A DNA stretch of 64,000 nt. Source: an uncultured euryarchaeote. GTDB lineage: Archaea; Thermoplasmatota; Poseidoniia; Poseidoniales; Poseidoniaceae. Positions 1 through 64,000 of the stretch are shown piece after piece. The stretch is taken from positions 18,933 to 82,932 of the forward strand of contig CALBRH010000060.1 of assembly GCA_937899865.1 (NCBI GenBank), written 5' to 3'. The translations under genes were made by a program, and so were the position numbers. The notes beneath the pieces were generated by a model. The model was not told the origin of the DNA. It did not search any database and saw nothing but the letters and a program-made list of their open reading frames with translations. Position 1 is the stretch's first letter, and every line of letters starts with the position of its first letter.

Positions 1-5
1 TAGCA

Positions 6-2087
6 TTGGGCATTGATGAAAAGGATTTGACCGCTCAAGGCGGTGATGTTAGCCGGGCTCGCAAGCTACTTGACATGTGCGAGGTAAGAATTTGGACGCC
101 GCTGCGAAGCAAGGGTCTGCCGCTTTGTATCGACCCATTTAGAGCACCTCCGGCTGATTTAGACCCTGAAGAAGCGATTACTGCTTGGGATATGGTGGCA
201 GCTGGATTTACCAGTTTGGCTGGCTATGATGTTGAAAAAGCCCAAGGAAAAGTCATCAAACCATTCCTGTATGAAATCTTAGTTGAAGGAACTAAACTTG
301 GTGTTGATGTTGGTGATTTTAGATCATTGGCAAAAGTGGTTAGAGAGCCACATCACGAGTTCATTCGTCAATTATACCCTCAGTGCTTCGTCGAAGAAGA
401 TGAAGATGGCAAGATGGACGTTCCTACATGGGAAGAGGTGATGATCGAATACGGCCTTGCCGACTTTGAGGAAAGGTTGCCGAAATCTACCAGAAATGAC
501 CTAGCAAGACGGTTGTCAGCGTTTTCCTCAGGAGTAAATCAGCTACTATTTTCGAATGGCGTCCCTATCGATATTGACTCATTTGTTGAACCGGCAATAC
601 CAGGTAAAATACCATTGAATATTGTCTACCTAAATACCATCCAAGATGAGGCGCAGAAGCAATATTTCGTTCAGGAGTTATCTCGAGAATTATACGATTG
701 GATGTTGACTCAACAACCCGCAGACGGGGAATTAAAACTACTATTCTTCATGGATGAAGTTGCTCCTTATCTGCCCCCACATCCTAGAAATCCTCCAGCA
801 AAAGACCTCATCAAACTGATTTTCAAACAGGCAAGAAAATATGGTGTAGCCTGCGTTTTAGCAACACAAAACGTCAGCGATGTTGATTACAAAATTCTAG
901 CTCAAGCCAATACCACATTCATCGGCCGGTTCACCCAGCCACAAGATGTTGAGAAAGTACGGCATCTACTCAAAGAAAGCGGCGGCGACCAAGATTTAGT
1001 TGCTCAATTACCCACCCTTGGCCCTGGACAATTCCAGATGGTCGCTCCTGACGTAGACCCTGCACCAGTTCCTATTCAGTGTCGTTGGTTGTATACCGAC
1101 CACGGTGCTCCGCTCAATGAAGATCAAGTTGAGGAATTGATTGGTGAAGAGATTCGTGCTTGGGCAAAAACAAGGTCTGCTGGTAAATCGAAAAACCGTG
1201 GCGCTGGTGCGGCAAAGGCTGCCAGCCGTGGCTCTTCATGGAACAAATCTGATGTCAGAGATGAAGTTGGTCTTGTTGAGGCCGCTCGAATAAAATCAAT
1301 CGGTGGCATGACTGCTGCTGCACACGGAGTAGTGGATGATTCAGCATTTGAAGTTCGATTAATGGGCGGACTGGCCGTGCTGAAAGATGGCCGTGACCCG
1401 CTTTACACAATGCAAGCAACTGCAAATACTGCCTCAGTAATTGCCCTCGGTTGGACTTTGATTGCTCTAATGTTAGCCTGGCGGGATAGGGATTTAGATT
1501 GGTGGTGGATCTTAGCTGGTGCTGCGATTTCAACAATAACTGGTCTGGTAATTGCGCTTGAAGGATTGTTGTCACACGATACAGAATTATTGAGAAAATT
1601 AACTAAATTCGCCAGAACATTTCAATTATTCTTAGTCGCTTGGTTATGGATACTCGTTTTGTGGTCTGAATTTGGCGATTTGAATTTGAGAGGGGCGCAG
1701 CCGGTCTTGGAAATCGTCGTAGTATGGGTTTCAGTGTTCGCAATTATTGAATTTGTTAATCGCTTTAGACTAGGCAAGATACGTTGGAATGGCGGAACTG
1801 CATTAGACAAAATCGTTGGGTTTTCAGCTGTATTAACCGGTGCGCAGATTACTGAGATGAAATCTAATTCTTCACAAATTATGTCTGGTCTAAGACTTGG
1901 GTTGCATTGCTTTACCTTTGTTTGGTTATGTTCACTGTTGATGCTAACTGAGGGTGTATTGCCTGATTCAGCGACGATTACATCTAATTGGGGAAGGCCA
2001 ACACTGTGGTTGGCATCGTTATACGGTCTAATTGTCGTCTCAGAGTTGTGGCTTAGAATGCGTGGCCGTATGCCTGCTGAATATTGA
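6..2087 (+). CDS. HerA/FtsK-superfamily P-loop ATPase (DUF87/DUF853-like) with C-terminal membrane segments; 5' truncated by window edge
   Basis: Walker B LLFFMDEVAPYLPP; KQARKYGVACVLATQN and ILAQANTTFIGR motifs typical of HerA/TrwB/VirB4-like ATPases; frame open to the window start so Walker A lies upstream; several hydrophobic helices in the last ~220 aa. Confidence 0.75.
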   Translation: MGIDEKDLTAQGGDVSRARKLLDMCEVRIWTPLRSKGLPLCIDPFRAPPADLDPEEAITAWDMVAAGFTSLAGYDVEKAQGKVIKPFLYEILVEGTKLGVDVGDFRSLAKVVREPHHEFIRQLYPQCFVEEDEDGKMDVPTWEEVMIEYGLADFEERLPKSTRNDLARRLSAFSSGVNQLLFSNGVPIDIDSFVEPAIPGKIPLNIVYLNTIQDEAQKQYFVQELSRELYDWMLTQQPADGELKLLFFMDEVAPYLPPHPRNPPAKDLIKLIFKQARKYGVACVLATQNVSDVDYKILAQANTTFIGRFTQPQDVEKVRHLLKESGGDQDLVAQLPTLGPGQFQMVAPDVDPAPVPIQCRWLYTDHGAPLNEDQVEELIGEEIRAWAKTRSAGKSKNRGAGAAKAASRGSSWNKSDVRDEVGLVEAARIKSIGGMTAAAHGVVDDSAFEVRLMGGLAVLKDGRDPLYTMQATANTASVIALGWTLIALMLAWRDRDLDWWWILAGAAISTITGLVIALEGLLSHDTELLRKLTKFARTFQLFLVAWLWILVLWSEFGDLNLRGAQPVLEIVVVWVSVFAIIEFVNRFRLGKIRWNGGTALDKIVGFSAVLTGAQITEMKSNSSQIMSGLRLGLHCFTFVWLCSLLMLTEGVLPDSATITSNWGRPTLWLASLYGLIVVSELWLRMRGRMPAEY

Positions 2088-2149
2088 TTGGTAAAAATTA
2101 ACTGATTGTTGGCTATTTGCTTATAAACTGTATAACTATAGTTGGCTTC

Positions 2150-2650
2150 ATGCAACCACAAGATGCACAAATGATGGGGCAAGTAGCCCCTGCAGGAGCC
2201 ATGGGCCAACAAGTGATTATAGTACAGAATAAAAGCGGTGGACCGAAAGTCTTCGGTATCGTCGCAATTATTCTTGGTGGATTAGGTGTTTTAGGCAGTA
2301 TGCTGAACCTAACTACTGATCTAGAAGGTTTGGATGGTGGCGTCAAAGCAATGTACTATGTTACAACTCTAATGGGATTGGCTTCAGCCGGTCTGTTTGC
2401 CTACGCTGGTGTCTTGCTGATGCAATACAAGAAAGCCGGTGTCTGGTGGGGATTCGGTGCAGTCGGAATTACTGTTCTTAGCGGCCTGATTCAAACCTTT
2501 TTCGTCGCATCAGCATTTGAAGATGCATTAGGAGAAGATGCTGGTGGATTTATGGCAACTCTAGGACTAGTTATGGTCGGTATTCAAGCGGTATGTTGCA
2601 GCATGATTGTTGCTCTACCTCTGCTAATGAATGGCGCAGACCTTGAGTGA
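2150..2650 (+). CDS. Hypothetical membrane protein (about 4 TM helices)
   Basis: ORF 2117-2650; ATG at 2150 preferred (MQPQDAQMMGQ...); Gln/Met-rich N-terminus then hydrophobic helices. Confidence 0.7.
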   Translation: MQPQDAQMMGQVAPAGAMGQQVIIVQNKSGGPKVFGIVAIILGGLGVLGSMLNLTTDLEGLDGGVKAMYYVTTLMGLASAGLFAYAGVLLMQYKKAGVWWGFGAVGITVLSGLIQTFFVASAFEDALGEDAGGFMATLGLVMVGIQAVCCSMIVALPLLMNGADLE

Positions 2651-2725
2651 AACTCAGTCTGGAAATAGTCTAAATCCACATCCTCGGATGTGTTGATATA
2701 CACGAGTGATTCCGTTTAGATTACT

Positions 2726-2812
2726 GCAGAAGTCGCCCAGCTTGGTCAAAGGCGCTGGGATGAGGTCCCAGTCCGTAACGGTTCGCAGGTTCGAATCCTG
2801 CCTTCTGCACCA
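2726..2812 (+). tRNA. tRNA-Leu (anticodon GAG), long variable arm, CCA encoded, no intron
   Basis: Acceptor stem GCAGAAG/CTTCTGC + A + CCA; anticodon arm CTGGG-ATGAGGT-CCCAG; variable hairpin CCG-TAA-CGG; T arm GCAGG-TTCGAAT-CCTGC. Confidence 0.97.
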
Positions 2813-2854
2813 ACATGATAGTGATTTATTTACCCTCAAGTCTCTAATACACAC

Positions 2855-5140
2855 ATGAAAGATAGTCCATTTGAGCCGGTTGGTGAAAAAAAATACGCTG
2901 TTTTAGAAGTAGAAAAACAAAAAAAGAGCCATATAGCGATTGGAATGGTAATGTTGTTGATTTTTGTTTCAATGATGGCTTATATGATTTCGACAGTAGA
3001 AGAAAACAATATGGCAACCAATGAAGAAATGGTAACAGAATTAGGCAACTGGGACACATATTATGTTGAGAGTGCTGATGGTTTGCCGGTTTGTAATGAA
3101 GATACAAATGGAAGATTATACTATGTTGAATCCTCTGAATCTTTTGAAACCTGTACTTCTACTGGATGGAATACTGTAGAAATTAAGGGTAAAGATGGTG
3201 TTGATGGTGTGAATGGACTAGATGGTCAAGCAGGTATGGACGGTCAAGATGTCGATGAAACATACTTACAGAATTTAGAAAATGAGCTGTTAAATCTACA
3301 ATTGGCAATCGCTGATCTTGAAAATCAAAATTCTGAATTAAATGATACTTTAGTTAATGCCACAAGTTGTCAATTAGTACCGTATGCTTACTGTGTAAAT
3401 ACAAATCTCAGTGGAATGGATCTCTCAGGAATGGACTTGACTGGTATTGACTTACGTGGTGCTAATTTACAAAATACAACCTTCGATTACGCAACTTTAG
3501 ATCGTGCTGATTTGCGCTCAATAGTTGCATTTAATGCTACATTTATTCACACAGGGATGAATAATACCTACTTACAAAATGCTGAATTCAATAGATATTC
3601 TTTTTTTGAATGTGGTGGCTATTGTGGCGGCGAGACTAACCTGAGTAATGCAAAGTTCTTGGATGCCGTCTTGACCAATGCGGATCTAGATTATGCTAAT
3701 TTAACCAATGCGGACCTTAGATATACCGACTTGACCAATGTGAACTTCGATAATGCTAATTTAACCAATGCGGACCTTAGATATGCCGACTCGACCAATG
3801 CGGACTTCTATAGTGCTGACTTGACCGATGCGATGATCTACTACGCCGATATGACGGGTGTAAAGTTCTTGGATGCTGAATTAACCGGTGCGTCCCTCTG
3901 GCGTGCCGACTTGGCTGGTACGGACTTCCGTTATGCTGACTTGATTAGTACCGATTTCGAAGAAGCAGACTTGAGCAATGCGCGCCTCAACAGCGCTAAC
4001 TTAACTGGTGCGGACTTAACGAGAACAGATTTAACCGATGCATCGCTTATGAATACCGACTTGACTAGTGCACGTCTCTGGGGTGCCGACTTAACCGATG
4101 CATTCCTCTACGAAGCCAACTTAACTGATGTGAACTTAAGGAATGCCGACTTAACCGATGCATTCCTTAAGGATGCTGACTTGACAAATGCAGACTTTGG
4201 TTCTGCTATTGTAAAATATGTTGTTTTTGATGGCACTATCTGGGCAAACACAATATGGATTGATGGAGAAATTTATGATTCACAACCACTTATGATTATG
4301 ACTGATTGTGAACTTGTACCTTATGCTTACTGTGTAAATGCCGACCTCAGTGGATTAGATCTCTCAGGAATGGACTTGACTGGTATTGACTTGCGTGGAG
4401 CTAATCTACAAAATACAACCTTCGATTATGCCACTTTAGACCATGCCGATTTGCGCTCAATAGTTGCAATGAATGCCACCTTTATATACACAGGGATGAA
4501 CTATACCTACCTACAAAATAGTGAATTCAATAGATATTCTGTTGAATTTTGTGGAGGTTGGTGTGGTGCGGCTAACTTGAGTTATGCGGGCCTCAGATAT
4601 TCTGACATGAGTGATACGGAACTAAGAGATGCTGACTTGTATAATGCGGAACTAGCTTTTGTCGACTTGCGCGGTGCGAGACTCCAAAATGCAAACTTGA
4701 GCAGTTCGGTTTTGTTCCATGCCGACTTGAGCTATGCGGCTCTCTATGATGCCAACTTGGCTGATGCATCCCTTACGTATGCTGACTTAACCAATGTAGA
4801 CTTATGGTATGCAGACTTGTCCAATGCGAACCTCTACAATGCTGACTTGACCGGAGCGGACTTCACCTGGGCCGACTTGACCAGTGTGGACCTCAGAAAT
4901 GCCGACTTGACCGATGCGACCTTCTGGATTACCGACTTGACCAATGCGCTTCTCAACGGTGCAGACTTGACCAATGCGTACTTCAAATTTGCCGACTTGA
5001 CCAATGCGGTAATCGCTGCGGCTGACTTGACCAATGCGAACTTCGCTAATGCGGATGTAACAAATGCTGATTTTATAAACACTAAATGGTTTAACACAAT
5101 ATGGACAGATGGCGTTGCTTACAATACTAATCAAGCCTAA
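2855..5140 (+). CDS. Membrane-anchored pentapeptide-repeat protein with short collagen-like (G-X-Y) stretch and coiled coil
   Basis: N-terminal TM (IAIGMVMLLIFVSMMAYMI), GKDGVDGVNGLDGQAGMDG, coiled segment, then two A(D/N)LxxA pentapeptide arrays each ending W-x-NTIW-x-DG-x-x-Y. Confidence 0.9.
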   Translation: MKDSPFEPVGEKKYAVLEVEKQKKSHIAIGMVMLLIFVSMMAYMISTVEENNMATNEEMVTELGNWDTYYVESADGLPVCNEDTNGRLYYVESSESFETCTSTGWNTVEIKGKDGVDGVNGLDGQAGMDGQDVDETYLQNLENELLNLQLAIADLENQNSELNDTLVNATSCQLVPYAYCVNTNLSGMDLSGMDLTGIDLRGANLQNTTFDYATLDRADLRSIVAFNATFIHTGMNNTYLQNAEFNRYSFFECGGYCGGETNLSNAKFLDAVLTNADLDYANLTNADLRYTDLTNVNFDNANLTNADLRYADSTNADFYSADLTDAMIYYADMTGVKFLDAELTGASLWRADLAGTDFRYADLISTDFEEADLSNARLNSANLTGADLTRTDLTDASLMNTDLTSARLWGADLTDAFLYEANLTDVNLRNADLTDAFLKDADLTNADFGSAIVKYVVFDGTIWANTIWIDGEIYDSQPLMIMTDCELVPYAYCVNADLSGLDLSGMDLTGIDLRGANLQNTTFDYATLDHADLRSIVAMNATFIYTGMNYTYLQNSEFNRYSVEFCGGWCGAANLSYAGLRYSDMSDTELRDADLYNAELAFVDLRGARLQNANLSSSVLFHADLSYAALYDANLADASLTYADLTNVDLWYADLSNANLYNADLTGADFTWADLTSVDLRNADLTDATFWITDLTNALLNGADLTNAYFKFADLTNAVIAAADLTNANFANADVTNADFINTKWFNTIWTDGVAYNTNQA
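3362..4579 (+). repeat. Intragenic duplication of a Cys-containing module (copy 1 from 3362, copy 2 from 4301, offset 939 nt)
   Basis: TSCQLVPYAYCVNTNLSGMDLSGMDLTGIDLRGANLQNTTFDYATLD vs TDCELVPYAYCVNADLSGLDLSGMDLTGIDLRGANLQNTTFDYATLD; DNA also near-identical (tctctcaggaatggacttgactggtattgac in both). Confidence 0.9.
4871..5050 (+). repeat. Six tandem 30-nt units with a conserved ~18-nt half (gccgacttgaccaatgcg) and a variable ~12-nt half
   Basis: Units begin at 4871, 4901, 4931, 4961, 4991 and 5021. Confidence 0.9.
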
Positions 5141-5221
5141 ATCAATTGTTCTCGCCCCGTGTTGCGACCATCAACCTCGTTGTTGCGAATCCTAAAGCAG
5201 TATGAATAGTGACATTACATC

Positions 5222-5467
5222 ATGCGCCGAAGGTGGAGTGAGGAGCGGCGAAGCAACCAACAGCAAGCTGAATGGATTGTTGCCTGGTTACGAGAAAACG
5301 GTCCTGCAACCATACGCCAAATTGTTAGCGCTTTGAATGATGCTGGGCGTGAGGTTAAAGCCCATATCATTCAGCGTGCGCTCATTAAATCTCCATTCGT
5401 GGCCAAGACTGGTGAGACCAGCATCGACGGGGAAATTCATTCCCTCTGGGTATTTTCTACCGACTAA
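5222..5467 (+). CDS. Small hypothetical protein, probable winged-helix DNA-binding fold
   Basis: 81 aa; IVAWLRENGPATIRQIVSAL...IIQRAL helix pattern followed by a beta-hairpin-like C-terminus. Confidence 0.55.
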   Translation: MRRRWSEERRSNQQQAEWIVAWLRENGPATIRQIVSALNDAGREVKAHIIQRALIKSPFVAKTGETSIDGEIHSLWVFSTD

Positions 5468-5469
5468 GT

Positions 5470-6909
5470 TCACAGAACCTTGTCGAAGATCCAACCGAAG
5501 GTTGAGAAATCTCCTGGACCAAGGTAGAACATGGTCATGAAGATTGCAATACCGTACATGATTGGTCCTGGCTCGTCGAACTTGCCCATACCCATCTTGA
5601 TTAGTACGTAGGAGATTACACCCCATGCGATACCATCAGCAATAGAATATGTGAATGGCATTAGTACCATAGTCAAGAATGCTGGTAGAACTATTTCCTT
5701 GTCATCCCAGTTAATCTCTGTTGCTTGCTTCATCATCATAGCACCAATGACTACTAGAGCACAAGCAGCAGCGAAAGTTGGAATTGCTTGGAATAATCCA
5801 GACAAGAATAGTCCAGATAGCATCAATACACCTACTACTACTGCTGTAAGCCCGGTTCTGCCGCCTTCTTCAACACCTGCTGCGGATTCAATGTAAGTGG
5901 TTGTTGTGCTGGTACCAACTGCTGCACCAACGATTGTTGCTGCTGCATCTGACATGAATGCTTCTTCAGAGTCAATTAGATTGCCTTCTTCGTCGAGATC
6001 GCCTGCTTGGCGGCCTACTGAGTAAAGTGTTCCTGCTGTGTCAAAGATATCGACGAACAGGAAAGCAATCATTACGAGCATGAATCCTGCTAAATCATCT
6101 CCAATGTCACTAAACGCACCAAATGCTGCTCCAAGGCTTTCCTCAGGCATTCCGACAAAGCCGAAAATGTCCTTAGCTACTGGCCAATCTGCAGTGGATG
6201 AACCCCAACCTGCGCCACCTGCTGCGAAATCGTTGTAAGGGTCGTAGGCACCTACTGCCCAACCATAGACAGAAGCTGCTAAAATACCGTAAATAATTGC
6301 GCCTTTGATGCCTCTTGCCATCATAACAGTGATGGCGATTAATGCAACCATGCTGATTAAGGCGCCGTGGTCGTATCCAAAGCCTTCAGTTGTTGCAAGA
6401 TTGACTAGTGTTGCACCATCATCTTGAATCCAACCCATCTCTCTTAGACCAATTATGGCCAAGAACATACCAATACCTGCTCCAGTAGCAATCTTTAGGT
6501 CTCTTGGAATGGCATTGATCATCTTGGTTCTCCAACCGATTTGTGGCAGAGATATAATTAGGAAAATGATACCTTCAATGAATACTGCTGCTAAAGCGAC
6601 TTCCCATGGAATACCCATGGCAATTACTACTGAGAATACGAAATACGCATTCAGCCCCATACCGGGTGCTAATGCATATGGTTTGTTAGCCCATAATCCC
6701 ATAACTACACAACCAACAAAGGCTGCGATAGCAGTTGCAAATAATGCATCATCAAACGGTATTCCTGCCACAGCCAACATTGATGGGTTAACCACCAATA
6801 TGTAAGCCATGGTCAGAAACGTCGTCATACCTGCTCTTAGTTCTCCATTCAGCGTTGCTCCTTTTTCTTCGAACTTGAAATAGTTCGCTATATTCTTTTC
6901 AAAACTCAT
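5470..6909 (-). CDS. NCS2/AzgA-family purine (guanine/hypoxanthine/adenine) permease
   Basis: ELRAGMTTFLTMAYILVVNP, ALAPGMGLNAYF, FVDIFDTAGT, TTTTYIESAAGVEEGGRTGL, PFTYSIADGI signatures. Confidence 0.93.
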   Translation of the reverse strand: MSFEKNIANYFKFEEKGATLNGELRAGMTTFLTMAYILVVNPSMLAVAGIPFDDALFATAIAAFVGCVVMGLWANKPYALAPGMGLNAYFVFSVVIAMGIPWEVALAAVFIEGIIFLIISLPQIGWRTKMINAIPRDLKIATGAGIGMFLAIIGLREMGWIQDDGATLVNLATTEGFGYDHGALISMVALIAITVMMARGIKGAIIYGILAASVYGWAVGAYDPYNDFAAGGAGWGSSTADWPVAKDIFGFVGMPEESLGAAFGAFSDIGDDLAGFMLVMIAFLFVDIFDTAGTLYSVGRQAGDLDEEGNLIDSEEAFMSDAAATIVGAAVGTSTTTTYIESAAGVEEGGRTGLTAVVVGVLMLSGLFLSGLFQAIPTFAAACALVVIGAMMMKQATEINWDDKEIVLPAFLTMVLMPFTYSIADGIAWGVISYVLIKMGMGKFDEPGPIMYGIAIFMTMFYLGPGDFSTFGWIFDKVL

Positions 6910-6926
6910 GTTTTTTAACCCCCCCG

Positions 6927-6951
6927 TTATAAACGGTTAACTGTTTTATAA
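6927..6951. promoter_or_regulatory. Imperfect palindrome overlapping the putative TATA box of the NCS2 permease
   Basis: TTATAAACGGTTAACTGTTTTATAA centred on GTTAAC; minus strand reads TTTATAAA about 35-40 nt upstream of the ATG at 6909. Confidence 0.4.
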
Positions 6952-7026
6952 ATTGGAGGCTCTATATAGGTTTAGAGAAAAATCGACTGTTTTAAAGAAA
7001 AATAGCAAATTTTCCGCGAAGCGAAT

Positions 7027-7536
7027 TTAGTAATGCACAAGTGATTTACAAGGTACTGATAGATTGTTTCTACCGCTTAAAAAATCCAATTCAATTACGA
7101 CTGTGCAGCCGACGACCTCGCCTCCAACTTTTTGGCAGAGTTTAATCGATGCTTCCAATGTCCCTCCTGTCGCAAGAAGATCGTCAACAATTACTACTCT
7201 TTGGCCTGCTTGGATTGCATCAGCTTGAATCTGAATTGTATCAGTTCCGTATTCAAGGTCATACTCGTAACTAACAACCTCGCCTGGAAGTTTGCCTGCC
7301 TTTCTTATCATCATCATTGGAAGTCCCATACCTAGGGCTAAAGGTGTGGCAAAAAGAAAGCCTCGACTTTCAATTCCAGCAATGACATCTGGCTTCCAAT
7401 CTTTGATTTGGCTATGTAATGATTCGATTACAAATTCCATCGCTTCACTGCTTTTCATAATCGTTGAAATGTCATAGAATAAAATACCAGGTATTGGAAA
7501 ATCCGGAATTCCGCGAATGTGTTCTTTGAGGTCCAT
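7027..7536 (-). CDS. apt: Adenine phosphoribosyltransferase
   Basis: IPDFPIPGILFYDI, GIESRGF, RKAGKLPG, YDLEYG, PRPP-binding VVIVDDLLATGGT; ATG at 7536. Confidence 0.95.
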   Translation of the reverse strand: MDLKEHIRGIPDFPIPGILFYDISTIMKSSEAMEFVIESLHSQIKDWKPDVIAGIESRGFLFATPLALGMGLPMMMIRKAGKLPGEVVSYEYDLEYGTDTIQIQADAIQAGQRVVIVDDLLATGGTLEASIKLCQKVGGEVVGCTVVIELDFLSGRNNLSVPCKSLVHY

Positions 7537-7577
7537 CAACCAATTGTTTGATTGTCGGTTGATGAATCTGTCTCTTG

Positions 7578-8333
7578 TTATTCATTCGAAACTGTTGTGC
7601 TGGTAATTATTATTGGAACTACTGGGCGATCTGGGTTTACTGTTTCGACTTCAGATAGAGTTGTAATATGCTCGCAACCAGAAATTACCTTGCCGAAAAC
7701 CGTGTGTACTTCATTGAGCCATTCATGTTCAGTAATATCGTCTGGCATAATGAAAAACTGTGAGCCACCAGTATTTGGCTCGGCGGTTTTGGCCATTGAT
7801 ACCATACAAGGCAGGTGTCTAAGACCATTCTCTGCTTCATCGGGAAGTGTGTAAAGAGTCTCGCTACTACAATCATCAGCCCAATTCATTGATTCGCCAT
7901 CGCAATAACCATACCATTGAGCAGCATGTCCTCCCAAGCCGTTATTCTTTTCAAAATCCCCACCTTGAATCATAAAATCGTCAATGATTCGGTGAAAAGT
8001 TACATTATCATACATGCCTGTTTGAGCAAGTCGGCGGAAATTATCTGCGTGATATGGTGCATCTTCGTGATATAATTCAATGGTAATTGTGTATGTAAGG
8101 TTGGCTTCAGTTGTGCTATTTGCATGGATTATTTGCATGGTTACAGTACTATAGTTTCCCTCGAACAAAGGAATAGGTGTTTTACCAATTATGCATTTTT
8201 CGGCGTCCGAATCCCATTTAGTGCCTTCTCCACAGAAACTGCTTCCATCAGCATCGCCAATACAACCTGGGGTTGCAATAACAATCAAAATCAAAGTAAT
8301 GATAGAAAATGCCTTCTTATTCTGTCCGTCCAT
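7578..8333 (-). CDS. Cyclophilin-type peptidyl-prolyl isomerase, exported, probable lipoprotein
   Basis: FHRIIDDFMIQGGD, VSMAKT..PNTGGSQFFI, HTVFGKV; N-terminal hydrophobic stretch ending TPGC. Confidence 0.9.
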   Translation of the reverse strand: MDGQNKKAFSIITLILIVIATPGCIGDADGSSFCGEGTKWDSDAEKCIIGKTPIPLFEGNYSTVTMQIIHANSTTEANLTYTITIELYHEDAPYHADNFRRLAQTGMYDNVTFHRIIDDFMIQGGDFEKNNGLGGHAAQWYGYCDGESMNWADDCSSETLYTLPDEAENGLRHLPCMVSMAKTAEPNTGGSQFFIMPDDITEHEWLNEVHTVFGKVISGCEHITTLSEVETVNPDRPVVPIIITSTTVSNE

Positions 8334-8388
8334 GACACGCCTAATTGCTTGGCGTTTTTAACCATAATACTGGTTTAGTAAATCAAAA

Positions 8389-9402
8389 TCATGCTGATTT
8401 TGTTGTGGTAATGATTACTGCTGCAATCTTATATGGGTCTCCATTTGAAGCTGGTCGGCGATCTTCAAGTCTACCTTTCCAGCCGTCTTCAATGGTTCCA
8501 ATTGGAATTCTAATTGATGCCCCTCTATCTGATACACCATAAGAAAATTCATCGATTGATTGAGTTTCATGCTTTCCGGTTAATCTCATGTGATTATCTG
8601 CACCATAAACATCGATATGTTTCTTGATATTCTTGCCAAATGCTTCACAAATTTTAGTGAAAACTGCTTCGTCGCCAGATTCCCTCATTGCTGAGTTGGA
8701 AAAGTTTGCATGCATTCCGCTACCATTCCAATCTGTATCGCCTAGAGGTTTTGGATGCCAATCAATGGTCAAGCCATATTTCTCAGCATTTCTTTCTGCT
8801 AAATATCTTGACACCCATATTTGGTCTCCTGCATCCTTTGCGCCCTTGGCAAATATTTGGTATTCCCACTGACCAGCTGCTACTTCTGCATTGATTCCTT
8901 CTACATTCAAACCGGCTTCAAGGCACTGGTTTAGATGGTCTTCGATTATCTCTCTACCAAAAGCATTCATGCCCCCAACAGAGCAGTAAAATTGTCCTTG
9001 AGGTGTTTGATCTCTTGGGAAGCCAAGCGGTAGGTTTGTATCTGGATCCCATAGGAAATATTCTTGCTCAAAACCAAACCAAAAATCATCATCATCTTCA
9101 TCGATAGTTGCTCTTCCATTTGATTCGTGAGGCGTTCCATCTGCATTCAATACTTCACACATTACCAAATATCCATTGATTCGGTCTGGGTCTGGGTAAA
9201 TTGCTACTGGCTTCAATAGGCAATCTGAATCGCCTCCATCTGCTTGTAGTGTGGAGGAACCGTCAAATGACCACATAGGGCACTCTGCAACTGTGCCGCC
9301 AAAATCGCTACGAATCATGGTTTTGCTACGCATGCTTTGGGTTGGTTTGTATCCGTCTAGCCATATATACTCTAACTTCGCTTTATCTGTCATAGTTATC
9401 AT
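8389..9402 (-). CDS. glnII: Glutamine synthetase type II
   Basis: 337 aa; KLEYIWLDG, WSFDGSST, WFGFEQEY, GINAEVAAGQWEYQ, DWNGSGMHANFS, RLTGKHET, DRGASIRIP, LEDRRPASNGDPY. Confidence 0.92.
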   Translation of the reverse strand: MITMTDKAKLEYIWLDGYKPTQSMRSKTMIRSDFGGTVAECPMWSFDGSSTLQADGGDSDCLLKPVAIYPDPDRINGYLVMCEVLNADGTPHESNGRATIDEDDDDFWFGFEQEYFLWDPDTNLPLGFPRDQTPQGQFYCSVGGMNAFGREIIEDHLNQCLEAGLNVEGINAEVAAGQWEYQIFAKGAKDAGDQIWVSRYLAERNAEKYGLTIDWHPKPLGDTDWNGSGMHANFSNSAMRESGDEAVFTKICEAFGKNIKKHIDVYGADNHMRLTGKHETQSIDEFSYGVSDRGASIRIPIGTIEDGWKGRLEDRRPASNGDPYKIAAVIITTTKSA

Positions 9403-9655
9403 TCGCGTCGGAATGAGGACGGTATATTAAACATACGCACAATAATAAATCAAAAAATTGTGTAAATGATGAGTTGTTTGGCAAAATTTTTACTCGATTG
9501 TTTATTTTAGTATTATTATTTTGTTAATTATTGGGCAATTGCGCGGTATTTTGTTAAGAATTGAACACTTGAATAAATCGTTAATCTTTGGACATAGTTC
9601 TAGTTTGTTTGGCGCCGGGGGCAATATCTATGCTCTCTCTACCATTGGTAAAGAC

Positions 9656-9871
9656 ATGGATGAAGATGTAATGAGTATTGAGAACACGCTGCAGATGAGA
9701 CAATTCATGCAGTTGTGGATGATGAGTGGGGGTATGGTCCTTGCCACTGTCAAAGGCATACTTGATGATGGGCGTCAAATCGAGATTCCAGACATGCCTG
9801 GTCGTGATTTTAAAGCTGAAATAATTGAACTAAGCGCATCTTTTAATGAAATTGTTTCGAGGTTAAAGTAA
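9656..9871 (+). CDS. Small hypothetical protein, translationally coupled to the downstream regulator
   Basis: ORF 9521-9871; ATG at 9656 preferred (71 aa); its stop overlaps the next start (TAATG). Confidence 0.55.
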   Translation: MDEDVMSIENTLQMRQFMQLWMMSGGMVLATVKGILDDGRQIEIPDMPGRDFKAEIIELSASFNEIVSRLK

Positions 9872-10431
9872 TGGAAGTTCCTACTGGAAACCACATCAGA
9901 AGATGGCGTAAATCGCTTGATATAACTCAAACAAAGTTATCTGAAATGAGTGGTGTGGCTCAATCAATAATTGCCAAAATCGAAAATGAATCCGTTGACC
10001 CGCGTGTATCAACATTAAGAAAATTGACTGAGGCCTTATCGAGATTTGAAAACCCTGAATTATTGCATACCGTTAAAGATATCATGACTACTGATGTTGC
10101 GGCATTAAAATTCGAAGATACTATTCAGGTTGCAATCGATAGGATGGTTAAGGATGGGATCAGTCAATTACCTGTATTATCAGAAGAAGGTGGGATTTTA
10201 GGCATAGTATCAGAAGATAGTATCTTACAAAAAGGCGCTCATAGAAATGGTGTAGTGGGACAGGTGATGCATACTAGTCCAGCGATTGTTGACATCCGAC
10301 TTTCTGTTGCTGAAGCGAGAAGGAGATTGACTGAGGTTGATGCTTTACTGGTGATTGAAGGTGATTTATTGGTTGGTTTAGTTAGCAGAATGGACCTGGT
10401 TAAAGCGCTTAGGTTGAACAGCATTGCATAA
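9871..10431 (+). CDS. XRE-type HTH plus tandem CBS-domain transcriptional regulator (archaeal COG3620-like)
   Basis: ITQTKLSEMSGVAQSIIAKIENESVDPRVSTL HTH; two CBS repeats (VKDIMT..ISQLPV..GIVSE; VGQVM..LVGLVSRMD). Confidence 0.88.
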   Translation: MEVPTGNHIRRWRKSLDITQTKLSEMSGVAQSIIAKIENESVDPRVSTLRKLTEALSRFENPELLHTVKDIMTTDVAALKFEDTIQVAIDRMVKDGISQLPVLSEEGGILGIVSEDSILQKGAHRNGVVGQVMHTSPAIVDIRLSVAEARRRLTEVDALLVIEGDLLVGLVSRMDLVKALRLNSIA

Positions 10432-12237
10432 TTATTGATTATTAGCAGCATCTTCCCCTTGTGGAGTTATCAATGTATTACTGCCGTCTCGATAAATTAC
10501 TGGCATCTCAACGTCAGAAACGCTTGGGATTACATGCATAGAACACGCTGGCGTACATGCTGGAGGAAGGTAGTCTTCTCCAGACTCGGACATTACAAAT
10601 GTGATGCCGTGATTTGCTGGCAATAAAGCATCAATGCCTTGGAACTCCATCAGCATGGTAATTGTTTGACCGGGGATTACTGTTTGGGCTTCATACCCCC
10701 CAGCATGGTAACGCACGTCCATTGTTGCGTGTCCGATTCTGATTCCTGTTTCTGAATCTTGCATTTCAATAAATACTTGGCCGCCATCAAAGGATGGAAC
10801 TGCAGATAGGTGGAATGTTGCGAGTCCAGAAATATGTGTGTCATTCTCAGTTGACATTGGTGGACAAGTTACTGTTACAGTGGAGTCTCCTCCAAGAACT
10901 AGGCCTCCGGTACCAGTGAAGGTACCTGAAAAATCACATTCTGACATGTCAAGTGGAACTCGTTCTGCATCGAGTGGGGGCCATGTTTCTTCAATACGCC
11001 ATTCTCCGTCATTTCTTTGAATTTGAGCGTGGAGTGCTGGTTTTGGCCCAACTCCTTTGAGATAATATTCCATCCATTCAAACAAATCTTGGCCCCAATC
11101 CCAGCGAGTCATATTATGGATCGCTTCACCACCATACCCAGAATCTTGGTTGTTATGTTTTGTCCATTGATCTGGATAATTGTGCTCCCATTGACCAAGC
11201 ATCCCTGCTACATCATAACCTGCATCGATGTATGCTTGATACCAGATTGTTCCATGCGGCCCACCAAACACTTGATGTGGGTCTACGTTCCAATCTTGCA
11301 TTCCTTGAACCCAATATATGCTGCCGTTATATTTGCCGAGAGCTTTGTCAATATGACTTCGCTCGTCGTAATAATTTGCCATATAGGGGTCTAATTCACC
11401 AAGACCATACCTTGTTGGGCCTGCAAGGAATCCTTCTACAACATCTGAACACATATTATCTAAATCATCATCATCATAATCTAGAATGCTGCTTCCGTAA
11501 TTGGAATGCATAATTTGGGACCTTGCCTCTGCACTACCATTCTTGTAAAGTAATGGTCCTAATGCAGTAGTGCCCGAGATTGGTACTATTGTCTTTAGGT
11601 GTTCACTGCCTAAAGCTGCGGCTTCCCAAGCAGTTGCTCCCTCGTATGATTTACCATAAATAGCAACATTACCGTTACTCCAATTTTGATCGCCCAACCA
11701 TTCAACTGCAGAATGTATACCAAGGCCTTCGCCATCTCCCCGATAGTCAAAACAGCCTGTACTTTCTTCAGTAGCAAAAACTGCGACTTGGGCTAATGCA
11801 TAACCATGTGGAACAAAATTGTCGTAAATGAATTCGCCTCGGCCTGCAGCTACGATGTTTGTTGGATTAGATTCGTCTCCGGGTTGACCGTATGAGAAAT
11901 AAGGGCTGACGACTGCTATTACTGGTACTTTTTCACCAACTTCTGTATTGGATGGTAGCCAGTAAGAAAGGTGTACATCTGCACTATTTGGTCCCCCGCC
12001 CCAAATTCCAGTAGTATCGACCGTTATTGTCGCTTCTTGAACTCCGAGCGCTTCATGAGGTCCTGGTTCAAGCACCATTGCATACGAACCGGTCCAATTC
12101 CACTCTAATTCATATCTTTCATATATGTCTGGATAAAATGAGTTGTCATCGCTTGAAATAACGGAATCGTTGGATGAAAAACAACCTGATAGAGGTAGCG
12201 TCAAACACATCATTGCCAGCAATATCGCCTGACGCAT
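10432..12237 (-). CDS. CocE/NonD (S15, X-Pro dipeptidyl-peptidase-like) serine hydrolase, probable lipoprotein
   Basis: Nucleophile motif GKSYEG; QGMQDWNVDP; GQWEH; lipobox PLSGC. Confidence 0.88.
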   Translation of the reverse strand: MRQAILLAMMCLTLPLSGCFSSNDSVISSDDNSFYPDIYERYELEWNWTGSYAMVLEPGPHEALGVQEATITVDTTGIWGGGPNSADVHLSYWLPSNTEVGEKVPVIAVVSPYFSYGQPGDESNPTNIVAAGRGEFIYDNFVPHGYALAQVAVFATEESTGCFDYRGDGEGLGIHSAVEWLGDQNWSNGNVAIYGKSYEGATAWEAAALGSEHLKTIVPISGTTALGPLLYKNGSAEARSQIMHSNYGSSILDYDDDDLDNMCSDVVEGFLAGPTRYGLGELDPYMANYYDERSHIDKALGKYNGSIYWVQGMQDWNVDPHQVFGGPHGTIWYQAYIDAGYDVAGMLGQWEHNYPDQWTKHNNQDSGYGGEAIHNMTRWDWGQDLFEWMEYYLKGVGPKPALHAQIQRNDGEWRIEETWPPLDAERVPLDMSECDFSGTFTGTGGLVLGGDSTVTVTCPPMSTENDTHISGLATFHLSAVPSFDGGQVFIEMQDSETGIRIGHATMDVRYHAGGYEAQTVIPGQTITMLMEFQGIDALLPANHGITFVMSESGEDYLPPACTPACSMHVIPSVSDVEMPVIYRDGSNTLITPQGEDAANNQ

Positions 12238-12325
12238 GTTGTGGGGGCTGTGTCATCTTCAATAAACTGATGCTTGGTGAATTTACTCCGTAAGTTATGA
12301 GTTGTAGCACCTTCTCGCGTTAACT

Positions 12326-13120
12326 ATGCAGCCGGGCGAGGTATGGGGGAACCGTTGGTCAAATGCAGTACTGCCAATGGCTCGGCGCTATATGGAAGTA
12401 GCAACTCAAAAACAAAGTCTAGTTTGCTTGGCTGCCGATAGAAACACTATGTCTGGTTTGATGGAATTGGTAAATGAGGTTGGACCATATATTGCTGCAT
12501 TAAAGACACATGTAGATTTAGTCGATGATTGGTCTCCTGAGGCTTGGGAAGGTTTCTGTGAAGCCGCAAAACAACATAATTTGTTAATATTTGAAGATAG
12601 AAAATTTGCCGATATTGGTAAAATTACTAAGAATCAGATGAGTGGAATATATGATATTCGCTCATGGTCAGATATTGTCACAGCACATTTGATTTCTGGC
12701 CCTGATATTGTTGATGGTTTACAATCCGCTTGGCAGGATGTAAACAGAGAAGGTGGGGTTTTATTGCTTGCTCAAATGTCAAGTCGTGGGAATTTATTGA
12801 CTGAAGAATACTGTGGAAAGGTTGTTGAAAAAGGCATTCAAAGCGACGGTGTATTGGGATTCATTGGAAATGGTTCAAGGCCTGATGAATTGAAAGAATT
12901 GCGCCTGCGCGTGGGTGAGCAAAAGATGATTTGGACACCTGGAGTAAACATTGCTGTGGGAGATGGTGAAATGGGCCAACGCTATGGTAGCCCTTATGAT
13001 GCGGTAATCGCTGGATCAGATTGTATTATTGTTGGTTCTGGAATTCATCGTAGTGAAAATCCATCAGAAGTTGCAAAACAATATGCACAATTATCCTGGC
13101 AAGCTTTACTTGATAGGTGA
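12326..13120 (+). CDS. pyrF: Orotidine-5'-phosphate decarboxylase
   Basis: CLAAD, LKTHVD, catalytic FEDRKFADIG, LLLAQMSS, TPGV, QRY, IIVGSGI. Confidence 0.93.
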   Translation: MQPGEVWGNRWSNAVLPMARRYMEVATQKQSLVCLAADRNTMSGLMELVNEVGPYIAALKTHVDLVDDWSPEAWEGFCEAAKQHNLLIFEDRKFADIGKITKNQMSGIYDIRSWSDIVTAHLISGPDIVDGLQSAWQDVNREGGVLLLAQMSSRGNLLTEEYCGKVVEKGIQSDGVLGFIGNGSRPDELKELRLRVGEQKMIWTPGVNIAVGDGEMGQRYGSPYDAVIAGSDCIIVGSGIHRSENPSEVAKQYAQLSWQALLDR

Positions 13121-13124
13121 TTTG

Positions 13125-13364
13125 ATGTTTGAATTGTTTTTGTGGTTTATTGCCTTTGTCTGTCTTGCCTTGCCAAGTTGGCTATTGTATAATTCTTGGA
13201 ATAAAAGCAGATTGTTAAACGAGCGACTTGCTCAATGTGATGATAATTTACTAACAGATTCTGGTGTAAAGGTAAGTCAAATTATCTCGGCACCAATGGG
13301 CACAACAGTTACTGAAAATGCCAAACTCGTAATGGCTCCTTCGAACTCAAATGAGATTGGTTGA
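13125..13364 (+). CDS. Small hypothetical membrane protein
   Basis: ATG at 13125 preceded by SD-like AGGTGA; N-terminal TM FLWFIAFVCLALPSWLL. Confidence 0.6.
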   Translation: MFELFLWFIAFVCLALPSWLLYNSWNKSRLLNERLAQCDDNLLTDSGVKVSQIISAPMGTTVTENAKLVMAPSNSNEIG

Positions 13365-14042
13365 ATACGCATAGTAGCCTGCAGCTGCAGCCCCTAGTAA
13401 AATTATTACAAGCAATAATTTGCCTTTTTTCTTCTTTTTTGGTGAAGTTTCATTCGCTATAGGGAGTTGAACTTCTAATGGAGGTGATTCGCCCACTGGT
13501 GGAAGTGCCCCTCCTTCCATTCCTGGTAAATCTGGAAGTGGCATTCCTGGTAAGGCTGGTAATGGCATTGGGCCATCATCTTCCTCTGGTTTGATTCGGT
13601 CAATTGGATACAGTTCATCTAAATCTTCCAGCCCGGGCGCCTCGGGGATTTTACCAAGTATCGTATCCCATTGTTCATCTAAAACGGATTTTGTAATCGG
13701 CTTTTGTAACCATGCAACGGCTCCAGCAGAGAATTTCGCATCTGCTGCCACGGTAGCAAGTCGTCTTGGGGCTACGAAAACAATTCTTGCATCGCCGCCA
13801 TGTTCACGCATTTCAAGTGCGGTTAGATGACCATCTAAAGATGGTATATCGAGTGAAATAATTACTAACTCTGGATCGAGTCTAATATATTCGTCAACTG
13901 CTTTATCTCCATCTTGGCAAATTTCGATATTGAAATCTTTAATTTTGAAGATAGAAGAAAGTCGCTGAATGGACATAGCGTTTGATTCTACAATAAGGAC
14001 GGTTGGGGAATCCTCATCCGAATTATTTGAGACGTAAGCCAT
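13347..14042 (-). CDS. Atypical (pseudo) receiver-domain protein with Pro-rich linker and C-terminal membrane anchor
   Basis: VLIVESN...DGDKAVDEYIRLDPELVIISLDIPSLDG...GAVAWLQKP receiver fold; PMPLPALPGMPLPDLPGM linker; KKKKKGK followed by TM helix. Confidence 0.8.
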   Translation of the reverse strand: MAYVSNNSDEDSPTVLIVESNAMSIQRLSSIFKIKDFNIEICQDGDKAVDEYIRLDPELVIISLDIPSLDGHLTALEMREHGGDARIVFVAPRRLATVAADAKFSAGAVAWLQKPITKSVLDEQWDTILGKIPEAPGLEDLDELYPIDRIKPEEDDGPMPLPALPGMPLPDLPGMEGGALPPVGESPPLEVQLPIANETSPKKKKKGKLLLVIILLGAAAAGYYAYSTNLI

Positions 14043-14097
14043 GTCAATCTGTCCTTCCGAAATATAACTAACAAATCAATCAACCGGATGATTTACC

Positions 14098-14472
14098 CTA
14101 TTCCTCTTCATTATTGGTGGAAAGGTCTTCCACCGGTCCGTCTCTTGGATTGGCAAATGTCTCGCGGATTGTTTCTGATTGGGCTTGGTCGTCGTCTGAT
14201 TGGCGTTTTAATGTCGGGGCACGGGTAAATTGTAATTGTAATTCACTGATGACGCTGCGTAATAATTGGGTTTCTTTATCGGTTAGATTGCCTTTGGTTT
14301 TATTCTGGAGCATGGATAAGAGATCTATTGCTTCTTTAGCTTCAGCCATGTCAAAATATTTGTTACCATTTTGATCTGGAATATAGCCCATGTGCAATAG
14401 TGCACTTCGCTGGAACATGTGCACTAATTGGAATAATCTGGTTGTGTCTTCATCAGAAAAAATCTCTGTCAT
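14098..14472 (-). CDS. DUF1844-family protein
   Basis: ALLHMGYIPD...AKEAIDLLSMLQNKTKGNLTDKETQLL motif. Confidence 0.82.
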   Translation of the reverse strand: MTEIFSDEDTTRLFQLVHMFQRSALLHMGYIPDQNGNKYFDMAEAKEAIDLLSMLQNKTKGNLTDKETQLLRSVISELQLQFTRAPTLKRQSDDDQAQSETIRETFANPRDGPVEDLSTNNEEE

Positions 14473-14554
14473 TGATTTACCGTGGGGATTAATATTTTTT
14501 TATCTGTCGAATTATATTTGCAATACTCTTTTTAAAAAAATATAAGTATCTACA

Positions 14555-17500
14555 ATGTTTAATAGTTATATGAGCGTTAATAAAACGGGAATAAAAGCAA
14601 TTTTTTTAATCATGATAATGATAACAATGAGTACAGGACAATCAATATCCAATGATAGCAATTTTGAAGAAAATGACAGAGAAGAAATCAGTAAAATAGA
14701 TATTTCATATCTAAATTATTTGAACGAGGAGCCTAATCTAGATTATGCTTTATCTCAAACTAGAAATTTCGCAGTTTTAAGAATTGATTTCCCTGATGAG
14801 TCTGCATCGAGAAATCGGGCTGATACAATCGCTCTTTTTGATGAAGTCGAGTCATTCTTTGACGAGGCCACTTATGGTGGTGCAAATCTGAATTTTGACA
14901 TTCTACCTGCCGATGGGGTGCCATTAAGACCAGTTAATAGAATCAACGCAGATGGTACTGGAGACACAACTCCTACCAAGGCATCTTATGGCAATTTTAG
15001 AGGTTGTACTGGTAATGACGACGTCATGTCAGACAGTATTATTGCTGCATTGATTGACGGTATCGACCTCTCTAGATACGATGGTCTCGTTCTGGTACAT
15101 TCAGGCTCAAATAACGGATGTAGCAGCGGCCCTAACGACTATTATGCGATTTCAAGCCTCGATGAAGCGCAAGAGGTTAGCTGGCATGGAGATGATGGAG
15201 ATTTGGATGCACATTGGGGTGGATCATCGGCAGATAAGTCATTTACTTGGTTAGGTGAATATTACAGCTCAACGGAATCTTCCGTAGCCACATGGGGGAG
15301 GTGGGCGCACGAAATAGGTCATGCCGTGGGACTTCCTCACCTTGCATATGATTATGCACACTGCCATGATGTTATGGGATCTTCTTGTGCTTATCCTGTA
15401 ATGCCGAGTTCTTGGACGCGTGCTCTTGAATCTGACCCTGGGCTACAATCAATGGACCCGAGTACTGACTTTACAATCGTTGGTACTGGGGCGAGTACAT
15501 ATTTAATTAAAGATATAAATGAAGACCCTAATTTGATTTCTGAAGATCAGGTATTAAAGATTCCAATCAGTGCTGATGAGTCACTATACTATCTTGTAGA
15601 GGTTCGATTTGATACTCTTCATGATGCCGATTTGCCAATACCGAGCGAAGGCGTACTTATCTACCGAGTTAACGAATGGGCTGGATATGATCCTGCTGAA
15701 GATCTTGTATGGGGTGATACAGCTCTAGCAGATGCTGTTTCGGTTATGGCCCCTCCCTCTACTACACACCTAAAGTTTGCAGCTTGGGATGTCGGAGAAG
15801 TATTTGAGGATTCAAATTATGGTTTAGAAATTGAAGTTTTATCTATTGATCCTGTAGCCCATACTGCAGAAGTTAGTATTAATCATAATCCTACTGGAGC
15901 CTCTCCAGCAGACATTCACATTAGTGATTGGGGTCAACCACCTGGTGAACCGGGCCCATATGAGACCATCGATATATGGATTGATAGTCGTTTAAATAAT
16001 AATGATGTAGATGGGGATGGGGATGCTGATTGGGATGGTATGAATGGAACTACTTTTGCGCAGCAGTATAAGTGGCATGTACCTGGTGATGATGAATTGC
16101 CTACTGGAAGAGGAGATATGCCGTGGGTTGATGAAATAAATCGATTTTATGTGAAAATATCAAATAATGGTGAAACTACCTTAGGTAATGGAATGGTAAA
16201 GATATTGTTCCAATGGAAAAAGCCAACTGCTGGCGGAGATTTGGCTGATTCTTGGACTACTATTGGAAGAATTGTTTGTGGCGACGATGCAGCATCAATA
16301 TCGCAGCAAACGGGCACTGGTATGTGTCTAGATTTTGGTGATTTCCCTGAGGATTCGAATGAAAATAATGAATTAAAAAGCAACAAGCCGTTAGTTGCTT
16401 ACATTGAGTGGACTCCGGAATCTAGTGACTTCCCAGATGACTCTGGCATTGATACGAGTACTAATCAAACGCATAAAATTCATTCATGTATTAGGGTTGT
16501 TGTAGAACCTGTGGGAGACGAGCCTACTATATCTAACAACGACGCTCAAGAAAATCTGAATTATTTTGAAACTAGTCCTGGAAGTCCATACCATCCATTA
16601 ATGGGAAGCTTTACCTTGGACAATCCATTTAATCAAGATGTGAAAGTAATCTTGCAAACCGATGGGTTGCCAAAAGGATGGGATAGCAATTTGTCGTGGG
16701 TTGGTGGAGATTTAGCCTCAGGAGATTCTGTATTTGTTGAATGGGAAATAAGTCCTTCAGATGGGTACCCATTGGGAATGACTGAAAATGTTGATTTCTC
16801 TATGATTGTATTTATGGACGATAGAGGTTTCAATTATTCTGATCATGGTCACAGGTATAAAATCGGCGGAACTACAAATCAAATAAATACGGTCGAGAGG
16901 GTGCTAGTAGACACGGTTGTAACCTCGCAGACCCCTGGTGTTGTAACTGTTTTTGGCGATCTTACTCCTTATGGTTCTAGTGGCACAGATAGAACTTTTT
17001 ATGAAAATGACCGGATTTCAATAATTCTAACCTCGCCCGACCAAACTAAATATGTTACAAGCACCTCTGTGAACATCAACAATGGTGAGTTTTACACAAA
17101 TATCTCATTATCTGGGATGGCTGCTGAAGAAGTGGTATCTAGTGGAGGATTATGGAATGTGCAGGTTTATTTCAGTGGAGATACATACTACAGAACTGCT
17201 TGGGGGACGGTTGAATCTATTCCTGTTCAGCCAATCATCAAAGAAATAGATATTGGAGATATAAATCTAGATACTGGAATTGGAACTGGTAACACTATAG
17301 GTTATGGGGATGAATATGTTTCTTCCGGCAGATTGCCAACATTAAGTTCGCCTGAAAGTTATCTAGAAATTACTTACACTAGCCCCTCTGGACAAAGATG
17401 GATTACTGACGTAATGGTTGACAAGGAAGGTAACTATAATGATAAATTTACAATGGGGGAAAGTGGAAATTGGAGAGTCGATTATAATTACGAAGATGCT

Positions 17501-17644
17501 GGAGGAAACTTGCAATCTTGGAATGAGTCAGTCACTGTAGAAAAAGAAAGTGATGAGGTTACTCCTTTTGTTGGTTTGATTGCATCTATAATTACTATGG
17601 CTTTCGCTGCCGTCATTATTAGCCGTAGAAAAAATGATTTGTAA
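14555..17644 (+). CDS. Large secreted zinc metalloprotease (M6/immune inhibitor A-like N-terminal domain) with C-terminal sorting/TM anchor
   Basis: Signal peptide; AVLRIDFPD; HEIGHAVGLPH zinc motif; Met-turn HDVMG; C-terminal TPF-hydrophobic-RRK. Confidence 0.85.
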   Translation: MFNSYMSVNKTGIKAIFLIMIMITMSTGQSISNDSNFEENDREEISKIDISYLNYLNEEPNLDYALSQTRNFAVLRIDFPDESASRNRADTIALFDEVESFFDEATYGGANLNFDILPADGVPLRPVNRINADGTGDTTPTKASYGNFRGCTGNDDVMSDSIIAALIDGIDLSRYDGLVLVHSGSNNGCSSGPNDYYAISSLDEAQEVSWHGDDGDLDAHWGGSSADKSFTWLGEYYSSTESSVATWGRWAHEIGHAVGLPHLAYDYAHCHDVMGSSCAYPVMPSSWTRALESDPGLQSMDPSTDFTIVGTGASTYLIKDINEDPNLISEDQVLKIPISADESLYYLVEVRFDTLHDADLPIPSEGVLIYRVNEWAGYDPAEDLVWGDTALADAVSVMAPPSTTHLKFAAWDVGEVFEDSNYGLEIEVLSIDPVAHTAEVSINHNPTGASPADIHISDWGQPPGEPGPYETIDIWIDSRLNNNDVDGDGDADWDGMNGTTFAQQYKWHVPGDDELPTGRGDMPWVDEINRFYVKISNNGETTLGNGMVKILFQWKKPTAGGDLADSWTTIGRIVCGDDAASISQQTGTGMCLDFGDFPEDSNENNELKSNKPLVAYIEWTPESSDFPDDSGIDTSTNQTHKIHSCIRVVVEPVGDEPTISNNDAQENLNYFETSPGSPYHPLMGSFTLDNPFNQDVKVILQTDGLPKGWDSNLSWVGGDLASGDSVFVEWEISPSDGYPLGMTENVDFSMIVFMDDRGFNYSDHGHRYKIGGTTNQINTVERVLVDTVVTSQTPGVVTVFGDLTPYGSSGTDRTFYENDRISIILTSPDQTKYVTSTSVNINNGEFYTNISLSGMAAEEVVSSGGLWNVQVYFSGDTYYRTAWGTVESIPVQPIIKEIDIGDINLDTGIGTGNTIGYGDEYVSSGRLPTLSSPESYLEITYTSPSGQRWITDVMVDKEGNYNDKFTMGESGNWRVDYNYEDAGGNLQSWNESVTVEKESDEVTPFVGLIASIITMAFAAVIISRRKNDL

Positions 17645-17663
17645 TTTGAAATTGGTTAGAAAT

Positions 17664-19109
17664 TTATTCGAACAACTGGTCGAGTAACCAATCTGGATCG
17701 AATTGTTTCAAATCATCATAGCCTTGTCCGACCCCGGCAAAGACGATTGGTCGGCCTGTTGCAAAAGCGATAGAAAGCCCTGCTCCGCCTTTAGCGTCGG
17801 TGTCTAATTTGGTTAAAACGGCCCCGTCAAATTTCATTATTTCTTGGAACATTCTTGCTTGGTCAACCGCATCATTCCCAGCCAATGAGTCTCCGACAAA
17901 CAGTGTAAGGTGGGGATTGGCTACTCTCCTGACTTTGTTCAATTCATTCATTAAATTGGTTTTGTTTTGCATTCTTCCCGCTGTATCAACAAGAACAACG
18001 TCGATTCCTTTTGCTTGAGCAGATTCTACAGCGTCTCTAGCAATAGCCGCTGTATCTCCGCCCCGTTGACTAGAGATACATCTTATTCCAAGATTTTCAC
18101 AGTGGGCTTCCAATTGTTGGATTGCTCCTGCCCTAAAAGTATCACCAGCAGCAGCAATAACTGAATGCCCATTATTTTGTAAACGCTTAGCGATTTTTGC
18201 TGCTGTTGTTGTTTTACCCGTACCATTGACTCCGACAAGCATGATTACTACAGGAGTGTCACCCGAATCAATATATGACTGGACTGATGCATCAAAATCC
18301 CAATATCCTGCATTCAAAATACTGCTAAGTGACCTTTTCAACGCCGCTTCTACTACCTTTGATAAATCTGCTCCTTTACGTAGCCTCGAGCCAACTAAAT
18401 TATCTCTAAGTGTATCGATAACTGTTGAAACTGCATCGCTTGAAATATCAGATTCTAACAAAACCCACTCAAGTTCTTCAAGAAGATTATCGAGTGCAGA
18501 ACTAGATTTAATCAATCTACCGCCCTGTTCAACAACTCCTCCTCCTAAATCAACCTCAATTATTGAGCCGGTTTCAGTTTCAATACTAGCAGATTTGACT
18601 GAACCTTTTGGTGCTTGAGCTACTTCGACCAATTTTCTACCTGTTGTAGTCCTCATCATAGATAGGTCTACTTTAGACCCCTGGGGTCTTGCTACTTCGG
18701 TAGCGCCGCGCTTTTTCATGGCCTTTGTATGGGCTTTCTTTGCCTTCTCTAGTTGTTTTTGTTCCTTCTGCAAACGCTTCTTTTCTTTGCGAGTAAGTTG
18801 TTGAGGCAAATAATAGTCATCGTCATCATCCAAGTCTTCCCAATCATCATCTGAATCTTGTGTGGATGGGTTCTCTTGGACTTCTTCTTCATCAAAAACT
18901 TCCCAATCATCATCGTCGGTTTGAATTTGATCTTCTTGGTTATCTGTTAGATTTTGGTCATCATTTTGTTGGATTTCTTCTTGCTCCTGAGTTTGAGCGG
19001 CAACTATCTCTTGGCCTTCTAAAGAGTCTTCTGTAACTGTTAATTCTTCAGTATTAACTTCATCTGCCACTTCTTTTACTCGGCGCTTGAATCTATCGAA
19101 TAATCCCAT
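17664..19109 (-). CDS. ftsY: Signal recognition particle receptor FtsY
   Basis: GVNGTGKTTT, DTFRAGA, DTAGR, TKLDTDAKGG, GVGQGYDDL; acidic N-terminal extension. Confidence 0.97.
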   Translation of the reverse strand: MGLFDRFKRRVKEVADEVNTEELTVTEDSLEGQEIVAAQTQEQEEIQQNDDQNLTDNQEDQIQTDDDDWEVFDEEEVQENPSTQDSDDDWEDLDDDDDYYLPQQLTRKEKKRLQKEQKQLEKAKKAHTKAMKKRGATEVARPQGSKVDLSMMRTTTGRKLVEVAQAPKGSVKSASIETETGSIIEVDLGGGVVEQGGRLIKSSSALDNLLEELEWVLLESDISSDAVSTVIDTLRDNLVGSRLRKGADLSKVVEAALKRSLSSILNAGYWDFDASVQSYIDSGDTPVVIMLVGVNGTGKTTTAAKIAKRLQNNGHSVIAAAGDTFRAGAIQQLEAHCENLGIRCISSQRGGDTAAIARDAVESAQAKGIDVVLVDTAGRMQNKTNLMNELNKVRRVANPHLTLFVGDSLAGNDAVDQARMFQEIMKFDGAVLTKLDTDAKGGAGLSIAFATGRPIVFAGVGQGYDDLKQFDPDWLLDQLFE

Positions 19110-19118
19110 ATTGCGCCC

Positions 19119-19673
19119 TCAGTCATCCAAAGTAAGTTCATTACCAAACATCCCGCCTCTTCTACGGGTTTTGGTCTTGGTCTTTTCATTATCATTAGTA
19201 TCAGGGGTTGAATCGGTGTCTAGTTGGGATTGTGGAGTTGTTGTTGCCTGAAGTTTCTCTGCTGCCTCATTAAATTCTTGGGCAAGGGTCCCAAGTTTTT
19301 CCTCGATTGCCGCTGCTTGTTTGAGTAATGTTTCATGTAAGTCATTAAACTCGTCCCGCCTTGAAGAGAGTAATTGGATAACGTCGCTCCATTTTCTTTC
19401 ACCGAAGATTCCTGCGCCTAAATCTACCACTGCTGTGCCTTCTCCTTCATCTTGGTGTTTAAAATTCAAAGTAACACCGGCACCGATTGAAACATGTGCC
19501 TTTGCATCTCCGGAGTCTGACATACTTACTAATCTGGAAAGTATTTCTTCGGTAATCTGATGTTCGTTAATCACGCCTATGATTTGATCCATACGTCGCT
19601 GGAGCTCTTCTAAGTGTTGTCTGTGACTCTCAACAAGCCTAGCCTTGTTTTGTAATTCACTGCGATCAACCAT
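19119..19673 (-). CDS. pfdA: Prefoldin alpha subunit
   Basis: Coiled coil / VSIGAGV...AVVDLGAGIFGER beta-hairpins / coiled coil; position between rplX and ftsY is the conserved archaeal order. Confidence 0.85.
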   Translation of the reverse strand: MVDRSELQNKARLVESHRQHLEELQRRMDQIIGVINEHQITEEILSRLVSMSDSGDAKAHVSIGAGVTLNFKHQDEGEGTAVVDLGAGIFGERKWSDVIQLLSSRRDEFNDLHETLLKQAAAIEEKLGTLAQEFNEAAEKLQATTTPQSQLDTDSTPDTNDNEKTKTKTRRRGGMFGNELTLDD

Positions 19674-19717
19674 AGTCTTCAACCCTTAGACGGAGTGGGA
19701 TTAGAAAAAGGCGTCGG

Positions 19718-19990
19718 CTACTCTTCTTCATTAACTGGTGCGATTGGGCCACCGGCTAATTCAATTTCCTCTCTAAATGTATGGAGGATTCTTGGTTCTG
19801 TTGAAGTACGCGGGTCTATTTCTTCCACGGTATCAATTTGAATAGCGCGTCGCTTGGCTTTATGTCTCGAGCCAAGTATTGAGTAAGCTATGTGCTCAGC
19901 ATCGTCCTTAGATTCTGCTGGAAGGTCAAGACTGAACTTGTTTCTAACACTACCAAATGGTGCTATTCCGGATACTCGATATGCCTTCAT
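19718..19990 (-). CDS. rplX: 50S ribosomal protein LX (L18Ae/L20A family)
   Basis: MKAYRVSG...AYSILGSRHKAKRRAIQIDTVEEI; conserved gene context. Confidence 0.9.
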   Translation of the reverse strand: MKAYRVSGIAPFGSVRNKFSLDLPAESKDDAEHIAYSILGSRHKAKRRAIQIDTVEEIDPRTSTEPRILHTFREEIELAGGPIAPVNEEE

Positions 19991-20083
19991 CGAGTCGCCG
20001 ACTTACATGGTTGGTTTAAACTTCCCGTCGCGACAAAATGGTTGTTTTCTTGCGAGAGATTGACTAATATTGAGGTTTTGAGC

Positions 20084-23000
20084 ATGTTCATGCGGGGGGT
20101 TGTTTTGTGTATTTTGATGGCGCTTGCACCTTTTGCTAGTGCTATTTCCTTGCCGCCAGAAGTCATTGAAGAGATTGATGATGGGAAATGGTCCGAGGTT
20201 GTGATTATATCGCATTCTGAAGCATGGGATTTAGCAATGTGGAATGATGTCAAAAATGCTGGAGGCCACCCTATTAGAACGCTCAATAGCCATGAGTTGT
20301 TAGTTTGGCAAAAATCTGATTTGAATCTTGACTCACTATTCTCTACAGTTCAATCCAAAGACGCTGAATGGAAGTCGGATGTTAAATTCAATCGTGGCGA
20401 TTATGAAGAAATCAAAATTTTATTCGAACCAAGATTGCCGGTTGAAGCATATTCTCAAATTCAAAATGATTTGAGTTTGGTTGGAATTAATGCCCCTGAA
20501 TTATCTTCATTGCCGTACTCTGTAATGCCGCACAAAATTATCGTAGACTTGTCTGATTCGATTCACTTTGATGCAATCAGTAAAATTCCTGGCATTTTGT
20601 GGATTGAGCCAGTCTTATCTGCTGAAGGACGTAATTTAGTCGCATCAGCATATCTTAGCGATGGTGATGTTACAACACAACCTCATTGGGATTTTGGATT
20701 GAATGGTGAAGGTGTGGTTTTGGGTATTGCTGATAGTGGGCTTGATGTTGATCACTCTTGTTTTAGGAATGGGAGTGATTCAATCGGCGAGTTTGGTAGC
20801 ACTCATAGGAAGGTTTTGATTAGTAACATAAGTCTTGATGACGGGGATAACCCTGGAGAAACTGACTATCGTCACGGAACTCATGTTGCCGGTTCGCTTG
20901 TCTGCCATGATGTTTACAATTTCCTAAATGATGAAGAGCCGATAAATGGAACCACTATGTCATATGGTGCGCAATTGGTTTTCCAAGACATTGTTTCAAA
21001 TGAAGGTTGGATTCCACCAGAAAATATTACTGAATTATTATTGGAAAATACGCTATCGGGAGGGGTTATTCACTCAAACTCATGGGGCGATGATACCACT
21101 GCTTACACCGATAGAACCGCTGATTTTGACTTGTGGGCAATTGAAGTTCCTTGGTCTCTAGCCTTTATTGCCCCTGGTAATACTGGTGGACAATTATTAG
21201 AGCCATCAAATGGGCGCAATGTCGTTGCAATTGGCGCTTCAACAAAGTCTGCAACGCCTGAGATGTGGCAATCGTCATCAGTTGGCCCAACTGAACTTGG
21301 AACGTTTGGTATTTTTGCGGTAGCGCCTGGGGTTTCAATTAATTCGGCTAAAGCTGATGGTTTTGATGATTCTATGAATAATGCACTAAGGTCTTCCAGC
21401 GGCACCAGTATGGCCACTCCTATTGCTGCTTCATTCAGTGGGATTGTACAACAAATGGTCGAGCAAGGTTGGATTTTAAGTTCTAACGAAGAGACTACAG
21501 AACACAATCTATCAGATATCAAACCTTCTTGGTCTTCTTTGCCAAATGAAACGATAAGTCTAGGAGAGGGATTTACTCCTTCAGGGCTTTTACTAAAATC
21601 ACTACTTGTTTTAGCAACTCAAGATATTGTTGAAAACGAGCAGTATTTCTTGAGAAATAATGACTCTGGTTGGGGAGTGTTAGACCTATCTAAATTGATT
21701 GATTTTGAAGACTTAGAAGCGTCTCTTGGGGAAGAAAATCTTACCCCAACCACAAACATTTGGATTCATGACAGTTACCGAAACTCGTTCGATGTAACAG
21801 AATGGTTAATGCAGCGATTTAATTCCAGTAATACATCAAATATTGAAGATAGTGTTTGGAATGGTGTTGGTGCTGAAGGACCATTTTTACAGTCTGGAGA
21901 AAGTTGGACAAAACGCCTAGTGCCAAATCAAAATGAAGACTTGGAAATCGTAATGTCTTTTCCAGCCAAACCAGAACCGTTTATTGTCGATGATCTAAGA
22001 CTAGTTGTAACATTATCTAATGGATATATTGCAACTGGACAGGTTTACGATCCTGATGGATACTCATCGCTATTTAGCAATGAAAGTTTCAACGTTACTC
22101 AAATTCAGAAATCCAACGAAACAAGTGTTGCTGTGAAAATCTCAATGCTTGATTTAACAGATGTTGAATGGATTGATATTGAAATTCAAGCCAACTATAT
22201 TTCTCCTGGAAATAGCCCGGGGGGTGTTGGTGTAGATGGTGACCGTACGGGATTTGCATTGGCTGCAAAGGGTGTAATTAGAGATTCCATTAATTGGGAG
22301 GATTCGGATGGAGATGGGTTGCCAAATGCTGTTGATTTGTGTCCAAATCAAAATCCACAATCATATGATTCAAACATGGATGGTTGCCCAGATGATAGTG
22401 ATGATGATGGTGTTATCGATCAATATGACTTATGTCCAAGCATCAATGCTCAGGGGTTTGATAATGATTTGAACGGTTGTATAGATGATTCGGATAATGA
22501 TGGAGTTGGGGATGATATAGATGTGTGTGTAACAGAAATTATCGACATAAATTATCCTGTTGACCTTCAAGGATGTCGGCCGGTAGATTCGCCTATAATG
22601 ATTGCAGAAACGGAAATTATTGGTTTGGAAAATAGTATCTGGGCTTCCACTTTAGAAGTTCGTTGGGAGATTAATGATGCAGATTTCGACCCCTATCTTA
22701 CCGGTTCAAGAATAATGATTAATCAAAGTGATAATAATTCATTCTTCCCTATTGTAACATGTACAGCTGAAGATATCGAAATAATCGATAATACTCATAT
22801 TTGTATTTGGAATGCAGTAGAAGATTTGCCAATATTTGATGTTACAGGCTATGGAATGCATGTACAATTTTTTGCTCAAAGCCTAAACGCTTCACCAGAG
22901 AGTAATAATGAAATTATTTATCTTGATTCGGAATTATATTTCTCTTCAAATCGTGGAATAAATATGGAAATTATTCAAGATAAGGATAGCCATGGTTCTG

Positions 23001-23158
23001 CGAGTGTAATTCGTTCAATTGGCTGGGGAATAATTACTATTTTTTCTATCGCACTTATTTGTCGGAAATTATGGTCTGTAATTCAAGAAGATGGGGGAGA
23101 AATTAAAAATAAACGATTTTTTACTGCGAACCCTTTTGTTGATGTTGAAAACGAATGA
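20084..23158 (+). CDS. Secreted S8 subtilisin-like serine peptidase with thrombospondin type-3 repeats and C-terminal TM
   Basis: Catalytic triad GIADSGLD, HGTHVAG, GTSMATP; DSDGDGLPNAVDLCP-type repeats; start moved to ATG 20084 (signal peptide) because the ORF-track start overlaps rplX. Confidence 0.92.
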   Translation: MFMRGVVLCILMALAPFASAISLPPEVIEEIDDGKWSEVVIISHSEAWDLAMWNDVKNAGGHPIRTLNSHELLVWQKSDLNLDSLFSTVQSKDAEWKSDVKFNRGDYEEIKILFEPRLPVEAYSQIQNDLSLVGINAPELSSLPYSVMPHKIIVDLSDSIHFDAISKIPGILWIEPVLSAEGRNLVASAYLSDGDVTTQPHWDFGLNGEGVVLGIADSGLDVDHSCFRNGSDSIGEFGSTHRKVLISNISLDDGDNPGETDYRHGTHVAGSLVCHDVYNFLNDEEPINGTTMSYGAQLVFQDIVSNEGWIPPENITELLLENTLSGGVIHSNSWGDDTTAYTDRTADFDLWAIEVPWSLAFIAPGNTGGQLLEPSNGRNVVAIGASTKSATPEMWQSSSVGPTELGTFGIFAVAPGVSINSAKADGFDDSMNNALRSSSGTSMATPIAASFSGIVQQMVEQGWILSSNEETTEHNLSDIKPSWSSLPNETISLGEGFTPSGLLLKSLLVLATQDIVENEQYFLRNNDSGWGVLDLSKLIDFEDLEASLGEENLTPTTNIWIHDSYRNSFDVTEWLMQRFNSSNTSNIEDSVWNGVGAEGPFLQSGESWTKRLVPNQNEDLEIVMSFPAKPEPFIVDDLRLVVTLSNGYIATGQVYDPDGYSSLFSNESFNVTQIQKSNETSVAVKISMLDLTDVEWIDIEIQANYISPGNSPGGVGVDGDRTGFALAAKGVIRDSINWEDSDGDGLPNAVDLCPNQNPQSYDSNMDGCPDDSDDDGVIDQYDLCPSINAQGFDNDLNGCIDDSDNDGVGDDIDVCVTEIIDINYPVDLQGCRPVDSPIMIAETEIIGLENSIWASTLEVRWEINDADFDPYLTGSRIMINQSDNNSFFPIVTCTAEDIEIIDNTHICIWNAVEDLPIFDVTGYGMHVQFFAQSLNASPESNNEIIYLDSELYFSSNRGINMEIIQDKDSHGSASVIRSIGWGIITIFSIALICRKLWSVIQEDGGEIKNKRFFTANPFVDVENE

Positions 23159-23270
23159 CTGAAGGCGTTTTTTGGCTAATTTAGCAGGTTTTTAGCCGAG
23201 TCATGACAAGGTGAACCTTGAAGTTCAATGTCGTTTTGGCTTAGATATCCCCAAGCGGATGGTGAATGAA

Positions 23271-24275
23271 ATGAGTGACCGCCTTTATGTTGGAATTGAC
23301 CTAGGAACATACCAATCTACTATCTCTTCAAGTGCTGGTGCAAGCCACACAATTGAGACTATTGTAGGTAGACCGAAAGACCCAGTAGCAAGAAACTTTC
23401 TTGGACGTGATGTGCTATTTGGCAATGATGCTTTGAAAAATAAATTAGCATGTAATTTATATCGCCCAATGGCTGCTGGAGTTGCTCAAGATGATGAAGC
23501 AAATCTAGCTGCTGCTAAGGCTTTTGTTTCACATCTTCTCGAAACTGTTGACCCTGAAGAATTTGACGAAGTGTTTGGTGTGATTTGTTCCCCAAGTCAC
23601 GTTTCATTTACTGACAAGTCCAATCTCGTTGCTACCTTGAGAGGTCAAGTTAATGCAATTATGGTCGTTACAGAACCTTTTGCAACCGCTTATGGAATTG
23701 AAGAAATCGCTGGGTCAATTGTTGTTGATATCGGCGCAGGTACAACTGATATCGCCCGTATTCACGGAACTTTCCCGTCTGATGAAGATCAAGTCACCAT
23801 TCAAGAAGCAGGTGATTGGTTGGACTTGGCATTGATGGAATTAGTCCAGAAGAAGTATACCGGTGCTCAAGTTACCAAAGATATGGTTCGCCGATGGAAA
23901 GAAGCTTCCTCATATGTTGGTAAAGATGTCAAAGAAGTAATGGTTGAGTTATCTGTTGAAGGTAAAAAGCAAGTTGTTGATATCGGCGATCTAATCGTTG
24001 AGGCTTGTGAATCAATTGTACCTCTTGTTGCAGCTGCTATCAAAAAGATCGTTGCAACTGCTGACCCTGAATATCAACCAGTACTTAGAAACAACATCAT
24101 CCTATCTGGTGGCGGCTCATTGATTGATGGTATTGCAGCAAGAATGGCCGAAGAAATCTCAGATATTGGTGATGTCAATGTATGGTGTGTTGAAGATGCA
24201 ATAAACAGTGTAGCAAATGGTGCACTAAAACTTGCTAGTGAAATGCCAGACGACATGTACACTGCAATTAACTAA
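23271..24275 (+). CDS. Actin-family ATPase, MamK-like
   Basis: Phosphate-1 VGIDLGT, VTEPFA, phosphate-2 VDIGAGTTD, adenosine ILSGGGS; MamK-like segments GRPKD, HGTFPSDEDQVTIQEAG, DPEYQPVLRNNI; SD GGTGA before ATG 23271. Confidence 0.88.
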   Translation: MSDRLYVGIDLGTYQSTISSSAGASHTIETIVGRPKDPVARNFLGRDVLFGNDALKNKLACNLYRPMAAGVAQDDEANLAAAKAFVSHLLETVDPEEFDEVFGVICSPSHVSFTDKSNLVATLRGQVNAIMVVTEPFATAYGIEEIAGSIVVDIGAGTTDIARIHGTFPSDEDQVTIQEAGDWLDLALMELVQKKYTGAQVTKDMVRRWKEASSYVGKDVKEVMVELSVEGKKQVVDIGDLIVEACESIVPLVAAAIKKIVATADPEYQPVLRNNIILSGGGSLIDGIAARMAEEISDIGDVNVWCVEDAINSVANGALKLASEMPDDMYTAIN

Positions 24276-24292
24276 AGTAAGTTATGACTTTT

Positions 24293-24322
24293 TCAATAAG
24301 GTCGAAAATATGGCCTTATTGA
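24293..24322. other. Perfect 9-bp inverted repeat between the actin and coiled-coil genes
   Basis: TCAATAAGG-N12-CCTTATTGA. Confidence 0.6.
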
Positions 24323-24373
24323 CCTAATATTATTGGGAAAGTTCAAGAGTGGTTGATTACCGATAGGCGTCGT

Positions 24374-25639
24374 ATGACAGTCGGCTCCTCGTCGCCCAGC
24401 GGAATAAAACGTGTTGGTGACACCTCTTCTGAAGAACGAGCAGCATTGGAAGGAATGCTACAAGGATACCCTGTTGAACAACTTGTTGAAGAGGTATTGA
24501 TCGCTTGGGATGAGTTGGCAAAAAGAAATGATGAAATGGTATCTGTTAAGCAACGATTGCGAGTTTTGGAACTTGACCTTGCTGAAAGAGAAGACATGGT
24601 AGCGCCTGAAATCGCTCGAATGAATGATTTAGAGGCGGAATTAGAAGAACGTCGTAGCCAAATGGCCCATCTTGAAAGATTGTTATCAGATGCTAGACAA
24701 GATTTAGCCGCACAACAAGCCTCACTATCCAGTGAAGAAAAAACTCGGTTAGAAGATGAAGTTGAAGCGTTGAAGGGACTTACCTCTGAACAAGATGAGA
24801 TAATAGGTGAAATGGAAGGTCGCGTTTCTCAAATGGTTGAAGCATTAGAAAGAGCTGCTGATGCTGGATTAACATCAGTAACTGCTGATGAAGTTAGAAG
24901 TCTTAAATCTCAAGTTGACAATATGACAAAGCAGTATGAAGTGGAAGCTTCTGCTAACAAAGCATTAGAAGAAGAACGTCAAAGACTACGTGATATTGCT
25001 GATAGATTGCGTGGATTATTGGATGCTAGAGATAATCGTCTAACAGAACTTGAAGAACAATTAGAGCGGGTAATGCAAGGACCTCGTTCTGTTTCTGCTG
25101 AACATGACTACCTTGTTGAGCAAATTGAAGAATTAAAGCGTCGATTGTTAGAGAGAAATAGAGAATATGAATCTCTAAGAAGGAGAGAAAGGCGTCTTCA
25201 TAGTGATGTCTTTGAAAGAGATGAAAGAGTTCAACAAATGTCACTAACAATGAGTGATTTAGAGTCGGCTTTACAAGATAGAACTGCTGAATTGAGGGAG
25301 TTAGAAAGTATTAGAGAAACCATGTCTAATGAATTAGATTCAGTTAGAAGAGGAGAGCGTACAAGAGAAGTTGTCGGACGTGTCTTTGCTGATTCACTCT
25401 CTTTGGTGAGGGGGCATGATGAGCGAGAAATAAAGCGAGAAGCTTATGCTAACTCGCCAGATGTTGAAAGAAAGTTGTCCACGCCAGATTTGGAAGATAT
25501 GGCAAACCTTGCAGAAGGTGGACGAGTAGACCTTGATGTTGAAGAAACTGTAATTGAGCCTGGTATGGATGTAGACACTAATCGTCCTGCAGCCCCTGGA
25601 GGAAGTGGCGACCCCGTTATCTTCGAAGATGAAGATTAA
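24374..25639 (+). CDS. Long segmented coiled-coil protein (no ATPase motifs)
   Basis: Over 300 aa of E/R/L-rich heptads broken by short Gly/Pro linkers; unstructured head and acidic tail; ATG 24374 preferred. Confidence 0.85.
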   Translation: MTVGSSSPSGIKRVGDTSSEERAALEGMLQGYPVEQLVEEVLIAWDELAKRNDEMVSVKQRLRVLELDLAEREDMVAPEIARMNDLEAELEERRSQMAHLERLLSDARQDLAAQQASLSSEEKTRLEDEVEALKGLTSEQDEIIGEMEGRVSQMVEALERAADAGLTSVTADEVRSLKSQVDNMTKQYEVEASANKALEEERQRLRDIADRLRGLLDARDNRLTELEEQLERVMQGPRSVSAEHDYLVEQIEELKRRLLERNREYESLRRRERRLHSDVFERDERVQQMSLTMSDLESALQDRTAELRELESIRETMSNELDSVRRGERTREVVGRVFADSLSLVRGHDEREIKREAYANSPDVERKLSTPDLEDMANLAEGGRVDLDVEETVIEPGMDVDTNRPAAPGGSGDPVIFEDED

Positions 25640-26178
25640 TTGCCTTTTGAAAATGCTATCAGTTCATCAATCGATAGGTGATCAACCGTATCTTTACAGT
25701 AATGTGCTTTGACAACCTTGCCTTGTTCGTCAATCAAAATGTCTACAGGAATAATTGATAATTTAGATAGCGACATTGTTAGAGGAAAGTAGCCTTTCAA
25801 AGTTGCTTGCATGAAAGTAATTGGAGACCTCATGGCGCCCCACAAGAATTTTCCGAATGACTTGACCACAGAGTTTCTTTCAAAATGCTCGTATGATTCA
25901 TCTGCTACGATCATGAATGGTGCGTTGTGTTTTTTCATGCGTTTGGTTAATTCTCCTATTTTTGCATCAAACACTCCGACCATTACAGTATCTTTAGAAA
26001 ACTCATTCCATCGCTTAACTATTCTATTTATTCTAATGTTACAAAACGGGCATGTAGAGAATCTAAAAAACGTTAAGATTACTCTTTTTCCGAGATAATC
26101 ACTCATGTTGAAGGTTGTTCCATCGGTGGCTGGTAATGATATGTTAGGGGCTTCCGCACCGTTTACTAGTTTAGTCAT
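25636..26178 (-). CDS. AhpC/TSA-family redoxin (peroxiredoxin-like)
   Basis: APNISLPATDG, FFRFSTCPFC, IVADE, DILIDEQG. Confidence 0.82.
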   Translation of the reverse strand: MTKLVNGAEAPNISLPATDGTTFNMSDYLGKRVILTFFRFSTCPFCNIRINRIVKRWNEFSKDTVMVGVFDAKIGELTKRMKKHNAPFMIVADESYEHFERNSVVKSFGKFLWGAMRSPITFMQATLKGYFPLTMSLSKLSIIPVDILIDEQGKVVKAHYCKDTVDHLSIDELIAFSKGN

Positions 26179-26208
26179 AGTAGAGCCAAATTAGTTGGTG
26201 TTTTGAAA

Positions 26209-27021
26209 TTAATTATTCAATGCTGTACAAATGCTAGAAATTTTCTGGGCTAAATCTGTCAAATCGGTTGCGTCCTCAGTAAGTGTGCCAGTTACAATCC
26301 AATCTGCCCCAGCATCTGCAGCAGTTTTAGCTTGTTCTGACGTCCTTATTCCTCCACCAACAACAATTGTAAGTCCTTCCGTGGTGCTTGCTGATTCGAT
26401 TAATTGTGGATTTACTTGTTTGTCTGCGCCGCTGCCCGCCTCAAGGTAAAACAATTTGAAACCATACATGGCAGCCGTTAACGAGTAGGCTTTTACCAAA
26501 TCAATATCATCTGGCATTATCAAATCAGCACTGCCAACTTCTCCAACCTTACCGCCTGGGTGGCAAACCACATAACCAGTAGGTAAGGCATCTACGCCAA
26601 ATTTGTCTATGTATGGTGCACCCCTAACTTGTTCACCAACTAAGAATCTGCGATCGGTTGAATTCATCAACATCATGAAAGTAATCGCATCTGCAGCTGG
26701 TGAAAGTGCGTGAGAGCCCCCAGGAAACAAGACGACTGGCACTTTCCATTTTTCTTCATCACCGTCTGGCGATTGGCTAGCAGCAAAGGCTCGTAACTCG
26801 AGACCTTCTTGTATTGCAACACAAGTAGCGTGAACTATTTCATCTGGAGTATCTGTCGAGCCCCCGACAAAAATCATTGCTGAGCCTGATTCTATGGCAA
26901 CGCAGGCTCTATCAGCGGCAACTTGAGGTGATTGTTTATCTGGATCAATTAAGGTAACATGTCTTGTTGCACCCTTGGTATTAGTGACATAAGATAGGAT
27001 TGATTCCTCGTCTCGACGCAT
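26209..27021 (-). CDS. Geranylgeranylglyceryl phosphate synthase (GGGPS/PcrB family)
   Basis: TLIDPDK, IFVGGS, VVLFPG, LPTGY, FYLEAGSGA, VVGGGIR, WIVTGT; ATG at 27021. Confidence 0.92.
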   Translation of the reverse strand: MRRDEESILSYVTNTKGATRHVTLIDPDKQSPQVAADRACVAIESGSAMIFVGGSTDTPDEIVHATCVAIQEGLELRAFAASQSPDGDEEKWKVPVVLFPGGSHALSPAADAITFMMLMNSTDRRFLVGEQVRGAPYIDKFGVDALPTGYVVCHPGGKVGEVGSADLIMPDDIDLVKAYSLTAAMYGFKLFYLEAGSGADKQVNPQLIESASTTEGLTIVVGGGIRTSEQAKTAADAGADWIVTGTLTEDATDLTDLAQKISSICTALNN

Positions 27022-27125
27022 GCCAATCAATCACTGCTTCAACCTACATCGCATATTAGTTGCGGAGATTAAATTGGCTAATGGCCTAATCACATAGTTA
27101 TCAATGACTACCGTTTGGACTAACC

Positions 27126-28895
27126 ATGGGCGAAGTTGGTCCTTTCAGAAGACTATTGTCCCATATGAAAGACCATAGGAAGACTATCCGTCTTGCTTCA
27201 CTATGTTCTGTTACCAACAAAATTTGGGACTTAGCACCGCCTTTACTGATTGGTCTTGCAGTAGATGTTGTGGTGTTGAAAGAAGACTCGTTTCTAGCAA
27301 GTATGGGGTATAGTGATCCGTGGAATCAATTGATTTTGTTATCGGTTTTGACTTTTGCAATATGGGGGCTAGAGTCATTGTTTGAGTATTTTTATGGAGT
27401 TTTATGGCGAAATCTAGCACAAACTGTACAGCATGAATTAAGATTGGATACTTTCAATCATGTCCAGAAACAAGGAATGGGTTGGTTTGATGAGAGGCAG
27501 AAAGGAGATATCTTAGCGATATTAAATGATGATATCAACCAGTTAGAGCGATTTCTCGATAAAGGCGCTAATGATTTGCTGCAGGTTTCAACCACTGTAT
27601 TAGTAGTCGGCGCAATTTTCTTGTTTATTTCATGGGAAGTTGCATTATTTGCCATTATTCCAATTCCGCTAATTGTCTGGGGTTCGTTCAAATATCAACG
27701 AAGTCTTGAACCAAAATACGCTGATGTTAGAAATGCGGCTGGAAAAATGAATGCTTTATTGGAAAACGACTTATCTGGAATGTCTACTATCCAATCATTT
27801 ACCTCAGAAGAAATTGAAGTTGATAGAGTTAGAAATCTAAGTGATGATTATCGTGAAGCAAATAGAAAGGCTATTCGCCTATCTGCTGCATTTACTCCAT
27901 TAATTCGTATGGCAATACTTTGTGGATTTACTGCAACTTTGTTATTGGGTGGATGGTATACATTAGAGGGAGATTTAGCGGTTGGTGCTTATTCAGTTTT
28001 AGTTTTCATGACTCAAAGACTGCTTTGGCCATTGACCCGTCTTGGTGAAACATTTGACTTGTATCAAAGAGCGATGGCATCATCTACCAGAGTTTTAGAT
28101 GTATTAACATCTGAAATAGAAATTAGTGAAGGCGCTTTTACTCCAAAGAGAGATATGATTGAAAATAGTGAAATTGTTTTTGAAAATGTAGATTTTTCAT
28201 ATACTGGCAGAGAAAATACATTCTCAGATCTATCACTAACTCTTTCTGCCGGAAAAACCACTGGTATTGTCGGCTCTACTGGTGCTGGAAAAACTACTCT
28301 TACACGCTTGCTGCTTAGATTTGCTCAACCAAACTCTGGCAGAATAGTTTGGGCAGGAAAGGGTATTGATGAGTGGTCTTTGAAACATCTTCGCTCTTCA
28401 ATAGCTTTAGTTGAGCAACATATCACATTATTTCCAACATCGATTCTTGAAAATATAAGATACGGTGACGCTAATGCAACTGATGAAGAAGTGTATGAAG
28501 CGGCAAAGATTGCGGAAGTTAGTGAATTTGTCAACTCTCTACCGGAAAAATGGGATACTATGGTTGGTGAAGGCGGATACCGGTTATCTGGTGGCCAAAG
28601 GCAACGTTTGGCAATTGCTAGAGCAGTACTAAAGAATGCCCCGTTGCTTATCCTTGATGAGGCAACATCTGCGGTTGATAATGAAACTGAAGCCGCACTT
28701 CAAAGATCGATTGAATTGGTTGGTAAAGACAGAACTACTGTAATTATCGCTCACCGGCTGTCAACCATAAGGAGTGCAAATACGATTTTAGTTATGGATA
28801 ATGGGAAAATTGTCGAACGTGGAACTCATGATGATTTAATTCAAAAAGAGGGCATATACCAAAAGTTATGGAAGGTTCAAACGGGGGAAAAGTAG
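27126..28895 (+). CDS. ABC exporter, fused permease/ATP-binding protein
   Basis: Six TM helices; Walker A GSTGAGKT; LSGGQ; ILDEATS; IAHRLST. Confidence 0.95.
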   Translation: MGEVGPFRRLLSHMKDHRKTIRLASLCSVTNKIWDLAPPLLIGLAVDVVVLKEDSFLASMGYSDPWNQLILLSVLTFAIWGLESLFEYFYGVLWRNLAQTVQHELRLDTFNHVQKQGMGWFDERQKGDILAILNDDINQLERFLDKGANDLLQVSTTVLVVGAIFLFISWEVALFAIIPIPLIVWGSFKYQRSLEPKYADVRNAAGKMNALLENDLSGMSTIQSFTSEEIEVDRVRNLSDDYREANRKAIRLSAAFTPLIRMAILCGFTATLLLGGWYTLEGDLAVGAYSVLVFMTQRLLWPLTRLGETFDLYQRAMASSTRVLDVLTSEIEISEGAFTPKRDMIENSEIVFENVDFSYTGRENTFSDLSLTLSAGKTTGIVGSTGAGKTTLTRLLLRFAQPNSGRIVWAGKGIDEWSLKHLRSSIALVEQHITLFPTSILENIRYGDANATDEEVYEAAKIAEVSEFVNSLPEKWDTMVGEGGYRLSGGQRQRLAIARAVLKNAPLLILDEATSAVDNETEAALQRSIELVGKDRTTVIIAHRLSTIRSANTILVMDNGKIVERGTHDDLIQKEGIYQKLWKVQTGEK

Positions 28896-28937
28896 TTTTT
28901 TTTCGATAGTTAAAGAGATTAACACCGTTTTATAAGT

Positions 28938-28946
28938 ATTAAGTCG
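28938..28946 (+). promoter_or_regulatory. TATA box of proteorhodopsin, spaced for a leaderless transcript
   Basis: TTTTATAAG centred about 25 nt upstream of ATG 28967. Confidence 0.5.
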
Positions 28947-28966
28947 TCGAGGCCGGTTTGAGAAAT

Positions 28967-29773
28967 ATGTTTAAATCAAACTTGAAGAGAACATCGAGCC
29001 TGCTTTTGATCGGAACCCTCGGCCTATTGGCGTTAGGAAACGTTAGTGCTAATGTTGCTGGAGATGGATACATGGATGAGACCGATATGGTCGCTGTAAC
29101 TTTCTGGCTTGCAACTGCTATGATGTTAGCATCTACCGTTTTCTTCATGTTAGAGCGCCAAAATGTAGCGCCAAAATGGCGAACTTCAATGACTGTTGCT
29201 GCACTGGTAACTGGTGTTGCTTGGTACCACTACACTTACATGAGGAAGCATTGGGAAGCTTTCGAAACTTCTCCACTAGTTATGAGGTATATTGATTGGT
29301 TGATCACTGTACCACTTCAAGTTTCTGAGTTCTACCTAATACTTGCAGCAATTGGTGCTGCAACAGCCGCATTATTCTGGAGATTGTTTGGTGCTTCTCT
29401 AATTATGTTGCTTACTGGTTTCTTAGCAGAATCTGGTGAGTTGGATGATGGATTAACTTGGCCATTGTTCGTTATCGGTTGTGTTGCATGGATTTACATA
29501 ATCTATGAAATATGGGCTGGTGAAGCAAAGAAGAATGTCGGTGATGCTAGTGAAGGTACTCAATTCGCTTTCAAAGCAATGGCTTTCATTCTAACATTTG
29601 GATGGGCCATCTATCCAATTGGTTTCATGATGGGAGAAAGTGGAGACGCTGGCGATATTGAAATGTTAAACATTCTATACAATGTTGCTGACGTAGTCAA
29701 CAAGACTGCTTTTGGTCTAATGGTTTGGTATGCTGCTACAATGGATACCAAAGCATCTGGATCTGAAGAGTGA
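28967..29773 (+). CDS. Proteorhodopsin, proton-pumping type, blue-tuned (Gln at the position equivalent to 105)
   Basis: Signal peptide; WYHY (His75 eq.); RYIDWLITVPLQVSEF (Asp97, Gln105, Glu108 eq.); GWAIYPIG; retinal lysine in DVVNKTAFG. Confidence 0.96.
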   Translation: MFKSNLKRTSSLLLIGTLGLLALGNVSANVAGDGYMDETDMVAVTFWLATAMMLASTVFFMLERQNVAPKWRTSMTVAALVTGVAWYHYTYMRKHWEAFETSPLVMRYIDWLITVPLQVSEFYLILAAIGAATAALFWRLFGASLIMLLTGFLAESGELDDGLTWPLFVIGCVAWIYIIYEIWAGEAKKNVGDASEGTQFAFKAMAFILTFGWAIYPIGFMMGESGDAGDIEMLNILYNVADVVNKTAFGLMVWYAATMDTKASGSEE

Positions 29774-29841
29774 TGCCCATTAAGTTTGAGATATGTCATT
29801 GATAGTTAGCTATTGATGCTTGCTTTTGACATAATTTAAAT

Positions 29842-29942
29842 TTCTACAACGCAGTAAAGGTGGCGTTATTCCTTGGTAATATTCCCCCCCCCTCCGTGAT
29901 TAAGTTCCCAGGGAATGCGCCAACCACTGTGCTATTGTAGAA
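29842..29942. ncRNA. Candidate structured RNA or palindromic element (101-nt multi-stem hairpin)
   Basis: TTCTACAA/TTGTAGAA, CGCAGT/ACTGTG and GGTGGCGTTATTCCTTGG/CCAGGGAATGCGCCAACC nested stems around a loop containing C9. Confidence 0.4.
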
Positions 29943-29961
29943 TGTCATTAGATTATTGGGT

Positions 29962-30804
29962 TTAGGCGTTTTTTGAAATAGTATATTCAATCGCATTTCT
30001 AAAAATCTGCAAGCCTTGTCCTTCCCAATCAATTTCAGATTCAGTTTGCGGCGCTGTGCCTCTAGTGAAATCTGGATGAAGCCATTGGGCGTAGATGGCT
30101 TCTGGGTGTGGCATTAAGCCAAAGACAAGGCCTGTTTTGTCGCAAATTCCTGCAATGTTCATCATACTCCCATTGGGTGAAATTGGGAATGGTAAAACTT
30201 GATTGTTATCTACATCATCATTACTATTTGGATCAATATATCGTACGGTAATCTGGTTATTGGCTGATAGTTGAGTCAAACTCTCTCTGTCAGGCATTAC
30301 ATATTTCCCTTCACCATGCCTTACCGGGCAATCTATTCTAGTCATGCCCTTAGTCCAAATACAATTGCTATCTTGATTAAATTCTAATGTCACCCATCGA
30401 TCTTCATATCTACCTGAGTCATTAAGTGTAAGGCTTGCTCTTTGAATGAAATCTGGCTCATTGCCATCAGGCCCCGGTAATAATCCTGTTTTTACTAAGA
30501 CTTGGAAGCCATTACAAATACCAATTATCGGTTTATCTGCTTGAATAAATTTGGTTAATTCATCTCTAAGAGAAAATCGCATCCTATTACCCATCAATCT
30601 TCCACTACCAAGGTGGTCACCAAATGAGAATCCCCCTGGCACTGCAAGGATGTCGTAATTTGCTAAGTCGTCAGCCCCTGAGATAAATGAATTCAGATGT
30701 ACTCTCGTAGAATTGCCACCAACCATTTCGAAAACCGCTGCGGTTTCATGATCGCAATTTATCCCAAAACCAAACAACACTGCAACTTTTGGAATATACA
30801 TCAT
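29962..30804 (-). CDS. purQ: Phosphoribosylformylglycinamidine synthase subunit PurQ
   Basis: GFGINCDHET, PGGFSFGD, GICNGFQ, HGEG, NGS..NIAGI, GLMPHPE. Confidence 0.95.
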   Translation of the reverse strand: MMYIPKVAVLFGFGINCDHETAAVFEMVGGNSTRVHLNSFISGADDLANYDILAVPGGFSFGDHLGSGRLMGNRMRFSLRDELTKFIQADKPIIGICNGFQVLVKTGLLPGPDGNEPDFIQRASLTLNDSGRYEDRWVTLEFNQDSNCIWTKGMTRIDCPVRHGEGKYVMPDRESLTQLSANNQITVRYIDPNSNDDVDNNQVLPFPISPNGSMMNIAGICDKTGLVFGLMPHPEAIYAQWLHPDFTRGTAPQTESEIDWEGQGLQIFRNAIEYTISKNA

Positions 30805-33800
30805 ATCTCACCCCCGGTCATATCAAGAGTGCTTTGCCAAGATTGTACCATTTGAGATACGTCGGCTGATATTATCTCATCAAATCCATCTGTTATGGAT
30901 AATGATTGGGTGTTTTCGATAGTGCCTAGATATGTTGTTGTGCTGCCTGCCATTTGTTTTAGGAAATCTGTTTCATTTTCAGGAGAGACTGCAATAACAA
31001 TTCTACCGAGTGACTCTCCCCATAAACGGGACCAAAGGGTGCCTTTTCCTGTTCCATCAATGTCTATTTTAGCACCGATTCTTCCACCGATGCACATCTC
31101 TGCAAGTGCAACTCCCAAGCCACCTTCTGAACAATCGTGAGCTGTTTTTACTAGACCAGAATTGATAGCAGAACTTAGGGAATGATATGATTTGAACAAT
31201 TTTTCTGGATTATCTAGGCTAGGAACTTTACCTCCGATTCCTTTTGCTTGGCCTCTTTCTTTGAGCATAAAGGAAACTTCTGAAGCACCCAATTCGTCCA
31301 TCGATTCGCCAACCAAATATATTCTATCACCAGGGTTTTTGAAATCACTAGTTGCTGTGTTTCTAACGTCAGGATGGTCGCCAAATAGCGAGAATAGTAA
31401 TGTAGGTGGAATAGAAATCTTATCAGCTCCTTTACCATAATCATTCTTCATTGAGTCTTTACCGCTAACGCAAGGTAAACGATAAGCGCGACAAATTCGT
31501 TCTAATTCTCTATTGGCTCGAACTAATTGGGCAAGTTTGAATTTACCATCTGGGGTTTTCTCGGATTGGATTGGATCTGGCCAGCAAAAGTTGTCAAGTC
31601 CAGCGATTTTGTTGACATCTACTCCAACGCAGACAGCATTTCTAACCGCTTCATCAATGGCTGCAGCCGCCATTGCTCCAGCATCAATATCTGAATAACG
31701 AGGAGAGATCCCGCATGAAACTACTAAACCTCTAGGATTGCCGTGAATTGGTGCAATTACTCCCGCATCACCCGGCCCATCTCTTTCAATTCCAACAAAT
31801 GGTTTCACCGCAGTTTGAGCGATGACTTCGTGATCATATTGCCGTACCCAGGTTTCCTTACTAGCAATATTTGGCCGAGCCAATAAATCGAGTAAGATGT
31901 TGTTGTGGTCTGCGTTTATTGGAGCCTCAAATAATTCATGTTGGGGTGGGTTCCATTCGGATTCTAATTCTAATTGAGGGACTCCATCATGTAAAAATTC
32001 GATTGGTAAGTATGCTACTGTTTCATCATCATATTGTACATGGAACATACCTGTAGAGGTGAATTCGGCAACTGCTGTTGCTTCAACCTCATGTAGTGAG
32101 GCGAGGTTTTCAAAGGCGTCTACATCCTCTGGTTTTACCGCTACAGTCATCCTTTCTTGGCTCTCTGAAACCAATATTTCCCAAGGTGAAAGCCCTGGTT
32201 GTTTTAGTGGTACTTTGGCTAAATCAATTTTACAACCATTAGTATATTCTGCCATTTCTCCTATCGAAGAAGATAGCCCGCCTGCACCATTATCTGTAAT
32301 ACAGGTAATCAAACCAATATCTCTTGCTTCAAGAATCATGTCTATCATTTTCTTTTGGGTGATTGGGTCGCCTATCTGAACCGCGCTGGATGGAGATTCT
32401 TCTGTTAATTCAAGTGATGAAAAGGTGGCTCCATGAATTCCATCATATCCAACCCTTCCTCCAACCATATAGACTACATCTCCAGCGCTTGGCGTCTTGA
32501 TATGAGATTCTCTACCATCTGGAAGTTTTCTTGGCATTAGACCTACAGTACCACAATAAACCAATGGCTTGCCCAAATACCTCTCATCAAATATGATTGC
32601 TCCATTAATTGTCGGAATTCCAGATTCATTACCTCCTACTCGGACTCCTGAATGGACGCCACGTAATACTCGAGAGGGGTGAAATAAATTCTCAGGAATT
32701 TCTCCTTGCCAATCAGGTGGGCCGAAACAGAAAACATCTGTATTAGCGATTGGTCTTGCACCAAGTCCGGTTCCAAGTATATCTCTATTGACACCAACGA
32801 TGCCAGTCATCGCACCGCCATAAGGGTCTAATGCAGAGGGGGAGTTGTGTGTTTCAGCTTTCATGCATACGCTCCATTCATCATCCCAAGCAATAACTCC
32901 AGAGTTATCGTGGAATACTGAAAGTAGCCAATCTACCTCTTTTTGCATATCATGAGTTGGTTTCATAATATGGGTTTTGAAAATTGAATCTACAACAGAA
33001 TCTTCTCCGGTTTCCAAATCTTTGTGATGGATTTTTGATGCGAATATCTTGTGTTTACAGTGTTCGCTCCATGTCTGTGCTAAGCATTCTAACTCGACGT
33101 CTGTTGGTTTGTTTTCAACAATACCAACGCCGCGACGTGAATTTTGTATTGCTTCATCGCGATAGTGTGATTGTATGGCTTTCATCTCTTCGAGATTAAG
33201 AGCTAATAGTCCCGTTTCTGAAATATCAATAAGTTCATTGTCACCTATTTCTAAATCTATATGCGCTGGTTGCTTGAATTCTTGTGGGGGTTTTTCTGGA
33301 TATTCGATCATTGGCCAATTATTTTGTTGGCACATTTCACTATCAGAAACCACTGCTCTTTCAATCAAATTATTGTATAATTTTGATGCAATGAATTCTG
33401 GTGTTGCTTGCCCGTTGACCCCATAAAAGGCATAAGTGATGTAAGTCGAAATGTCTGAATCGATACTTGCATCTGGAAAAATAGTTCTGAACCCATCTAG
33501 TGCAGCCTTGCCTGGGTTATCTGTAACACCAGGTTTGAAACCAACTGAAATTACTGCATCGGGAGTTGATTCGAAAATATCTTTTGACTCCAAAAAGGTT
33601 TGATTTAATGTCGAATGTTCAATAATAGGATCTGCAAATAAATCATCGGCCCTTTCCGATATGGAACTGGAATCAATATCTGAACTAATTAGAAACCCAA
33701 CTATACTTCTAACTTCACTAAAAGTAATACCATAATCGGCTTGTAATCTACGCCTAACTACATCTCCTCGTACATCTCTAAGTCCTTCGCCTGACTTAGG

Positions 33801-33827
33801 TGTTGCTTCAACTCGAGTGATTTGCAT
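30801..33827 (-). CDS. purL: Phosphoribosylformylglycinamidine synthase subunit PurL with N-terminal PurS-like extension
   Basis: QTWSEHCKHK, KAETHNSPS, GAMTGIVG, DNGAGG, SESQERM, YDHEV, SGKDS, HDCSEGG; start overlaps purQ. Confidence 0.95.
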   Translation of the reverse strand: MQITRVEATPKSGEGLRDVRGDVVRRRLQADYGITFSEVRSIVGFLISSDIDSSSISERADDLFADPIIEHSTLNQTFLESKDIFESTPDAVISVGFKPGVTDNPGKAALDGFRTIFPDASIDSDISTYITYAFYGVNGQATPEFIASKLYNNLIERAVVSDSEMCQQNNWPMIEYPEKPPQEFKQPAHIDLEIGDNELIDISETGLLALNLEEMKAIQSHYRDEAIQNSRRGVGIVENKPTDVELECLAQTWSEHCKHKIFASKIHHKDLETGEDSVVDSIFKTHIMKPTHDMQKEVDWLLSVFHDNSGVIAWDDEWSVCMKAETHNSPSALDPYGGAMTGIVGVNRDILGTGLGARPIANTDVFCFGPPDWQGEIPENLFHPSRVLRGVHSGVRVGGNESGIPTINGAIIFDERYLGKPLVYCGTVGLMPRKLPDGRESHIKTPSAGDVVYMVGGRVGYDGIHGATFSSLELTEESPSSAVQIGDPITQKKMIDMILEARDIGLITCITDNGAGGLSSSIGEMAEYTNGCKIDLAKVPLKQPGLSPWEILVSESQERMTVAVKPEDVDAFENLASLHEVEATAVAEFTSTGMFHVQYDDETVAYLPIEFLHDGVPQLELESEWNPPQHELFEAPINADHNNILLDLLARPNIASKETWVRQYDHEVIAQTAVKPFVGIERDGPGDAGVIAPIHGNPRGLVVSCGISPRYSDIDAGAMAAAAIDEAVRNAVCVGVDVNKIAGLDNFCWPDPIQSEKTPDGKFKLAQLVRANRELERICRAYRLPCVSGKDSMKNDYGKGADKISIPPTLLFSLFGDHPDVRNTATSDFKNPGDRIYLVGESMDELGASEVSFMLKERGQAKGIGGKVPSLDNPEKLFKSYHSLSSAINSGLVKTAHDCSEGGLGVALAEMCIGGRIGAKIDIDGTGKGTLWSRLWGESLGRIVIAVSPENETDFLKQMAGSTTTYLGTIENTQSLSITDGFDEIISADVSQMVQSWQSTLDMTGGEI

Positions 33828-33895
33828 CGCGGTCGCCTACTGGGGGGGTCATATTGATGGCGGCCAATACGCTCTTTGAACAATACGGAAGAATG

Positions 33896-36826
33896 TCAAA
33901 GTATTTCTTTAAGATATTGTCCAGTAAAACTGTGTATATTATCGGCGATTTTTTCTGGCGTTCCATGTGCGATTAGTTGGCCGCCGCGGTCGCCTCCTTC
34001 AGGGCCTAAATCAATGACCCAGTCACTGGATTTAACAACATCTAAATGGTGTTCAATGACTATTACCGTGTGCCCTTTGCCACGTAATTCTAACAACACA
34101 TCAATCAGCATTTGAACATCTGATAGTGCTAGCCCGGTTGTCGGTTCGTCAAGGATGTAAACTGTGTGTTTGTTAGGAGGTCTGCGTAGTTCACTAGCGA
34201 GTTTTACTCTTTGCGCTTCACCACCAGATAATGTTGTAGCAGGTTGGCCAAGTCTAACATAAGATAGTCCTACAGCGCATAGGGTGTCTAAAGTTCGATG
34301 AATTTTTTTATGATTTTCAAAGAATTTTGTAGCTTCACCAATCGGCATCTCAAGGATATCGTGGATGGTTTTGCCTTTCCACGTCACTTCAAGACATTCT
34401 CTGGTGTATCTTTTCCCTTCACAAACATCACAAGTGATCCAAACATCGGGTAAGAAGTTCATTTCCAACTTAATTGAGCCTGCGCCACTACAAGCTTCAC
34501 ACCTGCCCCCCTTTACATTGAAACTGAAGTTTCCTGGAGTATAACCTCTTTCTTTAGACAAGGTTGTTTGGGCAAATAATTTTCTAATTTCATCGAATAC
34601 TTTTGTGTAAGTTGCTGGATTGGAGCGGGGGGTTCGACCAATTGGGGATTGATCTATGATAATCGCCTTGTCTATTTTCTCAATTCCTTCAACACTCTTG
34701 TGCTTTCCAGGAGAAGTATCCGCATTATGTAATGACCGTTGCAGGATTGGTGCAAGAATACCAGAAACAAGTGATGATTTTCCAGAGCCAGAAACTCCTG
34801 TTACAGATGTCATACAGCCTAGTGGAAATTCAACATTTATCGATTGTAAATTATTATGTTTAGCACCTTTAATTTTTATTTTATCTTTGGTTGGTTTCTT
34901 TCTTTTAACAGGAGGTTCTATGGCTTTTCTACCACTTAAGTAGGCTCCTGTAATGGATTCTTCAGCCTTCATTACTTCTTCTGGCGGCCCATTTGCAACA
35001 ACGGTTCCTCCTTCTAATCCCGCCCCTGGTCCTAAGTCACAAAGCCAATCTGCTTGTCTTAATGTGTCTTCATCGTGTTCAACTACGATTAGGGTGTTTC
35101 CTAAATCGCTTAACTCTCGAAGTGTTGCAAGTAATCTTGAATTATCTCTTTGGTGTAAACCAATTGATGGTTCGTCAAGAACATACATCACACCTGTCAA
35201 CCTGCTACCGATTTGAGTTGCCAATCTAATTCTTTGACTTTCACCACCAGATAATGTGTTGGCTTTTCTATCTAAAGTAAGATAATCAAGCCCAACGCTG
35301 TTAAGGAAATCAAGTCGGCTTTCGATTTCTTTCAAAATTTCATTGCCGATGAATAGGCTCTTTTCATCCAGTATCTCTAATTGGTCGGCATACATTTCCG
35401 GTGGCCCGTTCTCATTTTCTGGACGCCATGCTTTGACTAATTCTAAACTATCATGGATAGAACATGAAGAAACTTCTGGGAGTCTAATTCCCCCAACAGT
35501 TACATGTCTGGCTGCTGCGTTTAATTTCTCACCATTACAATCAGCACAAGGTAAATCTGTCATGCAATTAATCAGCCGACCTCTGGTTCTATCCGATGAG
35601 GTTTCAGTATAGGTTTTCTCAAGCCTTGGGATTATTCCCTCCCATGGACGATTCATTTTGTAAACAGAGCCATTATCTGATTCAAAATGGAAGTTAATTA
35701 CAGTAGATCCTGAGCCATGTAATAGAATGTCTTGCTCATCATCTGATAGTAATTTGAATGGTACATGTGATGGTATACTGTAGTGTTCTGCGACTTGCTC
35801 AAGCAATCTTCGGTACCAAGATGGTGACATTGAGCGCCTCCATGGCCTAACACACCCATTACTAATGGTCATTTCATAATCGATTACTAATTCAACGTTG
35901 AATTGTCTTTGTACACCTAAACCTTGACAGCTGCTACAAGCACCGAGTGGAGAATTAAATGAAAATACTCTAGGAGATAATTCAGGCATAAATGCACCGT
36001 GTTCCGGACAAGCAAAATCTTCTGACCATGAGATTATTGCACCCGCTTTGTGTTCTCTTGACTTGCTGCCTTTTGGTAGTGATAAATTCTCAGAAGGTTG
36101 TTTCAAACTCTCTATTGCAAGAGCCCCTCCACCCAATTTAAGAGATGATTCTACTGCTTCAGTAAGCCTCTGTCGGGATTTCCTACGACAAACAAAACGG
36201 TCAATTCTCACATCAATATCGTGACGGAAGTTTTTGTCTAAATCTGGTGGTGACTCGAACTCAGCATCGTGGCCATTTACCTTACCATTCAGAAAACCTT
36301 GTTCTACTAACTGCCTGAACAAATCTTGGTGAGTGCCTTTTCTTGCTCTAATGACTGGTGACCAAACTGCAATTGTATGTTCTTCGAGATTCCATAAAAT
36401 ATCGTCGACTATTTCCTGTACGGTTCGGCGCGCAACCTCTACACCGCATGTAGGACAGTGTGGCTTGCCGATTCTCGCCCAAAGTAAACGTAAGTAATCT
36501 TGAATTTCCGTTACTGTTGCAACTGTTGAACGTGGATTGTGGCTACCTTGTTTTTGATCTATTGAAATGGCTGGAGATAGCCCTTCTATTCCATCACAAT
36601 CGGCTTTTTTCATCTGCCCGATGAATTGCCTTGCATATGATGAAAGGCTCTCAACATATCTTCTCTGGCCTTCAGCGTATAGAGTATCAAAAGCCAAACT
36701 AGACTTGCCTGAACCTGAAACCCCCGAGACTACAACAAATTTACCTCTTGGTAATTTAACATCGATATTTTTCAAGTTGTGAGTTCGAGCACCGCGCACG
36801 GTTATCCAATCTTGATTATCACTCAT
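33896..36826 (-). CDS. uvrA: Excinuclease ABC subunit A
   Basis: Two ABC modules (GVSGSGKSS twice, LSGGE twice, LDEP twice), Zn-finger CxxC pairs; SD AGGTGAGG. Confidence 0.97.
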   Translation of the reverse strand: MSDNQDWITVRGARTHNLKNIDVKLPRGKFVVVSGVSGSGKSSLAFDTLYAEGQRRYVESLSSYARQFIGQMKKADCDGIEGLSPAISIDQKQGSHNPRSTVATVTEIQDYLRLLWARIGKPHCPTCGVEVARRTVQEIVDDILWNLEEHTIAVWSPVIRARKGTHQDLFRQLVEQGFLNGKVNGHDAEFESPPDLDKNFRHDIDVRIDRFVCRRKSRQRLTEAVESSLKLGGGALAIESLKQPSENLSLPKGSKSREHKAGAIISWSEDFACPEHGAFMPELSPRVFSFNSPLGACSSCQGLGVQRQFNVELVIDYEMTISNGCVRPWRRSMSPSWYRRLLEQVAEHYSIPSHVPFKLLSDDEQDILLHGSGSTVINFHFESDNGSVYKMNRPWEGIIPRLEKTYTETSSDRTRGRLINCMTDLPCADCNGEKLNAAARHVTVGGIRLPEVSSCSIHDSLELVKAWRPENENGPPEMYADQLEILDEKSLFIGNEILKEIESRLDFLNSVGLDYLTLDRKANTLSGGESQRIRLATQIGSRLTGVMYVLDEPSIGLHQRDNSRLLATLRELSDLGNTLIVVEHDEDTLRQADWLCDLGPGAGLEGGTVVANGPPEEVMKAEESITGAYLSGRKAIEPPVKRKKPTKDKIKIKGAKHNNLQSINVEFPLGCMTSVTGVSGSGKSSLVSGILAPILQRSLHNADTSPGKHKSVEGIEKIDKAIIIDQSPIGRTPRSNPATYTKVFDEIRKLFAQTTLSKERGYTPGNFSFNVKGGRCEACSGAGSIKLEMNFLPDVWITCDVCEGKRYTRECLEVTWKGKTIHDILEMPIGEATKFFENHKKIHRTLDTLCAVGLSYVRLGQPATTLSGGEAQRVKLASELRRPPNKHTVYILDEPTTGLALSDVQMLIDVLLELRGKGHTVIVIEHHLDVVKSSDWVIDLGPEGGDRGGQLIAHGTPEKIADNIHSFTGQYLKEIL

Positions 36827-36893
36827 GGCCTCACCTAATTATGATTGGATGGCAAGAGTTCAATAAGTCCTCTATTTGAATTGATGGTTTGTA

Positions 36894-37766
36894 TCATAAT
36901 TTGCCAAAATTATGTTTAGCCTCAAACCGCATCGGTTCATCGCTTTGTGGATGAAGGAATTCCAAAGATGTTGCATGTAAACATATTCGTGAGACTGGGT
37001 TGGTTTGTGCGCCGTGTAAAGTGTCGCCAACTATTGGGTGACCTATTGATTTCATCGCCATGCGAATTTGGTGCCTACGACCGGTTTCAATCATTAATCT
37101 AACAAGTGATGATGAATCATGAGTGGACAAAACCTCCCAATGAGTTATTGCTAGTTTGCCGTGTTTATTTGTCTTAGATGTTGGGTTGATGTTGAGATGT
37201 TTGTCTTCTATGAGATATTGTTCTACGGTTCCAGATTTTGGGAGTAATTTTCCTTCAACTAAAGCGTGGTAGATTCGATAAACTGAGCGTGTGGAAAATT
37301 GTTCTTGGAGGTATTCTTTACCAGATTTGGTTTTTGCGAGAAGCATTATTCCTGATGTTTCTTTATCCAATCGGTGAACTATGTAAGCCCAAGCTTTGAC
37401 ATCGTTTTGTTTTAAGTAATCTACACATTTTGAATGAAGTGTGTTGTCCTCTAATTTATCGGTTGCCACAGACAATAATTTTGCCGGTTTTTCAACAACT
37501 AAGATATAATCATCTTCATAAATTATATCGATTGATAGATTCTTTACTTTGATTTTTGATTGAGAGGTTTGTACTTGTGTTGGATTATCGAGTAGTTCGA
37601 AAATATCATTTTTCTGTAGTTTGTATTTAGCCTTATGAACTATTTCTGAATTTATTTTAATGCGCCCATTGGACAACATTTTTCGCAATTTATTGGTTGA
37701 TGATTTGGGGAAGATTTGTTTAAGCAGATCTAATAATTCTATTTCATCGGTGATTGTTTTTTTCAT
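36894..37766 (-). CDS. RluA/RluD-family RNA pseudouridine synthase with S4 domain
   Basis: VVEKPA, catalytic HRLDKETSG, ETGRRHQIR, GHPIVGD..HG, LHA. Confidence 0.92.
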   Translation of the reverse strand: MKKTITDEIELLDLLKQIFPKSSTNKLRKMLSNGRIKINSEIVHKAKYKLQKNDIFELLDNPTQVQTSQSKIKVKNLSIDIIYEDDYILVVEKPAKLLSVATDKLEDNTLHSKCVDYLKQNDVKAWAYIVHRLDKETSGIMLLAKTKSGKEYLQEQFSTRSVYRIYHALVEGKLLPKSGTVEQYLIEDKHLNINPTSKTNKHGKLAITHWEVLSTHDSSSLVRLMIETGRRHQIRMAMKSIGHPIVGDTLHGAQTNPVSRICLHATSLEFLHPQSDEPMRFEAKHNFGKL

Positions 37767-37774
37767 TATCTCAC

Positions 37775-38980
37775 CTACAATAATATAATTTTACATCGCT
37801 CGCCTTTACGCCCTTTTGCTGCTGGTTCAATCACTGTTAAACCATCACTCATAGCGATTCCTGCAATATTTCCAGAGCCTTGATGGCCTTTTAACCGAGC
37901 GTAGGTAATACCGTTTGATTCGAATAATTCTACTCGTCTAAAAGTGGTAAATCCTTCTTGGGTTTTGATATCTTCATCTAAGATCGCGTGGGTAAATTTG
38001 TTATTGACATCTTTGGATTTAGTAAGTGATGTTAGCCATTTCCCAACAATTGCTCTAAACACAACGTGACTACTTACTGGATTTCCAGGTAATCCAAAAA
38101 TTGGAGTGTTTTCCCACATACCAAATATTGGTGGTGAGCCAGGTCTCATCTTAACCCTCCAGAATTTGATATCTCCTTCTTGCTCCATTAAGATTCTAAC
38201 AAAGTCTTTGTCACCCATAGATACTCCTCCTGAAGTGATTATGCAATCATGGGTTTTTGATGCTTCATTCAGCGTGTCGCGAAGAATATCTATATCATCT
38301 ATAACATTGGAGAAACGGGTTACTTCGTGGCCATAAATTTCTACTAAAGCAGCCAAACCATAAGAATTAGATTCGTATATTTGCCCGTGCTCTAAATCAT
38401 CATCTAGAGATTTGAGTTCATCGCCAGTTGATATTACTGCAATCTTGAGTTTTTTGAAAACGGAGATTGTTGATATCCCTGCGGCTGCGCACAAAGCTAT
38501 TTTTTCTGGAGACATCGTTTCTCCGGGAGAAAAAATTGTTTGGTTTTTTGCGAAATTTTCGCCCAATTTACGGATAAAATGGGGTTTTGATGGTTTATTG
38601 AGAGTTACTTTGTCACCCGCTACAGTACAATCTTCTATTGGAATTATAGAGTCCGCTCCTTGTGGTATTGGTGCTCCTGTCATGATTCTTATCGCTTGAC
38701 CAGATGATAATGTGCGGCTTTCTGTAGAGCCTGCCATTGAAGCGCCGATAATAGATAATTGGGAGGGAGGTGATGTTGTGTCTGAATGCACAACTGCAAA
38801 TCCATCCATCGCTGAATTATCAAACCCTGGATCGTTTACTTTGGCCTTAATATCACTAGAAACTATACGATTAATCGATTGTGAAATTGGTATTATCTCA
38901 GATCCTACATCTATGGATGTTTTTTGGCACAAACTAATTGCTTCGTTTAGAGAAACAAAGTATGGGTATGGTTTGGCCAT
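37775..38980 (-). CDS. moeA: Molybdopterin molybdotransferase MoeA (gephyrin-like)
   Basis: FDNSAMDGFA, IMTGAPIP.GAD, ISTGDEL, SGGVSMGDKD, PIFGLPGNPVS. Confidence 0.94.
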   Translation of the reverse strand: MAKPYPYFVSLNEAISLCQKTSIDVGSEIIPISQSINRIVSSDIKAKVNDPGFDNSAMDGFAVVHSDTTSPPSQLSIIGASMAGSTESRTLSSGQAIRIMTGAPIPQGADSIIPIEDCTVAGDKVTLNKPSKPHFIRKLGENFAKNQTIFSPGETMSPEKIALCAAAGISTISVFKKLKIAVISTGDELKSLDDDLEHGQIYESNSYGLAALVEIYGHEVTRFSNVIDDIDILRDTLNEASKTHDCIITSGGVSMGDKDFVRILMEQEGDIKFWRVKMRPGSPPIFGMWENTPIFGLPGNPVSSHVVFRAIVGKWLTSLTKSKDVNNKFTHAILDEDIKTQEGFTTFRRVELFESNGITYARLKGHQGSGNIAGIAMSDGLTVIEPAAKGRKGERCKIILL

Positions 38981-39004
38981 ATACTCCCCAAAACAAAATT
39001 TACT

Positions 39005-39790
39005 TTGATATTATGGAAGGTAATAGGGATAATACTGCAGTATGAATTGTATTTGTTGTTTGCTGGATTAGTTATTATTTCAGCATTATATTCGAGTGTT
39101 GGACATGGTGGTGCATCTGGCTATCTTGCTATATTATCAATTTCCTCTTATGGATTGATGAGTCATATTTGGTTAAAGCAACATGTATGGGTAATGAATC
39201 TAGTCGTTGCTTCAATTGCTTTTTATCATTATAATAAAGCAGGTTATCACATACCAAAACTTACCATTCCTTTCATAATTGCTAGTATACCAATGGCATT
39301 CATCGGAGGTATGTTAGATATTGATGCTGAATTATATGATATATTATTGTCAATTACTTTATTTTGGGCTGCGTATAAAATTGTAAATTACGTAGATGTT
39401 AATCATACTAAACTGAATAATCCAGGAAAATTTGAGCCTTATTTTTGGGGCGGGGGTATTGGATTTTTTAGTGGACTGATAGGAGTCGGGGGGGGAATTT
39501 TTCTATCTCCAATAATCTTACTTAAGCGGTGGGCTACAGTAAAGTCTGCTGCCGCTACTGCGGCTGTATTCATATTTGTGAACTCGCTTTCTGGATTAGT
39601 TGGTATGGGTGTATCGAATCAATTAAATCTAGATTATTCTTTATTGGCAATTTTTGTGATTGCGATAATTATTGGTGGTTATTTAGGTTCATTATATGGA
39701 GCTAAATACGCTGATAATAATAGAGTTAGGAATTTGTTAGCAGTTGTTTTGATTATCGCTGCAGGAAAACGATTTTTAGAACTATTGTGA
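39005..39790 (+). CDS. TauE/SafE-family membrane transporter
   Basis: SSVGHGGASGY and SGLIGVGGGIFLSP repeats; about 8 TM helices. Confidence 0.85.
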   Translation: MILWKVIGIILQYELYLLFAGLVIISALYSSVGHGGASGYLAILSISSYGLMSHIWLKQHVWVMNLVVASIAFYHYNKAGYHIPKLTIPFIIASIPMAFIGGMLDIDAELYDILLSITLFWAAYKIVNYVDVNHTKLNNPGKFEPYFWGGGIGFFSGLIGVGGGIFLSPIILLKRWATVKSAAATAAVFIFVNSLSGLVGMGVSNQLNLDYSLLAIFVIAIIIGGYLGSLYGAKYADNNRVRNLLAVVLIIAAGKRFLELL

Positions 39791-40993
39791 TTGGAATAAT
39801 TTGTGTATTTTTTCTGCCTGCTCTTGTGGTGATAATTTAAGATCAATAATTCTGTTCCTGCCAGCAGTAGCCCATTTTTCGCGCTGGTTTTTATCTCGGC
39901 ATTCATTTAATGCTTCATGCCATTTTGTATAATCGTACCTTGGTAATAACCTACCGCATTCGCCATCGATTATTGAATCTCTAAAACCGCCATCATCAAC
40001 AAAAATTGCTGGCGTGCCGATTGAAAAAGCCTCAATAGGAGTTAATCCGAATGGTTCTTTGTGAGCCATACTAATTATTGCTAAGGAATTTTTCATTAAA
40101 CTTGATAATTCTTGAGATGATAATCTTGGAGCGACCCAAAGTTTGACTTTTTTAGTTGAAGCATGCTCCTGGAGAATTTTGATTTCTACATCACTACCGC
40201 CACCGACATGCACTAGAGAAATATTGGTGCCAGATAACATAGATATGGCCTCCATTGACCCTTTTGCCCAATTTGCTGTTCCAATAGTTACAACATATTC
40301 TAATTCTTTTCCTTCTATATATGGATTAGTTGTTTGGTCTGTGTTATCTGTGTATTCTTCTCTATCAACACATGGGTGGATGAAGTCGCATTTGATGCCA
40401 TAGACTTCCTCTATTCTCTGTGATGTATAAGATGAGTTACCAGATATTATTGAATTGTTATTTTTGGAAAATTGTTTGACTATTCTAATATCATTTTTCC
40501 TACCCTTTGAAAGTAATAAATTGGTAATAAATTTAGGTCTTTGAAATTTCCCATTTAGATTTCTATGTAATGAGTCTTCGTGGAAACCTCGATGTGGTTC
40601 TAATAGATATAAGTGGGATTTTTTTGCTTTTGGAATTATATCTAGCATCCCTAAATATCCATCACCACTAATTATGTGGAAATAATCGAATGTGTCTAAC
40701 CTTTCTATTAGATCATTACAGCTTAACCATGCTTTTTTTGAAGATGTGTGGATTTTGTCAAATATTTGTGAAGATGATGAGTAATTGGGAATCCATTTGT
40801 TTTCTGGTTTGAATAAATGGATGTTGTTGGTTTTACATATTTCTTCCAATTCACCACAGGAGGATAATGTTGCTACTGATACATCATACCACTTCGTTAG
40901 ATGTGGTAATCTACGTAACAAATCTCTCTCAGCACCACCCATCCTGGAAATAATTCCTTTTGCGATGAGTAGGGATGGTTTTTCATCAGCCAC
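39782..40993 (-). CDS. Glycosyltransferase family 4 (GT-B)
   Basis: MGGAER, SGNSSYT, EPFGLTPIEA...GTPAI motifs. Confidence 0.88.
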   Translation of the reverse strand: MADEKPSLLIAKGIISRMGGAERDLLRRLPHLTKWYDVSVATLSSCGELEEICKTNNIHLFKPENKWIPNYSSSSQIFDKIHTSSKKAWLSCNDLIERLDTFDYFHIISGDGYLGMLDIIPKAKKSHLYLLEPHRGFHEDSLHRNLNGKFQRPKFITNLLLSKGRKNDIRIVKQFSKNNNSIISGNSSYTSQRIEEVYGIKCDFIHPCVDREEYTDNTDQTTNPYIEGKELEYVVTIGTANWAKGSMEAISMLSGTNISLVHVGGGSDVEIKILQEHASTKKVKLWVAPRLSSQELSSLMKNSLAIISMAHKEPFGLTPIEAFSIGTPAIFVDDGGFRDSIIDGECGRLLPRYDYTKWHEALNECRDKNQREKWATAGRNRIIDLKLSPQEQAEKIHKLFQSQ

Positions 40994-41043
40994 GAATAGA
41001 GGTGGTAGCGTCCAGTATATTTCAACAACTCAAAAATGTCTGG

Positions 41044-41889
41044 TTAATTGTGAAAAATTATACCGTCATCACCAGTTCCGGATTTGAACATTTCTTGTAA
41101 GGTAATCAAACCAATATCTATAGGATAGGTTTCGTTTTTCGATGGGATTGTTAATGTGGTTAGGTGATTGGGTATGTTGCTAATAAAATCGTCAAAAGTT
41201 ACACCAGCTACATTTGTTATATGGTGGGGTAAAAATTCAACAATTAGCGTTTTTGTTGAATTCAAAATATTGGTCATACCTTTCATTGCAAAATACTCAG
41301 AACCTTCGATATCAATTAACACTAAATCAAAAATTTCATCCGACAAATATTCGTCAAGTGAATATGCTTGAACATCAATCACTTCGGGGTTATCATATGT
41401 GTAAATGTATTTATTATTCTGTGGAACTCTTTTGCTACCACCTGAATTTACTGTATTAAGTTGAAATTTGATTGTTTCTTGTTTATCGCTAGCAGCAATA
41501 TTGTGTGGTGTAATATTACTTATGTCATTCAATTTTATATTGGTTTGCAGCAAACTGTAATTGTTTGGATTGGCTTCTATAGCAACTAATTTTTCACATT
41601 TTTTAGAAATTGGTATTGCTAAGGAACCGATATGTGCACCTAAAATTAACACTGATGATTTTTTGTCAATATATTTTGAAATTGTATTGATCTCATTAAT
41701 CCCATACTCTCCTTTTGTTCTCAGTTTTTCCCCTACCTCTAAATCAGCAGGATCAACTGCAAATACTCCATTATTTGTATTGACTATGATTGAAGAAATA
41801 TCTTTACCAAGATTTTGTTTTAATCTCTTTGATTTCCTATTTTTTAGGAAAAAATTGAGTCGCCAATATAGCGATTTAAGCATTTGCAA
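41044..41889 (-). CDS. FkbM-family SAM-dependent methyltransferase
   Basis: ILGAHIGS, VAIEANP, NIAASD, LVLIDIEGSE. Confidence 0.88.
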   Translation of the reverse strand: MQMLKSLYWRLNFFLKNRKSKRLKQNLGKDISSIIVNTNNGVFAVDPADLEVGEKLRTKGEYGINEINTISKYIDKKSSVLILGAHIGSLAIPISKKCEKLVAIEANPNNYSLLQTNIKLNDISNITPHNIAASDKQETIKFQLNTVNSGGSKRVPQNNKYIYTYDNPEVIDVQAYSLDEYLSDEIFDLVLIDIEGSEYFAMKGMTNILNSTKTLIVEFLPHHITNVAGVTFDDFISNIPNHLTTLTIPSKNETYPIDIGLITLQEMFKSGTGDDGIIFHN

Positions 41890-41892
41890 TCC

Positions 41893-42198
41893 TCAATCAA
41901 ATTTCATTATATGGCCACATTCTGGATAGGAGCAGCTAACTGTATATCTTTGCTTCTTTGGTTTTGGAATTTTCAATCTGCACCCACACATCTCACATTG
42001 GATAACAAGTGTTTCTGGCTCAGTTGGTTTTGGAGCATCTTCTAAAACACGACCTGAAGAAGTTTTTGACCAACCTAGTGAATCAGTATAATCATCGGTT
42101 TTTCTGATTTTCTTTTGTTTTAGTGAAAGGCGCATTTTTCTTTTCTTTTTACGTGGCCTTGGGGCTTTTCCGCCTCGGTTTGGTCTTCTTGCAGCCAT
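41893..42198 (-). CDS. Small basic protein with C-terminal zinc ribbon
   Basis: Lys/Arg-rich N-terminus; CEMC...CSYPEC. Confidence 0.7.
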   Translation of the reverse strand: MAARRPNRGGKAPRPRKKKRKMRLSLKQKKIRKTDDYTDSLGWSKTSSGRVLEDAPKPTEPETLVIQCEMCGCRLKIPKPKKQRYTVSCSYPECGHIMKFD

Positions 42199-42300
42199 GC
42201 CAATCGATACTCGGTAAGGGTATAACTATTCAATCGCTTCGCAATAAGGATTGTAGGAGTTTTTACATTAATTGATAAACTGAATAGGTAATGAGTATAC

Positions 42301-42792
42301 ATGAAAAGAGGTATTTTACTGTTGGTTTTGTTTTCAATTTTCCTTTCTGGAGATATTGAGTTTAATGAAAATAATAGTGAAGTGCATACTATAACTGTTG
42401 ATGGTACTAATTTGAGATTTTACCCCGACTCATTAACAATAAATGAGGGAGATAGTGTTAGATTTCTTTGGGGTGGAGAGCTTTTACCCCATAATTCGGT
42501 AGAAGAAAATGGTGTTTTTGATAGTGGTGAGCCTGAAAGAGAGGTGGATTATTTGTATAATTTTGATTTTGATCAAGCGGGAACTTATGATTTCTTTTGT
42601 GAACCACACCAATCTGTGGGAATGGATGGAACGATTACTGTTTTAGATGTAGAACAAATTATTGAGGTTTCAAATGAAAATGAGGAAGATAGTAGTGGTG
42701 GTTTTATTATAATTGTTGGATTTGTTTTAGGATTAGGGTTATTATTATTGATTTATTTTAGGACAAGAATTGGTGATTTAGATATTTTGTAA
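42301..42792 (+). CDS. Blue (type-1) copper protein, plastocyanin/halocyanin family, membrane anchored
   Basis: LPHN and CEPHQSVGM copper ligands; signal peptide and C-terminal TM. Confidence 0.9.
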   Translation: MKRGILLLVLFSIFLSGDIEFNENNSEVHTITVDGTNLRFYPDSLTINEGDSVRFLWGGELLPHNSVEENGVFDSGEPEREVDYLYNFDFDQAGTYDFFCEPHQSVGMDGTITVLDVEQIIEVSNENEEDSSGGFIIIVGFVLGLGLLLLIYFRTRIGDLDIL

Positions 42793-42839
42793 TAATGTAA
42801 TTATTTGAATTAGTTCGGGATATATTTTATCAATTATAG

Positions 42840-42856
42840 ATGATAATAATTATCAT
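42840..42856. promoter_or_regulatory. Perfect 8-1-8 palindrome matching the 7-1-7 Fur-box consensus
   Basis: ATGATAAT-A-ATTATCAT; consensus TGATAATnATTATCA. Confidence 0.35.
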
Positions 42857-42871
42857 TAAGGGGGCTTAAAT

Positions 42872-43366
42872 TTGGTAAGAGTGTTAGAGATTCCACCCCC
42901 TGTTTCAAAAGAAAATGCTGATGAATATTTTGAAGTCTTAGAAAAAAGGGAATCTGAGAAAGAAGCTGAAAAATGGATTGAAAAACATTCTAATGAAGAT
43001 AGACATTATACTATTGGTAATGATTCTTCAGATAATATAATTCAGGAAATTAAGCCTCCGCCAAATTTATTTGGTATTTTTATTGTTGATCTTCTACTTT
43101 GGGGACCAATATGGATAATATTAGGATTAAATTTTATTTTGGCGATAATAGTTTGCGCAGTATTTAGTGTAGGTGTTTATGTTGTGTCAGTTAATGGTTA
43201 TAATAAAAAAATAAAAAATGCTGAATTGGGAATCTATTCAAAGAATGAGAAAAGTTGGGTAAAAGATGTTGTGGTGTTTTCATTAAGTTTCATAATAATA
43301 TTATTTTTATTCTTCATATGGTTTGTGATATGGTTTATTAAAAACTTTAAGATGTCAGGTTTGTAA
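42872..43366 (+). CDS. Hypothetical membrane protein
   Basis: Charged N-terminus then three hydrophobic segments; TTG start uncertain. Confidence 0.6.
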   Translation: MVRVLEIPPPVSKENADEYFEVLEKRESEKEAEKWIEKHSNEDRHYTIGNDSSDNIIQEIKPPPNLFGIFIVDLLLWGPIWIILGLNFILAIIVCAVFSVGVYVVSVNGYNKKIKNAELGIYSKNEKSWVKDVVVFSLSFIIILFLFFIWFVIWFIKNFKMSGL

Positions 43367-43380
43367 ATATTAGATGATGA

Positions 43381-44694
43381 TTATTCAATAATATATGATT
43401 TACCGTTCTCTGGTGAATGGGTTTTTATCCCATTTTTTCCCAATTCATCTACTAAGTGAGGCCTTGCAGTGTCGGGATCTGTGTGATAAATTACTACGTC
43501 TTCTGGATCGCATGAATAAATAAAATTTGTAATCTCTTTGTGTCCAGCGTGGGTTGAAAATGAGAAACTCTCCCAATTTAATGGAATATCTACTTGTTTA
43601 CCAAATATATCTATTTTAGATTCTGTTTGTAATTTCCTGCCACCTGTATCCTTTGCTTGATAACCGGTAAAAAATATCTCATTTTCAATATCGTGTCTAA
43701 GTCTATTTAGATACCAAATCGCTGGACCACCTTGTAACATTCCAGAAGTTGAAATAATTACATCTGCATCCAGTGCTTTCTTTCTATCTGATTTACTAGA
43801 TACTCTTCTTGACCAGTTCCATGCATCATTCAATAATTTTGGATCTCTAATAAATTGATTATTTTCAAGATATAATTTTGTTATTCTTTTACCCATACCA
43901 TCTACATGAACATCTAGTTCTGGACATTTTTGATAAAGACGTATTAACATGTCTTGGGTTCTACCGTTGGCAAAGGCTGGAATTAATACAGTACCTTGTT
44001 TATCAGTAACCCTGATTACATTTTCAATAAATCTATCTAATTCTTCTTCTTGATTAGCATGATCCTTTCCACCATAAGTTCCTTCAATAAATAATAAATC
44101 TACATCTGAAGGTTTAGCTCCATTTGTTAATGGTGAATTTCTTGTATCAAAATCTCCTGTGAATAATATATTTTTGTTATCGGTTTCCAATCTTAACATT
44201 CCAGCACCAGGTATATGGCCTGCATTATGAAGTGATAATTGCCAATTTTCTTGTTTCCATGGTTGTTCAAATTCATGAGTTATCCAAGAATCCATTGCTA
44301 AATCAATATCTCTTTTATCCCATGGTAAAGGATATTTCTCAATACTACTAATTTTGTAACAATCATTCCACATCATATGAGATATCTCTGCAGTTAATTT
44401 AGTTCCATGTAAATTAGTATTGTAATTTGCTGGAAGCCATGGTGCCATTCCTAAGTGATCAACGTGTGAATGAGTAATTATTGCATTTTTTACTGGTGGT
44501 GATTCTTTAGGATATTTTGGTGGTGATGTTGGAGCTATTCCATAATCTAAAAGTAATCTGTTAGTAGTATGATCTTCCAATATAATACCAACATTACCTA
44601 CTTCATTACCACCACCAAGGTAATGATATCGATATCCTGATTTAATTGGGTCTTGTGGATAATCGGTTGTTCGGCCTGGATTGTAAAATACCAT
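43381..44694 (-). CDS. Metallo-beta-lactamase/beta-CASP ribonuclease (aCPSF-like)
   Basis: GGGNEVG, THSHVDH, AGHIPG, FTGD, EGTYG, FANGRTQ, STSGMLQGG, FTGYQ, FSTHA. Confidence 0.92.
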   Translation of the reverse strand: MVFYNPGRTTDYPQDPIKSGYRYHYLGGGNEVGNVGIILEDHTTNRLLLDYGIAPTSPPKYPKESPPVKNAIITHSHVDHLGMAPWLPANYNTNLHGTKLTAEISHMMWNDCYKISSIEKYPLPWDKRDIDLAMDSWITHEFEQPWKQENWQLSLHNAGHIPGAGMLRLETDNKNILFTGDFDTRNSPLTNGAKPSDVDLLFIEGTYGGKDHANQEEELDRFIENVIRVTDKQGTVLIPAFANGRTQDMLIRLYQKCPELDVHVDGMGKRITKLYLENNQFIRDPKLLNDAWNWSRRVSSKSDRKKALDADVIISTSGMLQGGPAIWYLNRLRHDIENEIFFTGYQAKDTGGRKLQTESKIDIFGKQVDIPLNWESFSFSTHAGHKEITNFIYSCDPEDVVIYHTDPDTARPHLVDELGKNGIKTHSPENGKSYIIE

Positions 44695-44749
44695 TCTGAT
44701 TCATTTCTTCCAGATTGTCATCTAACATTTAGTTGATGGAAATAAAACA

Positions 44750-44776
44750 CCCCCACCCCATTATTTCCATTGGAAG
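44750..44776 (-). promoter_or_regulatory. ORB element 1 (Orc1/Cdc6 recognition box with G-string)
   Basis: Minus strand CTTCCAATGGAAATAATGGGGTGGGGG; matches TTCCAnTGGAAA-Nx-GGGG. Confidence 0.8.
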
Positions 44777-44913
44777 TAAAATTGAGTTGGAGTAAGTAAA
44801 CTTCTGGTGTAAATTTAGAATATATTATAGGCTACTTTCAAGATAAAACAAATGACGTTTTCACATTTTTTGATATAATTCATTTATTTTCACATTTAAT
44901 CAACAATAATAAA

Positions 44914-44933
44914 TTCCATAGGAAATTAGGGGG
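44914..44933 (+). promoter_or_regulatory. ORB element 2 (inverted relative to ORB1)
   Basis: TTCCATAGGAAATTAGGGGG; one mismatch in the core, G5 string. Confidence 0.72.
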
Positions 44934-44976
44934 TCTAAGGATAACATCTTCTTCATTTTAATTTAATGAGAAAATA

Positions 44977-44989
44977 ATTTCCACTGTAT
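44977..44989 (-). promoter_or_regulatory. Mini-ORB 3 (no G-string)
   Basis: Minus strand ATACAGTGGAAAT. Confidence 0.5.
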
Positions 44990-45068
44990 TTTTTCTTAAC
45001 TTATTTTTTCCAATATATTTCTTTAGGAATCACATAAACTCAAAATGTAATTGATTTTTCCCAAATAT

Positions 45069-45275
45069 ATGGCAAGAGTACCCGACCACATTTTTGTGGT
45101 CGATGAAGACAAATGTTATGGTTGCGGTGCTTGTATTGCATTATGCCCAGTCAACGTATTAGATCTAGAAAATAGAATTGCTATAGTTGATGAGAGCAAT
45201 TGTACTCATTGTGAACTTTGCATACCATCTTGTCCAGTTTTTGCCTTAGATATATTACCGGAGAATAATTTATGA
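45069..45275 (+). CDS. 2[4Fe-4S] ferredoxin
   Basis: CYGCGACIALCP and CTHCELCIPSCP; ATG 45069. Confidence 0.93.
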   Translation: MARVPDHIFVVDEDKCYGCGACIALCPVNVLDLENRIAIVDESNCTHCELCIPSCPVFALDILPENNL

Positions 45276-45994
45276 ATTCAATCGCAATTATCGGTAGTAA
45301 TTTAATCGGTTTACTTTGTGCAGACATTCTTTCTAAAGATAATACTGTAACAATAATTGAATCAGATCTTGAGTTAGGATTTCCAGCTAACTATCCAGGA
45401 ACATCAAAACAAGAAAAATTAATTTCAACAATTCTCAATAATCAAGATACAAAGAATTTATTCATATTAAATGAAAATGGTTTTACTAATTTTAGATCAG
45501 AATGGTTCATTAAATTATTAACTCACAAATTAGCAAAAAACAATGTAAAAATATTGAATCGAACAAGAGTTACAAAAATAACAGATGTAAATGGATTGTT
45601 AGAGATTTATACTAAAGGTAGTGAATTAGATTCTAATAATATAATGTGTAACAAAATTTTAGATTTTTCACACCTATCTTACAATACAATTGGCAATAAA
45701 AACCATTCACATAACTTATCATCAGATAAATTATTCAAACCAAACATTAACACAAAAACATTTTTTGTCGGTATATGTTTAATTGAAGATAGTAAAAATC
45801 TAACAACCCATGAAATATTAATTCCTAGAAATGATGGTCTTGCAGAGGTATGGTATCAAAATGATTTTCAAGAAACCCCATCACAAGGTTGGATAGAATC
45901 TAAAATAGTCAATTCATATTTTGATTCAAAGTTAATGTTTTTAGAAGAATATTATTACAAAGCCAAAGAAATAATTGAAAACATGGTGATATAA
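45272..45994 (+). CDS. Hypothetical protein with degenerate FAD-binding Rossmann N-terminus
   Basis: IAIIGSNLIGL...VTIIE..LELGFP; ATGA and TAATG overlaps with both neighbours. Confidence 0.6.
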   Translation: MNSIAIIGSNLIGLLCADILSKDNTVTIIESDLELGFPANYPGTSKQEKLISTILNNQDTKNLFILNENGFTNFRSEWFIKLLTHKLAKNNVKILNRTRVTKITDVNGLLEIYTKGSELDSNNIMCNKILDFSHLSYNTIGNKNHSHNLSSDKLFKPNINTKTFFVGICLIEDSKNLTTHEILIPRNDGLAEVWYQNDFQETPSQGWIESKIVNSYFDSKLMFLEEYYYKAKEIIENMVI

Positions 45995-46758
45995 TGAATA
46001 CTGAAAAATTATACTTAACTAATATTGAATCTGCATATAATACTAAATTTAATGCTAAAGTAATATCGATTAATGAAAATAAAATAGGCCTTGATAGAAC
46101 TTTATTTTACCCATTAGGTGGCGGTCAAAATTGGGATTTAGGAACATTACAATCTCCTAATGGTCCATTAGAAGTAACTGAAGTCAGAGGTAGAAATCTC
46201 ATTGAACATTATGTATCTGAAGATCACCAATTATCAATTGGCGATGAAGTAATTGGAGAAATAGATTGGGATAGAAGATATTCTCACATGAGAATGCATA
46301 CAGCTCAACATTTAATGTCTGGGATGGTTTACGAATTATTCAATTCTGCTAGAACAGTTGGAAATCAAATACATGCCACACATTCTAGAATTGATTTTAA
46401 CCCAATATCATTTACTGAGGAAATGTTACAACAACTTTCCGATTCTGCCAATCAATTAGTTAAACAATCAATTCCAGTACATGACTCAATTATGACTAGA
46501 GAACAAATTAATTCAATAATGCCTGAAGATAGAACAAATATGGCTTTACTCCCTAAATCAATTAGTAACCTTAGAGTGGTCACTATAGGAGATAATATTG
46601 ATCTGTGTCCTTGTGCAGGAACGCATATTTCCAATTTACTGGAAATAGGTGAAATATCAATCATTGGTAAAAAATCTAAAGGAAAGGGCACTCAAAGAAT
46701 TACTTACGAGCTTGGGAATGAATTTAACAACATTAAACCAAGTTCACAAATCATCTAA
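45994..46758 (+). CDS. Alanyl-tRNA editing protein AlaX
   Basis: DRTLFYPLGGGQ..D.G, MRMHTAQH, DLCPCAGTH zinc ligands. Confidence 0.92.
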   Translation: MNTEKLYLTNIESAYNTKFNAKVISINENKIGLDRTLFYPLGGGQNWDLGTLQSPNGPLEVTEVRGRNLIEHYVSEDHQLSIGDEVIGEIDWDRRYSHMRMHTAQHLMSGMVYELFNSARTVGNQIHATHSRIDFNPISFTEEMLQQLSDSANQLVKQSIPVHDSIMTREQINSIMPEDRTNMALLPKSISNLRVVTIGDNIDLCPCAGTHISNLLEIGEISIIGKKSKGKGTQRITYELGNEFNNIKPSSQII

Positions 46759-47394
46759 AATATCACCAACTTCATCAATAATTTCTTGCCAAATTTCTTT
46801 TTGTTTAATTTTCTTTTCAACATCTTCTTTCTTTTCAATAGATGATCTAAGGCCAATTTCTAAATCTTCACCAATTCTTTCATCCTTATTTATTGGTTTG
46901 ATTTCCTTACTCGGTATCGTTCTTTTACCATCATATTTTTGTTTAGATAATTCATCTTCACTCCAAGTTTCACTCCCAATTAATTTTGCTAACTCATTAC
47001 TTGGTGGCTTATCTTTCCAAGGATTTTTATTTACTAAATCTTGCATAATACGTCGCTCTTCAACTTCTTGCTTAGTGTAAAGATCACTAATATCTTCAGG
47101 ATATACATATCCTTCATCAAATTCAACAGTTGAAATTAATGACTGCTGATAAACCAACTCTTTTCCATGGACTTCATCAACATCAAACATTTCAGGTTTT
47201 GATAACATTGCATACAATTCTTTCATGTGCTGAGCAAGTAAAGAATCATCATTACCAATTAGCATATTTTTTACCGATGTGTGATAATCAATACAAGATT
47301 TACATCTACTCAAACCACTTACATCTTCAGCATCACAACGTAAACAACACCCCTGAAAACCCAAAGATTTCATTGCTTTTCGAGGCTGCGCCAT
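46744..47394 (-). CDS. Hypothetical protein with N-terminal Cys4 zinc finger
   Basis: CCLRC...CKSC; charged helical C-terminus. Confidence 0.65.
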   Translation of the reverse strand: MAQPRKAMKSLGFQGCCLRCDAEDVSGLSRCKSCIDYHTSVKNMLIGNDDSLLAQHMKELYAMLSKPEMFDVDEVHGKELVYQQSLISTVEFDEGYVYPEDISDLYTKQEVEERRIMQDLVNKNPWKDKPPSNELAKLIGSETWSEDELSKQKYDGKRTIPSKEIKPINKDERIGEDLEIGLRSSIEKKEDVEKKIKQKEIWQEIIDEVGDILDDL

Positions 47395-47465
47395 TTTATC
47401 AACAGAGAATACCTAAATCATCATCATATAATAGGATTCAATAAACTAGGGCGCTTGTAACCACC

Positions 47466-48386
47466 ATGGCGAGTCGAGACCCTAGAGCCGACATCGTTGA
47501 AAACAACCCATTTCCCAAACCCAAAATCCACCGTATTCATTCTAATCAAGATAGTAATAATAGTACAATTTACACAATGGATGATTTGAAAAGCATGTTT
47601 TCAAACCCAAAACAAACAAAACCACAAACAAGAGAAGTTTGGCAATTTTCTACAATAGAAAAAGAAAATCTCACACTCGCTACTGCAGCTTTCACACTTG
47701 CTCTTGGATTTATGGCTGTTAGAGGGGTTGGTGGAGTCTCAACACTTGGCTTCAATACCTGGGCTCTCACTCTATTACTTTCTATGCCAGTATTGCTGTT
47801 AGCAGTTGGTCCAGCATTTATTCTTCATGAAATTGGTCATAAAATAGTAGCCAAAAAGAATGGTTGTTGGGCTGAATTTAGAGCAGATCCTAAAGGATTA
47901 CAATTTGGTATTATACTTTCATTTTTCTTAGGATTTCTATTTATGGCTCCAGGGGCAGTAATGGTAGCTGGGCTTGTAACTAGAAGGCAAAACGGACATA
48001 TTGCTGTAGCAGGACCTCTAACCAACCTATCATTATTCATTATTGGAATACCTTTGTGGGTCTTAATTCTAGGACTAACAGGAGCATTTGAAACATCTTC
48101 AATCCCATTATTAGAAAATGGAAGTAGAGCTTACCTTAGCGATGGTTCAATTATCTGGCAATCTATGTTAATCGATGCTGGTGTTTGGTGGCTTAGTGCA
48201 AACCTAATTCTCGGTCTATTCAATATGTTTCCTTTTGGTCCTTTAGATGGTCTTAAAGTCAAGGATTGGAATGAACAAGTATTCTATGTGGTATTTTTAA
48301 TATTCTTAATTCCTGTACTTGGAATGTTCTTGGGAATGTGGTCTCCTACAGCACTTTTAGAAAATATAGTGAATAAAATCTTCTAA
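47466..48386 (+). CDS. M50 (site-2 protease family) membrane metallopeptidase
   Basis: HEIGH, IAVAGPLTN, NMFPFGPLDG. Confidence 0.9.
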   Translation: MASRDPRADIVENNPFPKPKIHRIHSNQDSNNSTIYTMDDLKSMFSNPKQTKPQTREVWQFSTIEKENLTLATAAFTLALGFMAVRGVGGVSTLGFNTWALTLLLSMPVLLLAVGPAFILHEIGHKIVAKKNGCWAEFRADPKGLQFGIILSFFLGFLFMAPGAVMVAGLVTRRQNGHIAVAGPLTNLSLFIIGIPLWVLILGLTGAFETSSIPLLENGSRAYLSDGSIIWQSMLIDAGVWWLSANLILGLFNMFPFGPLDGLKVKDWNEQVFYVVFLIFLIPVLGMFLGMWSPTALLENIVNKIF

Positions 48387-48456
48387 TTATGCATATTAGA
48401 TTACATTTTATTCATTTTGCATAAAAACCCAACAAAACACTTTACTGAGTTGAAAT

Positions 48457-50223
48457 TCATAGATATGCATTTCTTATTGGTTGTTCATCAAGATGGAAGA
48501 ATGAATAAGTTGCCCACCAAGTAATTGTGTCAAGAGCATCAACAAGGTTACTCGTACCACTTCGCTCTTCTCCGTAATCCTTACCAGTTGTATCCATCCA
48601 ATCTATCATTTCATCAATAGTATCACAAGTCTGGTGATAACACCAATATCCATCAACTAAACCACCGAATCCCATAGTAACTGTACCAAGGTTATCTTGG
48701 AATGTAGCATGGTCGGACCTTGCTGTAGTATCTTCGTAAACAATAATCTCAGGACGATCCTTTGCTAACCAATCATCAACTTTCCAAGTAGAAGCATCAT
48801 ATCCTTCCCCAAGTAATGGCGCCATTTGCTCTTCAACACCAATAGCATCTGAACCAATCCACATTGCCAGACCAACCATTCCTGGTTGATTCATTACATC
48901 ATGGTCAAGACTTGGTCCGATGTAAACTCTCATTGGCCACACCTCAGAATCTTTAGGATATCCATCAGGGTCGATTTCAGGTTCAGGGTCACAATTACCA
49001 GCGCCGCCACCATGACCATTACCACAAGGTGCACCCCCTCCACCAGGCCAGTTAACGCCCGCCATGTCTAGATTGACATAGTTGGTAACTTCAACATCTG
49101 GATTATCTTCTTTAACCCAATAATCAGTCCAGAAATCACTTCCTCTTTTACCACCTTCTTCACCAGACCACAAACAAAACACCATTGTATTACGTGTACT
49201 ATATGCGGCCATTGCCTCAGCTACAGTCAACACCATACTAGTTCCTGCAGTATTATCATATGCTCCAACACGAGTTCCATAAGTTCGACCAAAGAGATGC
49301 GGATCAAGCATACCTCCATTTACTGGTGGAGCAATATCGAAATGAGCCCCGAAAACCATCCATTTGTTTGGATCAACTTCACCAAATCGATAACCACAGA
49401 CATTGTACGCTTCAGGGTTTTGAGCACCCGTCATCAAAGAATCATAAACGAAACGTTGCACAATCACCTCAAGGCCAAAACCTTCCATTGTCGAAATCAA
49501 ATATTGGGCAGCATCCTCGTAAGCCAAATTTCCTTGACCTGCCCACCTATCTAAATATCCTACAGCACCATCAGCAGGGTCATCTAAATCAGGGGTTTCA
49601 TCAGACATTATGTTGATGTAATTGAATACAGTTCTACCATCAACCAAACCCATTGAATGTCTTCCACCTTCAGATTCACTAAATGCAGCAGCCATTTGCC
49701 GCTTAACAGATAGTTTAGCAACTACGACAGAACCACTAGTCATATTTGAATAATCAACAGTGTTTAACGAATCGTTAACCCCATCAACCCTCATGACACT
49801 AGGATTTTCATCAGAATCATAACCCCTTCTATCAAACCAGGTTTTCCACGACTCATCAATAGAGCGAACTGGCCAAATATCTCTTCCGTATTCTCCAAGA
49901 AGGACAACTGCAGTATCAGTTCTTGGTGGAGCTAAAATACTGAGTTGAACAGATTCACCAGATTTCAAATCTACTATAGTTGAATTTTGTACAAATCCAG
50001 ACTCTTCATTAAAGATTAGATATGGAATAAAAGCCGAAAGATCCGCTTTAGCAGTAATAGTAACCCCTTGAAAAACCCCACCAGATAAAATTTGAGGAGT
50101 TATCACAACATCCCTTTCAGAGTTTATTCCACTCTCTTCAGTTTCACCAAAACAACCAGAAAAAGCAGCACTAAACATCACCAAGACGAGAAACAACGCT
50201 CTTGACGCTCCTTGGCCGGGCAT
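48457..50223 (-). CDS. M28-family aminopeptidase, probable lipoprotein
   Basis: AHFD, GAYDNTAG, GEEGG, NLDM, RSDH, YHQ; lipobox FSGC. Confidence 0.9.
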   Translation of the reverse strand: MPGQGASRALFLVLVMFSAAFSGCFGETEESGINSERDVVITPQILSGGVFQGVTITAKADLSAFIPYLIFNEESGFVQNSTIVDLKSGESVQLSILAPPRTDTAVVLLGEYGRDIWPVRSIDESWKTWFDRRGYDSDENPSVMRVDGVNDSLNTVDYSNMTSGSVVVAKLSVKRQMAAAFSESEGGRHSMGLVDGRTVFNYINIMSDETPDLDDPADGAVGYLDRWAGQGNLAYEDAAQYLISTMEGFGLEVIVQRFVYDSLMTGAQNPEAYNVCGYRFGEVDPNKWMVFGAHFDIAPPVNGGMLDPHLFGRTYGTRVGAYDNTAGTSMVLTVAEAMAAYSTRNTMVFCLWSGEEGGKRGSDFWTDYWVKEDNPDVEVTNYVNLDMAGVNWPGGGGAPCGNGHGGGAGNCDPEPEIDPDGYPKDSEVWPMRVYIGPSLDHDVMNQPGMVGLAMWIGSDAIGVEEQMAPLLGEGYDASTWKVDDWLAKDRPEIIVYEDTTARSDHATFQDNLGTVTMGFGGLVDGYWCYHQTCDTIDEMIDWMDTTGKDYGEERSGTSNLVDALDTITWWATYSFFHLDEQPIRNAYL

Positions 50224-50473
50224 ATCCGAGCCTAACTATGCCTATTTCTCAAACCATCGGTTCAATGTTAAAATTTTAAACAATTGATTTATGTACTAGC
50301 ATGTACAATATATTATTGATAGTATGATAGTTGTATCAACTAAAATTTATTGCAAGAAAAGAACTGCTAAGAAAACAAAAACACGCATCCCTTACTTATG
50401 GGCTAATAATGTAATAATTGATGAGAATGACACCTCATGCCCTTTAATTGAAGGATAGCCTTGAAGCTAAAAC

Positions 50474-51148
50474 TTACTCTTCTTCACTACTTTTTTCATT
50501 CCAAATACTTAATGAAACAACAACCAAACCAATTGCTGAAATAACCATCAATGCTGAAATCAAATCCTTTTTGGAGTTACTATCACTACTCTCCAACTCT
50601 TCAACATCCTCACATCCTGCACCAAAACAGTCACCAACACTTGGAATCCCACCTTCTTCATGGATATCAACTCCAACAAAAATTGTGTTAACCCAAAAAT
50701 CAGTATGGCTACCATTTATCATTCTTTCAACTTGATAACTGTAAATTCCAGAACCATTTGTACCATTAAAATAGAATACGTCGGATTCAACACATTCCGA
50801 ATTCAATAGAGTTCCATTTTCATCATATTGACAATCAAATACCAACCATGGTGAAAAATAATCAATACTCTCATTGAAAGCACCATCATCATCAATATCA
50901 ATACTTACTCGGATTGTTGAATTATTAGTACTGTCACCCATTTTGAATTTCACACCATCTCCTGCTACAAAACCAGCGGTTTCCAAAACATCTTTCGGTA
51001 CTGGGCCATCTTCTTTCAAAATAGACATCATTACATTAGGGGTGTGTGCTTGAACGGTAATACAAGGGCTCATCAGAATGAATAAAATTCCAACTACCCA
51101 TACACGCAAATTATCGCCCCCCGCTGATTTAATCCAAATCATCATCAC
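50474..51148 (-). CDS. Hypothetical exported protein with C-terminal TM anchor
   Basis: Signal-like hydrophobic N-terminus, Cys pairs, C-terminal TM; start uncertain. Confidence 0.65.
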   Translation of the reverse strand: MMMIWIKSAGGDNLRVWVVGILFILMSPCITVQAHTPNVMMSILKEDGPVPKDVLETAGFVAGDGVKFKMGDSTNNSTIRVSIDIDDDGAFNESIDYFSPWLVFDCQYDENGTLLNSECVESDVFYFNGTNGSGIYSYQVERMINGSHTDFWVNTIFVGVDIHEEGGIPSVGDCFGAGCEDVEELESSDSNSKKDLISALMVISAIGLVVVSLSIWNEKSSEEE

Positions 51149-51183
51149 ATAAAGTCAAAACGGACAATAGGTTGGCATTAACC

Positions 51184-52974
51184 ATGCGGGGCAAGGAAAT
51201 AGCACTCTCCTTCTTCCTAGTTTTACTGATGATATCAAGTGCGTTGTATATTTTTTCAGGTGATGAAGAATTAACTACAAGCCCGAAATCAATTGTTTTT
51301 GATAGTGAAGACCCTTTATTCCAACACGAAGGACACGACCACTCTAATGCTTCACAACACATGGTTGGGACTGATAATTTTGAACAGTTAGATTTCAATC
51401 CTTTAACCACAAATGGTAATGCTGAAGTGCAAGTTGCATCAACTCCAGATGGTGAAACTTATGCTTACTTAGCTGGATGGAATGACATGCATATTGTTGA
51501 TGTAACAGACCCTGAAAATACAGTAGTAACTGGAAAATACACCGACCCAAATACACAGGTGTTAGATGTAAAATATATCGAATACAATGGTAGAGAATAT
51601 ATTGTACAGCAGAATCAATTAATCGATCCAGGATATGCAGATCCAAACGTTGGTGAATGGAGTGACCCAGCCCAAGTTTCTGTTACACTAATCGATGTAA
51701 CTGACAAAGAAAATCCAACTTGGGTTGATTCATGGTATGATGTTGACCACCCAAGTGGGCCACACAATCTTTACACTCATATGATAGATGGAGAATGGTA
51801 TCTATTTGTTGCCAATCCAGATTATGAAAACTGTAATGATGCTATCGATGAAGCATGCGGAGGCGTAACTATTGCACATCTAAATCTCGATGGTTCTGCT
51901 GCAAGAAATATCCCTGGTGTTCCAGGTTCTGGTTTAGGCCATACAATCATCAAAGTTGGAGAGTATGAAGTTGCTTGGGAGCACACTAGAGGAGGCTGGA
52001 TATACATTCACGATATGACCGTCCAACTATGGCCGGGAGACGACCCAACAGACCCTAGATATGGTAGGACATTCATCTATGGAAGTTATTGGGAAGCAGG
52101 TCTTAGAATTGGAGACGTGACAGACGTCCCACACCCAGTAAATTCACCTGAAGAATATGCAATACATGCAACACTGTGTAAAACAGGACAAGGAAATCCA
52201 GTTCAATGTAGGTGGCGTGCTGAAGAAGTCGGTTTGTGGATGGACTTCCTTGATTTAGATGAAGATGGCCAACCAGATAGCGGGACCACTGGAAATGAAA
52301 ATGGTGGCAGAGTTTCATACATACATTATGCAGAACCGTTTCCAGAAATGTTAGACATGTCTCATCTCGGATATTCAGATGAACCAGTCCATGTTACCAC
52401 TGCTGCAGTTGAAGTTTTATCAACTTCAGTTGGTACAGGAATAATTTACCTCTTAGACACTACAGATTATACATATTATGATGGCCAATTACGATTCCAA
52501 CCTAAATTAATCAGAGATTGGGAAATTCCATGGGCGGAAGACCATTGTTATGGTGCAGATTGTGAGATAAACCCCGACCCAGATGAATGGCTATTATTTT
52601 CACCACACAATTTAGATAGCGCTTATTTCGTTACCGACGAATCTACCGATCAAAGCCATGGAGGTGGTTGGGATGGGCGGTTGTATATTTCTCACTACCA
52701 TGCAGGATTATGGGTATTAGATATCGAAACCCTAGTCTCTCCAACAGATCCAGATGATAGAATTGGCACTTATGCAGAAGCTACGATTGGTTGGTTCCTT
52801 CCCCACGGAGATGATGGAATAGTCCTTGAATCTGATTTTTATGAATTTTCATGGGTGCCATTTTTATGGGCGGTTGAACATCATAATGGAATTACTTACG
52901 CGTCCTGTATTTCAACTGGTTTGTATGTTGTGCAACTAGATATTGATATACCATATATTGGAACAATTGTCTGA
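51184..52974 (+). CDS. Exported LVIVD-repeat-like beta-propeller protein
   Basis: Repeats MHIVDVTDPEN, VTLIDVTDKENP, LRIGDVTD, YLLDTTD, LWVLDI; YGSYWEAG and YHAG blades; N-terminal TM. Confidence 0.72.
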   Translation: MRGKEIALSFFLVLLMISSALYIFSGDEELTTSPKSIVFDSEDPLFQHEGHDHSNASQHMVGTDNFEQLDFNPLTTNGNAEVQVASTPDGETYAYLAGWNDMHIVDVTDPENTVVTGKYTDPNTQVLDVKYIEYNGREYIVQQNQLIDPGYADPNVGEWSDPAQVSVTLIDVTDKENPTWVDSWYDVDHPSGPHNLYTHMIDGEWYLFVANPDYENCNDAIDEACGGVTIAHLNLDGSAARNIPGVPGSGLGHTIIKVGEYEVAWEHTRGGWIYIHDMTVQLWPGDDPTDPRYGRTFIYGSYWEAGLRIGDVTDVPHPVNSPEEYAIHATLCKTGQGNPVQCRWRAEEVGLWMDFLDLDEDGQPDSGTTGNENGGRVSYIHYAEPFPEMLDMSHLGYSDEPVHVTTAAVEVLSTSVGTGIIYLLDTTDYTYYDGQLRFQPKLIRDWEIPWAEDHCYGADCEINPDPDEWLLFSPHNLDSAYFVTDESTDQSHGGGWDGRLYISHYHAGLWVLDIETLVSPTDPDDRIGTYAEATIGWFLPHGDDGIVLESDFYEFSWVPFLWAVEHHNGITYASCISTGLYVVQLDIDIPYIGTIV

Positions 52975-52983
52975 GGTGAGTTG

Positions 52984-53649
52984 ATGAAAAAAAGATTAAT
53001 TACGCTAACAATTTGCTTAATGTTCATTCTACCAGGATGCATAAATTCTGATGATAATACAGAATCTATTTTCCATGGTGATTTAATTTCATCAGGTAAG
53101 GAAATAACCGATTTTAATTTACTTACTAGCGAAAACACATCTTATAATTTCAAACAAAACACAGAAGGAAAGGTAACAGTAATAGCCTTCTTATTCACTA
53201 ATTGTTACGATATTTGCCCAGTTGTAACATATAATCTAAGATATATTCACGAAAGTCTAAACGAATCTCAACTTGAAAAATTAGAGTTCCTTACAATCAC
53301 AGTAGATCCTTGGAGAGATAACACAACCATATTGGAAGAATGGAAACAATCGACCAAATCTAACTGGACTCATTTAACAGTAGCAGACACTCAACCAAAC
53401 TCTCCCGAAATGTCAACCCTAGCGCAGGTTTGGACAGATTTTGATGTTGGATTTAAAATTGAAGAAAACACCAACGAATCAAATACTTCAGCCAGACATC
53501 ATCCTTCTTCTTATGATTACAATATTGCCCATTCTACAGGGACGGTGATAATTGACCATGAAGGAAATCAACGGATTTGGTGGGGAGATTATGATTGGAT
53601 TATCGATTTAGTTAAAGAAGATATATTGAATCTAGTCTCTGAGATTTAA
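52984..53649 (+). CDS. SCO1/SenC-family copper chaperone, probable lipoprotein
   Basis: FTNCYDICP (CxxxC), ITVDPWRD, IAHST; lipobox LPGC; SD GAGGTGA. Confidence 0.9.
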   Translation: MKKRLITLTICLMFILPGCINSDDNTESIFHGDLISSGKEITDFNLLTSENTSYNFKQNTEGKVTVIAFLFTNCYDICPVVTYNLRYIHESLNESQLEKLEFLTITVDPWRDNTTILEEWKQSTKSNWTHLTVADTQPNSPEMSTLAQVWTDFDVGFKIEENTNESNTSARHHPSSYDYNIAHSTGTVIIDHEGNQRIWWGDYDWIIDLVKEDILNLVSEI

Positions 53650-53734
53650 ACCGAGATAACGAATTTCCGGATTCAAGAAACTGATTACCAGTATTGGGCT
53701 AAGCATTAAGTGGGGACAACTTTCGGATTTACAC

Positions 53735-54544
53735 ATGGCAACGGTTCGTTTGGACCAAAAACAAAGGGCGCTGATAAGAGCCATACCCGATTCTTATCAT
53801 TCCGCCTTAGCCAACTTTTTTGGTAGCGGACCCAAAGATATCGAACTTGCCAGAAAACAACATTCTGATTACAAAAACACACTTGAAGATGCAGGAATTA
53901 GTGTTGTAATGCTTGATGCTGATGAGAATCATCCAGACTGTCTTTTTGTTGAAGACCAAGCCGTGATTATTGACGGACGAGTACTGCTCCCAGTCCCAGG
54001 CCACCCTTCAAGGGTAAATGAGCAACCACCGATTTCTAATTTCCTAGTTACTGAAATGGGCGGCGCACAAGTATGTAGGATGAGCGGAGATGCAAGAATG
54101 GATGGAGGAGACATCTTACGTTTAGGAGATTTATTTTTTGTTGGACGCTCAACACGAACCAATGATTTAGGGATAGAAGAATTACGAGATCTACTATCTC
54201 ACTTAGGCCATGAACTAAGGGTAATCGACATCCCTGAACACGCTCTTCATCTAACTAGCATAGCATCCACTCCTACAGATGAAGTAATTTTAGCCCCTGA
54301 AGGCTATCTACCAAAGGATGCATTTGGAGAGTTACCAGAAGGATCCCGAGTGATTTGGATGCCTGAAGAAGAAACCTATGGCTGCAATACTATTGGTCTT
54401 CCTGGCGGTAAAGTATTAGTTGCTAAAGGGTATCCTACAGTAGAAAAAACTCTTATTGAATTAGGACTTGACATTATCACTTTAGATTTCAGTGAAATAC
54501 GAGCTGCCGACGGTTCACTGACGTGCTGCTCACTATTTTATTGA
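53735..54544 (+). CDS. Dimethylarginine dimethylaminohydrolase / amidinotransferase family
   Basis: PDCLFVED, MDGGD, GRSTRTN, LHL, GSLTCCS. Confidence 0.88.
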   Translation: MATVRLDQKQRALIRAIPDSYHSALANFFGSGPKDIELARKQHSDYKNTLEDAGISVVMLDADENHPDCLFVEDQAVIIDGRVLLPVPGHPSRVNEQPPISNFLVTEMGGAQVCRMSGDARMDGGDILRLGDLFFVGRSTRTNDLGIEELRDLLSHLGHELRVIDIPEHALHLTSIASTPTDEVILAPEGYLPKDAFGELPEGSRVIWMPEEETYGCNTIGLPGGKVLVAKGYPTVEKTLIELGLDIITLDFSEIRAADGSLTCCSLFY

Positions 54545-54553
54545 ATAATCAAT

Positions 54554-54928
54554 TCAAAAATTAGTTAGCCAACTAACTATAATCGCTTCCAAATCATCCA
54601 TAGTTGAACAAATTACGAGATCATTTTCAAAACAATTTTGACCAATTAAATCGTTTAATATCACACCATCAACACTTGCTGATAATTGTAAAGTGATCTC
54701 ATGGCGAGAATATATTCCAACTTCAAAAACAATCTCTAATTCTTGCATAGTTAATTGCTTAAATTTCTCAGAGAAAATAAATGAGCAGAAATCTTTCACG
54801 CTTAAGAAAGAACATAACATTGACAGAGTACCAACCAATTCTTGAACTTCTTCTTCTAATTTAGTAACCCCTTCACTTTCGATAGATTTGATGACAAGGG
54901 TTAGTACAGGGGTATTTGTTTCTACCAA
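54554..54928 (-). CDS. Hypothetical protein
   Basis: 124-aa ORF filling the gap, TTG start overlapping the SDR stop; no recognisable motif. Confidence 0.4.
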   Translation of the reverse strand: MVETNTPVLTLVIKSIESEGVTKLEEEVQELVGTLSMLCSFLSVKDFCSFIFSEKFKQLTMQELEIVFEVGIYSRHEITLQLSASVDGVILNDLIGQNCFENDLVICSTMDDLEAIIVSWLTNF

Positions 54929-55599
54929 GGCAAATCAACACCATCATATTGCACAAAACGTCCAGAACTATCAAGTGAATGCGAGTAGATCAACTCCAAC
55001 ATTCCTTCAACACTGTCACTTAATTCAACAGGAGCATGTTCGCCCCCCATCCTCGTTTTTACCCAACCAGGGTGGAGAATCAAAAATGAAATATTATCTT
55101 TCAAAGCCTCCTTTTTCATCGCAACACTCAACATGTTAAGGGCCGTCTTTGACGCCCGATAAGCATAAGATCTACCAGAGTGACAATCATCTATTGAACC
55201 CATCAAACTACTAATCATAGCTACAGTAGTTAACGAGTCATGACTCATCTTGTCATAAAATTCCTTCACCATTCGAACCGGCCCAACAGAATTTATATCC
55301 AAAACCTCCAACATCCACCGGTCATCTATTTCCTTGATATTCCTCCAGCGACCATCAGGAACGCCCGCATTATTAATTAATAAATCAATAGAAGAATCAA
55401 CACTTTCTACAAATTTCTTGATAGATTCATTACAAGTAACATCTAATTTATGGCAAGATAGGTTATCATTTTCGATTAGATCGAGCCTATGCATATCAGA
55501 ACGATACCCAGCATAAACTCGCCAACCATCTTCTAATAGTCTAACCACGAACTCAGAACCTATTCCTCTACTAGCGCCAGTAACGACTGCAGTACGCAT
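54922..55599 (-). CDS. Short-chain dehydrogenase (CsgA/C-factor-like)
   Basis: TGASRGIG, INNAG, YRASK, LHPGWVKTRMGG. Confidence 0.9.
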   Translation of the reverse strand: MRTAVVTGASRGIGSEFVVRLLEDGWRVYAGYRSDMHRLDLIENDNLSCHKLDVTCNESIKKFVESVDSSIDLLINNAGVPDGRWRNIKEIDDRWMLEVLDINSVGPVRMVKEFYDKMSHDSLTTVAMISSLMGSIDDCHSGRSYAYRASKTALNMLSVAMKKEALKDNISFLILHPGWVKTRMGGEHAPVELSDSVEGMLELIYSHSLDSSGRFVQYDGVDLPW

Positions 55600-55653
55600 A
55601 TCACACCGTTATATTGCACGACTTTTAATCTTGCACAGTATTGACAATTTCAC

Positions 55654-57831
<2,178 letters not shown>

Positions 57832-57870
57832 TTATAAAACATTAATGATAAACAATTCCAAAATTAAAAA

Positions 57871-58212
57871 TCACCATTCAACATCAAATTCATCACCAAC
57901 AGATGAAGATGGCTTATCAAGAACAGAAACAACCTTTTCTTGGATTACTTCAACCTCATTCACTTCTTCTTCATCTTTTACTTCGATCGGCGAATCGATA
58001 ATTTCCTTTGTTGCTTTTATTGGTTTGACAACAACAGTGCCGGTTTGATTTTCAGAAGAATATTTTTCTTGATATATTATTTTCTTTTTCTCTTCAATAT
58101 CCTTTTTCAATTCCTTTTTAGGTAAATTAAAATGCTCTTCACCAATTTTCATTTCAGAGAAATTTTTTTCCAATATATCTTCAAGTTCGGGAACGGACTT
58201 ATCATTGGCCAT
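57871..58212 (-). CDS. Hypothetical acidic low-complexity protein
   Basis: 113 aa, E/K-rich, ends GDEFDVEW. Confidence 0.55.
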   Translation of the reverse strand: MANDKSVPELEDILEKNFSEMKIGEEHFNLPKKELKKDIEEKKKIIYQEKYSSENQTGTVVVKPIKATKEIIDSPIEVKDEEEVNEVEVIQEKVVSVLDKPSSSVGDEFDVEW

Positions 58213-58303
58213 GTAATGACATCAGATTATCACACAAGAAATCTTTGATTAGATGTCTAACTTCAAGACAGACCTTCATGAAGTATTAGCCTTAGGCAGT
58301 TTC

Positions 58304-59437
58304 ATGCGCGTAGGCATCGTTGTAAATCCCGATGCGGGTTTGGGCGGTAAATTAGGCTTCAAAGGTAGCGATGGCCGAGCAGAAGAAGCAAGAAACGCAG
58401 GAGCTCAAGATCGCGCTGGACCAAGAATGCAACAATGTTTAAACAAATTTTCCGATTTACTAAACTCATCATTAAATCGCTCTAAAGTGATACCAGAACT
58501 ATATTCTTGGGAAGGTAGGATGGGAGGAGATTGGATTAACAATGATTATCAATCCATAGGCAAAACACCTGATATAACTAATGCAGAAGATACTGGGGGG
58601 TTAGTAAAACAATTAATCGCGTTAGAAATAGACGTAATTTTGTATGCTGGAGGCGACGGCACAACAAGAGATATCGTAAACGCACTTGGCGAAGTTAAAA
58701 TTCCATTAATCGGAGTTCCAGGCGGTGTAAAGATGCACTCTGGGTGCTTTGCTACAACACCTAATGCTGCCGCAGAAGTATTATTCTCATTTGTTATTGG
58801 GGACTTAACTTCATCAATTACTGAAGTTATGGACTTAGATGAAGAAGTGTATCTTACTGGTCAATGGAAAGTTAGAATGTATGGTGAAGCACTAACTCCA
58901 GCAAGCCCGAGATACATACAAGGGGCTAAGCAACAGGTTGAACGTTCATCTGAAGAAGAGATAATCGAAGGATTGGCCAATCATCTTGATGAATTAATTA
59001 ACAATAACCCAGATCTAATGGTCGTTTGGGGAAGCGGAGGAACCTTGACTTTAATTGGGCAATTAATCGGCTATGAGCTAACATTACTGGGTATCGATAT
59101 TCAACATCAAAATCAGATACATAAAGATCTCAACGAACAAGAATTAATTCAAATTCTTTCATCCCACCAAGGTGAAAAATTACTACTTTTATCCCCTATG
59201 GGTGGTCAAGGATTTTTGATAGGCAGGGGCAATTTACAATTATCACCGGAAGTGCTACGATTGATTGGTATTGAATCAATATTAGGTGTTGCAACACCGG
59301 CCAAATTAATCGGGTTGTCAAATGTTAGAATTGATACTGGTGAAGACTCATTAGATGAAGAATTTAGAGCCAAAAAATTTGTTAAAATGCTGCAAGGTTA
59401 TAGGACAACTAGAGTAATTAGAGTCTCAGATATTTAA
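58304..59437 (+). CDS. ATP-NAD kinase family protein (COG3199-like)
   Basis: VNPDAGLGG, GGDGT, GVPGGVKMHSG, GGQGFLIGRGNLQ; ATG 58304 preferred. Confidence 0.88.
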   Translation: MRVGIVVNPDAGLGGKLGFKGSDGRAEEARNAGAQDRAGPRMQQCLNKFSDLLNSSLNRSKVIPELYSWEGRMGGDWINNDYQSIGKTPDITNAEDTGGLVKQLIALEIDVILYAGGDGTTRDIVNALGEVKIPLIGVPGGVKMHSGCFATTPNAAAEVLFSFVIGDLTSSITEVMDLDEEVYLTGQWKVRMYGEALTPASPRYIQGAKQQVERSSEEEIIEGLANHLDELINNNPDLMVVWGSGGTLTLIGQLIGYELTLLGIDIQHQNQIHKDLNEQELIQILSSHQGEKLLLLSPMGGQGFLIGRGNLQLSPEVLRLIGIESILGVATPAKLIGLSNVRIDTGEDSLDEEFRAKKFVKMLQGYRTTRVIRVSDI

Positions 59438-61096
<1,659 letters not shown>

Positions 61097-61204
61097 TTAC
61101 CACCGATGCCTCCTTAATCAAGATATCCGAGAAATCAATACTTTGGCATTTTATTTTCATACTTTTATAGCGAATTATCAATAGGTGTCTATTTTGTCAT
61201 TATA

Positions 61205-62266
61205 TTGAGCAACATGGAAAGCATACCTAAAACCATGATGGCTTGGAAAAAAACCAAGCCTGAATTCGGTGGGTTTGAACTTCTTGAATCACAAGTTCCC
61301 AAACCAAAACAAGGGGAAGTTTTGGTGAAAACCCACTCTACATCGATTTGTGGTACTGATTTACATATTTGGAAATGGGACGATTGGGCTGCAGAAAACG
61401 TCCCCCCTGGAACAATTACTGGACATGAGACATGCGGCACTGTAGTTGGAATAGGGGAAGGAGTGTCAACTCATGAAATTGGTGATAAAATAGCTGTTGA
61501 ATGTCATTTGGCTTGCTGGAATTGCGACAGATGTGATGAGGGCAATGCACATATTTGTGAAGAGGGCGAAATATTTGGAGTACATTCAGATGGCGCCTTT
61601 GCTCAATATTTCACAATCCCCGCAGTAAATGCACGCCACTTACCAGAAAATCTACCCTTGGAATTAGCATCCATTCAAGATCCTCTTGGCAACGCTATTC
61701 ACACTTTGACCGGAGGACCGGTTAAAGATGCAACAGTTGCAATTCATGGTCTTGGACCAATTGGTTTGTTTGCGGTAAATGCGGCAAAAGCAATGGGTGC
61801 GAAATTAGTAATTGCAATAGATTGGGATAATCAAACAAGAATGAATTTAGCGAGAGAACTTGGTGCAGATATTGTGCTTGGTAAAGAAGATGATATTATT
61901 GATACAATTTTATCACATACTAATGGCAAAGGAGTGGATAATAGCTGTGAATTTTCTGGCTCACCAACCGCTTTATCCAACACAATTTATTCAACCAGAA
62001 TGGGCGGTTATGTCAACATTTTATCAGTATACGGCAATAAACTAACAGAAGTTCCAATGAATGATATAGTGTTCCGCTATTTACATGTCAAAGGCATTAA
62101 TGGTCGTAAGATGTGGTCAACATGGGATAAGATGCATGAGCTATTAAGTGCAAATAAAATTGATATAAACACATTAGTGACTCACAGGATAAACTACCAA
62201 GAATATCCAAAAGGCATTGAATTAGCCATGAGTGGAGATTGCGGCAAAATCATAATGGATTTCTAA
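61205..62266 (+). CDS. tdh: L-threonine 3-dehydrogenase (Zn-dependent)
   Basis: ICGTDLHIWKWDDWA, GHE, CWNCDRC...C structural Zn site, QDPLGNAIHT, GLGPIG, GINGRKMW. Confidence 0.88.
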   Translation: MSNMESIPKTMMAWKKTKPEFGGFELLESQVPKPKQGEVLVKTHSTSICGTDLHIWKWDDWAAENVPPGTITGHETCGTVVGIGEGVSTHEIGDKIAVECHLACWNCDRCDEGNAHICEEGEIFGVHSDGAFAQYFTIPAVNARHLPENLPLELASIQDPLGNAIHTLTGGPVKDATVAIHGLGPIGLFAVNAAKAMGAKLVIAIDWDNQTRMNLARELGADIVLGKEDDIIDTILSHTNGKGVDNSCEFSGSPTALSNTIYSTRMGGYVNILSVYGNKLTEVPMNDIVFRYLHVKGINGRKMWSTWDKMHELLSANKIDINTLVTHRINYQEYPKGIELAMSGDCGKIIMDF

Positions 62267-63837
62267 GCATCTACCCATTTGTATTTTCTAGCGCCTTCTA
62301 AGACTCCAGAATCACCGATTTCGACTAAGGCGAATTCACCTTCCGGTGCAATTACACTACCATTTTGCAGACCTTTGTGCAGGTTCTCATAGGTTATGTG
62401 ATCGATTGCAATTCTACCGGCCAATCTTTCAAACAAATGCCATCTTGAGACGACTTCACGCCATCTTGGTGAGACCTTTCCTTCGAAAACCTTAGCCTTA
62501 GCACCCGAACCATAACCACACAAACCGAACAACATATTGTCTAGATTGACATTTTCTTCTAAGTCTGACTCAAAAGTAGACATAAGTGCTAGGAAAATCG
62601 AACCGGTGTATTGATTTCCAATCAAACTACTTGCACGTTGACCTTTTTCAATACGGCTTGCGTGAAATTCCATGTATTGTGGAGTCTTTGAAATTGCTCT
62701 GCGATAGCCATCCATTGCCTTTTCCCATATTTCGATGATAACTGGATCATCAGAGTTGTGAGGTTCAGGAGCTGGGCCTAATTGTTTAGCAACATCTGCC
62801 CACATTTCGGTATCTTCTCTATCATGTCTAAACACATCAGGGAACATTCTTTTGGCTTGATAAGCATATGGTAAATGCATGATTATTCTCCCCCATTGTT
62901 CTGTGAATCTTTCATCTTCTTCAGGATTATATCTTCCTGAGCGTTCAGCCTTTTGGCTAAAGTTATGGAAAGCCTGCCTTACCGCTTGTTGATAACAACG
63001 GTTGGAGAATTGACCATCAAAAACTGGCTCATCACGATGAACGCTAACCTTTTCTTCACCATGTGCGAAAATACCTAATTTTCTAACAGTTGAAGCCGGC
63101 AGATGGCGAATCATTCGCTCAACTATTCCCTTCTTAATTGATTGACCCGCCTCTTGAGCAAGGGTCATTACATTACTGATAATCGATTTAACAGAAACCT
63201 CTCTTCGAGGTTTGAAGAAATCATGGACCGGGGTTGTCGATACGCCAATTATGTCAGGAATTTCTAACAAACGAGGGTTTCTTCGGATTAAAATGGCTCC
63301 ACCACCGGCGCCTTGAGTATATTCCCCTGCAGATTCAAGAGCATACTTTGCATTATCCGAGAAAATAACAATACCAATTCTTTCATCTTCATCAGTTGAG
63401 CGAGCAACCCAGTCAAGGGTATTGTGCATGGCATCAACAGCTCCAATACAAGCAAAAGTCATGTCAACAACGTCGCAATTTCTAAAACAATCAGCACCAT
63501 ATCTTTCAGAATATCTTTGAGTCAACATATCAACAATGTATGTTGCAGTAGGTTTAGCACCATCAAGAGCGGATTCTGTACCAAGATACATACGACCGAT
63601 ATTATTTGGGTCCAAACCGTTTCTATCAATTAGATTCATTACAGCATTAGCACCCATCGTTGCAGTGTCTTCATGAACATCTGGTATTGACATTGCTTTT
63701 AGGCCCAGTCCTTTGTTTAACTTGCCATAATCCTCTCCTCGAAGATCAGCAAAATCCTTCATATCCATGTACAATCTTGGAAAATGAATTGCCACGTCAT
63801 CAATGCCTACGCACACAGAGTTATCGGCTCCCATCAA
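62263..63837 (-). CDS. mvaS: Hydroxymethylglutaryl-CoA synthase, bacterial-type
   Basis: GTESALDGAKP, catalytic FACIGA, GEYTQGAG, DFFKP, FDGQFSN, HLPY, GNQYTGS, GYGSG. Confidence 0.9.
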   Translation of the reverse strand: MMGADNSVCVGIDDVAIHFPRLYMDMKDFADLRGEDYGKLNKGLGLKAMSIPDVHEDTATMGANAVMNLIDRNGLDPNNIGRMYLGTESALDGAKPTATYIVDMLTQRYSERYGADCFRNCDVVDMTFACIGAVDAMHNTLDWVARSTDEDERIGIVIFSDNAKYALESAGEYTQGAGGGAILIRRNPRLLEIPDIIGVSTTPVHDFFKPRREVSVKSIISNVMTLAQEAGQSIKKGIVERMIRHLPASTVRKLGIFAHGEEKVSVHRDEPVFDGQFSNRCYQQAVRQAFHNFSQKAERSGRYNPEEDERFTEQWGRIIMHLPYAYQAKRMFPDVFRHDREDTEMWADVAKQLGPAPEPHNSDDPVIIEIWEKAMDGYRRAISKTPQYMEFHASRIEKGQRASSLIGNQYTGSIFLALMSTFESDLEENVNLDNMLFGLCGYGSGAKAKVFEGKVSPRWREVVSRWHLFERLAGRIAIDHITYENLHKGLQNGSVIAPEGEFALVEIGDSGVLEGARKYKWVDA

Positions 63838-63902
63838 ATTTTGGCGAGATTTCCGAGTATTTGAATGCCTATCTAATAATTAAGTCGTAAATCAGTATTT
63901 CT

Positions 63903-64000
63903 TTACATCTCGTCTTCAGGCAATACTGGCATTTCTAAATCTTGTTTAGCCCATAATACATCATCTATTCTAAGAATGGAAATTGCAACTTCAGTAGCAC
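63903..64000 (-). CDS. Thermosome (group II chaperonin) subunit, C-terminal fragment; not in the ORF track
   Basis: Minus strand translates ATEVAISILRIDDVLWAKQDLEMPVLPEDEM*, containing the conserved ATE.A..ILRIDD chaperonin C-terminal motif. Confidence 0.85.
   Translation of the reverse strand, partial: ATEVAISILRIDDVLWAKQDLEMPVLPEDEM

What the first reader, a model, noticed from the sequence alone, without database searches (positions are those of the whole stretch)
23271..24275. MamK-like actin in a planktonic, non-magnetotactic archaeon
Seen: all actin ATPase motifs plus segments that, from recall, track magnetosome MamK closely (VDIGAGTTDI..HGTFPSDEDQVT vs MamK VDIGAGTTDI..KGTVPGPEDQVT; DPEYQPVLRNNIILSGGGS vs QPEYQATVLQNIVFAGGGS) and more so than MreB. 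No mam, mreC or mreD genes are present. Established: haloarchaeal MamK-related actins (Salactin, Volactin) form dynamic filaments linked to DNA partitioning or cell shape. Inference: an uncharacterised filament system in an uncultured lineage.
Basis: partly seen in the sequence, partly recalled or inferred. Interest (0 to 1): 0.75.

Follow-up and report, generated by a model that had tools for sequence, protein, structure and literature searches.

The report
MamK-type actin gene in ocean archaea
Marine Group II archaea (Poseidoniales), among the commonest archaea in surface seawater, carry a well-conserved but unstudied actin-like filament gene of the bacterial magnetosome (MamK) type with a dedicated coiled-coil partner gene, and no magnetosome genes were found, so it probably builds an undescribed internal filament system.

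Summary
Window 23271-24275 (+) encodes a 334-aa actin-fold ATPase. Its best solved relative over its full length is MamK (E 4e-63), ahead of BeeR (1e-40), MreB (1e-13) and actin (1e-7). Its AlphaFold model superposes on the MamK filament protomer (TM 0.91/0.94). It scores 338 bits on NCBIfam's MamK model, the top hit but under the 400-bit cut-off.

In a careful tree it forms a strongly supported clade with a second, unlinked paralog of the same genome (48% identity). That clade lies inside the MamK-family radiation, apart from MreB and from the MamK clades of magnetotactic bacteria. MamI, MamP, MreC and a true MreB were not found in the genome.

Both paralogs were found in 41/41 Poseidoniaceae searched. 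In Thalassarchaeaceae, both are found or neither is. Each paralog has its own partner gene: a 421-aa coiled-coil protein here, and a double zinc-ribbon protein at the other locus. Genomes lacking the actin also lack the partners, except for a 150-180-aa stub of the coiled-coil gene at the same position.

Public records call it "MreB" or hypothetical, and I found no paper describing it. Polymerisation, partner binding and cellular role are inferred, not shown. Follow-up agents of this scan reached the same conclusion on other Poseidoniales genomes.

The parts
23271..24275 (+). MamK-family actin-like ATPase, paralog 1 (334 aa)
   Evidence: PDB MamK E 4.4e-63 over the full length. NCBIfam MamK 337.7 bits, the top hit but under the 400-bit cut-off. 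AF2 model pLDDT 78.7, and Foldseek's best match is the 5ljv MamK filament at TM 0.91/0.94. E135 and D153 align with MamK E143 and D161.
24374..25639 (+). Coiled-coil partner gene (421 aa from ATG 24374; a TTG at 24353 is also possible). It has a conserved N-terminal module, a rod, a near-invariant block around residues 236-285 and a variable acidic tail.
   Evidence: No Pfam family; only weak SMC-coil matches. It lies co-directionally just downstream of the actin gene in all three families of the order. Conservation is mapped. The full-length form is found only beside the actin, and actin-less genomes keep only an N-terminal stub. Protein-language features resemble crescentin rod clusters, which is a lead only.
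20084..23158 (+). Upstream surface-anchored S8 subtilase: signal peptide, Asp/His/Ser motifs present, thrombospondin-type-3-like acidic repeats and a C-terminal transmembrane anchor. Its membership of the module is uncertain.
   Evidence: Pfam Peptidase_S8 7.8e-24. Signal peptide and C-terminal TM segment are shown. It lies directly upstream in all three families. Its post-protease region, as a neighbour of the actin gene, was found only in actin-bearing genera. The cytoplasmic tail is conserved only within Poseidoniaceae.

Best explanation
The gene encodes a catalytically intact, filament-forming actin-like ATPase of the MamK family in the broad sense. It belongs to a Poseidoniales-specific subfamily that duplicated early in the order into two unlinked paralogs.

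Proposed mechanism. ATP-bound monomers assemble into MamK-like filaments, and hydrolysis through the conserved Glu135/Asp153 site turns them over. The adjacent coiled-coil protein binds the filament through its C-terminal half and bundles, anchors or regulates it. This would parallel MamJ, McaA/B or the Mad coiled-coil proteins acting on MamK in magnetotactic bacteria. The second paralog would work the same way with its own double zinc-ribbon partner.

The cargo is not a magnetosome. The most likely role is general cell organisation (shape, size, or positioning of an envelope or cytoplasmic structure) in the larger-genome Poseidoniales. The system is dispensable and missing in the streamlined genera.

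Shown here: family placement, fold, catalytic residues, conservation, paralogy, synteny and phyletic co-occurrence. Inferred: polymerisation, physical binding of the partners, and the cellular role.
For: Family and fold.

Catalytic motifs: E135, P136, F137, D153, G155, G157 and D160 are invariant in 19 orthologues. D153 and G155 are invariant across 36 diverse family members.

Tree: paralog 1 plus paralog 2 form one clade (100/98), and the MamK family is split from MreB at 100/100. FastTree and the quick IQ-TREE run agree.

Vertical conservation: 24/24 genomes of the genus carry it and 41/41 Poseidoniaceae. The synteny FtsY-prefoldin | S8 - actin - coiled-coil | GGGPS holds across three families.

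Coupling to partners, in 81 Thalassarchaeaceae genomes:
- The actin was found in 29 genomes, and at genus level both unlinked paralogs are found or neither is.
- The full-length coiled-coil gene was found in 27 genomes. 26 of them have the actin, and wherever both genes lie on one contig they are adjacent.
- 24 of the 52 actin-less genomes keep only a 141-189-aa homologue of the coiled-coil N-terminus. In the one locus I examined (G039) it sits at the same position beside GGGPS.
- The zinc-ribbon partner of paralog 2 shows the same genus pattern and adjacency.

Precedent: coiled-coil proteins acting with MamK/Mad28 (PMC12748827) and ATP-dependent polymerisation of the MamK relative BeeR (PMC11929497).
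Against: No experiment or expression data exist for this protein.

It scores below NCBIfam's MamK cut-off.

Gene order is conserved across the whole region in this order, so adjacency alone is weak evidence of a functional link. Adjacent genes can also be lost in a single deletion, and the actin-less genera may descend from only one or a few loss events, so the co-occurrence counts are not independent.

The coiled-coil protein has no recognisable actin-binding motif, and its tail varies between families.

No cargo or anchor has been identified.
Confidence: 0.6

Rival explanations
1. It is a DNA-segregation motor, working like ParM/AlfA or the archaeal relative Salactin. The filaments would push or pull chromosome copies, with the partner proteins acting as adaptors to DNA.
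For: Salactin, whose nearest subfamily is MamK, affects chromosome partitioning (PMC10746226). The partner of paralog 2 carries zinc ribbons at both ends and so could bind nucleic acid. First-stage notes place a candidate replication origin about 20 kb downstream in this window; I did not check this.
Against: No ParR-like ribbon-helix-helix or HTH adaptor and no centromere-like repeat array lies next to the gene. The coiled-coil partner has no DNA-binding domain in Pfam or NCBIfam. The gene is chromosomal and core rather than on a plasmid. A whole block of genera does without it, which is odd for a chromosome-segregation machine.
Confidence: 0.15
2. It guides cell-envelope remodelling. The filament would position the upstream membrane-anchored extracellular S8 protease, in the way that some bacterial MamK-like genes are paired with a membrane-anchored peptidoglycan amidase.
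For: The S8 gene lies directly upstream in all three families, and its specific region, as a neighbour of the actin gene, was found only in actin-bearing genera. In one well-supported bacterial clade, 16 loci have an Amidase_3 gene immediately upstream and co-directional with the MamK-like gene. One database protein fuses Amidase_3 to the actin domain (P0308). The KSB1 long form is flanked by a faint Peptidase_M23 match.
Against: The cytoplasmic tail of the S8 protein is conserved (a PF motif plus an acidic end) only in Poseidoniaceae. In the other families it is a few basic residues, so there is no universal docking site. Loss of adjacent genes together can be a single deletion. The analogy between amidase and S8 protease is functional only, not homology.
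Confidence: 0.15
3. It is an MreB orthologue, as public annotation says, determining rod shape through wall-synthesis complexes.
For: The Pfam MreB_Mbl family is matched at 81.7 bits. JGI and NCBI name the homologues 'rod shape-determining protein MreB'.
Against: It scores only 72-80 bits on MreB models whose cut-offs are 293-366 bits. MreB is split from this family at 100/100 in the tree. MreC was not found.
Confidence: 0.03
4. It is a mis-binned bacterial contig or a recent, functionless transfer.
For: Two public contigs carrying the same locus are labelled Verrucomicrobiales and Deltaproteobacteria (L023, L030). Bacterial KSB1 proteins are the nearest outgroup in two of the three trees.
Against: The gene is flanked by archaeal genes (GGGP synthase, prefoldin, FtsY) on a contig that extends beyond the 64-kb window. 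It is present in 41/41 Poseidoniaceae with conserved synteny. Orthologues are 62-97% identical with intact motifs. The genome behind the 'Verrucomicrobiales' label has 1.8 Mb, no true MreB and the same paralog pair.
Confidence: 0.02

Closest known systems
MamK, the magnetosome actin of magnetotactic bacteria (PDB 5jyg, 5ljv, 5ljw; NCBIfam NF040964), with its adaptors MamJ, McaA/B and the Mad coiled-coil proteins
   Same: It is the best sequence, profile and fold match. It has the same length and domain layout with no extensions. The phosphate-2 (DIGAGTTD) and connect-1 (EPF) motifs are the same, and the residues aligning with MamK E143 and D161 are conserved. It is paired with a coiled-coil or acidic partner gene, as MamK is functionally (PMC12748827).
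   Different: Identity to MamK is about 33% in Foldseek's structural alignment. It scores under the family cut-off (338 vs 400 bits). It forms its own clade, separate from the clades that hold magnetotactic MamK. The host is an archaeon. MamI and MamP were not found and there is no magnetosome gene cluster. The partner genes have no detectable similarity to known MamK partners.
BeeR, the three-stranded tubular actin of Verrucomicrobiota (PDB 8r2n; NF053558)
   Same: It is a MamK relative in a non-magnetotactic organism. It is the second-best solved match (E 1.3e-40, TM 0.85).
   Different: It scores 212 bits against a 530-bit cut-off. It lacks the 30-50-residue disordered N-terminal extension that defines BeeR (PMC11929497). 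It is much closer to MamK than BeeR itself is (25-30% identity by that paper).
Salactin and Volactin, the haloarchaeal actins
   Same: They are archaeal actin-fold proteins. The Salactin authors name MamK as its nearest subfamily.
   Different: The match is very distant. It scores 30 bits on the salactin model (cut-off 400) and 24 bits on Pfam Salactin (cut-off 27.1). Pfam Volactin was not among the matches for this paralog at E up to 0.1. Salactin sits on a very long, unstable branch in the trees.
Crescentin/FilP-type coiled-coil cytoskeletal proteins (relevant to the partner gene only)
   Same: The partner has a head-rod-tail layout with no enzymatic domain. Protein-language features are nearest to crescentin rod clusters outside its own family (score 0.92, only 144 shared features).
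   Different: There is no Pfam Rod_CreS match. The resemblance may reflect coiled-coil composition only. This is a lead, not homology.

Membership tests
MamK family (NCBIfam NF040964) | Score at or above the curated cut-off of the family model (400 bits) | tested here: not met
   It scores 337.7 bits and paralog 2 scores 367.9 bits. It is still by far the best-scoring family. The MamK-like protein of P. magneticum scores 472 bits on the same model.
MamK family (NCBIfam NF040964) | Actin fold most similar to the MamK protomer, with intact nucleotide-binding and hydrolysis motifs | tested here: met
   Foldseek's best match is the 5ljv MamK filament at TM 0.91/0.94 and rmsd 1.9 A. E135 aligns with MamK E143 and D153 with D161. 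The motifs are invariant in orthologues.
MamK family (NCBIfam NF040964) | Branches within the MamK radiation rather than with MreB, Salactin or other actin families | tested here: met
   The split from MreB is 100/100. The Poseidoniales clade (100/98) is one of many lineages in an unresolved MamK-family backbone.
MamK in the strict sense (magnetosome cytoskeleton) | Encoded in or with a magnetosome gene cluster | tested here: not met
   The neighbours are S8 protease, coiled-coil, peroxiredoxin and GGGPS genes. MamI and MamP were not found in the 91%-complete genome. MamI was found in three magnetotactic control genomes.
MamK in the strict sense (magnetosome cytoskeleton) | Orthology with MamK of magnetotactic bacteria (nested in their clades) | tested here: not met
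   The magnetotactic sequences (Desulfamplus, Nitrospirota, Omnitrophota, AMB-1 MamK-like, CAX83788) fall in other clades.
MamK family (NCBIfam NF040964) | ATP-dependent assembly into a two-stranded, non-staggered filament | not testable with these tools
   This needs purified protein and electron microscopy.
MreB (TIGR00904, PRK13927) | Score over the family cut-off, with mreC/mreD partners | tested here: not met
   It scores 72.1 and 80.3 bits against cut-offs of 365.75 and 293 bits. No ORF of the genome passes the cut-off. MreC was not found.
Salactin (NF053533, PF25229) and Volactin (PF25216) | Score over the family cut-off | tested here: not met
   Salactin: 30.2 bits (cut-off 400) and 24 bits (cut-off 27.1). 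Volactin was not among the Pfam matches for this paralog at E up to 0.1.
BeeR (NF053558) | Score over the cut-off, and a disordered N-terminal extension of 30-50 residues | tested here: not met
   It scores 212.2 bits against a 530-bit cut-off. The actin fold starts at residue 4.

The most novel reading that the evidence does not exclude
Poseidoniales ancestrally carry a cytoskeleton of two MamK-family filaments, each with its own lineage-specific adaptor: a crescentin-like coiled-coil protein for one and a double zinc-ribbon protein for the other. The system organises the envelope or cell interior of these wall-less planktonic archaea and was discarded wholesale during genome streamlining. 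More broadly, MamK-family filaments would be general-purpose positioning scaffolds whose adaptors are swapped between lineages: a peptidoglycan amidase in several bacterial phyla, a fused coiled-coil head in KSB1, and a FlaD/E-domain protein in Methanoperedens. Magnetosome alignment would then be only one derived use.
Probability: 0.35. Interest if true: 0.75.

Novelty: new variant of a known kind. Interest (0 to 1): 0.58.

Why it matters
Marine Group II archaea are among the most abundant archaea in the surface ocean, yet they are uncultured and their cell biology is essentially unknown. A conserved pair of MamK-type actins with dedicated partner genes gives a concrete handle that can be expressed in other hosts, to study how these cells are organised.

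It also widens the picture of the MamK family, from a magnetosome specialist to a widespread scaffold with interchangeable adaptors.

There are two practical consequences. Public annotation as 'MreB, rod shape-determining' is misleading for these archaea. And mamK has been described as a marker gene specific to magnetotactic bacteria (abstract of bioRxiv 10.1101/682252, seen), although close relatives occur in abundant non-magnetotactic plankton.

Tried and rejected
- **Complex prediction.** I ran the actin (19-row alignment) with residues 196-421 of the coiled-coil protein (17-row alignment). The verdict was 'no answer' (score 0.00). This counts neither for nor against binding.
- **Link to the archaellum: rejected.** In 81 Thalassarchaeaceae genomes, archaellin (PF01917) and the actin do not track each other. 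Genera g3, g4 and g17 have the actin without archaellin, and g10 and g140 have the reverse.
- **Rosetta-stone idea.** I asked whether the N-terminal coiled-coil head fused to the actin domain in KSB1 bacteria is homologous to the Poseidoniales partners. phmmer found nothing at E up to 10.
- **First related-loci scan.** A 10-row alignment worked.
- **97-row careful tree.** It did not finish in 1217 s on one CPU. I used its quick tree and a finished 54-row careful tree.
- **Outgroups.** Volactin was left out of the IQ-TREE trees and Salactin out of the careful one because of very long branches. Salactin's branch length was 7.2, where it was drawn into the bacterial clade, and its placement is not trustworthy.
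- **Sister group.** KSB1 as sister is supported by FastTree (95) and the quick tree (82) but collapses in the careful tree. An AU test did not reject a single clade of all known archaeal sequences (p 0.27). The origin, vertical or by transfer, therefore stays open.
- **MamK A278 position.** The A278D mutant does not polymerise. This position is Pro here, Glu in paralog 2, and D/E/Q/A in other natural members, so it says nothing about polymerisation.
- **S8 cytoplasmic tail as a docking site.** It is conserved only within Poseidoniaceae.
- **Composition scan for coiled-coil neighbours** of MamK-like genes in other phyla. It was uninformative in high-GC genomes.
- **Promoter and terminator scans** were at shuffle level.

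Full report
**The gene.** Window 23271-24275 (+) is an open frame of 334 codons that starts at an ATG. A longer GTG start at 23211 is possible, but most close homologues in public data are exactly 334 aa.

**Family assignment by sequence.** Against all solved structures, the best matches are the three MamK entries 5jyg, 5ljv and 5ljw (E 4e-63 to 6e-63, about 216 bits), aligned end to end (query 3-330, MamK 10-338). Next come BeeR 8r2n (1.3e-40), MreB (1e-13 and weaker), eukaryotic actins (from 1.3e-7) and DnaK.
- NCBIfam ranks MamK first (337.7 bits, under the curated 400-bit cut-off). BeeR follows at 212 bits, MreB models at 72-80, salactin at 30 and crenactin and ParM below 20.
- Pfam, which lists no MamK-named family among the matches, reports MreB_Mbl at 81.7 bits. 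This may be why the public records I saw call the protein 'rod shape-determining protein MreB' or hypothetical.

**Fold and catalytic residues.** An AlphaFold2 model built on 19 orthologues (mean pLDDT 78.7) superposes best on the MamK filament protomer 5ljv (TM 0.91/0.94, rmsd 1.9 A, 33% identity), then on BeeR, then on MreB and actin. In the HMMER alignment, Glu135 and Asp153 align with MamK Glu143 and Asp161. From my own knowledge, mutating these two MamK residues abolishes ATPase activity and filament turnover. Both residues, and the surrounding EPF and DIGAGTTD motifs, are invariant in the orthologues. D153 and G155 are invariant in 36 diverse family members.

**Organism and context.** Near-identical proteins and contigs are named Candidatus Poseidonia, Poseidoniaceae or Poseidoniales. 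The neighbours are:
- FtsY and prefoldin on the minus strand;
- a 1088-codon frame for an S8 subtilase with a signal peptide (from ATG 20084), intact Asp/His/Ser motifs, acidic thrombospondin-type repeats and a C-terminal membrane anchor;
- the actin gene;
- 98 bases later, a 421-aa coiled-coil protein;
- then peroxiredoxin, GGGP synthase, an ABC transporter and a rhodopsin.

The order S8 - actin - coiled-coil | GGGPS is kept in representatives of all three families of the order. MamI and MamP were not found in the 91%-complete genome. MamI was found in three magnetotactic genomes used as controls and not in a Gemmataceae genome that has a MamK-like gene. MreC was not found, and no ORF reaches the MreB cut-off.

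**A second paralog.** The same genome has a second copy on another contig (G000:C51:171674-172666; 48% identity; NCBIfam MamK 367.9 bits). It is always preceded, co-directionally, by a 338-aa protein with zinc ribbons at both ends.

**Distribution.**
- Both paralogs occur in 24/24 genomes searched in the genus and 41/41 in the family.
- None was found in 8 genomes of a sister family in the class. Related proteins occur in 7 other Thermoplasmatota with large genomes, 4 of them above the MamK cut-off.
- In 81 Thalassarchaeaceae genomes, a MamK-family gene was found in 29. The split is sharp at genus level. All or most genomes of g3, g9, g4, g11, g17 and g141 have it. None of 7 each in g5, g6, g7, g8, g10 and g140 do. 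In g139 it is 1 of 8.
- The positive genera have genomes of about 1.6-2.2 Mb and the negative ones about 1.2-1.7 Mb.
- The two unlinked paralogs are found together or not at all, apart from fragmented assemblies.

**Coupling to the partner genes.**
- A profile of the coiled-coil protein finds the full-length gene in 27 of the 81 genomes. 26 of these have the actin, and wherever both genes lie on one contig they are adjacent.
- 24 of the 52 actin-less genomes retain only an ORF of 141-189 aa that matches positions ~7-160 of the profile.
- In the closed-looking genome G039, this stub lies at the same position, directly beside GGGP synthase. The space between it and prefoldin is filled by APS-kinase, sulfotransferase and phosphatase-like genes instead of S8 and actin. 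So the C-terminal ~260 residues of the partner go with the actin. This part includes a near-invariant block around residues 236-285.
- The post-protease part of the S8 protein, as a neighbour of the actin gene, and the zinc-ribbon partner of paralog 2 show the same genus pattern.
- Two caveats apply. These genera are related, so the number of independent losses may be small. And adjacent genes can vanish in a single deletion. The joint absence of two unlinked loci is the stronger signal.

**Phylogeny.** I assembled MamK-like domains from several sources:
- the 50%-identity representative library (126 clusters at E up to 1e-30);
- 80 loci of named species genomes;
- other Thermoplasmatota;
- outgroups: MreB, salactin and volactin.

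Three trees were built: FastTree on 169 rows, IQ-TREE quick with a site-heterogeneous model on 97 rows, and a finished careful search on 54 rows. They agree on the following:
- The MamK family is cleanly split from MreB (100/100).
- Paralog 1 and paralog 2 are each monophyletic (100/100) and together form one clade (100/98), so the duplication is internal to, or just before, the order.
- Sequences from magnetotactic bacteria lie in other clades. These are the Desulfamplus, Nitrospirota and Omnitrophota MAGs of PMC7602337, the MamK-like protein of P. magneticum, and CAX83788.

The deep backbone is unresolved in the careful tree. The nearest outgroup in the two faster trees is a set of 523-1232-aa proteins of candidate division KSB1 bacteria. 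These carry a conserved N-terminal coiled-coil head and a long disordered linker before the actin domain. That sister relation collapses in the careful tree. Other archaeal sequences (Methanoperedens, ANME-2, Methanolobus, other Thermoplasmatota) lie nearby. An AU test does not reject one clade of all known archaeal members (p 0.27). Whether Poseidoniales inherited the gene vertically or by transfer cannot be decided here.

**What it most likely does.** The protein has everything expected of a polymerising actin-like ATPase, and its closest characterised relatives (MamK, BeeR) both polymerise with ATP (PMC11929497). MamK in bacteria works with acidic or coiled-coil adaptors (PMC12748827). I therefore propose a filament plus adaptor system in which the C-terminal half of the coiled-coil protein contacts the filament. 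No cargo is evident.
- A link to the archaellum is rejected by the phyletic pattern.
- A DNA-segregation role, as for Salactin, is possible but unsupported by any DNA-binding adaptor next to paralog 1.
- An envelope-remodelling role with the S8 protease is suggested by an analogy seen in passing. In one bacterial clade, 16 loci have a membrane-anchored Amidase_3 gene immediately upstream of the MamK-like gene. However, the S8 cytoplasmic tail is not conserved outside Poseidoniaceae.
- A complex prediction for actin plus partner gave no verdict.

**Novelty.** Full-text searches combined MamK, MreB or actin with Marine Group II or Poseidoniales, and found no paper describing these genes. MamK relatives in non-magnetotactic organisms are known in principle (BeeR). 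So this is a new variant of a known kind rather than a new kind: an archaeal subfamily with two paralogs and new partner proteins.

**Earlier work in this scan.** Follow-up agents have already reported the same actin and coiled-coil pair on other Poseidoniales genomes, and my results agree with theirs. As far as the excerpts I saw show, this report adds:
- the co-loss pattern with the N-terminal stub;
- the zinc-ribbon partner of paralog 2;
- the negative archaellum test;
- the identification of the KSB1 long forms;
- the bacterial amidase pairing;
- the finished site-heterogeneous tree with its AU test.

Noticed in passing
G000:C51:171674-172666 (L003:9666-10691), with L003:8524-9540 upstream: A second MamK-family paralog (48% identity) is always preceded by a co-directional 338-aa protein with CxxC zinc ribbons at both ends. 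That protein has no Pfam family and occurs only in actin-bearing genera, adjacent to paralog 2.
   Followed up: partly
L120:9952-10446 (G039:C1, an actin-less Thalassarchaeaceae genome): A 164-aa ORF homologous to the N-terminal ~160 residues of the coiled-coil partner sits beside GGGP synthase. The S8 and actin genes are replaced there by APS-kinase, sulfotransferase and phosphatase-like genes. Similar stubs occur in 24 of 52 actin-less genomes.
   Followed up: yes
L047, L052, L055, L058, L061, L062, L071, L073, L076, L079, L085, L087, L089, L093, L094, L095: In one well-supported bacterial clade of MamK-like genes (Nitrospirota, Acidobacteriota, Gemmatimonadota, Schekmanbacteria, delta- and gammaproteobacterial MAGs), a membrane-anchored N-acetylmuramoyl-L-alanine amidase (Amidase_3) gene lies immediately upstream and co-directional. 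One database protein (P0308) fuses the two domains.
   Followed up: partly
P0125-P0139, L118:10001-12364: Candidate division KSB1 bacteria encode 523-1232-aa proteins with a conserved N-terminal coiled-coil head, a long low-complexity linker and a C-terminal MamK-like domain that is 43-45% identical to the window's protein.
   Followed up: partly
P0175 (CAX83788, uncultured magnetotactic bacterium): A 768-aa protein with a complete FtsZ (Tubulin plus FtsZ_C) N-terminal half fused to a MamK domain. The source names it magnetosome protein MamK.
   Followed up: no
L049:7000-7611 (Candidatus Methanoperedens): The MamK-like gene of Methanoperedens is followed without a gap by a 203-aa protein carrying an archaeal flagella FlaD/E domain (PF04659, 3.5e-14).
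   Followed up: no
L023 (NZEQ01000025, 'Verrucomicrobiales bacterium ARS100') and L030 (JAOMAZ010000009, 'Deltaproteobacteria bacterium AH-558-G13'): Public contigs labelled as bacteria carry the Poseidoniales actin and coiled-coil locus at 74-87% identity. The genome behind L023 has 1.8 Mb, no true MreB and both paralogs, so the labels look wrong.
   Followed up: partly
G027 (L009 and L014): One bin holds two copies of the whole syntenic block (prefoldin, S8, actin, coiled-coil, GGGPS) at 63-74% identity to the window. It has 6% contamination, so it is probably two related genomes in one bin rather than a third paralog.
   Followed up: partly
G075:C1:1175447-1176441: In a single-contig genome of the same genus, one of the three MamK-family matches is split into two abutting pieces (profile positions 1-148 and 150-331). 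This suggests a frameshifted or interrupted copy.
   Followed up: no
P0312: An 810-aa MamK/MreB-like protein carries intein and homing-endonuclease domains (PF07591, PF14890).
   Followed up: no
window 20084-23158: In Poseidoniaceae, the S8 protease's short cytoplasmic tail after the membrane anchor keeps a 'PF' motif and an acidic C-terminus (ENE/EEE/EDE). In the other two families it is reduced to a few basic residues.
   Followed up: partly

Follow-up and report, generated by a model that had tools for sequence, protein, structure and literature searches.

The intergenic gap at positions 44,695–45,068 of the 64,000-nucleotide window (the whole stretch of DNA analysed) is very probably the chromosomal replication origin of its host, an archaeon of Candidatus Poseidoniaceae (Marine Group II). 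On this reading, which draws on the sequences of the host and its relatives, the strands would swap roles at the gap with a polarity opposite to that of bacteria. The uncultured archaea of Marine Group II abound in surface oceans, and our literature search found no paper placing their replication origin.

Strand composition switches at a gap between divergent genes

The composition switch was noticed in a sequence-only reading of the window, which gave approximate hand counts of G- and C-ending codons. When these were recounted gene by gene across the switch, excluding ATG and TGG, the counts proved exact: the plus-strand gene at 42,301–42,792 has 22 G-ending and 7 C-ending codons, and the plus-strand gene at 45,994–46,758 has 10 and 27. 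The mirror pattern described for minus-strand genes was also found (99 G and 166 C in uvrA; 25 G and 6 C in the gene at 46,744–47,394). Four-fold degenerate sites, in both gene orientations, gave the same picture as had been proposed, with a plus strand that is G/T-rich to the left of ~44.85 kb and C/A-rich to the right. This composition at neutral sites defines a left arm (1–44,700) and a right arm (45,070–64,000), and the switch between them coincides with the ~375-bp gap, which lies between divergent genes.

Four-fold degenerate sites were then pooled over the whole contig, with skews given for the coding strand. In the left arm, plus-strand genes had a GC skew of −0.10 and an AT skew of −0.13, and minus-strand genes had skews of −0.32 and +0.14. 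The corresponding values in the right arm were −0.31 and +0.09 for plus-strand genes and −0.03 and −0.24 for minus-strand genes, and all the contrasts were significant (p 5e-3 to 1e-28). Thus, the orientation-independent component of the plus strand differs between the arms: in approximate values, its GC skew goes from +0.11 in the left arm to −0.14 in the right, and its AT skew from −0.14 to +0.165. The shift at four-fold sites is matched in direction by codon positions 1 and 2. Non-coding DNA of the contig gave a weaker signal than the four-fold sites, with a GC skew of +0.037 on the left vs −0.086 on the right (p 0.03). The cumulative GC skew of the window peaked at 43–45 kb, and the raw cumulative keto-minus-amino curve peaked in the 45.0–45.5 kb bin. 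Most genes between 30 and 44.7 kb had been said to point away from the site, and 9 of the 12 ORFs of at least 80 aa in this interval are indeed on the minus strand. G+C content falls to 29–33% at ~40–47 kb of the window.

The gap contains a unique inverted pair of ORBs

An exact search of the 2.01-Mb genome for the full ORB pattern, TCCAnnGGAAA-N(2-6)-GGGG (a dyad plus a G-string), returned only two matches, for a chance expectation of ~0.1 genome-wide by a rough hand estimate. Both matches are in the gap (at 63.8 kb of contig C60), inverted and ~136 bp apart, so the ORBs that the earlier reading had placed at the switch are exact, full-length and found nowhere else in the genome. ORB1 (44,750–44,777, minus strand) consists of the dyad TTCCAATGGAAAT followed by the G-string GGGGTGGGGG, and ORB2 (44,914–44,934, plus strand) reads TTCCATAGGAAATTAGGGGGT. 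Both are conserved in relatives, and each has its G-string on the flank facing away from the spacer. The spacer itself is 136 bp of AT-rich DNA (44,778–44,913) and a candidate DNA unwinding element, in which a block at ~44,817–44,865 is kept in the alignment of the closest relatives. To the right of the pair, a mini-ORB-like half site on the minus strand (44,977–44,989, TACAGTGGAAA) has the ORB core with one mismatch, and its conservation in the alignment is partial. To the left of ORB1, a block at 44,713–44,742 (GTCATCTAACATTTAGTTGATGGAAAT) is near-invariant in the four closest sequences, and is a possible beta-CASP promoter or additional half-ORB.

The left neighbour of the pair is a gene for a beta-CASP metallo-beta-lactamase (43,381–44,694, minus strand; Pfam Beta-Casp, Lactamase_B and RMMBL), which is transcribed away from the gap and whose ortholog adjoins the pair in relatives. 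The right neighbour, also transcribed away, is a small 4Fe-4S ferredoxin-type ORF of 68 aa (45,069–45,275, plus strand). Its CxxCxxCxxxCP motif was read directly from the sequence, and its start region is conserved in the alignment. With these two neighbours, no orc1/cdc6 or other replication gene adjoins the ORB pair; such a gene beside an ORB-type archaeal origin is usual, not obligatory. Two matches to TIGR02928 (Orc1/Cdc6) above the curated cut-off were found elsewhere in the genome, on contigs C1 (62,226–63,320) and C63 (91,090–92,184). ORB-like matches at 56.4 and 56.9 kb of C1 were considered as a second origin near orc1, and were rejected. They form no origin-like cluster because one consists of a solitary palindromic core and the other is intragenic.

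The ORB pair and the switch recur in relatives

Among 11 short same-genus loci, 9 had the inverted ORB pair beside the beta-CASP ortholog, and the remaining two had one ORB each within the short flank examined. Of 16 named public loci from Poseidoniaceae or Poseidoniales, 15 also had the pair, and in all 15 the spacer is 136–139 bp long with 20–41% GC. The pair was likewise found on the long same-genus contigs of G003, G016 and G009, and at 186,218–186,390 in G039, a closed genome from the sister family. The G+C trough around the pair is kept in relatives, genes on both sides of the site are in the same order as in G003 and G016, and the flip and the ORB pair occur together in more than 18 independently assembled genomes. 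Elsewhere on the contig, there are rearrangements relative to relatives.

As the assembly under study consists of 65 contigs, chromosome-scale skew was taken from one closed and three near-closed relatives. Among the relatives at hand, four-fold sites have diverged too far for substitutions to be polarised. Across the 15 public loci, outward-pointing genes had a four-fold GC skew (GC4) of −0.28 and a four-fold AT skew (AT4) of +0.16, compared to +0.02 and −0.16 for genes that point toward the site (p 1e-44 for GC4 and 7e-128 for AT4). Pooled non-coding DNA, with ORFs of at least 60 aa masked, shifted likewise (p 4e-7 for GC and 4e-22 for AT), and the GC shift was in the expected direction in 11 of 13 loci. 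The raw total cumulative GC skew reached its maximum 0.01–1.3 kb from the ORB site in G000, G009, G003 and G016. Four-fold sites, non-coding DNA and total skew therefore all have the sign opposite to bacterial polarity.

Gene orientation also changes at the site. In G009, analysed over C3:1–360,000, genes are divergent, with 17 plus and 44 minus on the left and 130 plus and 80 minus on the right. After detrending, the cumulative gene-strand bias of G039 is lowest at 186,444, on the ORB pair, and highest at 941,667, and gene orientation differs between the replichores (p 1e-4). The bias is modest (56–58% co-orientation), and in G039 there is a flat stretch of ~480 kb to one side of the site. 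The orc1/cdc6 genes of G039 are more than 330 kb from the pair.

The cumulative GC skew of G039 at codon position 3 peaked at 185,376 and partly tracked the gene-strand bias, while that at position 1 had its minimum at 175 kb. Since these first- and third-position skews oppose each other, the total GC skew of G039 is incoherent after detrending, and its undetrended maximum at 190 kb should not be over-read. The non-coding cumulative curve of G039 had no peak at the ORB pair. It had been suggested that skew-only tools would swap origin and terminus in this lineage. This holds for the four same-genus contigs, where the maximum is at most 1.3 kb from the ORBs, but not for G039, where there is no neat swap. 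Along the large contigs of the genome under study, no clear second switch or terminus was found in the corrected skew, and on its contigs other than C60 local gene-strand bias and corrected skew were uncorrelated.

Alternative explanations for the switch

A cumulative GC-skew maximum is the classical signature of a bacterial terminus, the usual leading strand being G-rich. The maximum at this site, like the absence of an adjacent orc1/cdc6 gene, is what would be seen at a terminus or fork-convergence zone of ordinary bacterial polarity (G/T-rich leading), with ORB-like boxes that serve some other Orc1-related or regulatory role. We consider this very unlikely. Full ORBs with G-strings, inverted about an AT-rich spacer and unique in the genome, are origin anatomy, and to our knowledge no published archaeal terminus carries ORBs. 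Genes in G039 and G009 diverge from the site rather than converging on it, which, together with the conserved pair and its spacer, bears out the earlier preference for an origin over a terminus. No Xer-type recombinase gene was found on C60, and the location of the sole tyrosine recombinase gene of the genome (PF00589) on a different contig, C65, also argues against a terminus here; a terminus need not have an Xer gene or dif site adjoining.

An explanation that involves no replication-linked asymmetry is that the flip is a by-product of gene orientation and codon usage, for example if outward genes are more expressed and favour C- and A-ending codons. The coding strand does have a strong preference for C over G at four-fold sites genome-wide (−0.22), and both the greater strength of the four-fold signal relative to the non-coding one and the partial tracking of gene-strand bias by third positions in G039 fit this explanation. 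However, genes on opposite strands within each arm differ as a strand effect predicts, and genes of one orientation class differ between the arms. The shift is also present at codon positions 1 and 2 and in the masked non-coding DNA, and total GC skew runs counter to what gene orientation by itself would produce through its G-rich first-position effect. We therefore regard codon usage as an unlikely source of the flip. It is extremely improbable that an inversion, a low-GC island gained by horizontal transfer or a misassembled junction lies behind the flip, even though the G+C content is low around it and the contig is rearranged elsewhere. Synteny with G003 and G016 extends across both sides of the site, and the G+C trough is itself conserved about the pair. 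Because the switch is found again at this module in more than 18 assemblies made independently, it is not the inversion or assembly breakpoint that the sequence-only reading had named as a way in which its interpretation could fail.

Discussion

If the gap is the origin, ORB1 and ORB2 would, by homology, be the binding sites of an Orc1/Cdc6 initiator whose gene is on a different contig, MCM loading would take place on the 136-bp spacer and forks would depart both ways. Composition would then flip because leading and lagging roles exchange at the gap, where a strand-asymmetric mutation or repair bias would leave mirror-image composition in the two arms. With an origin at this site and a plus strand that is C-rich rightward, the leading strand would be C-rich, and so the bacterial skew rule would mislabel the origin as a terminus. 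The inverted GC-skew polarity proposed for this lineage is supported by our data, with the AT part confined to origin-proximal DNA and the orientation-independent skew of G039 to ~±100 kb.

The unique conserved ORB pair beside the beta-CASP gene provides a simple marker for orienting Marine Group II genomes, and an anchor for coverage-based growth estimates (peak-to-trough ratios) and assembly checks. Skew tools that follow the bacterial rule would call the Poseidoniaceae origin a terminus, and in the sister family would find no coherent signal. The results extend the set of archaea and yeasts with a C/A-rich leading strand by a major lineage, and bear on the cause of replication skew under an archaeal-eukaryotic-type helicase and polymerases.

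How far do the skew components reach? Leading-strand C over G, independent of orientation, spans 200–270 kb in same-genus genomes, while in G039 the orientation-independent GC4 asymmetry is found only within ~±100 kb of the site and is gone beyond. Leading-strand A over T is seen within ~30–100 kb of the origin, beyond which it is either missing or inverted, and the AT component of G039 changes sign away from the site. This loss of GC4 asymmetry and the AT reversal are not what a simple mutational bias acting along the whole replichore would predict. We tentatively suggest, as one possibility, that two strand-asymmetric processes act in Marine Group II: a weak replichore-long bias and a strong A/C-rich-leading bias within ~30–100 kb of the origin. 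The origin-proximal bias would then record something specific to early fork travel. This could arise because initiation often aborts or stalls in slow-growing ocean cells, because a different polymerase or nucleotide-pool regime operates right after firing, or because net fork direction decays where origin-independent starts account for the copying of much of the chromosome. If two such processes do act, the skew domains of uncultured archaea could serve as a fossil record of where and how origins are used.

The site resembles the oriC1-type archaeal origins bound by Orc1/Cdc6, such as Pyrococcus abyssi oriC and Sulfolobus oriC1 (reviewed in PMC4010727), and the published ORB motif is TCCA-GAAAC plus a GGGGT G-string (PMC4164010). 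It shares with these origins the ORB dyad and G-string, the inverted boxes around an AT-rich unwinding region, an intergenic location between divergent genes and conservation across relatives. It differs in lacking an adjacent orc1/cdc6 or other replication gene, and in its position at the opposite skew extreme.

The inverted polarity itself is not new. A C-rich leading strand has been published for Ori3 of Haloferax volcanii (Paravel et al. 2026, PMC12999951), and as at that origin, the codon positions of G039 split, the skew of position 1 reaching its minimum at 175 kb and that of position 3 its maximum at 185 kb, with the ORB pair located at 186 kb. H. volcanii belongs to another phylum-level lineage and has several origins, compared to the single ORB site here. 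Unlike at Ori3, A over T is origin-proximal only, and total GC skew in Poseidoniaceae also peaks at the origin. An A/C-rich leading strand has likewise been published for the budding yeasts S. cerevisiae, K. lactis and C. albicans (PMC3459929), in which, as here, the skew changes abruptly at efficient origins and can also be seen between genes. In contrast, these are eukaryotes with many stochastic origins and with polymerases that differ from those of the present archaeon, which has a circular chromosome with one recognisable origin. The GC/TA skew of bacterial replichores shares with the present case an abrupt change of sign at the origin, whichever way the genes point. The local magnitude found here, 0.1–0.17 at four-fold sites, falls in the bacterial range, while the polarity is opposite and the skew is uneven along the replichore.

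Strand composition switches within the window

The cumulative GC skew of the window climbs to 43-45 kb and declines thereafter, and the bin at 45.0-45.5 kb holds the peak of the raw cumulative keto-minus-amino curve. A sequence-only reading had claimed a strand-composition switch here from counts of codon endings, which proved exact on recount: 22 G-ending and 7 C-ending codons in the gene at 42301-42792, and 10 and 27 in that at 45994-46758, with the mirror pattern in minus-strand genes. GC and AT skew at the third positions of four-fold degenerate codons (GC4 and AT4, coding strand) were measured in long, non-overlapping ORFs over the whole of C60, the contig of which the window forms bases 18933-82932. 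On the left arm, plus-strand genes gave a GC4 of -0.10 and an AT4 of -0.13, and minus-strand genes -0.32 and +0.14; on the right arm, the values were -0.31 and +0.09 for plus-strand genes and -0.03 and -0.24 for minus-strand genes. All contrasts were significant (p 5e-3 to 1e-28). Two effects are superimposed in these values. One is a preference of the coding strand for C over G, seen everywhere (-0.22 at four-fold sites across the genome); the other is a plus-strand component independent of gene direction, about GC +0.11 and AT -0.14 left of the site and about GC -0.14 and AT +0.165 right of it. The shift at four-fold sites is matched in direction by codon positions 1 and 2 and by the contig's non-coding DNA. 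The switch is confirmed.

A conserved pair of origin recognition boxes lies at the switch

The switch lies at a 375-bp gap (44695-45068), bordered on the left by a beta-CASP metallo-beta-lactamase gene (43381-44694, minus strand) and on the right by a small ferredoxin-type ORF (45069-45275, plus strand). The gap contains two boxes, ORB1 (TTCCAATGGAAATAATGGGGTGGGGG; 44750-44777, minus strand) and ORB2 (TTCCATAGGAAATTAGGGGGT; 44914-44934, plus strand), which are inverted and separated by a 136-bp AT-rich spacer. The motif of the archaeal origin recognition box is a dyad and, after it, a G-string, GGGGT (PMC4164010), and both boxes are of this kind. The pattern TCCAnnGGAAA-N(2-6)-GGGG had no matches beyond these two in the whole 2.01-Mb assembly. 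This structure is ordinary for an ORB-type archaeal origin, but differs in having no adjacent initiator gene: the two Orc1/Cdc6 genes of the genome are on other contigs (C1 and C63), neither near the site.

Of 11 short same-genus loci, 9 have the inverted pair next to the beta-CASP ortholog, and in the remaining two a single ORB was seen within the short flank examined. The pair was present in 15 of the 16 public loci (Candidatus Poseidoniaceae / Poseidoniales, Marine Group II), with a spacer of 136-139 bp. Three near-complete genomes of the same genus (G003, G016 and G009) carry it on long contigs, and it lies at 186,218-186,390 in G039, a closed genome of 1,598,520 bp from the sister family. 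In an alignment with the closest relatives, conservation is limited to the ORBs, a block in the centre of the spacer and another to the left of ORB1; the remainder has diverged. The spacer block, of about 45 bp (44817-44865, GAATATATTATAGGCTACTTTCAAGATAA...CAAATGACGTTTTC), is nearly invariant among these relatives with diverged flanks, and may be where a further origin factor binds.

A second origin near the orc1/cdc6 gene on C1 was considered and rejected, as of the ORB-like matches about 5 kb away one is a lone core and the other lies inside a gene, and they form no origin-like cluster. Both this genome (C1:56872-56892, outside the window) and G039 (C1:519055-519073) have, within a coding region 4-5 kb from whichever orc1/cdc6 gene scores higher, an ORB-like sequence that carries a tail of GGGGT. 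The match may be a coincidence of coding sequence, or an Orc1 site within a gene.

The site is probably an origin with a C-rich leading strand

The sequence-only reading preferred an origin to a terminus. Gene orientation, which is evidence independent of skew, agrees with it. In G039, cumulative gene-strand bias after detrending reaches its lowest point at 186,444, which falls on the ORB pair, and its highest at 941,667, and gene orientation differs between replichores (p 1e-4, with the terminus placed at the antipode). In G009 there are 17 plus-strand and 44 minus-strand genes left of the site, and 130 and 80 right of it. Genes thus point outwards from the site, the pattern expected of an origin. 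The genome's one tyrosine-recombinase gene, moreover, sits on a contig other than C60. Together with the anatomy of the ORBs, these observations make it very probable that the site is a replication origin. Given an origin here, the plus strand to the right would be the leading strand and C-rich, which supports the inverted polarity proposed earlier and is the reverse of that in bacteria.

Gene-strand bias in G039 (L017-L096) is asymmetric about the ORB pair: two stretches, 186-600 kb and 948-1306 kb, show a strong bias, and the rest is flat. Earlier rearrangements or further replication starts could account for this.

Skew in relatives and its reach

Across all 15 public loci, genes facing away from the ORB pair had a pooled GC4 of -0.28 and AT4 of +0.16, compared to +0.02 and -0.16 for genes facing toward it (p 1e-44 for GC4 and 7e-128 for AT4, although the genomes are related and the samples non-independent). 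As the beta-CASP proteins of these loci are mostly only 61-64% identical to that of the window, four-fold sites should be saturated, and the bias is thus maintained rather than inherited. Could codon usage alone produce the flip? Pooled non-coding DNA, with every ORF of at least 60 aa masked and the origin gap left out, moves in the same direction as the four-fold sites (GC +0.054 versus -0.017, p 4e-7; AT -0.035 versus +0.086, p 4e-22), which argues against a pure codon-usage explanation.

The orientation-corrected GC component kept its sign for 180-200 kb leftward in G003 and G016 and, with one exceptional bin, for 270 kb rightward in G009, while the AT component fades within about 30-80 kb of the site in the same genus. 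On each of the four long same-genus contigs, total cumulative GC skew reached its raw maximum 0.01-1.3 kb from the ORB site, so a tool applying the bacterial rule would call the origin a terminus. The earlier expectation that skew-only tools would swap the two thus holds for these contigs, but not for G039, where total GC skew is incoherent. Skew in G039 is more local than in the same-genus genomes: leading- and lagging-coded GC4 were -0.26 and -0.05 at 0-50 kb and also differed strongly at 50-100 kb, but showed no difference at 100-400 kb and only a slight one beyond 400 kb. Its AT4 reverses to a weakly T-rich leading strand. By codon position, its GC skew has a position-1 minimum at 175 kb and a position-3 maximum at 185 kb. 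Only two other contigs of the window's genome, C45 and C28, are strongly skewed, and synteny with relatives places both no more than about 50 kb from the origin. Some of the asymmetry is restricted to the surroundings of the origin.

Inverted polarity has published precedents, including Ori3 of Haloferax volcanii, where cumulative GC skew peaks both at third positions and in non-coding DNA; position-1 skew in that species tracks gene-strand bias (PMC12999951). No paper dealing with an origin in Poseidoniales, or with its skew, came up in our literature search. The result extends an already known kind of feature to a new lineage.

A full-length bacterial-type UvrA gene is present at 33896-36826 (minus strand), and strand-specific excision repair is a candidate contributor to strand asymmetry in the lineage. 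G+C drops from the contig's 40% to 29-33% across about 8 kb around the candidate origin (39000-47000; about 58-66 kb on C60). In G009, G003 and G016 the ORB pair coincides with a smaller trough, of 3-5 points, which is weak in G039. Genes 43-47 kb left of the candidate origin (window 1-2087 and upstream; C60:16783-21019) are syntenic with genes 17-22 kb to its right in G016. The arrangement points to an inversion across the origin, one that would leave leading or lagging status unchanged.

Follow-up and report, generated by a model that had tools for sequence, protein, structure and literature searches.

A predicted chromosomal replication origin of Poseidoniaceae archaea, marked by a conserved pair of inverted origin recognition boxes and remote from the initiator genes

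Results

The DNA analysed here is a 64,000-nucleotide window (G000:C60:18933-82932) of a 2.01-Mb Poseidoniaceae assembly, G000, which comprises 65 contigs and is 91%-complete. Within the window, a 374-bp gap between two divergent genes (44695-45068, GC 0.26) is among the longest 2.7% of gaps by crude gene calls and had been put forward as a candidate replication origin (oriC). Its left flank is a beta-CASP nuclease gene and its right flank is a ferredoxin gene heading a ferredoxin / ~240-aa / AlaX-like operon, and both are transcribed away from the gap. These are the neighbours named in the original prediction, and the Pfam matches agree; the genes 3' of the ferredoxin gene gave matches to Pyr_redox (weak) and tRNA_SAD. 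A scan of positions 44300-45400 against Rfam found no known RNA, returning just two sub-threshold miRNA chance matches. The genes and sequence elements of the locus are as follows, where ORB denotes an origin recognition box and DUE a duplex unwinding element.

43381..44694, minus strand: beta-CASP / metallo-beta-lactamase ribonuclease, KH-less, aCPSF2-like, 437 aa (Pfam Beta-Casp, Lactamase_B, RMMBL)
44750-44776, minus strand: ORB-L (= ORB1), full ORB, CTTCCAATGGAAATAATGGGGTGGGGG, G-string toward the beta-CASP gene
44777..44913, no strand: candidate DUE, 137 bp, GC 0.22, between the inverted ORBs
about 44799-44810, minus strand: mini-ORB-like block, the degenerate counterpart of TTTCCATTG in relatives (alignment of 40 Poseidoniaceae origins)
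44858-44868, plus strand: direct repeat copy 1, TTTTCACATTT, inside the candidate DUE
44887-44897, plus strand: direct repeat copy 2, TTTTCACATTT, 29 nt after copy 1
44914-44934, plus strand: ORB-R (= ORB2), full ORB, TTCCATAGGAAATTAGGGGG followed by T to give TTCCATAGGAAATTAGGGGGT, inverted with respect to ORB-L
44977-44989, minus strand: mini-ORB3, ATACAGTGGAAAT, about 45 bp past ORB-R
45069..45275, plus strand: 2x[4Fe-4S] ferredoxin, 68 aa (Pfam Fer4 families)

The surroundings are compositionally distinct: genes between 37000 and 48000 of the window, on both sides of the gap, have a G+C of 0.28-0.36, compared to 0.40-0.45 elsewhere. They include the beta-CASP gene and the ferredoxin operon, which belong to the conserved core, as well as glycosyltransferase and methyltransferase genes.

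ORB1, ORB2 and mini-ORB3 were found at exactly the coordinates and on the strands that had been predicted, separated by spacers of the predicted 137 and 43 bp. Both full boxes contain the dyad TCCAnnGGAAA and a G-string, and both fit the pan-archaeal ORB consensus CTTCCAGTGGAAACGAAAGGGGT of Pelve et al. (as quoted in PMC4153887), to which ORB1 is very close. The sequence TTCCANNGGAAAT occurs twice in the window against an expectation of 0.15, and the pattern TCCANNGGAAA-N2-5-GGGG has no site but ORB-L and ORB-R in the whole 2.01-Mb assembly. With one mismatch allowed the assembly holds four sites and with two mismatches 26, and even at two mismatches ORB-L/ORB-R is its sole inverted pair. ORB-like motifs that were frequent genome-wide would have weakened the prediction; they proved infrequent, the pair being unique, and its two boxes the sole perfect full ORBs, both in G000 (2.01 Mb) and in a single-contig relative from another family, G039 (1.60 Mb).

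Three weaker elements had been proposed beside the two full boxes. At the position of mini-ORB3, an alignment of 40 Poseidoniaceae origins showed a column block, tTTCc..Tgga, that is kept across the family, and mini-ORB3 would probably add a third initiator site beside the flanking pair. The half-site near 44802 holds up in part, as it is degenerate in G000 itself and aligns with a TTTCCATTG-like block of many Poseidoniaceae. The half-site near 44735 is retained in the closest relative (L004) alone and overlaps the likely TATA region of the beta-CASP gene, and it was rejected as an element.

The inverted boxes lie in intergenic DNA and flank an AT-rich stretch, giving the ORB(-)/DUE/ORB(+) arrangement that constitutes the minimal origin architecture (Ori-Finder-Arch preprint). 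The GC content between the ORBs is 0.22 versus 0.40 for the genome, and in all 24 loci measured it fell 2-20 points under that of the neighbouring gene. Both spacers had been suggested as unwinding elements; the 137-bp spacer is credible in this role, and the 43-bp spacer was rejected as a DUE since nothing supported it. The 137-bp stretch also carries internal structure. In most Poseidoniaceae and some other genomes (loci L004-L018, L020 and L027), the two direct repeats keep a constant distance from ORB-L (+81 to +86) and have a period of 22-33 nt. Their sequence is lineage-specific, with the two copies co-varying: TTTTCACATTT in G000 is replaced in other lineages by TTTCACTAATTAT, GGCATACTCAC, CCTTACTTTCGTTA, TTGCTATCCTC or GTGCGGTAATT. 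This co-variation suggests that a co-evolving factor may recognise the repeats as a paired site. In addition, most Poseidoniaceae have a strongly conserved central box, TCGCGACCATA(t/a), within the supposed DUE (alignment columns about 78-110). It is preceded by TTAAGTTAAGTGCTTG in one clade and replaced by unrelated sequence in the subclade containing G000. From left to right, the 40-origin alignment thus reads ORB-L, TTTCCATTG block, TCGCGACCATA box, direct repeats, ORB-R and mini-ORB.

Conservation of the boxes in the orthologous intergenic region was assessed at 53 Poseidoniales loci anchored on beta-CASP orthologues, made up of a first set of 28 and 25 further Poseidoniaceae. The ORB(-)/AT-rich/ORB(+) module was present beside the beta-CASP gene in 49 of the 53 genomes (24/28 of the first loci and 25/25 of the further ones), which span three families, so that the predicted conservation is borne out. 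In these 49 genomes the minus-strand full ORB is located 34-92 bp upstream of the beta-CASP start and the plus-strand full ORB follows 126-147 bp beyond it; nearly all of the first 28 loci keep the order beta-CASP(-) / gap / ferredoxin(+) / ~240-aa gene(+). The 98 boxes are also constrained at positions that had not been used in the search: a pyrimidine precedes TCCA in 95/98 and follows GGAAA in 92/98, a T follows GGGG in 92/98, and the 4-nt spacer is invariant in length. The two bases at the centre of the dyad and the bases of the spacer vary freely. A fixed consensus with free non-consensus positions is the signature that selection on a putative Orc1 site would leave.

In the sister families of the same class (f4 and f5), no ORB pair was found at the beta-CASP locus in any of 16 genomes (16/16); therefore, placement beside the beta-CASP gene is a trait of the order Poseidoniales. 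One sister-family genome, G041, carries a canonical ORB(-)/74-bp AT-rich/ORB(+) module at C70:30134-30246 (L213:1408-1520), between convergent genes and neither at the beta-CASP locus nor beside orc1, and the context of the predicted origin therefore differs between the orders.

The original prediction held that no cdc6/orc1 gene is linked to the boxes. G000 encodes two Orc1/Cdc6 proteins, at C1:62121-63377 and C63:91024-92256, both on contigs other than that of the window, and a Cdc6_C search of contig C60 gave no match. The C1 protein is full-length, has Cdc6_C, Cdc6_lid and AAA domains, and matches the ORB-bound structures 2qby_A (Sulfolobus Orc1-1, E=2e-96) and 2v1u_A (Aeropyrum ORC1, E=3e-89). 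It is an Orc1-1 orthologue and the likely reader of the ORBs. The C63 paralogue is much more divergent. Both genes sit in tight gene arrays, and no ORB was found within 0.5-1.5 kb of orc1 genes in G000, in five Poseidoniales relatives or in five sister-family genomes. In relatives with longer contigs the ORB locus and the orc1 genes lie 308-468 kb apart, as follows.

G039: ORB locus at 186 kb; orc1 genes at 523 and 622 kb; distance about 336 and 435 kb
G037: ORB locus at 681 kb; orc1 genes at 373 and 273 kb; distance about 308 and 408 kb
G020: ORB locus at 7 kb; orc1 gene at 456 kb; distance about 449 kb
G009: ORB locus at 89 kb; orc1 gene at 556 kb; distance about 468 kb

The further claim that no other replication gene is nearby agreed with the genes checked, as Orc1/Cdc6, MCM, the PolD large subunit, PCNA and PolB are all encoded off C60. 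With the orc1 genes on other contigs or hundreds of kb away, the predicted origin would therefore be served in trans.

A separate element was seen in the neighbourhood of orc1-1. About 5 kb from this gene lies a palindromic mini-ORB, TTCCAnnGGAAAT, and after it TGTAAyNAAATGTAAyNAAGTAgTATAATT, an arrangement that two families have conserved (G000:C1:56205-56455, equivalent to L143:2206-2456, and G039:518,480-518,610). It lies upstream of a gene for a protein of 841-874 aa that has no Pfam match and, as judged by eye, a putative winged-helix DNA-binding motif at its N-terminus; a near-ORB is located about 500 bp inside this gene in both G000 and G039.

Strand composition and gene orientation were compared with the position of the ORB pair in G000 and three relatives; these four genomes (G000, G044, G009 and G039) share ancestry and synteny and are not independent trials. 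G039 is a single contig of 1,598,520 bp (GC 0.52) whose sole ORB pair is at 186,219-186,390. Its cumulative gene orientation is globally lowest at 185,877 and highest roughly opposite, at 941,667, with an amplitude that is marginal, being reached by 95/2000 gene-run shuffles. Forks leaving the pair would run in the direction of 57% of its called genes (61% by length). Its cumulative GC skew peaks 6 kb from the ORBs but shows three local maxima and drift, and it was not relied on as evidence for the origin. Third-position GC skew showed no difference between the leading and lagging genes of G039; for AT3 there was a slight but consistent excess of T on the leading strand (p=0.004 and 0.03). In the two relatives from the same genus, for which the first 400 kb of each contig was analysed, the agreement is close: in G009:C3 the orientation minimum (88,112) and the GC-skew maximum (88,832) lie at the ORB pair (88,472-88,653), and in the single-contig genome G044 the orientation minimum (203,746) and the cumulative GC-skew maximum (203,822) lie at the pair at 203,746-203,929. 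Thus the orientation minimum is at the pair in three relatives, and the GC-skew switch is also there in the two same-genus relatives. On contig C60 of G000, the GC-skew maximum (62,495) and the AT-skew minimum (64,265) bracket the pair (contig positions 63,688-63,865).

The third-codon-position GC skew was then compared between the left and the right of the pair with gene strand held constant, giving the following left-minus-right differences.

G000:C60: plus-strand genes +0.31 (p=0.0015); minus-strand genes -0.39 (p=3e-5)
G044: plus-strand genes +0.087 (p=4e-4); minus-strand genes -0.068 (p=0.007)
G009: plus-strand genes +0.095 (p=0.011); minus-strand genes -0.077 (p=0.005)

Since the skew differs across the pair even when gene strand is constant, the switch is not merely a matter of gene orientation; the two strands truly differ in composition, and this asymmetry changes sign at the ORB pair. 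The asymmetry is large in G000, where third-position GC skew shifts by 0.3-0.4 (window about 20000-64000).

With an origin at the pair, the leading strand would be C-rich, and in G000 also A-rich, which is the reverse of the bacterial rule. Under that rule of a G-rich leading strand, the compositional switch would instead mark a replication terminus and the ORBs would serve another purpose, and it is indeed a maximum, not a minimum, of cumulative GC skew that falls at the locus. However, genes diverge from the locus, so that most of them would be head-on to replication if it ended there, and ORB(-)/DUE/ORB(+) is the architecture of an origin. The reversed polarity also has an archaeal counterpart, as in Haloferax volcanii, whose origins are mapped, both third positions and non-coding DNA have a GC skew negatively correlated with gene-strand bias (PMC12999951). 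We regard a terminus as exceedingly unlikely.

The same data bear on the number of origins. The locus could be a real origin but one of several, the others using a different initiator or motif, for instance the second Orc1/Cdc6 paralogue. The presence of two paralogues in G000, the three local maxima of cumulative GC skew and the marginal orientation amplitude in G039 would all fit such an arrangement, and multi-origin chromosomes are common among archaea (PMC5333045). Against this, neither G000 nor G039 contains a further ORB pair, gene orientation in G039 reaches a single dominant minimum with a single maximum roughly opposite, and the second of two core orc1 copies is generally unlinked to an origin (PMC5333045). 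Additional origins are thus an unlikely reading, albeit one with some substance.

ORBs were also found outside the paired locus. A single full ORB, ACTTCCAGTAGAAACATAGGGGTGT, precedes the mcm start codon by about 70-90 bp in G000 (C15; L201:541-617), with counterparts at G039:307,124-307,200 and G044:305,884-305,955, that is, in three genomes of two families, and a mini-ORB-like element lies about 50 bp further upstream of it. This ORB may be an Orc1 operator controlling expression of the helicase. Because single ORBs occur in promoters such as that of mcm, an ORB alone does not prove an origin, and the boxes at the beta-CASP locus could likewise be mainly operators through which Orc1 or another factor regulates the divergent beta-CASP and ferredoxin promoters with no initiation. 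The position of ORB-L, whose G-string abuts the likely TATA region of the beta-CASP gene, is compatible with this. Regulation alone, however, leaves unexplained why the boxes form an inverted pair around an AT-rich spacer of 126-147 bp and why that pair is unique, and equally why the pair coincides with the orientation minimum in three genomes and with a skew flip that is independent of gene strand. An operator role in place of an origin is therefore very improbable, and the two roles are not mutually exclusive.

Discussion

Overall, these results support the prediction that the gap between the beta-CASP and ferredoxin genes is the chromosomal oriC of this Poseidoniaceae (Marine Group II) archaeon and is of the canonical Orc1/Cdc6 type, which we consider very probable. 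The reading first proposed, an origin served in trans, is supported by the conservation of the module, its uniqueness, the switch in strand composition and gene orientation, and the presence and remoteness of orc1-1. We infer that Orc1 binds, MCM is loaded and replication fires at this locus. By the scheme established for Sulfolobus oriC1, of which the Ori-Finder-Arch preprint gives a summary, Orc1-1 would be made from its distant gene and act in trans, with the inverted ORB-L and ORB-R each binding one monomer in opposite polarity. The two bound initiators would then load MCM onto the 137-bp AT-rich stretch, which would melt, and forks would depart bidirectionally. In Sulfolobus oriC1, both flanking ORBs are individually essential (PMC12141716).

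Some archaea carry a dispensable oriC. The Poseidoniales locus could be conserved but dormant or dispensable, with recombination-dependent initiation as the normal mode, much as Haloferax volcanii is viable after origin deletion (PMC4010727). Yet the compositional and orientation asymmetries centred on the pair imply long-term use, and throughout the order purifying selection on the consensus bases is strict. A dormant origin is therefore most unlikely, and an active oriC remains the reading that we favour.

Beyond this core, a second layer of recognition can be proposed tentatively, as a possibility to which we would give less than an even chance: the DUE repeats would bind a fast-evolving second factor, and at the conserved ORB of the mcm promoter Orc1-1 would double as a transcription factor, linking the supply of helicase to the licensing of the origin. 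The repeat-binding factor, which would co-evolve with its site, could be Orc1-2 or else a functional analogue of the UBP protein of Sulfolobus.

Poseidoniales (Marine Group II), which have never been grown in culture, rank among the most abundant archaea of the plankton. The original prediction knew of no mapped origin in this lineage, and our search of the literature on Marine Group II, Poseidoniales and Thalassoarchaea likewise found no paper that places one, although it may be covered by a bulk annotation, dated 2026, of 16,409 archaeal assemblies. A conserved, precisely placed single oriC would provide a reference point for estimating in-situ growth from metagenomic peak-to-trough ratios, and its position would help to orient and close Poseidoniales MAGs. 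With hundreds of kb between it and the initiator gene, the locus would escape origin finders that search beside orc1/cdc6. The C-rich leading strand, the co-varying DUE repeats and the ORB in the mcm promoter offer further leads for archaeal replication biology.

In the textbook arrangement, an archaeal origin adjoins its initiator gene (PMC4010727). An origin unlinked to its initiator is not new, since neither cdc6 gene adjoins an origin in Aeropyrum pernix (PMC5333045) and the oriC of Hyperthermus butylicus has no adjacent initiator gene (Ori-Finder-Arch preprint); the Poseidoniales locus would add a Thermoplasmata-related lineage to this short list of archaea with separated origin and initiator. 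Like the A. pernix oriC1 and the H. butylicus oriC, both from Desulfurococcales, it is of the ORB type with no adjacent cdc6/orc1. Those two organisms belong to a different phylum, Thermoproteota, and the A. pernix origin has four ORBs and is backed by biochemical and 2D-gel evidence, whereas the Poseidoniales origin is a prediction.

In its layout, the locus resembles the ORB3-DUE-ORB2 core of Sulfolobus/Saccharolobus oriC1, with which it shares two inverted full ORBs, a DUE of about 130 bp and an initiator of the Orc1-1 type, together with extra mini-ORBs outside the core (PMC12141716, PMC4010727). It differs in that Sulfolobus orc1-1 immediately adjoins oriC1. The two DUEs also differ in content: that of Sulfolobus contains the essential ucm motif, the binding site of UBP, which is reported to occur in Sulfolobales and Desulfurococcales alone (PMC12141716), whereas that of Poseidoniales contains lineage-specific repeats and, in most Poseidoniaceae but not in G000, the TCGCGACCATA box.

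In sequence, the boxes are close to those of the origins predicted for Methanomassiliicoccales, which belong to the Thermoplasmata-related branch as well, with inverted ORB pairs and a nearly identical ORB consensus, GTTCCAGTGGAAATGG-AGGGGT, in which some boxes have a second G-run like that of ORB1 (PMC4153887). Unlike the Poseidoniales pair, the Methanomassiliicoccales pairs flank orc1/cdc6.1 (PMC4153887). Within this branch, the separation of origin and initiator gene is a feature of the Poseidoniales lineage.
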